Below the pieces are notes generated by a model. That model ran no database searches. It had not been told where the DNA came from and worked only from the letters and a program-made list of their open reading frames with translations. Both the position numbers and the translations under genes were made by a program. A stretch of DNA of 64,000 bases, from NCBI GenBank assembly GCA_964187785.1, contig OZ076409.1, positions 44,766,001-44,830,000 of the forward strand, written 5' to 3'. The DNA comes from Amphiscolops sp. MND2022 (lineage: Eukaryota). Below, piece after piece: positions 1-64,000 of the stretch. The number at the start of each line of letters is the position of its first letter. Position 1 is the first letter of the stretch.

Positions 1-3000
1 GCGCAGATATGCATGATTCCTTTGTCAAATCTTGTACGATTTCCAAATGAGTTGCTCTGGTAGTGAAACAAACGAAGACTGTGATATATGTTTTGTTGTC
101 TCGCTTCGTGGCTAATGGTCCTGCTAGATCAATTCCAGTGCTAGTGAAAGGGCGTGATTCGGTGATTGTTTCTGCTCGTAAATCAGCCTTGACTTAAGCT
201 GGAATTTCGTTTGAGAATCGGCTACATTTACGCATTTCTTCATGATCTTTGTGACGAAACTTTCTCCTATAGGAATTCAATATTCTTCGCTACTGGTATT
301 CAAAGTGAGCTGCCCCCACCATGAGAGGTAGTTTCATGAAAATATCGTTGTATCAAGCTGGCGAAGTTTGAATTGGCTTTGACTAGAAATGGAAACTTCT
401 TCTTTTCAAGAAAATTACCTTGCGAAAGTCGTCCTCCGACTCTAATGTTGTGTGTTTCTGTGTCGAAGAATGAACAGAGATTGAGTAATTTGCTTGTTTT
501 GGGCAATTCCTTTTGTGCTTGTAGAAGGCTGTATTCCTCTTGAAAATGTGTGGTTTTGCGAGAGATGAGAAAATGCAATTTTGCCTGTTGTAGTAGATGT
601 GACGTGATTTGACTAGGAATTTTGTCTTTGTTGAACCTGGAATTGGCTATTTTGACACTAGCAATCACTCAAAATAGCTTATGCAATATTGAGTAGACAT
701 TCTCTTTCAAAATTACCCGTGTTACTTTTTTTAGATAGACTCGTGGTAACTGTTTCTGTTTGATTGTCTTCGCATGGCTTTCTGTTTCTTTCTTCTCTCC
801 AAAGGATTCTATGGAAGTCTTGTGGTTCTTTATTGAGTGCGATCTATCTGTACATTTTTGCAATGTCGGTCGAAAGTGCGACTAGATGAAGTCTGAATTT
901 TATCAAAATTGAAAAGAGATCCTGTTGAATCATTGGTCCAACCATGAGAGTGTCATTTAGTGAAACACCTGAAGTGGATTTGGCGGAACCATCAAAAACT
1001 ACTCTGATTTTGTTTGTTGTGGAATCTTCTTTGTGGACACAATGATGCGGTAGAAAATTGATTTTTTCTGAGTCAATCTCGTATACCTCTTCAGGAACTT
1101 TCTCTAAATGCTGCAAAGTTATGAATTCATTCACAAAATCTGTTCAATCTTGCTTCAGTTTGTCATTGGCATGAACTCGTCTTTCTAGACTGAGAAATCG
1201 TCTTTTTGCTTGAACGTATTTATCTCCAAGTTTATGAGATTTTTCTTTGAACAGCATTTGAACTGTGAACCTGTTGTCCACTACTTTGGTAGTATCCTTG
1301 AAATGTTTTCCACAATCTATGTTATCTTGTATGAACTTTTCGACGGGTGGAAGTTCTTCTTACTCCCAGAATTTCTTTAGATCGAATGTTTCATTTATGC
1401 AAGGGAGGTTGTGAAGGTTGGACTGTAGCCTTGCGGGTGCTTGCCAGAGGCAACCCAACCAAAAATTGTGTTGTGAAATTTGAGACCATTCGGTTCCTCG
1501 AATTTTCCAACGCGATAAATGAGCCTGTCTTGTTGAAAGTTGGATCGACGAGTTCAACTGTCTTCATATTTAAAAGACCTTCTATGTAAAACGTTCTGCT
1601 GGGAACATTCTACGTTAGCTTGGGCTGGACAAAACCTGTTGTAGAAATCGATTTTACATAATTTTTGGACTTGAGATGCAACCGAACAAGTCTTGAATTG
1701 TGAGTTTTTGAGATGTCTTCAACTACAATGACTGTCAAATTCCGTTTTTCTCGTTTCATCCCCATTCTTTGAGGTGCTTCTTCACTAATGAAGTTTATTT
1801 CAGAGCCTATGTCAAGTAAAACTCAACAAGTATGAGTGTTGGAGGCGTGATCTTCAATTGTGACTATTGCGGTTGGCAAAACTCCTGCCGAAAGAAATGT
1901 CCTCTAATGCCCCAAAACAACTGAGTTGGACGTCTCCGCGTTTTTGGAGTGGGGTTCAACGTGTGAAAGCGTGTTATGCATGGCTTGGCATTTTTTGCAT
2001 GAACTTTTGGACTTACAGTCTCTTGTAACGTGTCCAGATGATAGGCAGTTAAAACAAAGCTTGGAGTTTTAAGCAACATTTTTTCTATCATTGAATTTGC
2101 ACATGAAAAGCTAGTGAGCTTCATTACAGCATGGGCAAGTTTCAATTGTGACCTTGTAACTTTGTGAAGCCGGAAAATGGGTTTTTTGGCTGTGAATTTC
2201 TCTTGATAATGACGTTGTTTTTTGGGAACTCTTAGTCTGAGTTAAGAGGTCGATGTATGACCCTAAGGCGCGAACACGCTTGTTGATGAATTCCTCGAAC
2301 TCGTCTAACGTTTCCCAATTTGTACCAGGACCGTGTAGTTCCCATTGTTTTTGAGATTCTTCGTCTAATTTTTGCCAAAGAAAGCGAATCAAATATGGAT
2401 CTCCACCTTTGACGTTCAAAGCGTTCAATGCCATCAAATTTTCTTCAAAGGCGACCATCAAATTGCGCAATTCAATTTCAATGGCTGATTCATTGGTTAG
2501 TGGTTGCAATTGCAAGATTTTATCAATGTGGGAATTGATAATTAGCCGTTTTATGTTGTATCTGATTCGTAATGATTTCAAGGAAACCTTTTAGTTCGAA
2601 GTAGAAAGAAGTATATGCGCTACTAGCTGCAGAGCTTCACCTGAAAGTGGTGACTTCAAGTAGTTGAACTTCTGTATGTCCGGAATGGAGCTGTTGCTAT
2701 CCACGGAGGCGATAAATTGTTCATAGAAAGGAACCCATTTCGTATATTGCCCGTCAAACATTGGTAAGTCGAATTCGGCATGTTCAAATGTCCTGTTCCC
2801 GAGGCTGTAACCGTCGAGGAAGTAGTAGCTGCGACTGCGTTGACCAGTGCTGGGTCTGGCGTTTCCAATTGCTGTAGGAAATTGTCTATTGTCTTGATTT
2901 AAGTTCGAATTCTCTCTTCACACTCTTCTGCGTTTACGAATTCTTGTTCCACTGCGGCGTCTTCGTCTGGTGTTTTCTCTAAGATGGCTGCATTCAGATG

Positions 3001-3460
3001 ATCTAAATCTGCTAGTCGTTCTTCGAGCTTTTCCTGTAGCCCTTCCGAGAAGATAATTTTAGCTGTGTCGATATCGGCATTTCCTTGTGTCAAAATTGTC
3101 TTGTTTTGAGCTTTGTTTTTGGTGATCACACAACTGATTGCTGAACGTGATCTTTTGAGTTGATCCAAACTTTTGCTTTCGTTTCTGCTTGTCATCTTTG
3201 CAGTGAATTTCTGATAATTCCTGATAATTCCTTGGTTGCAATGCACCAAATATTGTTGTATTTCGGGAGAGCAATGAATTGAAAAGAGAGAAAACAGACT
3301 GATTCATTGTCGTAATGTGGAAGAAAAATAAAAAAATCAAATGTGAAAGAGGCGTGAAAAAAGTCATTCAATCATGTTAAGCAATGTGTCAAAATCTGAT
3401 TGAATCAACAACGTCAGTTTAATCGAACGAATTTTTCTTCTTTGTACTCTAGTCTCAACA
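1..3460 (-). mobile_element. Degenerate BEL/Pao LTR retrotransposon (5' LTR, gag, protease, partial RT, integrase; runs off window start)
   Basis: Gag-like ORFs at 2899-3249 and 2111-2581; RT motifs FLPHHCVHKEDSTTNKIRVVFDGS...GPMIQQDLFSILIKFR...DIAKMYR (844-1134); IRVGGRL and H..HGG (300-668); RPFTSTGIDLAGP integrase motif near 120-160; many stops and frameshifts. Confidence 0.93.
3254..3460 (-). repeat. 5' LTR of the BEL/Pao element, followed by a primer-binding site at 3239-3248
   Basis: Minus strand reads TGTTG...CAACA, then TGGTGCATTG, complementary to a tRNA-Gly-type 3' end. Confidence 0.7.
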
Positions 3461-3921
3461 TATAGTTTTGATGCTATACGCCGTCTTCCGACGAATGTGT
3501 CTTTCAGATTTAAATATGATATTTTTATACTTGCTTTAGTCAGATTGTTTTATTGAACAATTTCTGGCACGAATATTTAGGATTTCCGAAAGAGGTTTCC
3601 TGATTTTTTGTTGATCATGAATTCAGCTCTCTCTTTATAAAGCCTTAATAATGCATGTCAAAATGTTTACAGATTGAATTGATATGCTTCAAGATCAGCA
3701 TAAGCTGTTCATATCACCGTATCAAAAAAAAAAACAGTTTTGGATCAATTCCAATCTGAGACGTTTCTGCTTCTGCAGTTTCTTCGAGCCTTTTAGCTGG
3801 AGAAGTCAAGTACTTCTTGTCTACCCCAAAGTAATTTTGGTAACGTGAATGATTAAACAAAAAGTTTCAGTTTTCAAAAAAACCTACTGTTCAGGTATTT
3901 TTTCTTTAATTACAATTTCTA

Positions 3922-4429
3922 TTTTTAGTCGGCGCTTTTCTTAAGAAAAGAGCCCGACTATTACAGTCACTCGTTTTCTTTCTTTTCTTTTTTTTATTTA
4001 AGACAGACTCGAAGCGACGAACGTTAACGTTCAGTATATTCAACTAAACGAATACCCCGGAAACGCATCTAAGTTATTCCAAAGGGTCTCTCTTCTTTGG
4101 TTTTTTACTTTTCATTTACTTTATCAAGGAAACCCACAAAACCGGACGTGCCTAAAGGGTCCCCCCTTTGGATTTTTTTCGGCACTGTGCGACTTTTTTT
4201 CGAAAAATTTTAAATGTCCCCAAAGGGTCTCTCCTTCGAGGTTTTTGATATTTTGCAACGGAATGTATGTTAATAAATCCAGAAGGGTCCCCCTTTTACA
4301 TTTTTCGGCACTATGCGACTTTTTTGAAAGAAAAAGTTTTTTTCAAAAATTTCAAGTTTTTTCCAAAAAATTGTTTTGCGCTTTTTGAGCCTTAGATATG
4401 GCGCCGACTTTAGACGTTCTCGTCTTGTT
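3922..4429 (+). mobile_element. Non-autonomous Helentron (DINE-1/HINE-like) element
   Basis: 5' T-run plus palindrome TAGTCGGCGCTTTTCTTAAGAAAAGAGCCCGACTA; 3' subterminal inverted copy GCGCCGACT plus hairpin AGACGTTCTCGTCT and TGTT; related copies across the window. Confidence 0.8.
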
Positions 4430-5144
4430 CATTATTTCGACGCTTCGTAAAACAATGAACTTCGGGGTTTTTCAATGAAATTCTAAATAAATAACTGGTT
4501 TGTCTTTGAATTTCGTGGATGTTATTATCCGCCAAAACCTTCAGAAATTGAACAAACATTGCAGTTTTTGCTTTTTTGGGGAAAAGTTCGGATGTTTTCC
4601 ATCCGGATTTTTTGAAAAGATGCTATGTAGGCAGTTAATTTGTCTACGAACTCTGTGGATGCTGGGACCCGCCATAACATTGGAAAACAATCATTCAAAA
4701 ATTGGGACCTGGAACTTCTACAAAATTTTTGTTTTTAAATTATGAAAACTAAATTATATCAGTTGAGTCGTATTTTGCTGGTTTAACGATGCTTCATTGT
4801 CTGAAAAAAAACATTGGTAATCCTCATTCTTTGATAAAATTGTGCATCGAGGTAAAGTCAAATTAGAATATAAATATTTAAATTAATTATAATTCAGTTA
4901 TTTTTTGACAAACTCATCAACCCGATCTCTTCATCTAGAGTAATAAACAATAATTATTTTTCATTAAAACGTTTTGAAAACTGCCTCATGTTGTGCATAA
5001 ATTATTACAATTTCAAATATATCCGAAACAAAATATCCTTTCATTTAATCGTCATAAATTACTCAAACTTCGATTCTTTCAAATGCAAGTCTTGAGATGT
5101 AGAGTTCTGAAGAACTGTTGAGAGGACATATGAAGAGAGTTTGA

Positions 5145-5497
5145 TCATCTTCTTGGCATTGCGTTTGGACTGAAAGTTCCTTTCATGGGAATATTGAAAT
5201 AAAGAGGAGACGAAGATTCCTGATCACTTTGTGAAGACTGATTGTTCCTTCTGATCTCTGCCCGATAATCTAACTCTGTCGCTATCTGGCACAAAGCGCA
5301 CAAGTCGCAACAAATGAAAACTGTTTTTAAGCAACAAAGGAAGTCATCCCTTTCGCAACACTTTTCTCTAGAGATTCCGAAATAGTTTGCCACTGCTCTC
5401 CTTAGCTTCCAGATGTTGAGTGACGTCATTATTACTCCTAGTCCGTAAAGACATGCCAGCATGAACAGAATCAGGTACCCGCGTGAGTTCCCTGAGC
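5145..5497 (-). CDS. PLAC8-family gene, last exon
   Basis: Branch point CTAAC and acceptor caacag|GC at 5497; LRR..FGI and CALCQIATEL motifs; stop at 5145. Confidence 0.88.
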
Positions 5498-8187
5498 CTG
5501 TTGAACAATTCACAGTTAGCATATAACAGTGCACAATCGTGTGGAAAATCACACTTCTTCAGAGGTTCTGAATACTTGAACTTGAATAACTTCTTTCAAA
5601 TCAGCAATTCATTGGGATTTTATTTTGATGCTTGAAAAAGTTTCTCTTTTTTCTATGCCTCTCCTTCCATTTTGGAACTATTTTGTAACACAATTAGATG
5701 CAGTTAGAAAAAATGAAGAAATGAAAGTTAATGCATGAGAATTCGATTACAATCTAAAGATTACAATCTCCAGACAGCAACTGGAGTTCAGTAAATTGAA
5801 GTTCTGAATTCCACTATTGGGTAATTTCAATTTTTTAGGCTAATAACGTTCCATGGGTTTGGAAATGATAAACGATGAACTTTTTTAGTGGAAGCACCTT
5901 ATTTAATACAGATTTTGTAGAGTATCTGTGATGAAACTCTCAAGTGAGCACAGTACGTTTGACTAGAGTACCAACCTGAGAATACTTGAGCCAGCGCAGC
6001 ACCCCAATAGATGAAAATGAAAATTAATGAAAACGTTCTGTAGTATACCGCCAGTTTGGCCATTTTCACATTGCCCGTTCCCATGGCGACCTTATGGCAG
6101 CAGGGATTGGAATGGTGTTTGTGTATCATCCTCAGGCGCGAAAACTCGACAAGCAATAGTGCTCTTTGCGTTGTGCTTTTTGGATATTTTGAAAAACGTT
6201 TTGTATGAGTGGGTGGTCAATATCAATTCTAGATATGAATATACACTAGGGTACAAAAAGACATTCAAATTTGTTTGACAAAAATTTTCAAATCGCAATC
6301 AAATTTTACATATTTATCTGACACAAAAGTCCCAGGAGCAAATCTTAAAAATTTTCATCACACTAACAGAAGTAATTTTTGTTTTGAAATTTAAAAGGTA
6401 TAGCACTTAGCTTCACTTTGACTTCCAAATTTATCATGAAATATCTTGAAAACCACTGTTTGTAACAAAATGCTGGCGACAAACTTTGTACTTTTGAATC
6501 AAATCTCTAACGTTTTACAATCTTCAACACTTTTTCTGAAAACACCATCCTTAAGAAATTATACATGGAAATGATCACAAACTGTGGATTCTTCAATTTA
6601 TACTCCGTCAAAAATTATTTCAACGGAATTACAACTGTTTTTGGTTGTTCATTTTTCGAAAAAGCATTTTCAGAAAAAGTGCTGGATAAAAAAGTTGAAT
6701 ACCAATGTCAGGGCTACAAAAATTATCAATGTAAGTTTTTCTTCAGACCTGTAAATTTTGAAATGTTGTGATTCAGTCATTCATTGGTTCAGAAAATCAC
6801 AAAATTTCCCAAAATACAATGTAATATAAGTTTTTATAGTTTGTTTCAATTTCGGAACGGAAAACTCCGTCGTAATTCCGACCACAATTTGAATGACTTT
6901 CACTCCTCTGACTTTTGTATAATGTATGTATTGAAAGATATGTATGCATTGAGATCGCGCTTTAAAATTTCGTTAGCCAAATTGAGTGCCTGTAGTTTTT
7001 TAGTACCTTAGTGTATATAAAATACATAGCATTATTTCTCATAACCTCCGAATAAATGACAATTTTTTTATTCGGAAAATGATTGGTTTACTAGTTTACT
7101 ATTTTCCTTAATTACTAATGATTCTTGGAAAAATTTCAGCTTGTTATGTCCTTCTTTGTATGGTACCAAAGCGACGAGTCTAAAAATTGCTCGTGGTTCA
7201 TATCGATGAGTGAACGACTTGATATCCAAAGGCAAGTCATCATAATCAAAGATTCAACGGTCAATGCCAAGACAAGTATTATACAATTGAGAAAACTATG
7301 AACTAATTACATTTGTACGAAAAACATTTTATGAGTAAATATGGAAAACTGCCCTGAAGCATTCATGGTTTTCCGATCCCTGCCTTGTATTCCGTAAGAA
7401 TCGGAAAAAAGAATGTCAATAAAAGCTGCTTTTTGTTTCCTCTGAAACATTTGAAAAGTGGAGTTTTCCACTCAACGTCAGATGCACCAGATACTGATGA
7501 CGATGACGACGATGATGACGACGATGATGACGACGATGATGATGTAATTTGATCAATGTCTGTTGCATCATTTGATGATGTAACTGTTTCAACTGTGTCT
7601 GATTGCAATACCGAGTTGTCCAATTGGCCACTGGGTACTGCTTCGGATGAAGGCTCCGACTCATTGTTTTCGGGCAGTCTTATCACAGTATAGTCCAAGG
7701 GCTTCAAAAATTTGATTTTGAGGAGGGCCAATAAATGGGCCAAATTATATAATTTTCTTAAAAATCGTGTTTGTGATTTTTGACATTTTTAGCGTAACTA
7801 TTTCGAAACTTGCAGCCTGAATTACTATGAGCAGGATGTTCAATATCACAGTTAGACTAGATTACACTGCAATCATAATGTACGAATGGCGCATCCGTGA
7901 AAATTTCTGAACAAGACATTTCAAGCTAAATTTTAACAGAAACAGTTAACGAAACTACTTTTTAAAAATTTTCTGTGACATTATTTTTACAAGAATTCAC
8001 AGTCCTTAAAACACTGAAGTTATGAATCCTGATGATTTAGTAATTCTCGCACAAATAAGATGCCAAGTGTTCCATCGTTTTCGGAGCCCTGTTGAAGGAA
8101 AAATTCAAGTGCTATAATAACCTCTAAATTTGTAATATTGACCGTAAAGTCTGACGGTGTGTCACAAGAAATAGCTTGATTGGCCAT
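5145..8187 (-). CDS. PLAC8/cornifelin-family cysteine-rich membrane protein, ~283 aa; exons 8187-8122 (tentative), 7701-7384, 6090-5976, 5497-5145
   Basis: Spliced product reads EWKTPLFKCF...LTFFFPILTEYK|VAMGTG...two hydrophobic helices...LRRAVANYFGI...CC..DD..CC....CCDLCALCQIATEL, the PLAC8 N- and C-terminal signatures; exon phases are consistent (0,0,1). Confidence 0.82.
5976..6090 (-). CDS. PLAC8-family gene, internal exon (VAMGTG...AQVFS, transmembrane helix)
   Basis: Acceptor cataag|GTC, donor G|GTTGGT; 115 nt; phases join exactly to both neighbouring exons. Confidence 0.75.
6101..7382. mobile_element. Non-autonomous hAT-like TIR element filling intron 2 of the PLAC8 gene
   Basis: Ends CAGGGATTGGAA / TTCCGATCCCTG (11 of 12 inverted match); decayed 8-bp TSD ccttatgg/ccttgtat; diverged inverted homolog at about 46370-47103. 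Confidence 0.7.
7384..7701 (-). CDS. PLAC8-family gene, exon with acidic/poly-Ser region and WKTPLFKCF motif
   Basis: Part of ORF 7363-7743; W.T.LF.CF...FF.P motif; ends at AAG|GCAGGG (GC donor); 5' boundary uncertain. Confidence 0.78.
7495..7543. repeat. (GAT/GAC)n trinucleotide repeat encoding poly-serine
   Basis: gatgacgatgacgacgatgatgac... run, in frame as ~16 Ser on the minus strand. Confidence 0.95.
8122..8187 (-). CDS. Putative first coding exon of the PLAC8-family gene (MANQAISCDTPSDFTVNITNLE)
   Basis: ATG at 8187, donor GAG|GTTATT, phase 0 compatible with acceptor at 7701; no homology support. Confidence 0.4.
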
Positions 8188-9109
8188 TTGAGAATCACGC
8201 CGATTTACCAATCCGATGAAAATACTTTGACTAGAATTTTTCAAGCTAATGAACTCTAAATCTAAAGCTTAAGTACATACTTAATTCAGTACATACATTC
8301 AGTACAATATTAATATTTACTGATTTTTACAGTAATTACCAATATATAATTTCAGTAAGCATAATCTTTTTACCAAGTCCGAAGCTACTTTCGTCACTTT
8401 TTTAAGCATGTACTAAATTTTCAAACTGAAACTGATTTATGCTTAAAAGCGTTGGTCAAAAGGTTCGTAACCAGTGCAAATGGTATTCTATGTTTCGTAT
8501 ATTTTACCTCCATCGCCTATCTTATGACCAATCAGTAATTATCTATCTTTTCGAGCCAGTAGCCATCTTTAAAGTACTCAAAAAATGGCGTCCTCTGATA
8601 GTCACATGTTTTGTTGAAAAGCGAGACATCACAAGTTGACGAAAGTTAAAAATGTATGTATGCACACATTCACAAGAAATTCAGAGTTCTCACATGGAAA
8701 TATTCATTCCCAAAACACTCCCATTCACTAGGTATTCAACTTCAAAACGGATATAATTGATGAAGGTGCACAACTTTGTTCATATCTTCAAAAATCAATT
8801 GTAAATGATAATTAAAGCAGGGGTACAAGTGTTTGTGGTTTTACTTGAAAGAATTTGGGAACATTGAGTAAAAACTTCCATGTGTTCTCTTTTCTTCCAA
8901 GAATGTAATTTCAAGACCTCAAATTTATATTTTTGTTCGAGGTTATTGGCGATTCATCATCGGAGTAGTTTTGTTCGACAAACGTTCGAGTTTCCGAGAA
9001 TTTAATCACAGAAAAACACCAGTTTATTTAAAAGAATGGGTTTTTCGTGCAACAAAAAATCCTTTCAAAATCATTTGCGATCAAAATGAATAAATGTTTG
9101 AAGAAGAAT

Positions 9110-11100
9110 TTAGTCAAGTCCAATTCTATGCAGTAGCTGAAGAAACTTAATTCTGTTGCGATGTGGGTTTTGGACATATGACGTTGAAAGAATGTGTATC
9201 GACATCGGCGAGGTTGAAGGATGGTAAGACAAAAACATGACTAAGGCTGAAAGATTCGTCGATGTTACCGAAAGGATGAACTTTAAGAGACACTCTTTTT
9301 GTTCCCAAGGTTTCCCATTCGCGAAAACCTCCAATATCAAGTTTCACGGCTGCTGGTTCTTTGACAGTGCAATTCAAACTGTTTGAACAACTGGAGAGTA
9401 ATTAGCTACATGTACTTCCGGTGTCGATGAAAGCGTAGGTGGAGAAAATTATTGTCTTTTTCCAATGTTACAGCTACTACCATCAACAGGGCACCAATGC
9501 TAGCTTCTGTTTGGTTTTGTCGGTTAAGGAGCTATCTGCAAACTGAATACTTTGATTGGGCTTCGTCTTACTAATGAACGTTTCTGTTGTCGGTCTAGAA
9601 TTTGAGTTGTCAACAGTTTGTTCAGGTGTTTGTCGAGAGTTGTTCCTATGTCATCGTGTAAAGATGAATGGCGCTTGCGGCTGTACGATTGCGGCTGTAC
9701 GGTGTGATTTACAATCAGCCTTCAAGTGTTGTCCTAAAAAATTGAGACAAAGTTTTTTGTCTGAAACCATTCGGCGTCTCTGTTCAAGAATAGCATTCTT
9801 GTAGGTGGAGCAATGCGCTGGGTGAAGCTCCAGTTTGTCGAATGGGCAGAGAGGTTGATGGTGTTTGACTGGTTTTTCTTGATAGCTGGTTCTTGGGAAT
9901 TGAGCTGGAAGTCGGGCGATTGTCAAGATTGAAAGGCAGGTTATCACCAGCGAGTGCGAACTGTCTGATCCAAATGTTGAAATGGATGAGGCTTGATTGT
10001 TGTAAATTGTTAATCACAGCGTACTGTGTCCTCTGTAATCTCTGAGTAGGGGGCAACTTGTTAACGGCAAACACTACGAAAAGTGTCGGGTTCAGGTCAT
10101 TGGTGAAACCTAGCAACTAGAAAGTCTCCACGATATTATTGATGAAATTTGAAAACTCCGTGAAAGTGTGACGTTGCTCTATCGATGGTTGACGAAACGT
10201 ATGGAGGTGTTGAAGATTTCCTATATTGGTTTGCTATATCGATTTGCTATATCGGTGGTAAGAGTCTGGAGATGTGTCATTTTCTCTGATAAAGAATGGG
10301 TTGGTTGTGCATGAGAATTCTGATCAGACCATACCACAAAATCCATTTCATGGGATCTCCATCGTACGGTTCAATTTTCAATTTGGGTCGAATAAGATGA
10401 GAGAGGGTGTCATGTGACAATGTTTGTGCTCTGGAAGGCGTTGATTGACGGAGACTCCTGTTTGGCTGTGATCCATCAGAATATTGCGGTTGATTATTTG
10501 TTTCGATGTCAGAGAGAACTGGACCAGAATTACTGCAATGTACGCGCTGTTCGTCTGAAAAGTCGTCGTCGATTGTTCTATTGACAATTTGTTGACTGTC
10601 GTTCACGTTGTAGACTCCCATGGTTTGGATCGTCCAGTTGGCAGCTGCAGATGTTTGCATTCTCGAGAATTGGTCGGTCAGGTCATCGTATTCATCTTGA
10701 AAATTGGTGAAACCGGCAAGGAGTTGGTCATCGATGGCATTCTCGGGTAGATGGTCGAGTAGAAAGAGGGTTGATTCTTCGACATATGTGAGGGTTTTCT
10801 GTAGTTAATCGTTCAAGGAGCTGATGTCAAAATCGACATTTTCATCAATGGCTTTCTATATTTTGCTGAAGAGACGAGTAGTTTTGGCGATATAGAAAGA
10901 ACGCGGTGGGAGCGAAGTTTTTTGCTGTTTACCTTTGGAAGGCATGATAGATCGCAATATAGGATTTTGTAGACAAACACTAGAAAGATAGCTGGAACTT
11001 GATGCTGAAAATGGAAAAGCAAATGGCCAATTGGAGGAAGAGAAAAATCCAGAAATGAATCTAGATGGAGGTTACTCCAATGTGACACTGTCGGCAACAA
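9110..11100 (-). mobile_element. BEL/Pao retrotransposon remnant (gag and protease)
   Basis: PKLKIEPYDGDPMKW gag motif (10277-10660), decayed zinc knuckles CPF...H..HC and LCLN..GQH..ADC (9651-9947), protease YAFIDTGST near 9410-9445. Confidence 0.88.
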
Positions 11101-11764
11101 TTGGTCGGCTATCGGAAGGTTGAATGTGCCGGATTATCAAAAGACAGAATTAAGGACAAATACATATCGGACAAAACTTAATTTCATGAGTTGAATTCTA
11201 TGTGTGACACGTTTCAGCTTAAACACAAGATGGTCGCTATTCATGCCGATTTGTTTTCATGACGAAAACGAATTCATGTTCCCCAATCTTGTGGCAAATT
11301 TGTCCTGGAACAATTCTTTGGACATCACAATCCATCCATCACAAAAAAATTATTCTTTTCCGACCCACATTTTCAATGGGGGAGGAAAATCATGATCTGT
11401 GCTGCGTTTTTTCTCCAAATTTTGCAAAAAAACTCCACCTTTTACTAACTCTACCTACTCAGCCTCCCTACTCAGCCTCCTTGCTTAGCCTTTTTGACCA
11501 AAGGTAGACGTATTCTATGAATAAACTGTACAACACTAGTAACTTGAAATCAAAAAAAGAATACGTCGCAACAACCTTTACTGGAAATTGAGATGCGTAT
11601 GAGATTATTTTCGTTTGATACTTTTTTGTTTTTGTGGTCCTTTTTGGCTACATATCTTCATTTTGGCTTAAATGCAATTTTGCGTTGCTAATAATTTCTC
11701 TTTGGATATATTAACATATCATTTTGCTCTTGGATTTTTAATTTAGTTACTGTGCTTCCATGAC

Positions 11765-12521
11765 TGTCACGAACCGCTCCCGGTCGGTGTACAACGAGCC
11801 ACGGTGGATTTCAGTCAGTTTCGACACGGGTATGGGAAATACTTTTAAACATATAAACAAGCGATAAAATTACACTTACAGTACAGCTAAACAAATTGCA
11901 GGGACTTTTCTTACGGATAATAAAAAGTTAGCGTAAAGACAGCGTAGCACTTTGCAAAAAGAATTAATCTAGCTAAAACTTCCGGTCTGACTTTTTTACA
12001 CGTGATCATTTTTACTTACGGTTTTTTCTCTGAGATTCACAAACTAATCCAAATAACAAAACAGAGATGAAATTGACAACAGAAAATAATTTCTTCTTTT
12101 CCACCCTGAAACGAAACATTAAGGACAGTATTCAACTCCGTGATCACTACGGAGTTCATACAATCTAAAATTAAACGAACCGCTATACAAAATGATATAG
12201 TGAATTGTTTCCCAGTACTAGAGTTTTTGTCAAAACCCACTAAAATTACAGTCAAGCAATTTAAGCGAGAAACTACAGCGTTATGACAGCGTGACTCAGA
12301 TAGGCTAGTAACTGGTGTTTCTATTTTTCCAGACCAACAGCGTTGTCTTACAGTTGAGTTCCATGCCCTCAGTCCTAAAAGATATTTTCTTTTTTCCAAA
12401 AGAAAATTTTCTTCTGACGTCACTAGCTGAAAGAATAGGAATGAACTCCTACGCTCTCCGCATTCTCTCCGTTGCCTGCTGTTCGGCTATACCTAATCTT
12501 AGTACGTACGCAGACGTTACA
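11765..12521. repeat. Probable solo or partial LTR
   Basis: Begins TGTCACG and ends CGTTACA; no clear TSD. Confidence 0.4.
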
Positions 12522-12712
12522 GAGCGATTTGTAAAATTGTAGTTAAGGAAGGGAAACTCAATGCTCAATCTCAAAGATTTTTTAAAGTTAAACGATATCG
12601 TAAAGGAACTTTAGGTTTAGGATTCACATAATAGAAGCTGTACTGTAAGAAAGAGCTAAAGTTGTGGCCATGATACTAATGTTGGAATTTTATACCTGAT
12701 CAATAATAATGA

Positions 12713-13965
12713 TGTTACGTTCATCTTACGTTGCACACTCCTTTTTACAAGATGAAATCATGTCTCTATTATGATTTACAATATACATTTCAGACAAAAA
12801 TCAACGTAAGGTCTCCGTCACTCAACAAATCATTTGAAAGTTGCACCGTTTCGTTGTGATAACCAGCCATTTCCGTTGGATTTATGTTGTGTCTGAGTTT
12901 TAATAGAGTTCAAAAAATTGATTTCCGTTGCTATTACGTTATGTTCTATATTTGTGCAAAGTTCATATCACAACATGTAAATCATGTAATTTGTTAGTGT
13001 ATGAATTTGTGTTTCTAACTTTCGCAACTTTGTACCAATTTTATGTGTGCGCTAATAGTCGGATTGCGTTATTCGAGCATCATTTGTTCTTTTCAATTTC
13101 ATACTTTAAAAAATTCTAATCCTGAAAATTTTTGTTTCGTTTCAATCACGCCGTCATTTTTGCATGTCATACTTTTGTCTTAACTTTCAAATGTTGTAAC
13201 TTGGAAATTGACTAATTGATCACGCCCGCGTGCATTTATGAAAATATTGAGCGGACTTTTATTTTGCCGCCACTTCAAGTCTAACCAGGAAATGCACTAA
13301 AATAAACAAAAATGATTTCAACAATGGTGACGGAACTAAGAGTTTCGATATCTAATTTTTTGACGCGGGACTGAAATGATTTGAAATATTAAAGATTTTC
13401 AGTAAACAAACCAAATTTTTTTGCTACCTAGGAATTTTCAGGTGAGGAACAAATGAAGTTGGAAAGGTACATTTAGTTGTAGCTGACATGTAAATTTTAG
13501 TAAATACTTGAACTGTTTTCTTGATCACACTTTGTTGTAAAAAGTTTCTTTGACGAATTCACCAGTTCCAAAGATCTCATCTTTTCAATTAAAAATGACC
13601 ACCAGAAGTCGGAAAAGAAAAACAGTAGCTGAGCTAGTATTAGGAGAAATCGAATCCTCATCAACTGAGAATAATCAAACTAAAATCTACGTAGCTGGGC
13701 CGAGTGAATCACCTAAAATTTGAAAAACTTGACGAGTTTAAAACGTCCCTGAGAAAAGAGATTATGTCCGATCTAACTAAGATCTTAGCTGAGAACCAAG
13801 AGGAGATGTTGAAATTAATAGCTCCAGCTGTTAAAAAATCAATAACTTTTCAAAACCTGCAAAACTCTGATTCTGAACCTGAAAACGTCTTTCCTAATAC
13901 AACTTCAACTCCAGCAAGAACAAAAACGACTGCTTCTAAAGCTACCCCGATGAATAGTCGTAACA
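12713..13965 (+). mobile_element. Solo LTR (1253 bp) with 4-bp TSD and an ORF remnant at its 3' end
   Basis: TGTTACG...CGTAACA ends, flanked by ATGA on both sides; MTTRSRKRK... reading frame from about 13595 continuing into ORF 13704+. Confidence 0.85.
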
Positions 13966-14589
13966 ATGACCTCCGACAACTCGAAAACATTTTCTATGGA
14001 ATCACTTTGAATGGAAACGAAACATATCCAATTCTGGGATATGTTTACATTAATTCATATACTGCACCGAACAAGACAAAACTTTTGTCGTTAATTATCA
14101 AACTTCCAAGTTTCTGATCTTCTCAAATCAATGCCTAACCACTCACTGTGCTCTTTCATAAGTAGGCATTTCTTTGCCATTAACATCAAAGTAAAACATT
14201 TCCAGTTACTCATTGATCGTCTGTTGTTCCATTGGAAACGAGTTAAAGATCATCGATGACAATCAACACTTCTATAAACTTGGCTATGAGGTTCGACCTG
14301 ACTTTTTGAATATCAATCGGTATTTCCATAAGACCTTAAGCAGTTGTGATGAACCGATACGTGCCAGTCGATTTTTCATCGGCTAACCAAAAGTTACAGT
14401 GATTTGCTGGTAATAATTGTAATATTTCTAGATGCTACTGTGTAAAACAATTGATAGATAAGAAATATCTTTCACGTTTATCTAAGAAAGTATTTCGCCA
14501 GCCTTTTCAGTCTCGATTCTAGCTAATGGTATTATCAAATGATGGTAGGATTAATGCAAAAGGTAAAAGAGTTGTTTACAAATATGAAA

Positions 14590-14900
14590 ACATAAAGGTC
14601 ATTTGATAATCGCTAGTCTAGAGCTATCAGAGTTTTGAATGGCACTTCATCCGAATAATTCGGTTCCGTATTTGACACCGTATATTATTTTCCCCCTCCT
14701 GGGCTTCCTGCCGTTTACATCTTGGAGCTTCCGGGGGTGGGTGTTCTCTCCCGGGTAAAATCCGTCGACTTTTGGTATTTGTCCATGTCCGTACGTCACA
14801 TCTACCGATGGATACCAAGCTTCGGGATTCTCCGAATCTAAGCTTTCAGCAATATTATTCGTCCAATATCCAGGTTGCGGCATTTGATTTTTAACTCCAT
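14590..14900 (-). mobile_element. Ty3/Gypsy RT fragment
   Basis: MP...IAESLD...AWYPSVDVTYGHGQIP resembles the D-x-x-YAYGQ motif of the other Gypsy RTs in this window. Confidence 0.6.
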
Positions 14901-16221
14901 GATTGCTCGGTTCAACGCGCGGGCGTATTAGTCAATTTTCACAGAATCGTTCATTCGAACCGTTCAAACAGTTTTTTATATACGTCGTCTTTACTTTGTC
15001 CAGGTTTTCAATTTAGCCTTCTTTCAATTTCTTATTGCATCGGTCGTTTTCAGCCTATGTAATGTTTTTGTTCTAAACTTTCGTTAGCTGACTTTCGCTT
15101 CGTCTAATATTCGAAATTTCAGTTCCTAATTTTAAAATGTTACTGGAGACCATTACGGAGAATTTGTGTGTTTTTGTGTGGTTTTTACGCTTAGTTCCTC
15201 ATTATCTTCTATTCTAAACGAGAAAAAAAATTAACTCGCTATTGGACGGATGATCCAATAGGAACTTTAGCGAGGATAGCCAATGTCTACCCAAAACCAA
15301 CTTTACTACTCGATTCTAACTTGTCTGAGGATTTTTGTCTCGTTTGATTTAACCTCGATGTTCCATTAAGCCTTGTGAACGAAAATGTTTTTAGTTGTGT
15401 TTTAACCAGTGATCATTTTTACCCGTCGTGCCAGATATGAGCCAAAGACTACGACAATCATCTTTTGTGGTGCTTGGAACGTAAAAGTTCACAAGAAGGC
15501 TGCAATCGTTGGGTTATTTTCATCTACTCATATTATTTCAGATGTTTATAAATGTTCAACTCGGTTCAACTCTACAAGAGAAGATTGGGAAAGCAAACTT
15601 TGGTTGCAACCTCATAACAGCAGGGTTTCTCCTCATTTGGACACTTTCACATTTTGTGCTGTAAACTGGTGCTTTACTTATTACCTCAATTGTTAAGTAT
15701 TAGCAACAATGGACCAATCTACCACTTCTACAATTCACGCACAGACAAAACATTTTGGTCATTATTGTCATGCCGTAAGCTGGATGCCAACTATACAGCG
15801 TCAAACTGCAAACAAGAAATGCAAACAAATAAAGAGTGATGCGGTCAAGCACACAGCATCACAAGAAAAGGGCAGACTGAAATACGAAATGAACATGCCA
15901 AAATACATGAATTGGACAAAGACGCGGTCGACTACACCACAGTGCAAACATAAACTCAAACATTTTGTACGTATACCTTTGTTGATTAATCCTGATAACT
16001 AGCTTATCTAGTTATTGCAGAAACATTTATAAAGTACTTGGATAATACTAAATTATTAATGAAGAACGATAGGCCTATCTAGTTGTCATGAACCTTCACA
16101 CCATTATTCAGACTGAGACCATTTCGTGCCATAACCAATATTAACCGCAATATTCAATCCTGTAGAAGTTTCAACGAAGTTTTATATTTCAAGATGCTTA
16201 TTTGTATTTGTAGAGGATTCA

Positions 16222-16769
16222 TGTAACGATGACAACGCGCCATTATCACAGCTCATAGTAGTGCTGCCATACGATGCAGATTGCGCAATTGCCACCTGAA
16301 GTGCTAATTAACACCAACGAGCTAAATGACGCTGGTGTGCAATTGGTCGAAACTTCTAGTCAGGGTGACTAGCGTTGGTAAGTTCCGTAGCAGGTGCGAG
16401 AGCGCAATCACTTATTATTGTCCGCCCACATAAATGGGGGAGGCAAATCATGATCTGTGACGCGTTTTTTTACAAATTCTGCCAAAACTCCACTTTATCT
16501 CCACTCCATGCAGTGAAGTGCACTTCACTTACTGCTTTCCCAGCCAGTGGGTCGTGGATTCGAACCCGTGCTGGATCTTGAATTTTTTTCGTGTTTCCCA
16601 GCCAGCAGGTCGTGGGTTCGTTCATCTCCTTCGACATACTTTTTTGCAATAGGCGTGTTGCAGAAAATGTCCCGGTGGTTATCATGCGTCTTGTTTGTGT
16701 TGTCTTGTCACGTAGAGCTGCTTTCAACGTCACATAACCTTCATACTAATTTGGCATTCTGAATCTACA
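16222..16769 (+). repeat. LTR-like segment containing two tRNA-derived motifs
   Basis: Begins TGTAACG, possible end ...CTACA; two copies of TTTCCCAGCCAG..GGTCGTGG.TTCG with a B-box-like core; boundaries uncertain. Confidence 0.35.
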
Positions 16770-17443
16770 ATTATCTCTCCTAAAACTAATTTCTCTATAC
16801 TCAGTTCAATCTTAAAGCCTTTATTCTGTCTTTATGGTCATAACGAGAACTCTTAAAGCGAGCTTAAGAAAACGATCAGTCCGAATCGAATGACATGGAA
16901 GATTTATAGCGATAATGAAAGTAATGCCAGTTTCCCCAAGTTTCTTTCACGGGGTATAACTGACGACATTGACAAATGAATATGGTAGATCAAAAAAGAA
17001 CATGAAAAGATTTCTCGAAATTATTAACCAAATCCCCGAATTAATGATTTTGGTTAAAGCACTCGCCAAACAAAAGAACTCCAAAAATCCAGAACGTAAA
17101 ACCGCTTCTAATAAGGAAGAGAATACACTTAACGCCGTTACCTTGACAACGTTCTGTGATTGTGACAAATATATACTGTTTGAAGAAATCACTTCAAGAT
17201 TTACTTCACTGAAGAATATATTTCCCTTGAAGTGAGAGGATTGCAATAAGTATTTGGCCGGCGTGAGTTCAATTGCTGGATGTTTTTTGCAACAAGGATG
17301 TGTGTATTAGTTCTCAAGTGAACTTTTTTGTAAAGGAACATTTTCGAATTTTTTACAGTAACAACGTAGCATTGCTCCGGCCCAACTGTAACCTAGACTG
17401 AAATACGCAAATAGAACTAGGTAATATAATATTCATTAAACCA

Positions 17444-17660
17444 AACAAGACGAGAACGTCTAAAGTCGGCGCCATATCTAAGGCTCAAAAAGCGCAAAAC
17501 ATTTTGGAAAAAAATTGAAAATTTTGAAAAATTTTTTTTCAAACAAAGTCGCATAGTGCCGAAAAATGTAAAAAGGGGACCCTTCTGGATTTATTAACTT
17601 ACATTCCGTTGTAAAATATCAAAAAACTCGAAGGGGGACCCTTTGGGGACATTACAAAAG
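17444..17660 (-). mobile_element. HINE/Helentron fragment (3' end)
   Basis: AACAAGACGAGAACGTCTAAAGTCGGCGCCATATCTAAGGCTCAAAAAGCGC, near-exact reverse complement of 4375-4429. Confidence 0.85.
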
Positions 17661-18295
17661 TTTTCAACATTGCTCTATTAGCACACCGATATCTTCTACT
17701 GTAACCAGTCGTGAACGCCTTAAATTTTCGTTCCTTGTGGCTCAAATAAACTAAAATTTTTCGAATTCTCCGAAAAAAACGCGTCCGCTTTCCCCATACT
17801 GAATCATAGAGAATTAACGCGTCTCAGTAAATATAGATTTCAGAGATCAAGATGAAATTCTCAACATCCCGGATTGGCAGCCATTCTTACTCCACCGGCT
17901 ATCACCGATGCTGTATTGAAGCTCCACCAATGGCCACCGAGGGTTCAATACCTCTGGCTAAAAAATCAGGTGGCTTGAGTTTAAGAAACTACTACTAACT
18001 CCCAGCGATCGCAATGTGACAACCTTGAAAAAAATTACATCTTGCTTTAACTTTCCGGAAAAGAAATCATTCTCACTATTTGATGCATCATTGAAAACTT
18101 GTTTAAGGTATATACCTCTTCTGCGAAATCATCGCTGAAATTATTGAATCGCAAACATTTGAATCAAAGTTACACGAGATTGGTGTAAGTCAAATTCACC
18201 TCATCCCAACAAATACGTACAATATTTACAAAGAGTATTTTTATGATGACAGTGAGTTACTAAAAGAAATCGAAACTCTTTAAAGCGGAAAATTC

Positions 18296-18564
18296 CTATG
18301 AGTCATTTTCAACATTCTCAGCAGCCATGTTCTTAATCAGCTGGTAATATTTCACTAAGGCAGTTACGCAGTGCTGAACGTAGTCAATTCGAATCTCTGT
18401 ATCGTGACCCCTCTTATCGGACACTGTTTGACGTCTGAAGCCCCCTTTATAAGGTCCAGCAAGTTCTTGATTGGATAAAACAAATTGAATTCCATTTTCT
18501 ATACACTCCTTCAAATTGATTGGCTGCTCTTCAAATGACAGGCTACCCATTACTGCTATCAAGC
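18296..18564 (-). CDS. Exon 5 (last) of the barrel-domain gene
   Basis: Acceptor tttttcag|GC; GGFRR...EIRIDYVQHCVTAL; stop at 18296. Confidence 0.88.
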
Positions 18565-21500
18565 CTGAAAAACATCAACCGTGTTCTTAAAAATTGTCTA
18601 TTAGAAGTTTATTTTAATTCAAATACCAAAAACAGCAACGGATGAACAAAGTGCAGTGATTACAGCATTTAGTATGTACTGGGGTTGTATAGGTGTGAGA
18701 TGCAGATGTAAGACTGCCAATCACAAACTGAAAAACTGTCATAGTCTGAGAGTTGTTTAGTACTTAGCTGCAAATCGAGTGCTGACCTATTTATGTTTAT
18801 GTATAGATATACCATTGCACTTTGAGGATCGCATATGATACAGTTGAACAGAAGATCCATTCGCCACATCGTTTAACATTAGTTTTAGTTATCTTAATAA
18901 TAGGGTTCGATCATCAACTATCATTTTTGGGTCTTAAGCAGGTTCTTCATCATTGGTGTAGTGGTATGGTCTTGACAAAAAATAACGCAATTGGCGTAAA
19001 AAACAAAAATGTTCGATCTCTTGGTAGCAAATATGGTACTGTTGGTTGCTACGGGGAGATAGTGTCCGGTTTTAGAAAAGCTGAGCTGCTTATTCGACCT
19101 CCAAGTTGCAGAAGTGGGAAAGTGATTTTTTTCTTTCTTCTGAACTATCAAACAGTTTTCGCTATTAGTTCAAAGTTTTGGATATTTTCGTCAGTTTGAG
19201 CTTCCACCGTGTTCAAAAACAAAATACTTAGCAACTCGGAATTATTGGCAAATACCCCGATGCAAAGCGTGCATCAGGTTTGTGGAAGCGATGATAATTG
19301 CCCGGCCATAGGTCACAGTGTAAATTCTGTTTGCATCCTTCAATAATTGTACTTTGAGGACCGCATATGATACAGTTGAATAAAAGATTCATTCACCACA
19401 TCGTTGAACCTTAATTTTAGTGATCCTAACATTTACACTTCCTTTTTTCAGTGTACAAAACTTTTTCACTATTGAAATCAACTACAAACAACCACCACAA
19501 ATATAATATCTAAAGTTATACTAAACAACCATAAGTATCATATCAAAGTTACACTAAACGGAGAACATCAATCCAGTGAAAGAAAGATACCAGAATGTAA
19601 ACAAAAACGAAATCAAATTCCAGGAGAAAATATGGGTGGACGTGGAACACAACGGTAGAAAAGTCAAACTCCCTTTATTAGTCACAAAACGGAACGATAA
19701 AACACCCCTCGGAGTATATTGACTAAAACAACGCCAATTACTAACAACAAGGTCTTATTGGGAAAAAACCGACCAATCAAAAACAATCTACACAAAATAC
19801 AAAAGACTATTTGAGACCAACCACACCATAAACAACACCGAAGTGAAGACACAAAAAATCCGGAAGCTATCCGATACAACAAAAAGAACGACTAATACCT
19901 TACCACCAATAAGACGACGTGAAAAATAAACTAGACCGACTTACTAAATCCGGACATCTAGAAAGACTAAAAACGATCGAAGAAGACTGTTTCGTATCCG
20001 TACTAATTACGGTTAAAAAAGACAAATCAGTCAATGCGCGGAAATTAAAAGAGAGTTGCATCAAAAAGAGGCCACACATGCCGCATATGGACGGATTATT
20101 AAACCAAATTTCTGCCAAATTGTCAAAAAACAACCTACACATGATTTGGATGTCAGTGATAGATCTGGACTACGCTTACGGTCAAATGAAAATAAGTCAA
20201 CGGACATTACCGCCAGTATGGCTGGACGACATAATAGACATAACACACGGATCAAAGGAACAACACACCCAAAAATTATAGTCAGACCTAACAAAATGAG
20301 AAAATGAAGGCTTTAGAGCCAGCGAAGGAAATCAAAGTTTTACCAGAAAGAAACTGTATGGCTGGGACATACGATCTCACAACACGGCATAAGACCGAAT
20401 ATAAAGAAGACAGAAGCAATCAACAACCTAAATCTAACAGGAAACACGAAAATCATAAAATCCTTTCTCGGAGAAATGCAATACTTTGCAAAACTCATCC
20501 CAAATTCATCCGAAAAGACGGAAAACATGAGACAACTATTGAAGAAAGAAATAAAATGGGAATCGATGAAAGAACTCAACAAGGAGTTCAACAATTCAAA
20601 GAATGAACTTACCACACATCCGTGTCTAGCACACTACAACGGCAATAAAGGAAATATAGCCACAAGGGATGCTAGCAAAACCGGCCTTGGAATAGCACTA
20701 TGGCAAAAACAAACCAACGGCGACTTGAAACCCATTGCTTTGGCCAGCTGATTTTTAAGAGACGTTGAAACGAAGTGCTCCATCAGCAAACGGAATTACT
20801 GGCCGTAATCTGGGGCCTTAAACGCTTTAAATTCCATTTATACGGAAAACAATGTCAGTTATTTTTAACCACCAGGCATTGGACCCAATATTGAAGAAAA
20901 ATAAAAGAAGTAAACAAAATAGTGCCCGTCTAACACAATGGCTGGACATACTGAACCATTTCAACGTAACCCTAAAAGATACCGCTGGGAAAAAATCAAA
21001 TTCATCAGTTTTATTTGCCGTAATCCAACAGAAAACGCGTAACCGGAAGACAATTACAGAAAAGAATTTGCCATCAACGCCATCGCGCAACTTGTGACGG
21101 TAGGTAGCTGCATTGGACGGGTTTTCAGCCCATCAGAAACCACGGAAACAGAAAAGACGGCTGACATGCTTGATACGCTCGCGCAAACTGTACGCGCTGC
21201 CGCAAAATAAACAAGAGCAACTCTCACACAACCTTGACCACTAATCAGACTGCCGTTAATACATAACGCACCACTCATTTGCAAGCATTCATGAATGACG
21301 ATAACAACAACAACAACCGACAAAATCTGGACAAAATCAGCTGTAACCCTGAGAGATTCACTCGTGAATCCACGTTAAGATACCACTGGGGCGCTGACGA
21401 TGAAATCATGACTATCATCAACAAACGGAACAATTCACCAGAGACCAGAAAACTCGTAGAAAGGAGAATTGAGCTCACTGGATCCGGACATATGCGTTAT

Positions 21501-24500
21501 CAAGGTCACAAAATGCTGGACAGAAAAATTCTACTCCCCAGAAAAATCAAATCTAGGCGGCGGATTTTTCAAAGATTTCGGAGGCGAATTCCCATCACGG
21601 GCCATTCCTACCATTGAAACCAATTCGTACACCATTACTACAAAACTTGCCACGGATACCTTATCGACGGCTTCATCATCCGAAGAACCGGTCACAACAC
21701 AGGAACCGGGGGCTCATCCAGTTATTTTTGTACAAGGATACCGCGACGGTCCTATCGAAGAAATTGCCGTTCACTATGTTCGAATAAATCGCATCATTGA
21801 GAATGAAGCAGTGCAAAACCGACAACAAGAAGAAAATGTCCGATCAGCCGAGGTAGATTTCATGCTCGGCCTTGAAATTCTCAAAAGAAACGGCGGCAGA
21901 CCCAGATCTTATTGAAGTACAGTGCTGCCTGGAGGACAACAACAACAAACTGCAGCAAAAACCTGAAGACTACAAACATGTAGCCAAAGACCTGACCCAC
22001 CTCTGGGGCATCACGCTGGTCGATGTCAGAATCATCATACCAAAAAACCTACGCTACGCGGCATTGAACGCTTTACATTTCGGTCATCCCGGAATAAACA
22101 AGATGTGCAGTGACGAAACGATCTTCTGGTGACCGTATATGCGGGCAGATATCGAGAAGAAAGCAAAAACTTGCTCCGCCTGCATAAATCCCGGTAATAA
22201 TTTGAAAACACAAATTCCAAGCACCAAAAAAGTAAAAATCGAACCCCCAAAAAACCCTGAAGAAATCCAAATTAGTTTCACGAGAAACGTAAATAGTAAA
22301 CACTTAATTTCATCTCCTTTTATCTTAAATGCTGTAGATAAAAACAATCGTTGTCCGGGGGCAAAAGTTTGCAAAATACCAATCACGCGAGGGCCATAAC
22401 ATTCGTACAGGATTACATCAACGTCTACGTTGTACCGAAAGTAATTAAGTCCAAAAAAGGTAGTGCTTTTATCCCAAAAGAATACAAACGATGTTGCAAC
22501 GAATACAAAATAATCCGCAACACTTTTTGTGGGTTATTTACTGAATACTGAAAGCAGCGCGGACTGGCTGAAGCGCAAAGAGCAACCAAGGAACGAAAAA
22601 GGGCAATTCAACAGTCCCGATAGATCAGCAGGAAAACCAAAGACCTGGATTTAAGCATGGTTTCGGAAGACGAGTACTTCCAGTGCTACAACACCACAGA
22701 AAGAAAACCGATCCATACAAATATAGATAACGAACTACAGCTTCAGCCCAAAAAGACGACACTAACGCCGGAGACAGGTATGAAAATAGAAAAAGAACAA
22801 CACTATTGAACCACACCAAGTGTTGAGAAGATCGCAAAGATTACCTTTTGCAAAACAAACCAAAAAATTTGGCAATATACCATACTATACTGAAAATAAT
22901 AAGAAAGAAAATGAGTAGCATATGTGTTTTACAGAAAAACCAGAACAGCCAACCGAAACGAACAACAATGAAGAAAAAACACACCGTATACGTGAAATAC
23001 TGAAGGAGAAGTACACAAACCGTGAAATACGGAACTACTACTCAAAACAGCGGTACACAAACGAATTCATCCGGTGGGGAAATGTGAGATGCAGAGGTCA
23101 AACTGCCAATCACAAACCGAGAAACTGTCATAGTCTGAAAGTTGTTTAGTACTTAGCTGCAAACAAACTCTAATTAACTTCCTTGAGTGCTGACCTATTT
23201 ATGTTTATGTATAGATATACCATTGCACTTTGAGGATCGCATATGATACAGTTGAACAGAAGATCCATACGCCACATCGTTTAACATTAGTTTTAGTGAT
23301 TTTAATAATAGGGTTCGATCATCAACTATCATTTTTGGGTCTTAAGCAAGTTCTTCATCATTGGTGTAGTGGTATGGTCTTGACAAAAAATAACGCAATT
23401 GGCGTAAAAAACAAAAATGTTCGATCTCTTGGTAGCAAATATGGTACTGTTGGTTGCTACGGGGAGATAGTGTCCGGTTTTAGAAAAGCTGAGCTGCTTA
23501 TTCGACCTCCAACTTTCGGAATTGGGAAATTGATTTTTTTTCTCTCTTCTGAACTATCAAATGGTTTTCGCTATTAGTTCAAAGTTTCAGATATTTTCGT
23601 CGGTTTGAGCTTCCACCGTGTTCAAAAACAAAGTACTTAGCAGCTCAGAATCATTAGCAAATACCCCGATGCAAAGAGTGCATCAGGTTTATGGAAGCGA
23701 TGATAATTGACCGGACAAAGGTCACACTGTAAATTCTTTTTGCGTCCCTCAATAATTTTCAAAAAAAGCGTCGGCATTTTTATATGCATCTTCCCATCGG
23801 CGCTCTCAGATCGAAACTGCGAGTGTGAACACCTCAACAATGATTTACGAATCATCATCTGTATCGTGATCTTAATAAATACGATTGCAACACAATGAAT
23901 GATTTAACTCAATCTATGTTCTTTGCCCTGAATTCTTTAAAACGTTAGACAACTGAAGAAAGCTATTCTCGTCGATGCATTGTGGATACACTCTTTAGCG
24001 ACATATTTTTGAAAAAAAATTCTCATCATTTTGCAACGTGTGAGAAATAACCTTCAAGGCGGGTGCACGCAGGGGCCAGTCCACCACGGGAGTCAAAAGA
24101 CCATTGGATTTTGGGCTTGTTGGTCGAGTGAATCTGCTCCATTATTAAATGTGTTGCCACCTACAAAAGAAAAATTCGGCAAGTTGGAACACTGTGACGG
24201 ATTAAATACCTCTGCAAAACGTTGGTAGGAAAAGTGCATAGGTCGTATATCAAGGGGACCTTTCTCCACTTGAAAATTACAGACCGCAGCAAAGAAAACA
24301 AAACACAACACCTTTTCACAGAGTTCGGGAAATGATTTCGCCAAAAGTTCTGATGATAACCAAAACGAAAAAGGAGACATTGTTCACTGATTTGTAAGCC
24401 AACACTGAAATCGAAACCTACTCTGTTGGCATAATGTCATCGGCTGTCAATGTTTCTAAACCTTGGTAAATGGGGTCGCGGTTTCGATGAGGCGATTTTC

Positions 24501-27500
24501 TGCCTTTTTATACCGTCTTAGCCTGAATCGTATTGACCTTTCGTCCTCAATCATTTCTACCTGACGTAATTTTTCAATAACACTGATTACAAACATTGTG
24601 CAATGTAGTACTTATCAACAATAATGTGTATTATGTGTTCCGAACTTCTGTTCTAACGGTCTGTAGACGCTTATTTAACAGGAACGCTTTGCGTTACTCT
24701 GTACCCTGCTGACAGGATCGTATTATAATTATTACTTCGGCAAAAAAGGTCGCTTTACCATATTTTTTGTTGAATTGAGCTGCGACCTTGGAAGCAAGCT
24801 GAAAAGAGTTGTCGAAGTGTCACTGATCAAAACCCTATGCTGTGCTAGAACGCGAAGGCGCTATCTATCATCGCATTGATCCAGCCTACCGGCCAGACTG
24901 AACTCCATCATCAAAGAAGTTGAAATGTCATAAGAAACGGGAATAATTCCAGCGAAAACAGATTTAGCGTAGTACACTGCTTTTGTTTTTAATAACAAAG
25001 GTATAATTCAGTGTTTTTTTATTGCGTAGTAAATTTTCCAAAATGTCAAGTTTTGATTTGAACGATAATCAAAATTCTTTTATAATTCGTTACCTGGCAA
25101 TGTTACTTATGGTTCCTTTTTTGATTTTACAAACGGGAAGGCGAATTGTAAACAATGTAATGCCAGCTTTATAATACAATGCCCAAACAACAGGAACGAG
25201 CAGTCTTTAATCCTGAGGGCTAACCTACGCGATGAGGTGGTAGACGACCTTCTTTTCATAAGATACAATCACAAAAAAAATTGGAGACATTTTAACTTTC
25301 ACACTTATTGATGTTGAAAGTACATAAGTATGTTTTCAAGAAATTGATGATTGATCGAGACATTCTCTCCCCCCAAGAAATGCCCGTAGGGGCCCATCTG
25401 TTGCCCGTACGTTTATGCCCGTTGCCCGTAGATGATGCCCGTGCCTGTTACGGGCATAACCCCAGTAAATACCAGGGATGTTCAAAGATTAATTACAATT
25501 AATTTTTTCTAAAATATTTTTTCAATAGATTAATCGAAATCTGTTAATTTTTCGATTGATTAATCTGGATTGATTGGGATTATTTGGCCTAGTTCGGGAA
25601 ATGGGAAATAAAATCATTTTTCCAACACCAAAATTACTTTCCTGTACAAACAATACTTTTCACGGTATTCATATCCCACAGTGACTTGGTAAAATTCAGA
25701 AATAACTGAAGCTCCAAATTTGCTGGCAGCAAACGGACACCCAAAATGACAAAATGAACACACACCATACAAAATCTGAAAGCAAAGCTTAAGGCGTCCT
25801 GATTTCTGATTGGCTGATAGAATTGGAATGATGCCTTACAGAGGTAGTCTAAGAATCGCAACTAATCGCATTTTTTCGATAAATTAATCGTTCTTTAAAA
25901 TTTATTCGATTGATTAATCTTTTGCGATTAATCGCGATTAACCAATTGCCCGAATAACCATTGAACACCCCTGAATTTAATCATCAACGATAATGTTCTG
26001 TACATTTTTCTGTGTCGAACTTCTGTTGTAACAGTTTGTAGACATTTATGTGACCTAAACGCTTTGTGTTAATTTGACTCCTAGAAATCAAGCTGCCAAG
26101 TTGGTTGTCCAGTAGTCTTTAATGAAGAGATAATAGCAACGTTCTGAATGAAAATGTCTCAAACTGACACCGAAAATGACAAAAGTCCCAAAAATTTCCA
26201 ATTTTCGAAGATTTTCAGTATTTTTTCCCACATTTTCGACAGACGTCGTCAATTGGAACGTTGAAAAGGGTCGAAATGGAGAGAATGTGTTGTCCAGTAT
26301 GCTTAGAAAAGAGATAAATGCGGATTTTTATACGAAAACTGTCCGGAATTGTCTCATTGAAAAAAAAAACAAAATTTCAGAAATTCTCCGATTTTCACTA
26401 TTTTTGTTCATTTTTTGTTGAAATATCGATGAACTTCGTGGACTACAGAGTTAAAACGCCTAAAGCATGGGGTACCTTGTTGCTTCGGTGAGCTTTCGTT
26501 ACGAGATAAGTCAAATTTGTGAAAGGAAAATGCCTCAAATTGACCTGAATTGTCAAAAAGCATGAAGTTTTTGTCATTTTTGATGCAATTTCTGTACATT
26601 TTCCGAAAGATTTTGTTCCAACACAACCAACTCATTAACAAAAGAACGCGCTATACTTTACATGTTTGAAGAGATCATTGCATTCTTTCAAAAACACTTC
26701 AGAATGACTCCAAAGGAGTCGAAATTTTCTTTTCGTTTTCGTACAACTTGTGTACTTTTTGAATCGTTTTAGAATCAGAATGCTGGCAAACGTTCAACAA
26801 AGACCGAACGGATAGGATAATCCATTAGGCTTTTAAAGGAATATTTGTAGAATTCTGTTAGAAAACTGATGAAAATTGACCGCAAAAAGTTGAAATTTTT
26901 GTCGATTTCTGACACGTTCAATTATTTTTTTTCTGAGATTGGAAAATTCCGGTGAAATAAAAGCTTCGAAAAACTCCAGATAACGAATTTAGGTCCGAAG
27001 CTCGTTTTTAGGAAAAATGTCTAATTTATGGTCGAAAACTTCATCAGAATGACCCAAATATTAGAAAAACCGGGAAAATGTTTTTTACGTTTACGTTTTT
27101 AGACATTTTTTGTTCAATTTTTAAGCTACTTCCTTGTATCAAATGCTTTGAAAAACGATAACTGCATTTTTTGTTGGAATTGGCCTCAAAAACACCCAAA
27201 ATCCTTGAAACAACAACAAAGGACGTTGTTTCACAAACTAATCTCAATTTTTGTTCAACCCCGAACGTTTTTGAAGAATGGAACCTCCAATGACCTGAGC
27301 GTTTAAACAATAAGGTTTTCAAAACGCAATTGGGGAAAAAGTGGGATGAAGTGCATCAAGTTTACAACAAAAGTGTCAAAATTTCCGAACTTTCTTTGTT
27401 TTCAATAACAGTCCGAATTTTGGACCCTTTCCTAAAATGTAATTCAATCAAAAATCCCAGAGGCTCAGGATTGAAACGTGTAGCTACCGGTAGTGTTTCA

Positions 27501-29505
27501 AAAAGATATTAGACAAGTTTATTTGCCCAACTTTCAAAAACTTCACTAGAAAACGTAAATCTTGACATTCTTTGTCCAATATTCGATCGTCAAAAACCTC
27601 CGAGCAAAATCACTAGATATGGAATACACCTTCCAAATGTTTCGAGCTATTTCGTGGGCTGGAAAGGTGTAAACATTCAACAACAGCTACACTCGGTTGA
27701 AATTTTTCAGTTTTGATTGAAAATTTTTTTTCTCGGTGAGCCGCATAGTGCCGAAAAAAAAAACGAAAAGAGGCCAGCAATCGCAGAATTATTAATTTGG
27801 GGGTTTCCTTTGAAATGGGCTAAAATGAGTCAAAGCTTTCTGTTCTCCGAACTTCTCTGCGTTTTTACAGTGCATTGGCTATTCTTGAGCCTTAAATTTA
27901 TGTAGTTGTAGAACAGTTTGGGGCGGAAAATATCTCGCTTCTCAGCGGGCGTCTTGCTTTTAAGTTTCTAAATACGACTCACAAAGTTTTAAGTTTCAAA
28001 TTATTCAATAAACGGGAGAAGACATCTGGTTTCAGAAACAACCGCTTCAAAAATTTCAAACCTCAAAGCAAAGTACCCAAGTATAACTGATAGCGAAAAA
28101 AAACAACCTGGAAACTCGAATCAAAATGCTTTTGCATACAATTGCGTGATTTGCTCTGTTGACAATGGATGACTTTTCTGCTAGTCAAAAGACTACTGAC
28201 TTAAGAAGAGGGTTTTGGACTTTTTGGGGAAAACATTATCGCGAAAATCAGCTCCTCCTAAAAAATCTAACGGTCATTTTCGGATTGAGACCAATACCAA
28301 TTGGGAAAATCCTCATGAAAAATTTCAATATCGGTCTTTTTGCCACTCTTTGATCATCGGCTCCCCTCGAATAACTTTCAGATTACTCATTTTCCCAAAA
28401 ACCTTTGGTGGAGACCAGAAATATGGAGAACAATGCTTTTTAGGCAGAAAGAACTTTTTGGTATTTTGACGAAGAGAAAAATCTGGACAGTATGTAACAC
28501 TCCTTCAGAAATGGTCGTAAAATGTGATTTTATTTGAAATTCATTTTTCTACACGTTTTCTGAATCAAAAGTTTGCTTTCGACACATTTATGAACATCAG
28601 TTAGTTTTTTCAACATTAAGGACAAAAACTGTCTTCTGCTTATATAGCCACACAAAAACCGTTGCTTTGGCTATTTTGAGTTTATAAAGAAAAATCAAAT
28701 GGAAAAGTTCAATTCGTTTATTACTTTTTGAGCGTGACGAATGAGGAGACGTTTGTCACTCTGGAGTAAAACGGGAGCTTTCAAGATTTCTCGAGTCGAT
28801 ATCAGCGCCCAATGATCTGGGAGAACATCTGAAGTCTTCTGGTTCTGTCTCAAGTCCGCCAAAAACTTCAAGCCTTTCAGGGCAATTTCGAACCACTTTT
28901 GATTTTTTGTCTTCTGGTACAGTTTCATCAACCCAAGACTCGCTTCGCCGGGATAGTAAAGGGAGACGAAATCAGACATTCCACTAACTTTGTTATATTT
29001 TCCATTGAATTCACCTGTAGGCTTTTGCATGAACTCGATAAATCGTGCAACACTCTCTAAAACGAACCAAACTGATTCTTTATGTTGCAATAATTCCATG
29101 TAAAACACATCTTTTGCGAGTCTCAGTGTATAAATGACCAAGATAGTGGAATCGTCGTCAAAAATTGACAAAGGCTCGATTATCTTCTTTTTGTCGAAAA
29201 CTGACAAACGCTCGAACGTTTTCATCAGTGAAGTAAATAAAATATTAAACTATACACTGAAAAAAGAAGTCTATGAAATACTTGCTAATATTGCATGGTC
29301 TTGGTAGCCTTAGTATGATCAGAATATACTGTTAGGATCTTCGCAAGGGCATCTGGTGGATTGCCACGAAACACTGGGACATATCGCAGCGAATAAAAAC
29401 CCATTGTAAATTTGGATGCATTTCAACAAAGCATACCCTCTCAAGTCAGCTGGTCCGATTTTTCTCATTTTTGAATACCCGATACATTGCAAATATAACG
29501 TTGCC

Positions 29506-29540
<35 letters not shown>

Positions 29541-32500
29541 AATTTTTTTCATCTTTTTACGGAAGCATAGCAATTCAAAAATTTTCCGGTTCAGTGGAAT
29601 CATTCATGTATGTTTAATACGATCAACTCAGCTTAGAACTTTTATTCGTTACTTGATTGTCATACAAACCTAGTTCATTCGTGGAAATGAAAGTTGCGTT
29701 GACTTCTGAAGCTGCTACCAACGCCACCAGACCCAAACCAGCTCCACCAAGCTTAGCTTCTGCTTCCGTTCCGTCCACTTCCGGTTTTTTGGACCATAAA
29801 GGCTTGATATTGAGGTGGTTGCTATCCATGGTTTCAGCTTGCTCTTTCAACCATTTCCCTGTTTTTACGATAGTTTCATTCAACTTAGAACTGGGAAACT
29901 CCTCCGCGATGACTGCTAGCGAATAAATTGTTCCAGCGTGGCGCAACAAATTGTAGTCCGGTTTTATTCGAACTAAGGGTTGCATGTTCACCTAAGAAGA
30001 CCTAATTGTCAAACAAAATAAAATTAGCAAGGGGCATATTCTCGATTTTCAACAAAGATTTTTTCAACCAGTATTCATTACTTCGATCGGACAGAACTAT
30101 GTAATTGAATCACCAGTTTTCCGAGCGATTGAATACCTTCATATTTAGCCAATAGCTCGTCGCTGGTTCAAAAAGAGCACTTCCGAAAATGCTAGCAGAA
30201 AACGACTGAAAACGTTTTTTGTATGGCAATTGTTTCTCGCAAATTCATTTGGAGAGAAACTAATTTCGACAGTGTAAAAGAAAAAACATTAACACCCCAT
30301 TATACCGATACTAAATTCAACGGTAGATTTTTGAACACAGAGGGATCTGAGTGACTGATAAAGGTGATCATTTGATGCGTTAAGCGTATTCAATGCTGCA
30401 ACAGTAATCACAATTTTTCACTTCGAAAAAGTCGCACAGTGCCGAAAAGACCAAAGTGGAACCCTTTTAGTTTAAAAAGGCTATTTTATAACAAGGTATT
30501 AAAAATTTAGAAGAAAAGGGTCACAATGGCGAAAAAAACCCTCATATTTTTTCAAAGAGATGATTCAAATGATTTTGTTAAAATGTGAAAGGGAGACATG
30601 TCACCTCAACCCGGGTAAGCCAAAAAGGTATGAGAATTCAAGCTGATGATATCAAGCGCAAAAAATCTTCCGTATGATTTATATGGTTCAATATCAAGAT
30701 CACATTATGATCAGCCTGGTTCAGCAAACCAGGGAACGACTACAAGTCGAACAAGACGGGAACGTCTAAAGTCAGCGCTATACTTAAGGCTCAAAAAGCG
30801 CAAGTTTTTAAAAATATAATCAAGACTTTTTTCATGAAAAACTCAAAAAAGTGTCAAAACACCCAAAGGGTGGCTTTCGTTCTCGGAAAACACTTCAGAG
30901 GTTCGGATATAGCTTGATGGGTCACACGGGAGCGCTTTTTTGACTCTCGGCCTCCTCTTTAGTAGAACGCAATATACTTTGGATATAACATCATAATTCG
31001 GATATAGCGCAATATTTTCCAACCTCGAACTCCTCTTTAGTGCAACGCAACGTATGTCGGATATAACGTCAAAAATTCAGAAAGTATTGACAAACATTAT
31101 TGGTGGATATATTGGTGGAAAAACGAAAACTTGGTTTGAATATTTTCGAATTTTTTTCCAAAAATAGTTTCCGATAAGCCCCATAACGCCGAAAACCCCA
31201 ATGTCGAACCCCTGCTGTTGGGGCGGCTTTGAAGGACCTTCTGAACTAGATGGCTGAGTTTCACTACTGTTCTTATTCACAATTGCCATCATTAAGCCCT
31301 TCAGTTGACTAAATTCCTGATGTAACTCGCTAATCTTTCGTTCGTAACTCTTTTATTTCAGACAGCTGAGAAGAGATATCAGAACCGTCATTGGTGTCAG
31401 AATCATTAGAGTTCGTCTGTGCCATGTTCAAGTCTTCAGGAGGAGCTGTTTCTAAGGAGGAATCGATGATTTTACCGTTTCTGAGCACTGTCCCTTGATC
31501 CTGACTCATATAAATAAGTGAAAACAGTTTGTGAGTAAAGACTGGATTTCTGAGATGTTTCACGGATGTGTTTTGTTACTTTATTGCTGAACGTAATATC
31601 TCGAATTCACTAATTTTGAACTGAGATGATTTAGAGATGAAAAATACAAAGGAAATTGAGTATCTAATAATAAGCGTGAATCCGAAAGTCAAATTGAGGA
31701 AATTCATCCAAGTTTCATCGCAATGTAGATTCGTCGGAAGATTAATCAGAAAGTACAGTTATCGTTATTGGAGGTGAATTGTAGATGTATTTTCTGGTAA
31801 AATTTGACCTGAATTATCCAACTGGACGGTAGCTAGTCGCAATTTCGGTCTGAGTAATCTCTAATGGCGGCTTAAACTACAGCAGTTCACGTGTCTTTTT
31901 AGGCTGGTAAGAAGCTAAATCTTTTACCAGCCTTCTCTCATTGGTTACTGCCGGTTGGTGTTAATTGGTAAGTCACGTGACCGGTGTTGTGAATTGCCGC
32001 AGGGTGGCCACGCATCATGATGAATCTACATATTATGTAAATGGCAGTGAATCATCAGTTTACAATGTCGCAATTGCCTGCACATATGACAGTGGTTACC
32101 ATAGAGATGAAAATAAGCTGAAAGTATTCGATACCGCACTAATTTCAAGCCAAATCAAGATAAAGTACATTGCGCGATGGGAAAACGAGGTTTTCGAGCT
32201 GATTGTAGCACTAAAAATCAATATTTTGCAATTGAGGATGGATATGTGATGAGAACATGAGAATATTTGCTGATTTTTCAAGCCCAGTTTAGTTCAGGAT
32301 GAAAATGCGATGAAATGCAGTCTTTCTCGCTTGAAAATCAACAAGGTCTAAAATGACGACGATGAAGAGATGAAATTCCTTCATTATTTGCTAATTTCCA
32401 GCACAAATTAGATTGGCGATGAGTTTAGGATGAATTCACTCAATAAACAGCTAATTCTAACACAAATTAGTTCAACGATGAAATAGGGATGAATCTGCTT

Positions 32501-35500
32501 TATAAATCAGACAATTCTAGTACGATTCAAAATCAGGATGGGTCAGGGATGAATTTACTCAACAAAACAGATAATCCAGCACATTCACTCTTTTTAAGAT
32601 GAATTAGAGATGTACTTTCTCATTTCTTTGTCCACTGTCCATGCGATGAAATAGAAATGAGTTACCGTCTTTAAGAAATGAGAAGCACATTTGGAGTTAC
32701 TAAATGTAATACGGCGATGAATTTAAGATGAATTTACTAAAATCAAGTCCCATAAAATCCGCTGATAGATTAGTGATGAAAATAGTCTGAAGTCCCAATT
32801 CAAATTCACTCGCAATTTTGGGGATGAAATTGCGATGAGTTATGGTTAAATAGTATCAGTGAACCCGCTGATGGATTCGAGTAAAATACCATAATCAATT
32901 CGTAGGTTCACTGTCCAATCCGCTGATGGATCAGCAATGAATTTCAGAGAAGGGATTGTCAGGACTATGGCTCTGAGGCGAGGAGCATGTAGAAGTAACT
33001 TAGTTCATCACCTTCATATCTCTCGGTCCAGTCTGACCGTAAAACTTCTCTTGTCGTGACAAACCAATATGAAAATTTACAGCACATTAAGGCTATAAGC
33101 AAGATCATTTGTGCGGACACCGGAACTAGAGCGCTCAGTATTAAGTAAATATATATAACTTACACTCAAAGGGGGGAAAGGGAATTAGGTACAAGTAACG
33201 TAGGGTTGCTCACAACCATGACTCTTATTATATGACTTCATATTGCCCATGTCTGAGTACATAAGACATATTATTTACATTACAGATATTTAGTAATCTA
33301 TATTTCCATCATGCTGGCATGACACCCAAAGAGACCTCTACGCTCGCAAAACGTTTTGTTTCTAGTGAAAATGGAGGGGAGCTTCGATGAAAACAAATTA
33401 AAACAAAAAGTCGCATAGTATTGAAACAACGCCCATCTAAAAAAATCGGATATGTCGCAATACTTTCAAACATCCGCTTCCTTCATAGTGGAACACAATA
33501 TACTTCAGATATAACGTCAGAACCTCAGACACAGCGCAAAATATTTAAAATTCGCATCGACTATCCCTTTAATAAAACGCAACTTAATTCGTATATAACG
33601 TCAAAAGTTCGGATATAGCTTGCTGAGTTACTGAGAAAACCTAATTTTAAGACAAAAACTGATCATTTTGAAAAATCTCACGAAGCCGAAAAAAGTGAAT
33701 GGGGACACTTTAGGCTTTTCTAACATCCAATTTGTTGCAAAGTATCAAAAAATTGAAGGCAGGACCCTTTGGAGACAATAAAAAATTTTCGGAATGAAGT
33801 CTCTCAGAGCCAACAAATCCAAAAGGGGGACTCTATAGCCTTGCCCGGTATTGTATCGTACGTTGAAAATGAAAAAAAGGAGACCCTTTGCAATAATTTA
33901 GATGGTTTTGGTTTGCCGGTCCAGTAGTTTAGTAGTTCTGTAAGAAATGTCCACTACGCATACATTCAGTTATCTGACGAAAATTGAAAAAAAAATGCTA
34001 ATGTATAAGTCGCGCTCATTTTCTACTGAAATGTGTCGACTAAAAACACTGAACTACTGTCGAACAGTATAAAAGCCAAAGGATACTTTTCTATTCAAAA
34101 ATTCTTCAAGGCCATTTTTATAACTGTTTTATACTAATGCTGCTACTCCAGCAATGCATCGAATTTTCGCAAGAACTTTTCGTTACCTGTCAAGATCTCC
34201 TAACATAAAATCTCGACAGAAATCTAGGGGAAAATGTTCTGAACAAAAAAAACTTAAAACATTTGTCTGCTCCACGTTAAAACCAGCCGATGGGCCCGCA
34301 TTGGGCTATTTTCCTCCGTTCGTTTCTGCATTTAGGGCATTATCGGAAATCACGACGCCCTAATTTAGCAGAAATTGACCTAGGAGATATTCGTCAAGAA
34401 CCATTCAACTTAAAAGATTTTTACATAAGATAATTGAACTTAAAAGATTGATTTTCACCTTGATATCAGAATAATATACTTGGACATAGTCATGAAATTT
34501 CATTGATAAAACGAAATATTCAGCTTGATAAACAGGCGAAAATGTCTTTAAATATTTTTCAATCAAGGAAATCAATGACGGGAACAAACTAGGATATGAT
34601 TTTTCTTCACTAGGGAAGAGAGAGCTCTTTTTCGCTCCGTACGGTCAATCAAGAGAAGGTGAGTTGTGTCTTGAATTGTGTCTTGAATTGTGTTGTGTGA
34701 GCTTAAACGAAACTTTCTATACAAAGTAGAACGCTGAAAACTTGCAAAACTACATTCAAACTTCCCAAATCAATCAGATGAGAAATTAAAATTTCAAAAT
34801 TGACATTCAAGATTGCCAAATCGACATTCAATTTTAGCCATCCCTCCGCGGACCACTACTCACATATAGCTCGTAAACAGAATTGAGGAATTACGCCGCT
34901 ATACGAAGTAGCATTTTGGTTCTTTTTAGCTCTTCAGTAGCATGATAGCAGCGCATGATAATCTTGAATGTCTATTTTGTTAATTTTGAATTTCTAATTT
35001 TTGGAATCAGCCAAATGGAATCTAGATTGAGAAAGGATTGATTGAGGTGTCCAAAATAGTTCTACCAAAAGTTCTACTTCAATTTTGGAATCAATTTTGG
35101 CATCTAAGTCTTTTTTGGCCATCTACATATTATATTTTAGCTGTAAACGAGTCCCCTTAAACACGACCCATACCAGATTTAACGCAAATATAAAGAATTC
35201 CGAATGTTACAAAAGGGCCCCCTTAGATTTTTTTGGCGCAAACCGGATTTAACGCAAACCGGATTTAAGGCAAACTTGATATAACGCAAACCGGATAAAC
35301 CGAATTCCGGATATAACGTATACCGGATATAACGTTTTTTTTAAAAAAAAACCGACGAAGTGACAGATGTTGCTTTTAGTTTTTTAAGACCCCCTTCAGG
35401 TTTTTTGATATTTTGTAACCGAATGGATGTTAAAAAATCCCAAAGGGTCCCCCTTTCAGTGTTCTTTGGGCATTGTGAGACTTTTTAAAAAATATTCAAT

Positions 35501-38261
35501 GTCTCCAAAGTGTCTCCCTTCCATGTTTTGATATTTTGCAACAGAATGGATGTTGAAATTTTTTGGAGCCTTGGATATAGCGTCGCCTTGGGTCGTTCCC
35601 GGCTTTGAGAGCTAACTTGTAGAGCCGACTAAAGCTAATTGAACTGTAGGTGTTTGGTTCATTATATAACGTACCATGGTTGAAAAACCTATTTCTTGGG
35701 TATTCCTGGTCGAAACTACCAGGAGGAAAAACTCGTCGAAAAGCAACTCATCGAAAATTCTCTAGCGGAAAACTCGTCGCAAGAACAGAAAATAATCTAA
35801 ACAAATACAGCGTTAACTTTGGGATCGTACTGTGTTATTAAGTTCTCACCTATCATTAAGCATTACACTGTAAATTATAAACGTGAAATATTTCAAGCAA
35901 TTATATAACTAAAAAAAGCTATATTATGCGTAAAACTGAACTTTTCAAGCATCAATTAAGGAAAATAAATCCATAATTAGCACTGGATAATCCCTGTTTG
36001 TAATCTGTAATTAATCGACGAGTTTGCACACTTTTATTCGACACGTTTGCACTGTATTATTCGACGAGTTAATTTTCGAGCAGTTTTCCGCCATTTAATT
36101 TCTACCCATTTCCAAGATAACGTTTTTTCAGTTGTGCTCTATGGATCGTCACTGATAGCAGACTTCTAGCCTTGCAACGCTTGTTAATCTCAAAGACTTT
36201 CATGTTATCAAAGGGTGGTTTTTTTCTCAATTGTCCAAAATGTTCTATAATTTATTCGGATATGTCATCCCTAGTTGAAATTGCTTGAAACTTTTACATG
36301 ATTTCATAGGCTACCAAGCACTTTTAGCATGATTTTGGGAGTTTCATAGACAATCATTAATGCAAAATAATTCTCTGATGCAATGCTATTTCTTCAAGTA
36401 TTTATTAGGATTTCTATACAATTTGGCGGGTTTTCAGAGCAACATCAAGAAAATCAAAGAACAAAGTCCCCGCAAAATTTTGCAGGTTTGCGTGGGCAAA
36501 ACCTCAAGTTTTGTAAGCACAGACGCTACAATATGTTGTAAGCAAATAGTCAACGCGTGGCAGTGTGGCAAACAAATTCGTATTACTGAATTTTTTTTCA
36601 GTGGGAAAAATTTTTTTTTGCATGAAAACTGTCGGAATGAGCTATATTTATCACTTTTCGGGTTTGCAAAAACGAAAACATTTCCAAATAAAAGTTCTAC
36701 ACGGCATTTTTAGGGAACTACTTTGAAACGGAATATCAAAATAAGGCTGTCTTGATTGGTTGAAATTTCAATTCTTTTTTGATACGTTTTCAGCGTCAAA
36801 AAATCTGACGGACTAACGGAAAGGACTTTTACAGCTTTTTGTGAGCATTTCTGTTGAAGTTTTTCGAATGAGATGAAAAATTTGGTGTTTTTCAGGAAAA
36901 AAAACTCAACAAAATTTTTCGAACTGAAAAATTCTAATCCAAAAATTTCAGTCAAATTTTGGCCAATGTGTATTTCATTTATCTTCAACTTTAGTCCTTA
37001 TTCCGGTAACACCATTTTAGTGGTGGAAAAACGCCTAAAATCCCTTCATTTCGGTAAAATAAGGCCTAAACTTTACTGATTCATCAATTTTAAATGTTAT
37101 TCCAGTGTTTAGACGTATCCTCAACTTTTTTAGTCGTTATTCCAGTGTTTGGATCTTTAATCTTTAATTTTAGTCCTTATTCCGGTAACATCATTTTAGT
37201 GGTGGAATAACACCTTAAATTACTTCATTTCGGTAAAATAAGGCCTCAATTTTACTGAATCCATAAATTTTAGTTGTTAATACAGTGCTTGGACGCATTT
37301 TAGTCGTTATTCCCGTGTTTTGACGTTTTTTCATTAATTTTAGTTATTTTTCAGAAAAATCTTTTTTTAAATATTCTCGTTTTTCAGATTTGCTTTGAAT
37401 TTCTTCAGTGTGCTGCAACTGTTCATTCAAGAATGGAATTTTCTCAACCCAAAAGAAGGTGAGCTTTTTTTAAAGAAAAATAAAAGGAATCGTATAACTC
37501 TCATCAATAAATCCTTTGATATCCAATATTGGGCATACTGTTAAGAGTTTCTGTCAGACTAAAATATTCTGGAGAGAATCTGTATTCCTTTTGAAAAGTA
37601 TTGTTTTCAACAATTTCAATAGGAATATTTTTGAATGATAGGATGTTTATCATCTTATTAACCCGGTATATTTACAAAATACAATTTAGTCATCAAAAGA
37701 TTTATTTTTAGGATGTCATTAGTCAATTTGAATGAATGGCAAGCGAAAAGTTTAAAAGCTTAGCGCCGTCATTTTAGTCAACTCAAGTAAACTTGCGTGT
37801 TGTAAACTACGTTAGCCAAAATTTCGCGATTTCAACGAGCAAATCCAATTCAACGTGTGATGTCTACAAATAAATATTTAGTTCTAGCATTTTTTCACCC
37901 TTTCTAGAAATACGACCTATCAAGAGCTCATTTGTCAATCACAAGCAAACCTTTTAATATGGCTTCAATTTCTATAAATTTAAATTCTCACCTTGTATAC
38001 AAATTGGCCATTCGGTTGAACTTGAGCCAACAAGTAATCTTGTGCCAAGATGATCCTTTCTTTCAGAGTCCCTGTGCCGAAATGCACTCGCATACTTCTA
38101 TGTTTCTCCTTTGGAATTTCTTCATTTTCCACGTTAATTCCCACGTCATTTGTCTCTTCATCTGGAGCTTTGATTAATTTGTAAACGAAACAAATACAGA
38201 GAAATAAGAAAAATAAACGAAAAAGTTTTGAGTTCGATCTGATCAAACGATGCAAATTCAT
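18296..38261 (-). CDS. Five-exon gene, 433 aa: signal-anchored protein with a bacterial-like (alpha/alpha)-barrel domain; exons 38261-37992, 29991-29670, 29056-28725, 24160-24052, 18564-18296
   Basis: All introns GT-AG with consistent phases (0,1,0,1); 1302 nt open frame; motifs in order GQFVY, YNLLRHAGTIYSL, AKLGGAGLGLVAL, SLYYPGEASLGL, PDHWALI, PACTRLEGL, GGFR, IRIDYVQH. Confidence 0.88.
18694..23307 (+). mobile_element. Degenerate Ty3/Gypsy LTR retrotransposon in intron 4
   Basis: LTRs start TGTGAGATGCAG at 18694 and 23083 (after PPT GGTGGGGAAA); ATAGG 5-bp TSD; RT (IDLDYAYGQMK), RNase H (DASKTGLGIALWQ), integrase (LHFGHPGINKM) remnants. Confidence 0.92.
18776..19348 (+). repeat. Direct duplicate of about 23184-23757 (3' LTR half plus downstream flank)
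   Basis: Near-identical sequence; ORFs 18822-19199 and 23230-23577 translate almost identically. Confidence 0.95.
24052..24160 (-). CDS. Exon 4 of the barrel-domain gene (absent from the ORF track)
   Basis: ttttcttttgtag|GTG...GAA G|GTTATT; encodes VATHLIMEQIHSTNKPKIQWSFDSRGGLAPACTRLE. Confidence 0.85.
25473..25973. mobile_element. hAT-like MITE
   Basis: CAGGGATGTTCAA / TTGAACACCCCTG inverted ends (12 of 13); clustered GATTAATC motifs near both ends; TSD not recognisable. Confidence 0.65.
28725..29056 (-). CDS. Exon 3 of the barrel-domain gene
   Basis: gttttag|AG acceptor, AAA|GTAATA donor; YYPGEA and DHW motifs. Confidence 0.88.
29511..29539. repeat. (CT)n microsatellite
   Basis: About 14 CT units in intron 2 of the barrel-domain gene. 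Confidence 0.97.
29670..29991 (-). CDS. Exon 2 of the barrel-domain gene
   Basis: ttcttag|GTG acceptor, G|GTTTGT donor; YNLLRHAG and KLGGAGL motifs. Confidence 0.88.
30750..34046 (-). mobile_element. HINE/Helentron copy interrupted by a solo LTR
   Basis: AACAAGACGGGAACGTCTAAAGTCAGCGC at 30750 and decayed palindrome ending GTCGACTAAAAA at 34046; family-typical GGGACCCTTT blocks at 33700-33900. Confidence 0.7.
31202..33324 (-). mobile_element. Large solo LTR (2123 bp) with 5-bp TSD, internal repeat array and 3' ORF
   Basis: TGTC...GACA ends flanked by CCCAA on both sides; MSQDQGTVLRNGK... frame (about 31509-31202) runs to the LTR end. Confidence 0.82.
35190..35606 (+). mobile_element. HINE-related fragment with a ~16-bp tandem repeat (CCGGATATAACGCAAA-like, 35235-35335)
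   Basis: Family blocks AAGGGTCCCCCTTT and decayed 3' end GAGCCTTGGATATAGCGTCG... Confidence 0.65.
36990..37330. repeat. Degenerate tandem repeat, two units of ~179 bp
   Basis: TTTAGTCCTTATTCCGGTAACA.CATTTTAGTGGTGGAA at 36990 and 37169. Confidence 0.85.
37992..38261 (-). CDS. Exon 1 of the barrel-domain gene (signal anchor and stem)
   Basis: ATG at 38261; basic N-terminus then LFRLFFLFLCICFVY; ends GQFVYK AAG|GTGAGA; start codon choice is inferred. Confidence 0.8.
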
Positions 38262-38718
38262 CTTCAGTTTATTGTACGTGTAGACGATGAATTGGTTCGG
38301 CAACGTAAAACAATGCGTACATACAACAAAGCTGTGAATAAAACATGAACTGTCACAAAATTTGATCACTTTTGACATTCGGAAAAAAAGTATTACGTAA
38401 CAACGCCACACGAAAACACGTGAAACACGTTTTTATTCGTACTTCAACAAACATTCATGTTATAAAAGCTGCCATGCAGCTCAAACTATTCGTAACTTTT
38501 GTTTTTGACTTCTAGAGTCGAATTCATAATCACACACCAGTCGGGTTTGTGAGTTAACACGGAATTATTACATTGACATTTTGAATTCTAATGCTACAAT
38601 TTCGTATTTGACTCACAACATGCCGGTTCTTTTTTGTTCTCGAGAATCCTTCTTATTTTTGGAAAAAAAGATCGAATGTGGATTCAATTCGAACTATAAC
38701 ACTTCATTTTCATCTCTA

Positions 38719-39304
38719 TTTTTAGTCGGCGCTTTTCTAGTGAAAAGAGACCGGCTATTAGAGTGGCTAGTTTTTTTCTTTTTTTTTCGTCAGACCACAG
38801 ACCTCATCGTGTATCTACCACTTTTTAGTACAGACTTTACTCGGTTTACGGTGAACCCAGCGGTCACGGGTTCGAGTCCTTGCTTTAACGAGAAACTTTT
38901 TCGAGCATTTGCGAAAGCGGACGAGACTGAAGGGTCCCCTCTTTCAATTTTTTGGGCACTGTGCGACTTTTTTTCGATTTTTTTAACCTTGTTAGGGTCC
39001 CGCCTTCAATTCTTTTTGATACTTTGCAGCAAACTAAAGTGCCAAAAAGCCCAAAGGGTCTTCCCTTTTAAGTATTTCGGCACTATGCGACTGTTCAAAA
39101 TTCTCATTTTTGTTTTTTTCGAAAATTTCAAAAAAATATTCGAAATTTTTCTGTCTCCAAAGTGTCCCCCCTTCAATTTTTTGATATTTTGCAACAAACT
39201 GGATTTTCAAAAAAGCCCGAAGGGTACCCCCTTTTACAGTTTTAGAAACTTTGCGCTTTTTGAGCTTTAGATATAGCACAGACTTTAGACGTTCCCGTCT
39301 TGTT
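38719..39304 (+). mobile_element. Complete HINE/Helentron copy upstream of the barrel-domain gene
   Basis: TTTTTAGTCGGCGCTTTTCTAGTGAAAAGAGACCGGCTA 5' end; GACTTTAGACGTTCCCGTCTTGTT 3' end. Confidence 0.82.
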
Positions 39305-39699
39305 TGATACATGAGAGTCCATTTCGGAACCTTAGTCGCATTTTTTGCTAATGAAGTAATAAAAAGCTCCAGAAAATTGTCGATTAAACATTTGTTTAAG
39401 TGTTGATTTTCGCTCACTTGGAGTGAACTTCCGGTAGCAGGAAAAAGTTTCATATCGAATGAAGGTAGATCAAAAATATTTGAGAAAATCTTTGCATTCA
39501 TTTTCGAAGGTGGAGTTAGGAAACAGAACAGATCCCATTTGTCTTTCAGATATCTCAAAGAATGATCAAAAGGTGGTCGAAATGACTTTTTTAATGTTTA
39601 GGATTTTAGCAGGGAAATCATAACCCTAATTGATCTGGCATTTTTGGAAAAGTTTGAAAAATTTGATTAAAAATTGTCCATGCTTAATACACCTTGCAT

Positions 39700-42600
39700 T
39701 ACACTTCAAAAATGCCCGGCGAAAGCGATGGAGTACAATAACTGCCACAAAATAGGGCATTTTGCAACAGTATGCCACAGTAAAACCGAGAACGCAAAAA
39801 GAAAAAGGATAAACTACCTACAATGAGGAAGAAAACGAACCTGAAGAAAACCAACAAATAACACATATCCACAAAATACTACCGGACAAGATTGAATAAC
39901 GGGAATAAACTGAAAGTTAACAAAAATACCATAAGTTTACCTTTGACGCTGGCTCTCCAGTCACCATTACGCTCAACAACCCGACATTATTAAACACTGA
40001 AAGATATCCAACTGTTGAAAGAAAGATATCAAGAGGTAAGAAAAAACCAATCAAGTTCTTGGGAAAAGTATGGGTAAACATGGAATATAAGGACGAAATC
40101 ATAAAACTACCAATACTAAGAACACAAAGAAACGAGATCAAGCCACAACTAAGTGAGAACTGGCTGCTGAAACAACTACCGATCACCAACAACATCCTAC
40201 TGGACGAAAATGGCAACTAATCAAAAACAATCTACTCAAAGTTCAGCAAATTTTTTGAAACAAATCACACAAACAAGAACACTGAAGTAACAATCCAAAT
40301 GGGACCGGGATGCTACCCAATTCAACAGAAACTCAGACCACTACTATGTCATCTCCAACAAGATGTGAAAAATTTCCGGACCGATGAATAAAATCCGGAC
40401 ACCTAGAAAGACTGCTAACGATCAAAGCAGACTGTATCAACTGTAGAAATTACGGTAAAGACAGACAAAACAGTGAAAATTGCACTGGATGGATGGAAAT
40501 TTGACAAAAGCTGTGTGAAAAAGTCCACACATGCCAAGCATGGAAGAATAACTGAACCACATCTCCGCTGAATTATCAAGAAAACACCATGGTCCAATTT
40601 GGGTATCCGTGACAAAACTCGAATGCGCATACCGAAAAAAAAGAAAATGAAACTAGCACCATAAACCAGCAAACACCCCAACTTCGCGGTGACATACAAC
40701 GATATAAATGGATACTACCGATTCCTAAAACAAATTACGGCCCCGCAGACCTACCGACAGTTTTCCAAGGAAAAATGAGAAGAGGAACATACCCGAAAAC
40801 TGTATTCGGTACTCACCAAACTGGAAATTGAAGGATACAGAGCAAGTAAAACAAATCAAAATTCTACAAAAAAAAACAAAATGTCTCGCTCGCACAATTT
40901 CACAAGAGCACAAGAGGGACTTAGAACCAACAAAAAAACCTATTCCATAAACAATCTCGAATTTCCGACCAACACCAAAATTCTAAAAACCTTCTTCGGT
41001 GCTATTCAATACTTTGCAGAGTTCATAGCAAATCTGTCCGAAAAAAAACAACAACATGAGACGGCTAGTTAAAAACGGAGCAAAACGGGACGTGACAGGA
41101 AACCGCAATACCGATTTTAACAAAATAAAACAGGAATTAACAACACTACCCTGTCTCGCTCACTAGAACGGCAACAGAGAAAACATTGTAACTACAGACG
41201 CATGAAAAGCAGGCCTCGGTGTAGCTCAATGGCAAAAACAAGACAAAATGGAGAACTGAAACCCATCGCATTTTGTAGGTGTTTTCTGAATGACCAAGAA
41301 AAATACACAATTGGCGAACTAGAGCTATTGGCCGTGGTATGGGGGCTTGAACGATTCCAATTCCACATATACGGTAAACAGGTTCATTTATTTTTGGACC
41401 ATTTATTTTCGGACCAGGCACTCGGACAATTCTCAAAAAGAAACAAAACTAATAAACAACACAGCGCGCGCGACTAACCCGATAGCAAGATAGACTATAT
41501 TCACTGACTTATTTAGCCGCTATTCTGCCAAAAACAAGGAACGGTAAAAAAGTGACTGCGAAGACTTCGTGATCAACGCCATCGCGCAACCAGCAACGGT
41601 AGAGATCTGCATTATACGGGATTTCGACCAATCAGGCAGCGCGAAAGTTGATAACGAACGTGCTTGATACATACGCGCTAATTGTTATGCGAGGCTACCA
41701 AACAAGCAAAAGCCATATTAATTCAAAATACTTTACACTACAGCCGCATAACGATAGAATTATTGCAAAGGAAACAAAGGAAACAACCAAAACGAGCGAT
41801 TCTTCCGAATCCATGGACAATTACATTACTATTGGGGAACGGACAATGAAATTATAGTTATAAACATCAAAAGAGAGAAATCACCCGAGACAACGGAACT
41901 GGTGAGATGAATCGAACTGGCGAGACCAGGAGCGATGAGGTCAATGAGGAATATAAACCTGGGAAGAGAAAAATGCCTACAAAGAATACAAAAAAGAAGA
42001 AAGAAAGGAGTTCAAAGGAATCGATATACAACTTGACAAAAATGAGAAGCACACATCGGCGAGGGCGACTTCAGAAATTCCGAAGACGAAAAACAATTGA
42101 GGCCCCTAGAACAAGATCTAACCAACAGAGATACAGAATCCATAGTCTCAACAAACTCCGAAGAAGCAGTACCAACACACGAACCAATAGCATATACCGC
42201 CATACCAATACAAAACCATTGAGGCTGCCCAATTGAAGAATTACCGGTCCATTACGTCCACATGAACCGTGTGGTGGAAAGAAAGCCACCAGAAACAGAT
42301 AACAGGAAGACAATGTCAAGTAGTCAAGTATGCCGAACTAGATTTCATGCAAGATCTGGAAACACTGATTAAAAAACGGCCGCAGACACCGATCTCAATG
42401 AACCTAACTGCTGCCTCGGAGAAAACAAAACCAGCAAATACCCAACGACTAAATGACAGTAGCGAAGAAGCTCAGCCACAGATGGGACATCGTAGTAGTA
42501 TATGACCGGATCATAAGGCCAAAAACACTAAGTTACGCAACTCCGCACGCCCTACTCTTTGGACATCCCAGGATATAAAAAATGTACAACGCCGCAGCAA

Positions 42601-44215
42601 TATTCTGGCAGATATCAAGAAAAATTCAAAAACATGCTCAGCGTGCCTCAGCGCCGGTAAGAACCTAAAATGTCAAAAATACCAAACCGAGAAGCCAAAT
42701 CGAACCGCCCAAAACTCTGGGTGAAAAATTCAAATCAATATCACGGAAAATCTACATGATAAAAATCTACTATCAAGTCCATACCTATTGATTACAATTG
42801 ACAGAAACCTGTGAAAACACCAACCATGAAACACGTTATTATATTTCTAAACGAATATGTCAATGTATACGGTGTACCGAAAACTACACAGTCGGATAAA
42901 GGAGGCGCCTTTATATCCAATGAACACTAAGATTTTCGCCAGTCACAAAATTTGAACTGCAAATACGATATCGCAAACTTACACACCGGCACCGGATTGG
43001 TAGAGAGAGCGAGGGAGTCCTTGAAGATATCAATACTACCAAAACTAGACGAGGGAATTAACTTCCTCGAAAGTGTAAACAGGGGGCACAACCTAAAACT
43101 CACAAAAAACCCCGAAACCAAGAAAACAGCGTTCGAATCCCACTTCTCACGCGAACCTAGAACAAATCAACCGAGCTTTGGTTTTAGAAATAACAGACCA
43201 CCTGATCATGTCGAAGAAAAAACGATTGAGCTGAAATTCAAAAAGGGCACAACCTTCTCACAAACCAAAAAACCCACTTAATCGGTAAGTGTGAACAAAT
43301 TTGCATACTCTTTCAAACTTGACGTAAAGACTTTCAAAAAGCCTGTCAGATAGTAAATTTAACAACAAAACTCAAGCCGTCATGTCGGGCATGGAACACA
43401 CGATATCTACAAATAAAAATAAAACAGTACTAAGAAAACTAATCTCCAATCCGCCACCCTTTCAGCAAACAATCATTGCCCCAACGAAACGAATAAATAC
43501 CCGACAAACATTAGTCGAACAACCAACGTGATCGAAAACACTGGACACAAGGAGAAGCAGTAAAACACCCTAAATATACAGCAGAAAAGATACACTAAAA
43601 CCAATCAACCACGAGAGATGTCAAGACTGGCTGAAATAGAAAGTTAAACCGCGAAATTATAATGACCAATCCACGTCGCCAAACAAAAGTGCGTAGAAAG
43701 AAATCGACCTTAATCTCAGTATTGTTTCCGATAAAAAATTCGACTGCTACAACACTTCCGATTGTGTACCGGTACACACCAGCCTAAACCATGAACTCCA
43801 ACATCTCTCCAGAGAAGACAAGCGAACACCCAAACAAGGTATCTCTAACGGAACAAATAAAAAAATAAAACCGTTACAACCTGTTAGAAAATCCAAAAGA
43901 CTGCCTTTTGCAAAACAAACGGGCAAACTGGGCGGTCTAAGGTACCATAGTAATTAAAAAAAGACATTATATAAAAATGGTAATATACTACAGGAAAGAC
44001 ACGGAACCAAATGGAGAACAGTAAAGAAGAAACCTACTGTAAAATACGACATGAACACAAACAAATCCGTGTGATACGGCCCCACATGATAATTCAACAA
44101 GCTCTACCCGGACCACTCCGAAAGGTGGATGTGGTATACATGACCTTCAACCGAACTAGATAATTTACGGCTATCGACGTCATTTTGTGTTAATTAGATA
44201 CTGCTGTTATTGATA
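39700..44215 (+). mobile_element. Degenerate Ty3/Gypsy element, same lineage as 18694-23307
   Basis: Zinc-knuckle remnant near 39710-39780, protease DAGSP-like motif near 39945, RNase H (YTIGELELLAVVWGLERF) and integrase remnants; PPT GAAAGGTGGA then TGTGG at 44131. Confidence 0.88.
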
Positions 44216-46369
44216 ACGTAAAAGCATTGTGAAAAGTTGGATACGAAAAAAAATCTCTTTCGAAACTTTTTCATTTAAAAGTTAGAAAGACACTTTGGTG
44301 ATAGAAGAGATAAACTTTTCCAATAAAAAACATGCAGTGTCAAAGCAAATCACAAAATAGGTCCGTTTTTTGCTCGAGACTTTTTTAAGCTAAAAACTCA
44401 AACACCTTCAAAAATGTGGCTTGATACTCAAGTGAGTATATTTATAAATGGAAAGGAAAACCATTTGAATGATTTTGGCATTTTGTTATTTTGTAGTAAT
44501 TTTAGAACTTTTATAGTCACTTCGACCAGATTGAAGAATTTTTGAAATTTAAAAAAAACACGACAAAAAATCACTTTATTAGTTTCATTTCATAAAGTGC
44601 CGTCTAAAAAAAGAACAAAAAAGTCGGAGGTCCACAAAAAACTATGATTGTCAAAAAAACGTCGCTTCGTCACAAGGAAGATTCCGAAGCGTTTCCTGAA
44701 AAAAAAGTTGACGAAAAGAGATGTGAATATAAAATCTAGTTAGCATGTTTTGTGTAACTATGTTGACACTATGTTGTAACAAGAGGCGCAGTGACACTGG
44801 GATGATTTCGAATGGCCTTCAGACAAAACGACGCTTAAAAAACGTATCTTTTTGGAAACGAAAAGGCAACGGAATAGGTTCAACAAAAATGCCTCTTATG
44901 ATCTTAAATCAGCTCAAACATTATTGTAGATAGGGTCCAAAAGGCTGTTGAATAATGATATTCTTCCATCTATTCCCTACTTTACTTAGTTAGGGATAGT
45001 TATTCATTTTGATAAACCGCACATTTGTCATTATGTACGTCATTATATACAAATTTTGATAGTTAAAATTGGAAAAAATAAAAACTCAAAAAGAATCATA
45101 TCAAAACCTAATTCACGTTTGCCATGACAAAATAAATTGGGAAAACCTCATCAACAAAGCGCTTTCTTCATTGAGATAAATTTTACCCGAGGAAGGTTTT
45201 GTCACAGATCATTTTTAAAATTTACTAAAGATGGACGACGGTTTGTTGTAGACTTCCACGCTGAAGGAGCTGAAAAGGCTGTTCTTAGATCTACTAAAAA
45301 TCGAATTCGTTTTTCTTTTCGGAAATTTTTTCTTCAAAATGTCTAAAACACCTAAAGGTGTGAAAAAATGTCCCAACAGATAGGTCTCCGATAGAAAAGA
45401 CTTTCAACCAAAAACATTACAAGACGCGAACTTGTAATTTTTTCCGAAAATTTTTCTTTGAAAAGAAACTTGCTCGAGGCCAACTAAAATTACCAAAGGT
45501 AGGTTCAAAAACGCGTTTTCTGAAATTGAAAAATCAAAAAAAAACCGAAGCAGCGAACTAGAACGAATTTCGGGCAGATGAATTCTCGGGTGAGTCGCAT
45601 TATGCCGAAGAACCCTAAAGGGGCCCTCTATGCCTGTAGGGTTTTAAAAATTTGAGAAGAAGAACGGATTTATGCTGGAAACCCAAATGGCCACTATGGT
45701 CCCTCCTCTACATTTGTAAGAACAAATAATTTTTAGCAGTAGTCTTGTGCTAAAACTAAGACTTTTCATTTCCAAAGAAAACAAAAACTGAAAAATAAGC
45801 AAGCTATGTTTAGACTGCATAGATTTTGGTTTGTTAAAAAAACGAAGGAATATTGAGTGATCAGTTCAAGATATAGCTGATTGCCTTACAAAATGTTCAA
45901 CCCACCGCTTTTTTTCACCAAGGAATTTTGCCTGGAAAGTCTTCCAATCCGCTAAAACGTCCCCCTTTCGAAATTTATTGGCACTCATATTCTCTGAATT
46001 TTGACTTTTGTTTGATGATTTTATAAAAACCTGAAAATTAATGTTAATGACAAAAATTAAATCTGTATATTTGCAAATACCAATTCGTTGCCGAAGTCTA
46101 CATTTGCTGAAAAAGAAAAACTCTAGCTAAAAGTGGAACCCAAAAAAACTCAACAATGTCTGTGATTTGATGTATATGGTTAGATACAAACCCCAGAAAA
46201 CTCTACTAAACTCTACTCCTGCGCAAAATGATGAGAAGCATCGAAATCTTTTCTAAAGAAGTTCATCATGAAGTTTGAACTACACCATGGTACCAAAACG
46301 CTAGAGACACTGGATTTGATTTTCGAAGGCGGAATATCTTTCATCTTTACAAAAAAATCTCAGTAGCAA

Positions 46370-47103
46370 AAGTTTCTGAAACTTCGATGAGAATTACAAC
46401 GGTAGTTTTAGTTTTAAAGTCAAATCAAGTTTTTTAGTTCCGTAAAATCACATGGTATTTTGAGTTATTTTGGAATTTTCCGTTTTCATTATGCAATATC
46501 TAGGCAGAAAAAACTCTCTCGATCAATCTTGTAGCCTTTACACCATTCTTTAACTCTTATAACGAACACTTTTTCTGAAAATGCTTTCTGAAAATGAAAA
46601 CCCGGAAACAGTTGTAATTCCGCCGGAAATCATATTTCCACGAAGTAAAATGAACAAATTGCAATTTGTTATCAGTATGCAGGGTAAAAATTTAAGGAGG
46701 TCGTTTTCAGAAAAAATTTATAGTCAAAAGTTAGAGATGTAATCCGAGGTGCCAAGTTTCACTGCGACACTTTTTTTACGAACAGTCGTTTTCGAGATAT
46801 AGCATGATGAATTTCGGAAAACGCAAAAAACTCGAGTAGGCCAAGTGTTTCAATTTTTGCAAGTTTCGTTTTCTTTTAAAACAATGAAGCAAGTATCCCT
46901 AAATTTTGATCAGAATTTGAGATTTTTGTGTCAAATGCGGATGTAAAAACTTATTCGGATTTGAAACTTTTTGGATTGTGAAATCGACTGCGTTTAGCTC
47001 TTAATTACTCTAATGAGTGGTCTTTGCCTGATAATGTTTTCAAATCGGATGAAAACTTTCGTGATGACGATACACTAAAGGAAAGATAGGCGTTCAATAC
47101 CTA
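46370..47103 (-). mobile_element. Diverged copy of the hAT-like element found in the PLAC8 intron
   Basis: Reverse complement shares blocks with 6100-6900 (e.g. CGGAATTACAACTGTTT...AAAGCATTTTCAGAAAAAGTG) and ends TTCAATACCTA, resembling the TIR. Confidence 0.65.
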
Positions 47104-47165
47104 CAATTTATGAACGACTTGAGGTAAAAAATTATCAACGTTTGGTCTCAAACAGCTTTGTAAGT

Positions 47166-50100
47166 TGTGGTAGAAATGCAAATTAGCACGATAAGCATAT
47201 TAGTCAACATATTATGTACATTAAAGAAGTAAATGCCAACGCAAGAGCGTGAGAAAAAGATAAAATAGCAGTTCAGGCCATAACATACAGTGACGCAAAC
47301 TCACACTCTTTCGCTAAATTTGATTCTGTTGTCAAGTCTGAGAGAATCACCAACATGGCGGTGCGAGTCAAGGACTTTGACGACGCACCTTCATACCCTC
47401 TTCCGGGACTTTCATACTTTTGGCAGGACGCGGAAATACCCACTGCAACAGAATGGAACAATCTAGCAAAACTAATTGAATTGGCAGTAATAGCCAGACA
47501 TTCAATTTCAATCTCGAACTCCAACAGAAGAAAACATATTAATTCAAGCCTTATTGGGAAACTTTACAGTCCCTACCGCTACATAGAAAGTAGTAAGGCT
47601 ATAGTTATTTTTCCATTGAAAAAACTGGCCCAATGATGATAACCGACAAGTTCCCGCAAAGAAACATCTTCGTAGTTGAACCTGCCGAAATGTTGAAGAC
47701 ATGCAGATCGTGTTTCGAGGTGAGAAGAAATCGCTTATTGGACAGAAACACTTTCCTCTCAAGATAACAACAACCAACGGAATCACTTGACCAGTTTTGG
47801 AATATCCTGGATGGTTTTGCGGCGAATTGTGACTCTGGAGAACAGACGCAAAGCTTAGTGTACGACATCCTAAATATGTCTAACAAGCAGGTACAAGGGC
47901 AATTTTGTACTTAATCAAAGGAAGAACCGGCAGAGACATTTCAGTACTCTATTGCATTTCAAGAAGACAGAATACCGGCTCACCTGTAACTGTTTTTACT
48001 GTTGCTGATATAAAGAAAATAATGCGCAGGAATGACCTCTAAGTGAGAACAGTGGTCGAAGGGCAGAAACAAGTAGATTTCAATGGTAAACCCCTGAATC
48101 TCTTGTGCTACGTGTTCTGTTAGGTACGAGTGGGCGAAAAAGTAATAAAGAAAGCAAGCATTTTTGTCGCAAACACAGGCATTAAGTTCATAGTGGGAAG
48201 AGAGTGGTTGTCAACGTTAAAATTCAAGATTGTTAAAAACCCAGTGGGTGAGATAGAAGTTAATGTAATTGAGAAAGAAGTAGAGCAGTTAAATCCGGAA
48301 ACAAAAACATTCGTAAACGGATTCCCAAAACCGTTTTAAAGAAAAAGGAAAGTAAAAGATCACAAAATCAAAATAAAAATCAAAGACGACGCTACAATTA
48401 CTCAACAAATGCGAAGAAGAACCCCCATTTCAATGGAAAAAGCGATAGACGGGCAGATAAAAGAGTACCAAAACACGACTAAATCAAAAAAGTTGATGAC
48501 ATTAAGGACGATGTTTTTATCCAGCTAACTGTAATAACGGCAAAGAAAGACCAATCGGTAAAAACAGCATTGTATGCAAGAACGCCGAATAACTCAATTA
48601 ACAAAGATAAATAACACATGCTAACATCTGAGAAAATCAGATGGAAACAATAGCAGAAAGACTAAACAGCGCAGAACGAGAAGCTTGATACTCGTCAGTA
48701 GACTTAACATACGCGCATGGCCAAGTTCCCAAACACTGTAATTTCCAAATATCGGAGAATCAACGAGTACGTACCGTTTTGTAACAAGTTTTTAAGAACC
48801 AACTTCTATGCCAACAGAATTTCAAAATCTTGTGGACAACCTTTCAGCTAGATTTAGAGAAGTGTTTGTTTTTATTAACGATATTTTGTTCGTAACAGAG
48901 GAAAACTAAGACATAGCATTTGCCAAAGCCAAAAGTGCGGAAAGTATTTACCGAGTATGATTTGGCAAAATTGCTAATAGAGCCGGAAAAGTGCAAACTT
49001 GCACAAAATCAAAGTGAGTGGCTCGATTTTGAATCGACCAATTCAGCAGTTTTGCCACTTAGTAACAAAATGCATGTCTTCACAGAAAGATTGCGGCCAA
49101 CAAACTTGAATGAAAAAAAATCATATCATGTGCTGTTAATCAGCTGAATAAATTCATCTAGAAAATGGCAGCAGAATATTTCCCTTTCGGGAAGATACTA
49201 AAGAAACATGCAGATTGGAAGTGGTCTCCAGACTATGAGAAAGCATTCGATATGATCAATACGCAAGTGAAAAGCAGTTGAATTGACTTATTCTAAAAAA
49301 CGCTATCTAAAAATAATTTGCGACGCAATCAACAAAAATTAGGGGCAGTATTGCAACAACAACAAGAAAATAATCAAAACCAATTGCGTACGCATCCCGA
49401 TTTTTAACGGACTTCGAAAAAAATGTTCAATCAATGAAATGCACTTACTGGCGGTAGTATGGTCAGTTGAACCTCTTGAAAATTACGTGTAAGGAATTGA
49501 ATTCGAATTAGTATCTGATCATAAAGCTCTAAAAAGTGTACTGAGAGCGAACAAAGCGAACAAGATATTTTCTAGCTGTCTGACAAGAGTGGCGGATAGT
49601 CTACTTCAATTCGAATTCACCGTTTTTTATACTCCGGGAAGAACATTAGGAAGCGCGGCTTACTTACACGACATCTATCCCCAAATAGTCGCTTGGTAAA
49701 CAAATCAGAGCAAATGTTCAACGATTAGTTTGCACTTAACATTGTAAAGGGAGTTGTGAGATTTAGATGAAGCGATTACAGCGAAAAAAATGAAATCAAC
49801 AAAAGTGATTAGCGGAACTATTGGCAATGAGAATCAAGAACGCGCGTAATTCCAGCATCTCAGCAAAGCGACAGTGCGCTACAAAACACCAAAACAAATA
49901 AAAGCGTCAAAAATATTCCAAAAGCAAGCAATAACTTAACTGCCGCGAACTCGAGAATTATCCAAGTGTATGTTCAGGGAAATTACGAAGAGGATAAACA
50001 ATTGCCGAAAAAATTCAAAGTATACTAAAATCGCGACTCTGCCCAAATTGCACGACTTCCCGCTCATTGGAGTAAACAATTTAATTCGTTGAGCCTAAAT

Positions 50101-51949
50101 TCAAACAATTCAGTATATCTTGACGACCGATTAGATATACCAAAAGGCATGAGAGGAAATATGCTGACGACGATCCACTTTGGGTATGCGGGCAGAGATG
50201 CCATGTTGAGAGAGCCGCAGATGTTTGGTGGCACGAAATCCACTGGAAAATTGTAGAGAGGGCGAACAATTGCCCGGAATGTATCAAAGATGGTAAGATC
50301 TGAAGTGTCTCAAAAGTCAAAAGGAATTTGGAACATTGCCTCAGGCCAAAAACCAAACGAAGAACTTTCATTAGATTTCGCAGGCCCGTTTCAAAACGCA
50401 CCTCAAGGAAAAAAGTATATGTTGGTTTCTGTAGATATTAATTCGGCATGGCCGGTGGCGCTCTTTTTATCCAATCCGACTATAAAAGAAATTTAAAATT
50501 TTTGACAGAAAAAAATAGCACAACACGGAATTTCTCAGAGAATAAAGAAATTCGTTTAAAAGGAAATGGAAACCAACCCAGGAAAATTGTTTAAAAGCGA
50601 AAAATTCAGAAAGTTTTGTAAAGATAACTACATAAAACACATAAATTGTCCAATAAACTATAAAAAGAGGAAACGGGAAGGTTTTTAAGAATGATCAAGT
50701 CCGTAACTGAGAGACTTTGCATAAATAAAAGAGTAGTCCTAGAAAGCAAAAATCTATCAAGGATCATCTTTGCACTGAGAACTGAGATTGGATGGGAAGT
50801 CGGCATTTGAATGCCATATGAACCGAAAATCTAATATTCCAAAATCTGCAATGATGAACGATTTCTTTTCAGGACACTCAAATCTCCAACGTGAAGAATA
50901 CGATTCACCCCTGACGCTGACTCGACAGTTCTAGTCAACGAAATGACGAGAGAGTCCTAACCGGAAGGAACCTTTTCAAAAAAAGGCCAATATAGTGTCC
51001 GAATACAAAAACACGATCACCATTTTGCCTGATAAATGAAATCCGACCATAGTGTCCAAAAGCGACATGGCACTCAAACGGAACAAACCCACAAAAGCAA
51101 AAGAATTTGAAAAAATGGCAAAATTGTAAGAATTGCCACAAAGCAGCGATATGGCAATGAGGAAGAATAGGACCAAAAAGAAGAGGACACTAAGGCTAGA
51201 ATCATCATCGAGCGATCTTGAAGAAACGGTTGGAGAAAGCAGCATTTAGATGAAGCAAGAAGTTCCGACCGGAAGCATCACAAAAACCCCTATCAGAAAC
51301 GGGCGCGGACCCAATTGCAGAATCTGGTCAAATGACAGAAGTGGGAGAAGGGGAGGTTACGGAGGAAATCCTAGTCGGAAACAATCATGTATGGACAATC
51401 AGAAGAAGGAGAAGAAGAAGTCATTCCTGTGAACTTACCCATCTGAAGAGAGGCAAGTTGGGAAGAATCGAAAAAAAACGCGCTCAGAGCGCCTGGTGAA
51501 AAGACCAGAATAGCTGGGGCAAAACATTATGGTTAGCTCAGTGGAAGAAAGAAAGTATGAAGAAAAAACTAAAAGGTAAAAACAAACATTGTTAAAAGAC
51601 CAAACACCCTTTACATTGTTGCAAGTGTTGTGTTGTAGCTATTTGGCGACTTAAAGTTTGTACTATTGTTCTTAGTAGACTTTAATGGCAAAAGTGGGTG
51701 ACCTTTTGAGTGATTCCACAAATTGTAATCCTTAGCCATTTTTGTTTAAAAAGGGGAATGTATTAGAGTTGTGAATTAACATGATATAAATATTTGTCAA
51801 CATTTTATGTAATTTACAGAAGTACCTGCCAATGCTGGAGAGTGAGAATGAGATAAAGTAGCAGTTCACGCTATAGCATACAGTTACGCTATTTCACACT
51901 CTTTTGCCAAATCTGATTTTTTTTGACAAGTTTGAGAATATCGTCAACA
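47166..51949 (+). mobile_element. Old two-LTR Ty3/Gypsy retrotransposon
   Basis: LTRs 47166-47355 and 51759-51949 (TG...CA, clearly diverged), PBS TGGCG at 47356, PPT AAAAAGGGGAA, TSD TAAGT/TAGGT; gag, RT, RNase H and integrase (LDFAGPF) remnants. Confidence 0.92.
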
Positions 51950-53089
51950 TAGGTCAAGTAAAGATGATCATCTTTACCTGTCCTACAAACAGTATAAGAC
52001 CAAACGTTGATAAACTTTTACCTCAAGGAACAGTTCCGCTTTTCGGTTTTTGTAAAGTTTTCGGTAAGGAGAGAAGTTTTTCTTGAGTTCAAAAGCCTCT
52101 TTTGGATGTTTTTGGGCACTGTGTTTTTTCCAGAATTTTCCTAAAACATTATCCTGCTCGGTCCATTTTCAATATTTTTTCAAAAGACTTTTTCACAAAG
52201 ATTCTAACGGAATTAGTAACCGGTGATAATTGAATTACTTTTTCTTGTCAAAAAATATTATATTCTATTCTAGTGGTAAGGACAGTTCAATTCAAATGGT
52301 AATCTTCACATTTCAGTTGAGGTAATAAAAATCCGAGTTTTTGATATCGGATTGCTGTCTTGGGATCATGTGAGTTATAAAAACTCATGGGTAATAATAA
52401 AGTTTCAAATGCTGTAACTTCTGAGTTCAAAACATTTCGAAGGTAACTAAGGCGTTAGAAGCAAATTTGGAAGCTAAAAATCAACAGGAAGTTGTAGCTT
52501 TTATGATTTTGTGTATCGAAGTCTTTAGCAACTCTTGATTATGTTGAACAGGTACTGGTAATTGAATGTAGTAACAACACAAACACTTGTCCACATACTT
52601 CAAAAAATCAACCGTAGTAAAATTGCGCCAACGTTCGAGAATTCGAACGATTATTTTTGCAAACAGTGAAAGCAACACAGTTGCATTTTATTGCAATGCA
52701 AAAACTTTGTGGCTATTTTCTAGCGTTTTTCCAATTGCTTCGCTAAGAAGGCTTTGCTAATTTTTTGTCACATGCAGTGTTCATTTTATCCTCTATTCTT
52801 TGAGCAGAATTTGAACTTATATGTTTAATTGAGTCAATGCATAATTTAAGACTATTCGAGGAGAACGAAAAATGCGATAAAAATGAATGCACCGAGCTTG
52901 CCACAACTATGAATGGAAATTCGTTCATTAGAATCATTGTTCTTTAATTTGTACAATATGTTGTCTGTAACTCCATTTGATAATTTTTCGAATACTGTAT
53001 AATCAAATTGACGTCATACAAGTTTCCACATAAAAGAAACACTAATATTTGCTATTTGCATATAAAAGAACGATTTTGATAATGAAGAA

Positions 53090-53920
53090 CTCGGGTTGAC
53101 CCTCCATGGATATCTTAGTAAGATCTTAGCAAGATACTGCCAAGAATTGCAAGATGTTATGGTAAGATCTTATCAAGAGAGCCATGTTCCCAAGAAATAT
53201 TTTATTGTAAAATCCTATTTGGCCAGAAAAATTCTTAAAGGAAGTCAACAAAATTCAACATTTATGCAGATTTACATTGTTAGAATATGACCGCGCTTTC
53301 TAGCTGTAAGAAGGCTGCTGAAACAGGCTCATAGAAAGGTGAAGATATGATTTTACAAAAATTTCGGATCTTTAGGTGTTTCCTGTGTAACTTTCCGATA
53401 GTGGCTCTGGACGTTTGGGAGCATTTTTCTCTCTCTGGAATTGACAGAAGTGATAAATTACACGTTTTGGAAAGCCCTTGAAATGACCTTCCATTTGGTA
53501 CATTCGCATTTCTCAGTCCTAAACAGGTGAGCAGTTTTTAGGATTCTCGTCAAAATTTCGGAAACCAGAATAGGTTATCGTAATTTTTCACGCATTTTTG
53601 CATGCAAAAGTTTTTCAGCAGGTTTAAGCATTTTGATTATGAAAACGAGTAGAAATAGACGTTGTTGGGTGAAATGAGCCCTTAGATTGAGTCTCCGCTG
53701 CTTGCACCGAAGGTATAGTGTTTTTTTTATAATCTTAAAATTTTGTCCATCGTGATAAAATACGATCTTCGAATAATTATTATTATCTTAGCAAGATGTA
53801 TTATCTTAGTAAGATCTTAATAAGAATCTTGCCATGGGACCCATGGTTGCCAAGATATAGTAAGAATTTGACAAGATCTTGCCGAGACAGCCAAGATGCT
53901 AGTAAGAGGGTTAACCCGGG
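53090..53920. mobile_element. Non-autonomous TIR element (CMC/EnSpm-like MITE)
   Basis: CTCGGGTTGACCCTC / GAGGGTTAACCCGGG ends (13 of 15), AA on both flanks, arrays of AAGATCTT near both ends; partial relative at about 56441-56520. Confidence 0.7.
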
Positions 53921-54105
53921 AATAGATAATTTCGAATTTTTATGGAAACACGCTGGAATATTTTGATCATACTCTCGAAGAGTTTTGATAACATTTGCGT
54001 TTTAACAACATTCTTTTACGCGCATGATTAGAAATTGCACTGAAAAGTTTGTTGCCGGTGAGGAATAATAATACAAGATGAATCATTCCAACACAACTGA
54101 TGATA

Positions 54106-55322
54106 CAGTATGTTTCCAAAATGTTGAATACGGCAAACCTGTTTTTTAAAAACGGAAAATTCAACATGAACTAAACATAAGACAAAGAAATCATATCAAA
54201 GCAACTATTTCAAAATCGGGAAATGAATCCATTACTAGAAGCAACTGCTTCTAGGGGCTCGGGAATGCTGTCATAAAGTTTTTGAACAGTCTCTAACGAT
54301 CGAATTCCAAATTTCTTGCACTTTTTCCTCTAAATTCTCCCATGAAACAGTTTGTTTTGCCAATCTTTTCTTCACAATTGCCCAAAGGTTCTCAATAATG
54401 TTCAGATAAGGGCTGTATGGTGGCCAATCAAGTACTTCCCATTCATTTTCGCGGAAAAAATGCTTGATAATTGAAGCTTTATGAGTGGGCGCGTTGTCTT
54501 GTTGAAAAACTAAGCCCGGAAAAAGCAATTTTTCGTTGTAATCTTTCAGAATATCAAGATAACTGCTGCTTGTTAGGGTATTGGGGCATTTAACCGACAT
54601 TTTCCGACCATCCGATCGAATTGCACCCCAAAACATCAGCGATCGTCTGTCAGTTGTCACATTTTTGACGTTTTTTTGCGCATAACGAGTGTTTTTTTGC
54701 AAAAAACACGAACAGTTTCGTCACTTGTGAGCTTCACTCGTGTTTCATCAGTGAACCAGTTACCAATATTCAGCTGATTTTTTAATCATTTTTTGTGACC
54801 ATTTTTTCCGAAAAGCAGCAGACGTTTTTTTGATGCTGAACTTTTTGGCCGCAACTCTTCTAAAAACGCCATGTTTTCTCAATATTCTTCTCACAGTTGT
54901 TCTCGAAATTGATTCTTTGGTCAAAAAAGAATTGTATTTAACCCGAATTCTCTCCAGAGTTGTTTTGGGATCTTTGAGAACATCTTTGACCAATTTTCTT
55001 TGGGTTTTTTCCGATGACTTTGGAGGACGACCAGTGGATTTTTTTGTAAAAAAACTTTTGTTTTTGTTGTAACCCCTGAAAACTGATTGGGCCGTTGACT
55101 TCAAACCTAATTCATCTGCAATTTTCTGATACGAAAATCCTGCTTTTTCCAACGTAACAATTTGACAAGCAATAAAAGAATCGAATGGTGCTGGCATGGC
55201 ATTTCCGACTATGTTTTAACGTTACAACAAGTGAAATGATTTCACACATTTTTGTTAGCAAAGAAAATTTTGAAAATTTCTTCAGCTTTGAAAGCCGTAT
55301 TCAACATTTTGGAACCATACTG
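54106..55322 (-). mobile_element. Tc1-family DNA transposon, full length (1217 bp)
   Basis: 29-bp TIRs CAGTATG(T/G)TTCCAAAATGTTGAATACGGC with one mismatch; TA on both sides. Confidence 0.96.
54271..55197 (-). pseudogene. Tc1 DD34E transposase, disrupted
   Basis: HTH and GRP region in 54760-55197; FTDE near 54745-54756; FQQDNAPTH, 34 residues, then IENLW; stop and frameshift between the two ORFs. Confidence 0.93.
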
Positions 55323-55689
55323 TAATATACTACCACAATCTTTAATGAAAATTCTGGTGAAAACATTTCGGGAAAAATGTGCACAGTGTTGAAAAAAAAA
55401 CAAAGGACTCTCTGATATGTCAAGGTTTGCAAAGAAAAGTATTGGGAAGCTCGCATCCAAACTACCGGCAGCGTAAAGAATCTGAGTTCAAAACGTTGAC
55501 ACTACTCATACATTATGGGGTTTGACGAGAAAAACATTAGTCACTGTATTAGTCGGGAACAAAATTGCGATAGCTTTTTTTTTACTGAAAATGGCTTTCA
55601 ATGTTGATAGGAAAAAATTTCGTGTTCAATGCCACCAAAAGATTACAACTGGGTAAACTATGCAACCAGCTTCATGTTTATAATCTGAC

Positions 55690-56262
55690 AAGTATGTTCA
55701 CGCGCCAGCCCTGTTTTCGCACTTCCGCCTCCCCTTTGGTAAAACGCAATATGGTTCGGATACAACGTCAAAAAATCGGATATTACGCATTACTTTGGAT
55801 ATTAAGTCAAAAATTCGGATAATATTGAAAAAAATATTGGTAGATATCTAATGAGAAACCTAATATCAGACGAAAAAAAAAGAATTCTGAACGCTTGGTG
55901 CCGAAAAATGTAAAAGGGGGACGACCCTTTGGGAGTTTCTAACATCCGCATCCGTTCTGTTGCAAAATTTCAAAAAAAATTGAAAGAAGACGCTTTGGAG
56001 ACGTTAAAAAATTTTTGAGAAGCCGAAAAAGGGTTAAATCTCAGAGTGCCAAAAAATTGAAAGGGCGACCCTTCTGTTTTGAAATAATTTTGTATTTCAT
56101 ATAAGAGGCTTTGGATGCGTTCAAAATCGAGTACTAAGTACTTTTTGTAAAAGTGCACATAATGCATGAAAAGTGGACCATTCAGAGTGGCACCGACAAA
56201 CAAACTAGTCACTGTAAAAGTCGGACTTTTTTTCCTCAAGGGAAAAGGCACCGACTAAAAAA
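55690..56262 (-). mobile_element. HINE/Helentron copy (partial)
   Basis: GTCACTGTAAAAGTCGG...GGCACCGACTAAAAA end plus family-typical internal blocks; left boundary approximate. Confidence 0.7.
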
Positions 56263-56735
56263 ACGTTTAGTAACTTTCTGAGTTCATTACATTGATGCAA
56301 TTTATTAAGTTCCGGGATCCACTAAAAATTTAGGCATCTCGTTTCGCTATATACAAACATGTACGAATGTTTCTTTTGAGATCTCAAATGTAATAGAAGT
56401 ATTGCTAAATTACATGCAATGTCACGGTTTTAATAATTACACGGGTTGACACTCCATGCATATGTTACCAAGACCTTCCCATGATACGCATGTTGTCGTG
56501 GTAAGATCTTATCAAGACAGGCAAGTTCGGACAAAAAACTTAGTTTAGAAGGCCACAATGGCACAAAAAGATGAATTCGAACTGAACTGTTATACTATAT
56601 TTCTATTAGTGTATTTTGTTTATTTCACTCGAAAATAATTTTTGCAAACTCCAGACATCAAGTCCAGTCCGTTATCCGGCCGGACTTCAGAACAATGTCC
56701 GGTCCGTTATCCGAACGGAATTTTGACGAAATATC

Positions 56736-57130
56736 TGTAAGGAATAAGGTCCTCCGTGACTCTTCGATTAAAGGCAGACCTACATTCCTTTTTTGTAATG
56801 TTAGTTTTCAACCACTTAATTTCCATTGTGGTTCTCCGGATTATTCGATGACGAACCAGACTCAGTGTCCCTATTCCCTGAAGATATCGAACTCATGATA
56901 TTCTGAATCTCCGGGATTACTCTTTTAGAAATTGCTGAGCTTAGGGCATTATTAATCTGTGTATGCATTATGGGCATCATGGAGTCCATCTCTTGAGACA
57001 AACTTAGGTTAATTTCATTCGTGAAAGTTTCCATCGACTCAATGAGTCTATCTTGTCTTGGAATCACTTTTCCATGATTGAAATCCCTAAATTCAATATC
57101 CTGGGAAAGATTTTCACTAGGTTGAACATT
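56736..57130 (-). repeat. Probable LTR 3' fragment with an ORF remnant
   Basis: ORF 56816-57067 (LSQEMDSMM...ISKRVIPEIQNIM) runs towards ...CCTTACA at 56736, the same layout as the solo LTRs. Confidence 0.5.
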
Positions 57131-57934
57131 AGATTTGCGGCAGCAACTTTAAGATTAAAAGTAAATAAAAAGTGATCCATTCAGCGGCGCTATAGACTAG
57201 TGGTTGATCCGTTCGCATCCGAATATTACAAAAGGCGTTAGAATCCCGATATCCGCAAATTATTCGGAAAAGACTCTCCGTATTTTTTGTACTTTTAACA
57301 ATAGAAAATATCTAAAAAGCCTTGCTAATCAGATCAAAAGGTGAGTCAAATTCTTATGTTTTGTGTGATTAAGTAATTTCGGCAGTAGATAATTTTTCTT
57401 CTACTTCAATTCATTGTTAGTTTTGATCTCCAACATTCAACTCCATAATTGTTTTGTATACGATACTTAGTGAGCGAGAACTAAGGATTTAAATGGTGGC
57501 CATTGAGAGGCCCTGTAAATTCTGTTATTGAATAAACACAAAACAAGAGGAAGATCGTCATCTTATGCACTGAATCCTTCTTGCTCACTTCCAACGGTCT
57601 CGCTTACTTCATCAGATAAAAGTTGCTACAACTCCCAACTACAACATCAAATAGACGCTTCACTGAGTCCACCCATTTGAACCAGTCCATTCGACTAAAT
57701 GGGAGAGAAAGAGGTGCTTCTGAGCCCGGGTCAACTGTAGACCTCCAACTATGAGACGTTGAAACTCACGGAAAACCTAGCCCTATTAAAGACGTAACAG
57801 AAACGCGGGCTTCAGATTTGGACTGGGTGCCGAACACAGAATTTAATTATGCTCCGACAAATCGGCATCATCGTGATCATCAACATACGTAATCAAGCCA
57901 ACAGAACGGGTCATATGACAACAAGAAATCAAAT

Positions 57935-60900
57935 TGTTACAACTACAAAATGAAGCAAGGAAACCACCACATGAGAAGACTATAGAGGTAATCAGTTGCG
58001 ATTGAACAAAATATCCAATCTTTGAATCCAGAATTACAGAGAAATACCGTTGCCATAAACCAAAGCCCTAAGTTGCCACCCAAAGAAACGTAAGTGCCCA
58101 CCGGAGTCCCGACGGTGTTCCCCGAAACCGTTTTCCGACGGTTTCCACGAAAACGCTGATGGTGCTTCATTCATAGCAAGGCCTTTGAAAATTTGTTGAT
58201 ATAACATAACGTTCTTATCGTTATTAGAAGTTAATTAGAGCCATAAAAAATTTCTTCTGAGCAAAATTTTTTTCTTTTTGCGCTTTGTAAAAAAACGTTA
58301 CATCACGCTCTTGATTTATGATCCCCCGAAGCAATAAAAGCTTTCAACGAAAAAAATTACACGTTACCGAGGCTTAGTTTGGATTGTCATGCAAAAAGCC
58401 CGCAAAAAATTGTTCAAACTTTGTTGGTAAAAGATTCCGCAGAAAACACATAAATTGTGATGTGCTGAATAATAGCTTGTCAGAACATAAAAGCAACAAT
58501 TTTCGAGCGCTGTCTGTTTGTGAGTTACTGAAAATTTTGAAATCTCTAGAAAACAATCTCCGAGCTCTTGTGTATTGCCATCGAATCCGAACGCCGGACC
58601 TTTCTGACATTCTAAAAACGCAAAAGATTCCTGTTTTCTTAATTGGAAACAATTTCTTTTCGACAAGAAAACAAAACGATCCGAAAATTTTGATTGAATT
58701 GAAGGCAATAAACCAGAGACATGAGTTTGAGTTCAAACATTTGGACATAATTCTCCAAAACGAAACCGATCTAACGCAGATAATTGCCAAAAGTCGTTCT
58801 AAGCGACCAAGTAACCGTGCCAGTAAGGCTTTGGAGAACGCTGCTTTAATCTGAAGTCTTTCTCTCCCAAACGCTTCGTTGTTGTGACAGTGTCCAGACT
58901 TCATTGTCAGGTTGAAGTCGCAACAACTTTCCTCCAAGTTTTGGACTGTATCCGGACTTGACTGACCGCTTGACGTTCACAACGACTTTTTCAATACTAT
59001 GACTGCGTGTTATACGCTACTCAGGTATTGTAAAAATTATCACCTACTTTTAACCCAAAACAAACAATTTAACCGTCTTCCAAACGCAACATCCTCCAAA
59101 ACAATTAGTGTCAGAGTTTTTCCTTGCATTGTTAACAGCATAGTTGAATTTCAGAACTGTGTCCGGTCTTAGTTGTCTGGTTGATGTACTGTAAGTGATT
59201 CCGCTGTTTCGAACATAATTTAGTGCTGGGAGCATTACAGAAAAGGTCCATAAATAAATTTTAAGGAGCCACCCATTTGGAACCCTTTTATAATGGCTGA
59301 CACGATGCAAAAGAAGGTCTCCAAACTGCATGATAGCGGTGCTCAACAAGGTCCAACAAAAGCACAATGACGCCATTGGAATTGCCGAACGGCGTGTTCG
59401 AGTTGATCGATTAGTAACTTCGTGTGAGGAAGCCATGACTAAAGCCTTTGCAAAAAAACGAACAACGCTTAGACCTAGCCGACTAATCATCCAACCCAGA
59501 GTCAGTGAAGCCGGACTTGGAGAAGTGGTTAAACGACGTTGCTGTCGAAAACAATGAAATACTGAAAAAAGCTCTTGAACATCTGGCTAAAAGTCAGCAA
59601 ACCGACAACGCTTCGCAAACTTCAATAAATTCATCGACGAGCAACACAAAGTCGAGTAAAATTTTAAATTCTCTGCGATCAAAGACATCAAGTTAGCGAG
59701 CGACAGAAATGCTACTCCTTGCAAAACAAAGGCATGAAGAAAATGAGAAGCAAAATGAAGCTGCACTCCGACTAACTCAGCAAAAGCAAAGTCTTAAACT
59801 CTAACGAATGCAGCCAGAACAAGAGCGTCTCAAGGAAGAACTTGCACTTAGACTCGCCGAGGTGCAGGAAGAAAACCGTAGAAAACTGGCTGCGGCAACA
59901 CTGATTGAATTAGAACTTCAAGATGATCTGTCGGAGACAAATTTCGGATTCAATGAGACTTTGTCACAATTGAGTAAAGACAGCCATGAATAACAGTCAG
60001 CTCTATTTAACGAAGTACCAGTTGTTGAATCGAATCAGGAACCGACAGTGTGTACGCAGCCGTTGCCCATAGCTGCATCTGCATCAAACAAAAACGCTGC
60101 TGGTTCATCGCCTACATTTGCTACTGGGCAAAATACTATCACATCGGAGAGGAAAAACACCACAGCACACGCTCCTTTGTCGCTGGCAACAATTGAGCTA
60201 TTGAATCGATCTATCAACACAATTGTTGGTTTACATGGCCAGCCTCAGGTTCTGCCTGATCTGCCTACACTGGCGTTGAACCCCGATTTGCTGGTCTGGA
60301 GTTTTCCGATTGTCAATGCTGCCCAACAATTGACAGTCACCTCTGTGGTGCCACCCCCACTGCAACCATACCGTCAACCATTCCCGCGAACAATAGTGTT
60401 TTATCTACAGCATCCGTTTTTCCAATCTCGAGTGGAGGAACCGTTTACTACGTGCCACCGACTGCCGTGGCGACCTCGACAGCAAGCTGTAGTGTACCTC
60501 AGAATTCAACAACATTTCCCAGTGTTACTGCCTCATCCTTGGTACCTGCAACTTCGTTTACTTTGCCACAACCGTCAGTAAACAGCTTCACAGTACAAGA
60601 CCTTCCACATCTTTTGACTTCGACAAAGAAAGATGAGTCGATCTCCCTGAGTGGAAACTGGCACAGTTTAATATCGACCCTCTTCAATGGCATGAATGGT
60701 TCGACCACTTCAAGAGTGCCATTGATTCTTCTTCACTTACAGACGACGTGAAAGTTACTTTCATGAAGACACTTGTTACTGGAAAAACCAAAACAGCAAT
60801 TGCTGAGTTTGCAAACCGCGGGAAAATGTACAAGGACGCATTTAAGACTCTTGAACGGAAATTTGGCCAACCACAGGCTGTGGTCAGTGCCTATTCAGAC

Positions 60901-63900
60901 AAATTAGCGATTGTTTCACCCGTGAAGATGCATTAAAGTGAAAGCATCATAAGTTATGCAGCTACAATTTGTTCACTAGTTGGTGTTTTCCGATCTCTGA
61001 ACTACGTTCAAGATCTTTCGAGTGCTTCACTGCTCAGTCAAGCGGATCAAAAGCTTCCTCCGAACTTCAAAGGAGGGTGGTCAATGCATACAACGAAGCG
61101 CGATTTGAACCGACCGACTCAGGTTGACTTCAACAATTGGCTGAAGGGCAAAACTGAAGCTCACGAGAGGATCAAAAATTCCTCTGGAACACCAAAAGTT
61201 AGGAAACTTCAACCGGAAACGTAACGAAAATCAAGACCAATTCTAAAGTATTCGCTACAACAACAACTTTCACTAAAAATACCATGCCACCAAGACGTGA
61301 AACCAGAAATCACAAGTCAGTTGTGAAGTTTGCAAAGATCCGTTGTGGCGATGTCAAGTGTTTCGAAAGCAGACTCCAACTGAGTGAGCGAAAGTTGTTG
61401 CCGTGAACAAACTTTCTTTTTATGCTTTAATGGACAACATTCGTTCTGCAACTGCCAACGACCCCGGAAATGCACCAAAGAAGGCTGTGGAAGTACGCAC
61501 AACACTTTCCTACATGGTGCAGGAAAGATTTTCCCGAGGAAACCTGAATCTGGGAAAGAGAGCAACTGTGAAATGACTACTTGTAGCGCAGTGACAAGGA
61601 CCCAAAAGAAGCGAAGTCACTTCATGCCTCCCTTCGCTCTCTGACGTAAAAGGATTGTTAAAAATAACGGTAGTGGAATTGCAAACTTCAGAGAAATCTG
61701 AAAGAGTCTTAGTTTTGTGCGACTCAGCGTGTAGTCATTCTTGGATTTCCTCTGAACTAGCCGCAAACTTGACGTGCGCGGAACGCCGACAAAGTTGACT
61801 GTACACGCATTTACCTCCAATAAGGTTGTTAACACTCAAATGGTCGAGCTCAAATTAACACCCGTTCATTCGGGTGGCTCTTGCACCTCCTTTACTATGT
61901 GCGAGATCAATTGACTATTGGAAATGATGTAATTGAAGTAGATGATTTGAAGACTCGCTATCCACACTTAGAACCAATCGCTCTTAGCAAGTACAGCTTC
62001 ACATATGTGAAAATTACTCTTGGTCAGGACGTTTTCCATGCTATCCGTCCACAGGAGTATTTCGAATCCGACCGCCGAAATACCCCAGTTGCCGTCCGTT
62101 TACTGTTGGGTTGTGTACTGAGTGGACCCCTTCCGTCGACCACGGGCCTTTTTTCGACAAGCTTTTAAGCTGCTACCCAAAACGGGCACGATTGTACACT
62201 CTCCAACCGACTACGAACCTGGTACGACATAGAATCGTATGGCGCGTAGAAACAAGTGGATTCCCGTTCCGCAACCGTCACGAGAGCGACGAAGATACTT
62301 GATGAAACAACATACCACGATGGGTCCGATACCTAGTTGGTAAGTTGTGGGCCGATGACGAAAGTCGTTTATCAAACGATTAATTTTCTGCTCTCGTTCA
62401 ACTGAAATCGCTAAAGCGCCGTTGTCAAAAAAGGAAACTAATTTAAAAGACAGCTACGCGAAAACAATTAGCGATTATTTCTCAAAAAGGAATATTGTTT
62501 GAGTGGACAAAACTGACAGTTTTAGAGTACACCAGCACCGTGAATAGTAATTACCGCACCATCCAGTCGTGCATCCTCACAAGCCTGACAAAGTCCGTAG
62601 GGTTCTTAATGGAGCTGCAAAATTTCATGGTCAGTCCTTTAACAGTGCTCTTCTAGCAGGACCAGATTTGCTGCAGAGCCTAATCCACAATCTTTTCCGT
62701 TTCCGTCAATATATTTTTGCGGAATCTGCGGACATCAAAGGAATGGTTCTCCAAATTGGAGTTATCCCACGTGACAGACCATCACTTCGATATTTGTGGC
62801 GGGAGCATCCAGCAGCTGAAGTTGCTGTTTTAGAGTATGTTCGACATACGTTCGGCGTAAAAGGTTCGCCCACATGCGCTAACTACGCACTGAAAAGGAC
62901 TGCCACAGTTAACCAAGCCAGTTTTCCAGATTCAGCACGAAGCGTTCATAACAATTTTTATATGGACGATAACCTCAAATCAAATTCAACAGCTGATGAA
63001 GCCTCTAACAAAGCAATAAATCTACTGACAATGCTTGCATTGGGTGGGTTCAAACTGACGAATTTGTGTCTAATGTACCCCGTTTCCCCATCGAAGTTGA
63101 TCCGAACAGAACAACAGAGAAAGCGATTCCAGCAGCAGAGAAATTCTCACACGTTCTTGGACTGAAATGGAATCACTCAACAGACACCTTAGTTAATAGC
63201 AGAGTAAAAAAACCAAACACCGACCGAATTGTCACTCAATGGGTTGTTCTAAGTTTGGTATCCGAGGTATAAGACGCAATTGGTCTCGTCGCGCGGTTCA
63301 CCATCAAAGCATGCCTGCCTTTGAAAGACACCTGGAGGATCAGTGGCCAGCAGTGGGACGACAACTTGCCAAACTATATTGTAGCAAAGTTCTTGGATTT
63401 AAGAGTTGTCAACTTTGAATGAAATTACCATACCAAGAAGTTACTTCTGCCAAACTGTTGAATTATTTGGGCTGCACGTGTTCGGTGATAGCTCACCAGA
63501 TGTTTTCAGCGCAGTCGCTTGCTTGCCAGGAAAACTAATTAACGACATCAATGTTGTGACGCACCTGGCTTTTGTTTTTGGAACAGCAAGAGTCGCTCCT
63601 ATGAAGGCACCAACTGTTCAAAGTTGGAACTAAAAGCCGCATTACTTGCAGCACGACTTCGCAACGAGGTCCTCCGTGCACTGTCTTTGACGATAAACAG
63701 AACTTTCATGTGGAGCGATAGTTCAACTGTGCTTCAGTGGTTAAATTCTTAGGAAAAGCAACCCACATTTGTTGCAAACCGAGTATGCGAGATTCTAGAG
63801 TTAACTACTGTTGATGAGTGGCACTACGTCCCTACGGCTCACAATCCGGATTATGCGGGCACCCGTGGAATGTCTGCAACCGCCCTTTTGAACAGCTGTT

Positions 63901-64000
63901 GGCTGACTGTTCCGGACTTTCTAAAACATCCGACTTCCCTTCAAACCTCCAGACGATTTTCTTCAACAGTAAACTTCAACAGAGGCGCTGATTCCACTGA
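57935..64000 (+). mobile_element. Degenerate BEL/Pao LTR retrotransposon (runs off window end)
   Basis: Putative 5' LTR 57935-59103 with decayed PBS TAGTGTCAGA; gag (LERKFGQPQAVV, zinc knuckles), protease, RT (HPHKPDKVRRVLNGA...FYMDD), Pao RNase H (LHVFGDSS...ARVAPMK). Confidence 0.94.

Follow-up and report, generated by a model that had tools for sequence, protein, structure and literature searches.

hAT introners have been catalogued in Polarella, Symbiodinium, Panicum, Trifolium, Salvia, fungi and Styela clava (Gozashti et al. 2025, PMC12130899). Supplementary file 8 of that catalogue gives, for Polarella glacialis fam9, CA/TG termini, 8-bp TSDs, GC donors in 629 of 980 cases and the entry 'co-opt both', a table row from which fam9 may be taken to use the same split donor as the elements described here; Panicum virgatum fam14 and Trifolium repens fam4 (6/7 GC) appear in the same file as other hAT-class introners. 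Styela clava fam1, the one animal hAT row found in PMC12130899, has 6 copies with mostly non-canonical sites. Introner families in which both splice sites are wholly or partly recruited from the duplication are described in passages of PMC9860276 (Gozashti et al. 2022), with few animal cases.

Two further systems are close in geometry. The introners of Micromonas pusilla are non-autonomous DNA transposons removed without change to the mRNA, with an acceptor AG taken from the target duplication (PMC11282704, PMC9860276), as would hold for the present elements; they differ in having a 3-nt duplication, a donor carried whole and thousands of copies (PMC11282704), against 8 nt, a split donor and the tens of copies seen here. 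In the protosplice-site insertion model (PMC3443670), as here, a duplicated target that resembles an exon junction yields both donor and acceptor; that model needs a whole GT in the target and admits any transposon, whereas here the target is AG/G and the end of the element completes the donor. With the donor completed by the element's own end, the target requirement is therefore one base looser than in that model. A transposon insertion at a protosplice site was reportedly described for maize Ds by Giroux et al. in 1994, and Ds is a hAT element.

The system described here shares with the hAT introners of PMC12130899 a hAT-type TIR, an 8-bp duplication where one is recorded, target-derived splice sites and frequent GC donors. 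It differs in its uniform GC-AG sites, unlike those of Styela clava fam1, its intact and near-identical autonomous parents and the minority standing of its intron-forming copies. The literature consulted, including passages of PMC9911081 and of bioRxiv 10.1101/2024.12.01.626237, does not describe the present system, an absence that is not proof that it is unpublished, and acoel names were not found in 12 supplements of PMC12130899. The evidence gives good support to regarding the system as a new animal example of an already known kind, a hAT introner by all features tested, with splicing as we infer it from sequence.

The putative intron and its PLAC8-like gene

The window, by which we mean the whole 64-kb stretch of DNA analysed here, lies on contig 1 of a genome that was searched as 1.07 Gb in 13 large contigs. 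Its minus strand carries a PLAC8-like gene with at least three exons (A, B and C), and the segment between A and B (7383-6091, minus strand, 1,293 nt) has a 12-bp inverted repeat at both ends and what appears to be a decayed 8-bp target duplication. The features, in window positions, are as follows.

7384..7788, minus strand: open frame holding exon A, in which a Ser-rich stretch precedes the conserved motif of the N terminus; the exon's 3' end is at 7384
7383..7390, minus strand: left copy of the putative target duplication, seven exonic bases ending AG plus G 7383, which is intron base +1 (from sequence and family geometry)
7371..7382, minus strand: left TIR of the hAT element, its first base C being intron base +2 of the GC donor; 11/12 identical to intact autonomous ends
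6101..7382, minus strand: old hAT-type element, non-autonomous, made up of a nested MITE and some 500 bp of its own; interior without detectable homologues
6244..7013, no strand assigned: nested MITE, 770 bp, with its own inverted ends and TA flanks; source of a match at 46 kb
6101..6112, minus strand: right TIR, 12/12 identical to autonomous ends; 9/12 bases pyrimidine
6098..6100, minus strand: 3-nt spacer that repeats the last three bases of the terminal repeat
6090..6097, minus strand: right copy of the putative target duplication, made up of five intronic bases that have drifted, the acceptor AG (6092-6091) and the first exonic G (6090)
5976..6090, minus strand: exon B, 115 nt; the intron after it is an ordinary GT-AG one
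5145..5498, minus strand: exon C, which includes the stop and encodes the Cys-rich PLAC8-like motif of the C terminus

A sequence-only reading of the window had claimed that removal of a GC...AG segment joins 7384 to 6090 in frame, and the frame is indeed kept. The product of A, B and C spliced at GC (7383) and AG (6091) scores 68.1 bits against a PLAC8-like profile and aligns without a gap over the junction, whereas the alternatives (exon A read through, exon B skipped, or B and C alone) score 27-32 bits against the same profile, which was built from 12 intronless paralogues of this genome found among 30 loci cut out of 88 Pfam matches. That reading also held that no GT donor precedes the in-frame stop. 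The stop is at 7365-7363, and from 7447 down to it there is indeed no GT; those at 7448 or farther upstream, if used, would remove the conserved N-terminal motif. Candidate acceptors for exon A itself (7756-7653) are all weak, and exon C has one copy in the genome at the sensitivity of the search.

Searched as single exons, the gene gave no PLAC8 match in Pfam, and the locus was not among the matches of a genome search with Pfam PLAC8. We call the gene PLAC8-like because of its paralogue-profile score and an ESM Atlas feature match (0.90, with PLAC8 in 24% of the matched cluster). No orthologue was found among longer proteins in a weak search, and no close paralogue was found in the genome. 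The PLAC8-like family as a whole is much expanded here (88 Pfam matches); many members are intronless, with two hydrophobic stretches inserted in the domain.

The claimed inverted repeats are real: 7382-7371 and 6112-6101 are complementary at 11/12 bases. Their spacing is also as proposed, the left repeat starting 1 base past the donor G (7383) and the right one ending 10 bases before the end of the acceptor (6091). The AG ends 7 bases past the terminal repeat in other family members, and the additional bases in the window's copy correspond to the spacer, which is probably the product of later slippage. When the spacer (6100-6098) is allowed for, 7390-7383 and 6097-6090 match at 5/8 positions; without it the 8-mers match at 3/8. 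Pyrimidines make up 14 of the 20 bases that precede the acceptor AG, and the right TIR supplies most of this tract.

One proposal did not survive. A diverged copy of the interior at about 46370-47103 had been taken as proof that the intron's element is dispersed, and this match, like every other one to the intron in the genome (50 besides itself, with 40 of 1,256 candidates scored), covers the nested MITE only (intron ~7020-6240). The 46-kb copy was accordingly rejected as evidence for dispersal of the outer element. The intron is thus two elements, a MITE inside an older hAT-type element. The MITE, which we take to be Tc1/mariner-like by its TA flanks, is 66-70% identical to its 12 best relatives (30-34% diverged). 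The outer 5' and 3' parts of the intron match only themselves in a genome search.

Elsewhere in the window there is a Tc1/mariner element (54104-55324) whose inverted ends are 31 bp long and whose transposase is split (DDE_3 and HTH_Tnp_Tc3_2 matches), and decayed pieces of LTR retrotransposons with DUF1759 and RT/RNase H matches lie at 300-3303, 9651-10804, 19913-20751 and 62551-63165. A repeat pair at 18777 and 23185 may be LTRs. Several exon-like frames of one gene occupy 28695-38432 on the minus strand, with a hydrophobic N-terminal stretch and no Pfam match.

The hAT clade that matches the termini

The terminus 14-mer of the family occurs at 223 places in the genome, compared with 1 for the reversed control. 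The copies are mostly non-autonomous elements of 400-1,400 bp with 8-bp duplications, and some have broken transposase frames. One such broken frame, used as a query, gave 150 scored matches out of 1,065 candidates. Among 30 loci cut out, six intact copies of 1,838-1,854 bp carry the same 12-mer at their ends, contain a frame of 536 codons and are flanked by perfect 8-bp duplications; they are 99.7-99.95% identical to one another, and the family has therefore moved recently. Among unselected copies, each of the eight duplicated positions matches in 44-47 of 48 rows, although this match had some part in the choice of the ends. The first five terminal bases are common to the clade and its sister families, one of which comprises 836 ends. 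A 501-bp MITE of a sister family lies in the window itself (25973-25473, minus strand), with decayed flanks at a site without an open frame, as an ordinary insertion.

A profile of seven transposase frames matched Hermes alone in the PDB (E 4e-7, 33 bits), over the catalytic core and the C-terminal region. The elements are thus like Hermes and other hAT transposases (PDB 4d1q, 2bw3, 6dww) in these regions, in short TIRs and in 8-bp duplications; they are unlike them in that the present transposase is distant (33 bits) and in that Pfam matches, seen in sister frames to hAT dimerisation (E 0.002) and the BED finger (E 0.004), fall below the curated cut-offs. The 536-codon frame itself has neither of these Pfam matches, and single broken frames gave no useful match in Pfam or PDB; intact frames were needed. 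The 8-bp duplications, together with a predicted hAT-type transposase between the same repeats, place the genome-wide family in the hAT superfamily. The guess that a whole family exists thus proved right, autonomous hAT parents included, but the family is not dedicated to making introns. Two groups of compact, intact 1.8-1.9-kb hAT elements in near-identical copies (L185-L188, L191, L193; and L167-L169, L171, L172) are candidates for currently active animal transposons.

The window's copy is presumed to belong to this family from its termini, that is, from its two 12-bp ends and their spacing. Over 12 bases its ends agree with the autonomous ends at 11 and 12 positions; over 22 bases the agreement falls to 12-16. 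The interior of the outer element has no homology to the 45 other elements collected, and an nhmmer search with this element over 280 loci gave a best E of 0.02. With its 5/8 duplication match, 3-nt spacer and interior without homology, it is among the most decayed copies of the family. Old copies in this genome have lost the interior similarity on which the scans of PMC12130899, as described there, depend.

Insertions at AGG targets and the genes they interrupt

AGG stands directly before the terminus (a donor-plus-terminus 15-mer) at 19 places in the genome and at none in the reversed control. Both ends were found for 16 of these 19, and six have perfect duplications; the latter bear out, in younger members (6/16), the proposed geometry of a donor G and acceptor AG from the 8-bp duplication and a donor C from the TIR. 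At the right end, the mirror pattern matched 13 times (control, 1), five of these at new sites with both ends found, and the sister-family pattern gave 90 (control, 4), of which 70 were examined. These 90 matches overstate the number of independent events, as one flank recurs 20 times among the 70 and another 12 times. Of 94 AGG ends in all, 19 without a partner end were left out and the remaining 75 collapse to 42 distinct sites. Both orientations occur, and two loci (L043, L044) begin with the end opposite to that of their relatives.

The recurrent flanks correspond to two amplified insertions. One AGG-flanked sister-family MITE sits inside another repeat that has been amplified at least 20-fold and is non-coding (L198 and 19 more loci). 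The other is the same AGG-target hAT insertion at 12 loci (L197, L210, L213, L218, L219, L233, L238, L241, L248, L252, L257 and L259), within the reading frame of a dispersed element (63 + 107 codons, no Pfam match); this multi-copy element apparently kept spreading with a potential intron inside it. Three pairs of near-identical loci with the same insertion (L156/L157, L230/L231 and L034/L035) are local duplications or unpurged haplotypes.

Of the AGG-target sites, 20/42 have 35 or more open codons to each side in the sense direction, and 8/42 in antisense. In a comparison set of flank-blind ends and 20 transposase-selected elements, an open frame on either strand is present in 4/48 rows (P = 3e-5); six of these elements are counted in both orientations, which makes 4/42 distinct. 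The other 22 of the 42 AGG sites lie outside long open frames, and many are non-coding. None of 69 unselected ends is flanked by AGG (two tandem copies and one known AGG place having been removed from the first 72 listed), and genome-wide 9/223 ends are, with ~2.4 expected from base composition by a hand estimate. We therefore rejected the family as a dedicated intron-maker, given these 0/69 and 9/223 ends and the position of most insertions outside reading frames.

Drift within the duplicates was counted by eye at the sites selected by their left AGG. All 17 coding sites retain the right AG, while 19 of 85 bases differ at positions 1-5; with the window site removed, since its right end was set by hand, the AG is kept at 16/16 and 16/80 bases differ. 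In the other 20 left-AGG-selected sites the AG of the right duplicate was lost five times. Retention of the AG amid drift of the duplicate is the pattern that would be expected if the acceptor works.

Twelve genes with a Pfam match on at least one side of an AGG insertion, in addition to the window's gene, were identified as hosts. By Pfam these are a member of the Hsp70 family (weak), a Cys-loop receptor, RRP9, bestrophin, a 3'-5' exonuclease, a dihydrouridine synthase (on one side short of the 35-codon threshold, with 31) and a WD40 protein, together with BBS5, a C2HC finger protein, a member of the ribosomal S5 family, a spectrin-repeat protein and a ubiquitin hydrolase. Several of these insertions share interior sequence, and related elements thus appear as predicted introns at several unrelated loci. 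After GC-AG removal, RRP9 is exactly colinear with a 70-77% identical relative, P0001 (residues 342-441, a split codon, then 443 onward), a relative that is itself only ~36% identical to the nearest named animals. BBS5 abuts exactly (Pfam positions 131/133, mammalian residues 137/140), and bestrophin is colinear within one residue. The Cys-loop receptor, bestrophin, spectrin-repeat and BBS5 genes, together with the best matches of RRP9 to animals, indicate an animal whose lineage evolves fast. hAT copies also lie in the frames of other transposons (L158, L263, L169).

Origin of the intron and its meaning

We infer splicing, the order of events and the membership of this copy, and consider it very likely that a hAT insertion in a PLAC8-like coding exon became a GC-AG intron. 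An old non-autonomous hAT transposon would have entered the exon at an 8-bp target ending in AGG, and the hAT transposase would have duplicated that target. The last G of the left copy and the first base of the element, C, would then form a GC donor behind the exonic AG; the AG of the right copy would serve as acceptor, preceded by a pyrimidine tract that the terminal repeat, C/T-rich on its reverse strand, would provide. Splicing would take out the element and exactly 8 nt, restoring the original mRNA. Because both ends carry the same repeat, either orientation should work and the target alone would decide. The clade would insert widely, with the few copies at an AGG target in the sense strand of an exon surviving as introns. 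In later drift a second MITE would have entered the intron, the free bases of the right duplicate would have changed and the interior would have lost its similarity to the family. The geometry, the family, its hAT parent and the restored frames are direct observations; survival of these copies is attributed to selection rather than targeting.

The donor of the window's intron fits the U1 consensus at -2, -1, +1, +3, +5, +7 and +8, presumably as a strong GC donor should. Searches for U1 genes gave 23 matches. In the standard pairing register, 20/20 copies fetched have the usual A opposite intron position +2, and the 5' end is fully usual in 12 of these 20. A compensating U1 variant was rejected for lack of any change opposite +2 in these 20 copies, and an altered U1 is therefore not needed; the genome does not share the changed or missing donor-pairing end of U1 that marks altered-spliceosome introner systems (Fritillaria, Amoebophrya type). 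The U1 copies fall into three sequence types. Three of them (L272, L279, L285) share an identical foreign upstream sequence in place of the 5' end and are probably pseudogenes, and three others (L278, L283, L284) carry a single change in the donor-pairing end, at a base other than the one opposite +2.

About 290 codons over the three exons are still open, while the younger MITE nested in the intron has diverged by ~30%; several stops would be expected by a rough hand estimate if the locus were neutral. Drift in the right duplicate has changed its free bases and spared its AG and G, and the same geometry interrupts housekeeping genes, RRP9 and BBS5 among them. It is accordingly improbable that the insertion is an unspliced disruption and the PLAC8-like locus a pseudogene, even though the GC donor and an acceptor that reads AAG, not YAG, are weak sites, one copy of so large a family may be dispensable and hAT copies are also found within the frames of other transposons.

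We give as little credence to a second possibility, that this codon already held an intron, whose AG/G junction was duplicated when the hAT element inserted at the boundary, or whose interior the element replaced later, so that the position was not gained. The element and one duplicate fill the intron from end to end with just 3 bases unexplained, the 12 distant paralogues are continuous over the junction region and younger members show the same geometry with perfect duplications; this has to be set against the fact that AGG is the usual exon-junction (protosplice) sequence and that many paralogue matches are split into pieces. It is less probable still that the inverted 12-mers arose by coincidence in an ordinary GC-AG intron with no relation to the hAT family, as an interior without homology, an imperfect duplication and the spacer might suggest, since they match the ends of an active family at 11/12 and 12/12 bases, lie at +2 and -10 of a single intron and occur at only these two places within the 64-kb window.

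On the favoured reading, insertion into the coding exon, the locus bears on the question raised in PMC3443670 of whether some transposons cause intron gain through target preference or through their own sequence. In this genome numerator and denominator occur together: the autonomous parent is active, ordinary ends number about a thousand, and exon insertions at targets with one ending form a minority. The question is therefore testable within it. Intron gain here looks like selection acting on a by-product, with no special element or changed U1 required. The window's intron, with its nested insertion and drifting duplication, shows how such an origin fades, and suggests that searches based on termini would find older gains than current scans do.

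More tentatively, and at clearly less than even likelihood, the terminus shared by the clade may be pre-adapted to complete a donor and provide a pyrimidine tract, such that any exonic insertion at a target ending in AGG would yield a scarless intron with an ordinary U1; there could then be hundreds of GC-AG introns of this origin, and a hidden share in other animals. If so, introns of this kind would be missed by similarity-based introner scans, and the genome would hold a running age series, from polymorphic new introns through fixed ones to old ones recognisable by their 12-bp ends only.

What the first reader, a model, noticed from the sequence alone, without database searches (positions are those of the whole stretch)
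18296..38261. Intron-bearing gene for a bacterial-like helical-barrel enzyme: candidate horizontal acquisition
Seen: five exons spread over 20 kb of transposon debris join through GT-AG introns into an unbroken 433-aa ORF, including a 109-nt exon missing from the ORF track; the intact frame among decayed neighbours implies selection. From recall: the motif series YNxxRHAG / KLG / YYPGEA / DHW / TRLEG / RIDYVQH is what I associate with uncharacterised bacterial six-hairpin or terpenoid-cyclase-like proteins (some fused to AMMECR1-like domains), and I know no standard animal gene with it. Inference: a horizontally acquired or patchily retained enzyme that has since gained introns; R-H, E, H and D-x-x-x-H are candidate catalytic residues.
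Basis: partly seen in the sequence, partly recalled or inferred. Interest (0 to 1): 0.8.

Follow-up and report, generated by a model that had tools for sequence, protein, structure and literature searches.

The report
Acoel worm's borrowed poly-aspartate-linked enzyme
This animal, likely an acoel worm, carries an intact five-exon gene, likely acquired from microbes, for an unnamed barrel-fold protein whose bacterial relatives repeatedly sit beside proteins with long aspartate runs, so it is predicted to be an enzyme that chemically alters such runs, likely by turning L-aspartate into D-aspartate.

Summary
The gene is real. Five GT-AG exons give a 433-aa frame collinear with bacterial homologues and with a RefSeq protein of the acoel Symsagittifera roscoffensis (48% identity). 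Two intron positions are shared with relatives, and the gene is under purifying selection. The acoel orthologue folds as an N-terminal membrane anchor, a stem and an (alpha/alpha)6 barrel closest to cellobiose 2-epimerases, but without their motifs or the terpene-cyclase DxDD. No Pfam family covers it. In the hits seen, only acoel-like sequences and diatoms are eukaryotic. Horizontal origin is likely, but the tree cannot name a donor, and acoel+diatom monophyly is not rejected (p 0.4). New lead: 19 of 159 loci of bacterial-type homologues have a run of 15 or more Asp codons within about 3 kb (0 for Glu, Asn, Lys, His). Distant relatives sit with Ala-Asp-repeat surface proteins and are fused to peptide ligases. 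The host genome has its own poly-Asp frames. Best reading: a cofactor-free secretory enzyme that modifies Asp tracts, likely an L-to-D epimerase. Activity is untested, and most homologues have no such neighbour.

The parts
37992..38261 (-). Exon 1 (residues 1-90): start codon, basic tail, hydrophobic signal-anchor (about residues 13-30), stem, first barrel helix
   Evidence: same start region in XP_063716540.1 and L092; orthologue model: helix 7-37, low-confidence 37-66
29992..37991 (-). Intron 1, 8000 nt, phase 0; same position in L092 (72 nt there), and implied in S. roscoffensis by the read-through ORF P0310
29670..29991 (-). Exon 2 (residues 91-197): YNxxRHAG motif (R107, H108 at 29943-29938) and KLGG motif
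29057..29669 (-). Intron 2, 613 nt, phase 1; absent from P0001/L092, P0164 (S. roscoffensis genomic ORF) and P0165, so likely gained in this lineage
28725..29056 (-). Exon 3 (residues 198-308): YYPGE motif (E235) and DHW motif (D278, H279, W280 at 28817-28809)
24161..28724 (-). Intron 3, 4564 nt, phase 0; three relatives' genomic ORFs lose similarity at the same codon, with a GT donor there in L092
24052..24160 (-). Exon 4, 109 nt (residues 309-344): TRLE motif (R342, E344)
18565..24051 (-). Intron 4, 5487 nt, phase 1; holds a decayed retroelement (RT/RNase H at 20317-20748 +) between direct repeats 18694-19348 and 23083-23757; position not tested in relatives
18296..18564 (-). Exon 5 (residues 345-433 and stop): RIDxVQH motif (R403, D405, Q408, H409 at 18391-18371)

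Best explanation
This is an intact, single-copy, intron-bearing gene, likely of an acoel worm and likely acquired long ago from a microbe, whose product is predicted to be a membrane-anchored enzyme of the secretory pathway that would modify aspartate-rich tracts of secreted proteins, most likely by epimerising L-Asp to D-Asp along the chain. Shown: gene structure, orthologue, shared introns, purifying selection, conserved residues, and the genomic link of the bacterial family to poly-Asp and Ala-Asp-repeat proteins. Predicted: type II topology and (alpha/alpha)6 barrel. Inferred: the conserved Arg107, Arg342 and Arg403 hold substrate carboxylates, and an acid/base set among His108, Glu235, Asp278, His279, Glu344, Asp405 and His409 removes and returns the C-alpha proton. 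This needs no ATP or cofactor, as an exported stand-alone enzyme would require. My step odds: real gene 0.97; microbial origin (any donor) 0.8; Asp-tract substrate 0.65; epimerisation given that substrate about 0.5.
For: Context: a run of >=15 Asp codons lies 56-3003 bp from the gene in 11 of 80 GTDB loci (five phyla) and 8 of 79 metagenome loci; 0 of 159 for Glu, Asn, Lys, His or the reversed pattern. Only 31 of 301 whole Planctomycetota genomes and 3 of 301 Desulfobacterota-sample genomes hold such a run anywhere. The label needs 15 changes on the tree. Runs mix GAT and GAC and sit in unrelated proteins, among them TPS-domain, TadE-like, T2SS-K-like and inverse-autotransporter proteins. In Planctomycetota, 9 of 13 genomes with a strong hit versus 22 of 288 others have a run (p 2e-7, cut-off chosen after seeing the data); for any hit, 10 of 33 versus 21 of 268 (p 6e-4). 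Distant relatives keep all six motifs. The 4 of 29 plasmid-collection hits I opened all lie in clusters with 24-29% Asp Ala-Asp-rich surface proteins, three fused to Mur-ligase or ATP-grasp domains. Other fusions or cluster families: CapA (5 of 120 rows), alpha/beta-hydrolase and HTTM (2 loci each), Asp/Asn beta-hydroxylase, GT4, C5-epimerase C-terminus. CapA is homologous to the peptide epimerase MslH (PMC8179263, passage). Nearest solved folds are cofactor-free sugar epimerases (Z 30.6, rmsd 2.9, 332 aligned). 288 of 350 homologues have an N-terminal hydrophobic stretch (crude test, no control). The host genome has poly-Asp frames, one with a signal-peptide-like start.
Against: No activity data exist. 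140 of 159 loci have no Asp-15 run in the flank held; among loci with >=2.5 kb on both sides it is 5 of 57. Only 1 of 16 regions fetched around poly-Asp runs held a barrel gene, and 21 of 268 barrel-negative Planctomycetota genomes have runs. The pre-specified replicate in Desulfobacterota was underpowered, and its one non-seed strong hit (G512) has no run. The epimerase family's catalytic motifs are absent, so the fold does not carry the chemistry over. Drimenyl diphosphate synthase (Z 28.0) and GH76/GH105 (Z 27) are only 2.6-3.5 Z units lower. Fusion to CapA or alpha/beta-hydrolase could mean the partner is the epimerase and the barrel does something else. Asp-rich secreted proteins are common in animals (own knowledge), so their presence in the host is weak support. 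The donor is unresolved.
Confidence: 0.35

Rival explanations
1. The substrate is the Asp tract but the chemistry differs: alpha-to-beta (isoAsp) rearrangement through a succinimide, endoproteolytic cleavage (shedding), or cross-linking.
For: All the context evidence points to the substrate, not the reaction. Two conserved glutamates and His/Asp pairs also suit hydrolysis or acyl transfer. Alpha/alpha toroids that modify peptides are known (LanC, prenyltransferases, thioester domains; recalled).
Against: No conserved Cys or Ser nucleophile is evident among pocket-motif residues except Ser229. The best structural neighbours are epimerases.
Confidence: 0.25
2. It is a glycan enzyme of the Golgi (uronic-acid epimerase, lyase or glycosidase), and the poly-Asp neighbours only mark cell-surface gene islands.
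For: Top folds are AGE/cellobiose epimerases, GH76 and GH105. Weak GH127 scores (E 0.002-0.025). Atlas names two near clusters GH88 automatically. Type II topology is typical of Golgi glycan enzymes (own knowledge). GH114 neighbours occur in 2 loci.
Against: Few glycan genes recur beside the barrel, whereas Asp runs do and Glu, Asn, Lys and His runs never do. Fusion partners are mainly peptide ligases and peptide-modifying domains.
Confidence: 0.2
3. Origin rival, independent of function: not a direct bacterial transfer, but an old eukaryotic gene lost in most lineages, or a transfer from a diatom-like alga (food or symbiont).
For: Diatom homologues exist (Arcocellulus cluster). A tree with acoels and diatoms forced together is not rejected (delta lnL 9.2, p-AU 0.4). 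The acoel branch is long with no supported sister. Only the top 120-150 of about 1,450 hits were seen per search.
Against: Free trees place diatoms and acoels apart, without starred support. Of 10 hits naming an organism, 9 are prokaryotic and 1 is the acoel. Bacterial proteins outscore the diatom ones against the model (bits 193-214 for the top 11 full-length hits vs 167-170). Retention needs many losses.
Confidence: 0.3
4. A non-catalytic poly-anion binding or chaperone protein that escorts Asp-rich proteins during export.
For: Arg-rich conserved set; constant core of multidomain proteins whose other domains are enzymes.
Against: Near-invariant His, Glu, Asp and Tyr at six helix starts are typical of catalytic pockets. 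Most members stand alone.
Confidence: 0.1
5. A class II terpene cyclase.
For: Weak NCBIfam squalene/oxidosqualene cyclase hits in 5-6 of 20 members (best E 2.5e-6); QW-like motif in 307 of 372; Z 26-28 to cyclases.
Against: No conserved DxDD; the pattern occurs anywhere in only 51 of 372 and not in this protein. The conserved set is strongly polar and basic.
Confidence: 0.03

Closest known systems
AGE superfamily: cellobiose 2-epimerase (PDB 4z4j, 3wkf), N-acylglucosamine 2-epimerase (Pfam PF07221)
   Same: (alpha/alpha)6 barrel, best structural match (Z 30-31); conserved polar residues at the starts of six helices; cofactor-free chemistry proposed
   Different: 9-13% identity; no PF07221 hit; family motifs absent; profile comparison not significant; has a membrane anchor; proposed substrate is a protein, not a sugar
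AMMECR1-fused barrel proteins annotated 'poly(glycerol-phosphate) alpha-glucosyltransferase' or 'Mur ligase family protein' (WP_014930977.1, WP_280171477.1, WP_243267758.1)
   Same: All six motifs shared; profile E 1e-35 to 1e-44; encoded with Asp-rich surface proteins
   Different: The acoel protein lacks the extra N-terminal and ligase domains and has a signal-anchor; I found no functional study of the barrel in these proteins either
Peptide epimerases: radical SAM (PoyD), alpha/beta-hydrolase BotH, MslH/CapA (PMC10406935 and PMC8179263, passages)
   Same: Proposed reaction (post-translational L-to-D change); CapA and alpha/beta-hydrolase domains occur fused to the barrel
   Different: Different fold; proposed substrate is a homopolymeric tract of a large exported protein, not a short precursor peptide
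Polymer-level C5 epimerases (heparan sulfate GLCE, Pfam PF06662; alginate AlgG) and repeat-tailoring enzymes such as SdgA/B on Ser-Asp repeats (recalled, except the PF06662 lead)
   Same: Type II Golgi or periplasmic enzyme acting along an acidic polymer; gene beside its repeat-protein substrate; PF06662 seen in related Atlas clusters
   Different: No PF06662 hit in this protein or its orthologue; SdgA/B are glycosyltransferases of another fold
Horizontally acquired, intron-bearing enzyme genes in animals (e.g. 56 candidates in Xenoturbella bocki, PMC11521371, passage)
   Same: Microbial-type gene on a host chromosome, with spliceosomal introns and eukaryotic targeting
   Different: Family has no name or known activity; donor not identified

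Membership tests
AGE / cellobiose 2-epimerase family | (alpha/alpha)6 barrel fold | tested here: met
   Orthologue model vs 4z4j Z 30.6, rmsd 2.9, 332 aligned; bacterial homologue vs 3wkf Z 31.1, rmsd 3.2, 347 aligned
AGE / cellobiose 2-epimerase family | Match to PF07221 and the family's conserved motifs, which carry the two catalytic His (role recalled) | tested here: not met
   No PF07221 hit for exons, 22 homologues or the orthologue; motifs GHxxE 7, WWx[QH]xE 0, [YF]HxxR 9, QxRxxW 2 of 372; hhalign vs a 3-sequence AGE alignment probability 0.2% (shallow). No residue-level superposition was available.
Class II terpene cyclases | DxDD general-acid motif (recalled) | tested here: not met
   Absent from this protein, not among conserved columns, present anywhere in 51 of 372
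Class II terpene cyclases | QW-type structural motif | tested here: met
   QxxDGx[FWY] in 307 of 372; a fold-level feature only
Glycoside hydrolases GH76/88/105/127 | Score above the family's curated cut-off | tested here: inconclusive
   Orthologue GH127 17.8 bits vs cut-off 24.9; a phage homologue passes the GH127, GH88, PF06917 and PF06662 cut-offs at once on short stretches, which reflects the shared repeat
LanC-like proteins / prenyltransferase beta subunits | Zinc-ligand motifs CHG, WCxG, DxCY (recalled) | tested here: not met
   1, 0 and 1 of 372
Unnamed barrel superfamily that includes AMMECR1-, Mur-ligase- and ATP-grasp-fused proteins | Six motifs YNxLRH, KLGG, YYxGE, DHW, xE, RIDxVxH | tested here: met
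   Aligned; conservation
Known peptide epimerases (radical SAM, BotH, MslH) | Radical SAM, alpha/beta-hydrolase or metallophosphatase fold | tested here: not met
   The model is almost all helical (DSSP) and has no such Pfam match; this lowers membership, not the 'works like' claim
Known peptide epimerases (radical SAM, BotH, MslH) | L-to-D conversion of a residue in a ribosomal peptide | not testable with these tools
   Needs an assay
Type II Golgi enzymes | Short basic tail, one hydrophobic anchor, stem, lumenal catalytic domain | tested here: met
   Hydropathy peak 1.98 near residues 12-31; same layout in XP_063716540.1 and L092; predicted only
Type II Golgi enzymes | Golgi localisation | not testable with these tools
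   Needs tagging or immunolocalisation
Horizontally acquired gene | Integrated in the host genome, not contamination | tested here: met
   On contig C1 of 104 Mb among transposons; four spliceosomal introns, two shared with relatives
Horizontally acquired gene | Absent from other animals | tested here: inconclusive
Horizontally acquired gene | Nested with support inside a donor clade | tested here: inconclusive
   Acoel clade 100, attachment unresolved; AU p 0.4 for acoel+diatom
Horizontally acquired gene | Expressed and spliced | not testable with these tools
   No transcript data were obtained; selection and a RefSeq model in the relative are indirect

The most novel reading that the evidence does not exclude
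The gene is an animal member of an undescribed family of polymer-level protein epimerases (or other cofactor-free tailoring enzymes) for poly-Asp and Ala-Asp tracts. Bacteria across many phyla pair it with Asp-rich surface proteins; acoels took it from a microbe, gave it a Golgi anchor and introns, and use it to put D-Asp into their own secreted poly-Asp proteins, one of which may end in 669 consecutive Asp.
Probability: 0.3. Interest if true: 0.93.

Novelty: new variant of a known kind. Interest (0 to 1): 0.8.

Why it matters
It gives a substrate hypothesis, testable with one chiral amino-acid assay, for a family of over 1,400 unnamed proteins, and for barrel domains now misleadingly named after glucosyltransferase or Mur-ligase partners. 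If right, long Asp tracts in bacterial adhesins and in an animal's secreted proteins are enzymatically rewritten. That would add a new fold to peptide epimerases, change how such tracts are thought to bind calcium and resist proteases, and offer a tool for making D-Asp polymers. Independently, it is a well-supported case of a microbial-type gene domesticated in acoels (introns, anchor, selection). I found no mention of acoels in the main text of a 2026 compendium of animal gene transfers (its supplements could not be read).

Tried and rejected
RNA evidence: no RNA holder listed; this blank is no evidence either way. Pfam, NCBIfam and PDB sequence searches gave no family above cut-off for the exons or close homologues. 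Clustering of 653 neighbour ORFs and a Pfam scan of 84 of them showed no conserved operon; the poly-Asp link appeared only on a composition scan, prompted by the plasmid hits. Profile comparison with AGE was not significant. The careful 80-row tree did not finish; the quick tree is quoted. Rows dropped from trees: near-identical S. roscoffensis ORFs, P0314 and P0173, and intron read-through tails of P0001 and P0165; 80 and 43 of 488 rows were used and 56/59. The Desulfobacterota replicate was uninformative, and that search missed a barrel gene later found in G557, so absences there are unreliable. A plain Asp-codon pattern in the host genome returned GAT microsatellites. Contamination was rejected (104-Mb contig, shared introns). 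A pseudogene was rejected. The upstream in-frame ATG at 38378 was rejected as start because two orthologues begin at the 38261 equivalent. Complex prediction was not used. Literature searches found nothing on this family, the accessions or the poly-Asp link; the library lacks most subscription papers. Four look-ups of earlier scan findings returned nothing.
Full report
1. Observation. The five exons, four GT-AG introns and 433-aa frame are as described. Three independent lines support the model. The junctions lie in ungapped blocks against continuous homologous ORFs. A RefSeq protein of the acoel Symsagittifera roscoffensis (XP_063716540.1, 444 aa) aligns over the whole length at 47.6% and finds all five exons, and nothing else, in the 1.07-Gb genome (exon 3 alone also gives one hit). 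A metagenome contig (L092) carries an orthologue with a 72-nt intron at the intron 1 position, no intron 2, and a GT donor at the intron 3 position. Genomic ORFs P0164 and P0165 also run unbroken across intron 2 and lose similarity at intron 3. Against L092, synonymous sites are saturated (pS 0.81; 17 of 59 four-fold sites identical) while dN is 0.39 over 249 codons: long purifying selection. I did not identify the host species; 'acoel' is inferred from the orthologue and the tree. P0001 and P0165 are unnamed and are acoel-like by tree and intron only.

2. The protein. The S. roscoffensis orthologue was folded in place of the window's product (mean pLDDT 89.2): an N-terminal helix (7-37), a disordered stem (37-66) and a helical barrel. 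The window protein and L092 have the same basic tail and hydrophobic segment, which predicts a type II membrane protein with a lumenal domain. Against 48,161 PDB representatives the best matches are cellobiose 2-epimerases (Z 30.6, rmsd 2.9, 332 aligned), then glucose 2-epimerase (29.6), mannose isomerase (28.5), drimenyl diphosphate synthase (28.0) and GH105/GH76 (27). A bacterial homologue gives the same order. No Pfam or NCBIfam family names it. In 470 aligned sequences, near-duplicates included, Y103, N104, R107, H108, Y231, Y232, E235, D278, H279, W280, E344, R403, D405, Q408 and H409 are 95-100% conserved and R342 93%. The motifs of AGE epimerases, class II terpene cyclases, LanC and prenyltransferases (the last three recalled) are absent. 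It is a separate branch of the (alpha/alpha)6 barrels.

3. Distribution and origin. The family has at least 1,342-1,454 clusters. Two exact motifs find 299 stretches in 185,579 GTDB genomes; the best 80 are mostly Planctomycetota (29) and Thermodesulfobacteriota (15), with a dozen other phyla. With an acoel-clade profile, four acoel-like proteins score E 1e-134 to 5e-111 and the next hit 2e-57; of 10 rows naming an organism, 9 are prokaryotic. The only other eukaryote named is the diatom Arcocellulus. A phage and a giant-virus contig also carry homologues. All trees give the acoel-like clade 100 support on a long branch with no supported sister. Forcing acoels and diatoms together costs 9.2 log units and is not rejected (p-AU 0.4). 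Only 120 and 150 of about 1,450 hits were listed, mostly unnamed, so absence from other animals is not shown. Transfer from a microbe into an acoel ancestor is the most economical reading (about 0.8 for any microbial donor, 0.7 for a bacterium), but it is not proven.

4. What the bacterial context says. No operon is conserved. Distant relatives in the plasmid collection are annotated as Mur ligases or glucosyltransferases. All 4 of 29 records opened lie in clusters with Ala-Asp-rich surface proteins of 24-29% Asp: a Listeria LPXTG protein with 131 tandem Ala-Asp, and BapA-type proteins in Agrobacterium and Sulfitobacter. They keep the six motifs, and three are fused to Mur-ligase or ATP-grasp domains. 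This prompted a composition scan of the close homologues' flanks. 11 of 80 GTDB loci and 8 of 79 metagenome loci have a run of at least 15 Asp codons, up to 106, all within 56-3003 bp; none has such a run of Glu, Asn, Lys or His codons or of the reversed pattern. The runs mix GAT and GAC, lie in unrelated proteins, several with export or membrane features, span five phyla, and need 15 changes on the tree. As background, 31 of 301 whole Planctomycetota genomes and 2 of 300 non-seed genomes of the Desulfobacterota sample have such a run anywhere. Within Planctomycetota, genomes with a strong hit (E <= 1e-45, cut-off chosen afterwards) have a run in 9 of 13 cases against 22 of 288; with any hit, 10 of 33 against 21 of 268 (no phylogenetic or genome-size correction). 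One of the two non-seed Desulfobacterota-sample genomes with a run has an AMMECR1-barrel gene about 1.4 kb upstream of it. Against this: 140 of 159 loci have no run in the flank held; it is 5 of 57 where both flanks exceed 2.5 kb; only 1 of 16 regions fetched around runs held a barrel gene; and the pre-specified replicate had one informative genome, which was negative. The link is strong but partial.

5. Candidate substrates in the host. A mixed-codon Asp pattern gave 34 matches against 12 for its reversed control. The 9 loci translated (8 places) all lie in open frames of 99 codons or more. One ~410-aa frame starts with a signal-peptide-like stretch (judged by eye), then has Asp-Ala-Asp-Asp-Thr-Asp-Gly repeats and 25 Asp; another follows Cys-rich and Thr-rich frames and ends in 669 Asp codons. 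The latter is largely a 9-bp tandem array and may not be translated. Asp-rich secreted proteins are not peculiar to acoels (own knowledge), so this shows opportunity only.

6. Mechanism. Most members look exported (288 of 350 by a crude hydropathy test) and stand alone, so the reaction should need no ATP. Conserved arginines would bind carboxylates, and His/Glu/Asp residues would shuttle protons. The nearest folds epimerise a carbon next to a carbonyl. One fusion partner, CapA, is about 52% identical to the peptide epimerase MslH and is proposed to epimerise poly-gamma-glutamate (PMC8179263, passage); another, the alpha/beta-hydrolase fold, includes the epimerase BotH (PMC10406935, passage). 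I therefore commit to L-to-D epimerisation of Asp along the tract (0.35 for the whole chain). Other cofactor-free changes to Asp tracts (0.25), glycan chemistry (0.2), binding only (0.1) and terpene cyclisation (0.03) are the rivals. None of the chemistry is shown.

7. Literature. Searches: acoel gene transfer (listings and abstract starts only), the two RefSeq accessions (0 papers), the family and its context (and 112 with 0 papers), peptide epimerases. Passages seen: PMC13342648 (no acoel term in the main text; supplements unreadable, and they may list this gene), PMC7159879 (not relevant), PMC11521371 (56 HGT candidates in Xenoturbella), PMC8687577 (Lmo1799 has 226 Ala-Asp repeats), PMC12472024 (lmo1798 named only in a SNP list). 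That the Listeria genes in L175 are lmo1798 and lmo1799 is recalled, not shown by a call. I found no description of this family or of its link to Asp tracts in this library.

8. Verdict. Observation confirmed; interpretation partly supported and extended. A domesticated microbial-type gene is a known kind of thing. An unnamed barrel family tied to poly-Asp proteins, with a directly testable activity, is what makes it surprising. Interest 0.8.

Noticed in passing
L258:4921-7257 (G000:C2, about 80.646-80.649 Mb): Open frame with a Thr-rich stretch and then 669 consecutive Asp codons (448 GAT, 221 GAC), downstream of Cys-rich frames; largely a 9-bp tandem array, translation unknown.
   Followed up: partly
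L259:4170-5414 (G000:C7, about 35.85 Mb); L228; L253: Further host frames rich in Asp: one with a signal-peptide-like start and acidic heptad repeats, one 45% Asp over 489 aa, one with Asp runs before a hydrophobic end; no Pfam match for the two scanned, L259 and L228.
   Followed up: partly
P0408 and P0314 (S. roscoffensis): Two near-identical copies, both on a 78.9-Mb sequence; the 376-aa model lacks the last motif, through truncation or a missed exon.
   Followed up: no
L173:4365-6029 and L172:3626-4612: Family members in a giant-virus contig (next to a gene that looks like the major capsid protein, recalled, and Glu-rich ORFs) and in a phage contig among DNA-metabolism-like genes, also recognised from recall.
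   Followed up: partly
L209:7420-8154, L220:7309-8136, L210-L212: Planctomycetota proteins with 22-44 Asp runs, two with a PepSY domain, directly or one gene upstream of a response regulator, with no barrel gene nearby.
   Followed up: no
P0057, P0091, L048:7163-8389, L078: A second, divergent barrel subfamily that occurs fused in tandem to, or next to, the first.
   Followed up: partly
P0003, P0006, P0024: Diatom-cluster homologues have an N-terminal hydrophobic stretch and a C-terminal hydrophobic tail, a different anchoring from the acoel proteins.
   Followed up: no
window:5145-5558 (-): Cys-rich exon-like ORF that recalls PLAC8/cornifelin (from memory); no Pfam, PDB or phage match.
   Followed up: partly
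window:54271-55215 (-); 2111-2590 (-); 60637-60936 (+); 41121-41477 (+): Broken Tc1-type transposase, DUF1759 retroelement pieces and an RT/RNase H piece.
   Followed up: no
window:38378 (-): In-frame ATG 39 codons upstream of the likely start.
   Followed up: partly
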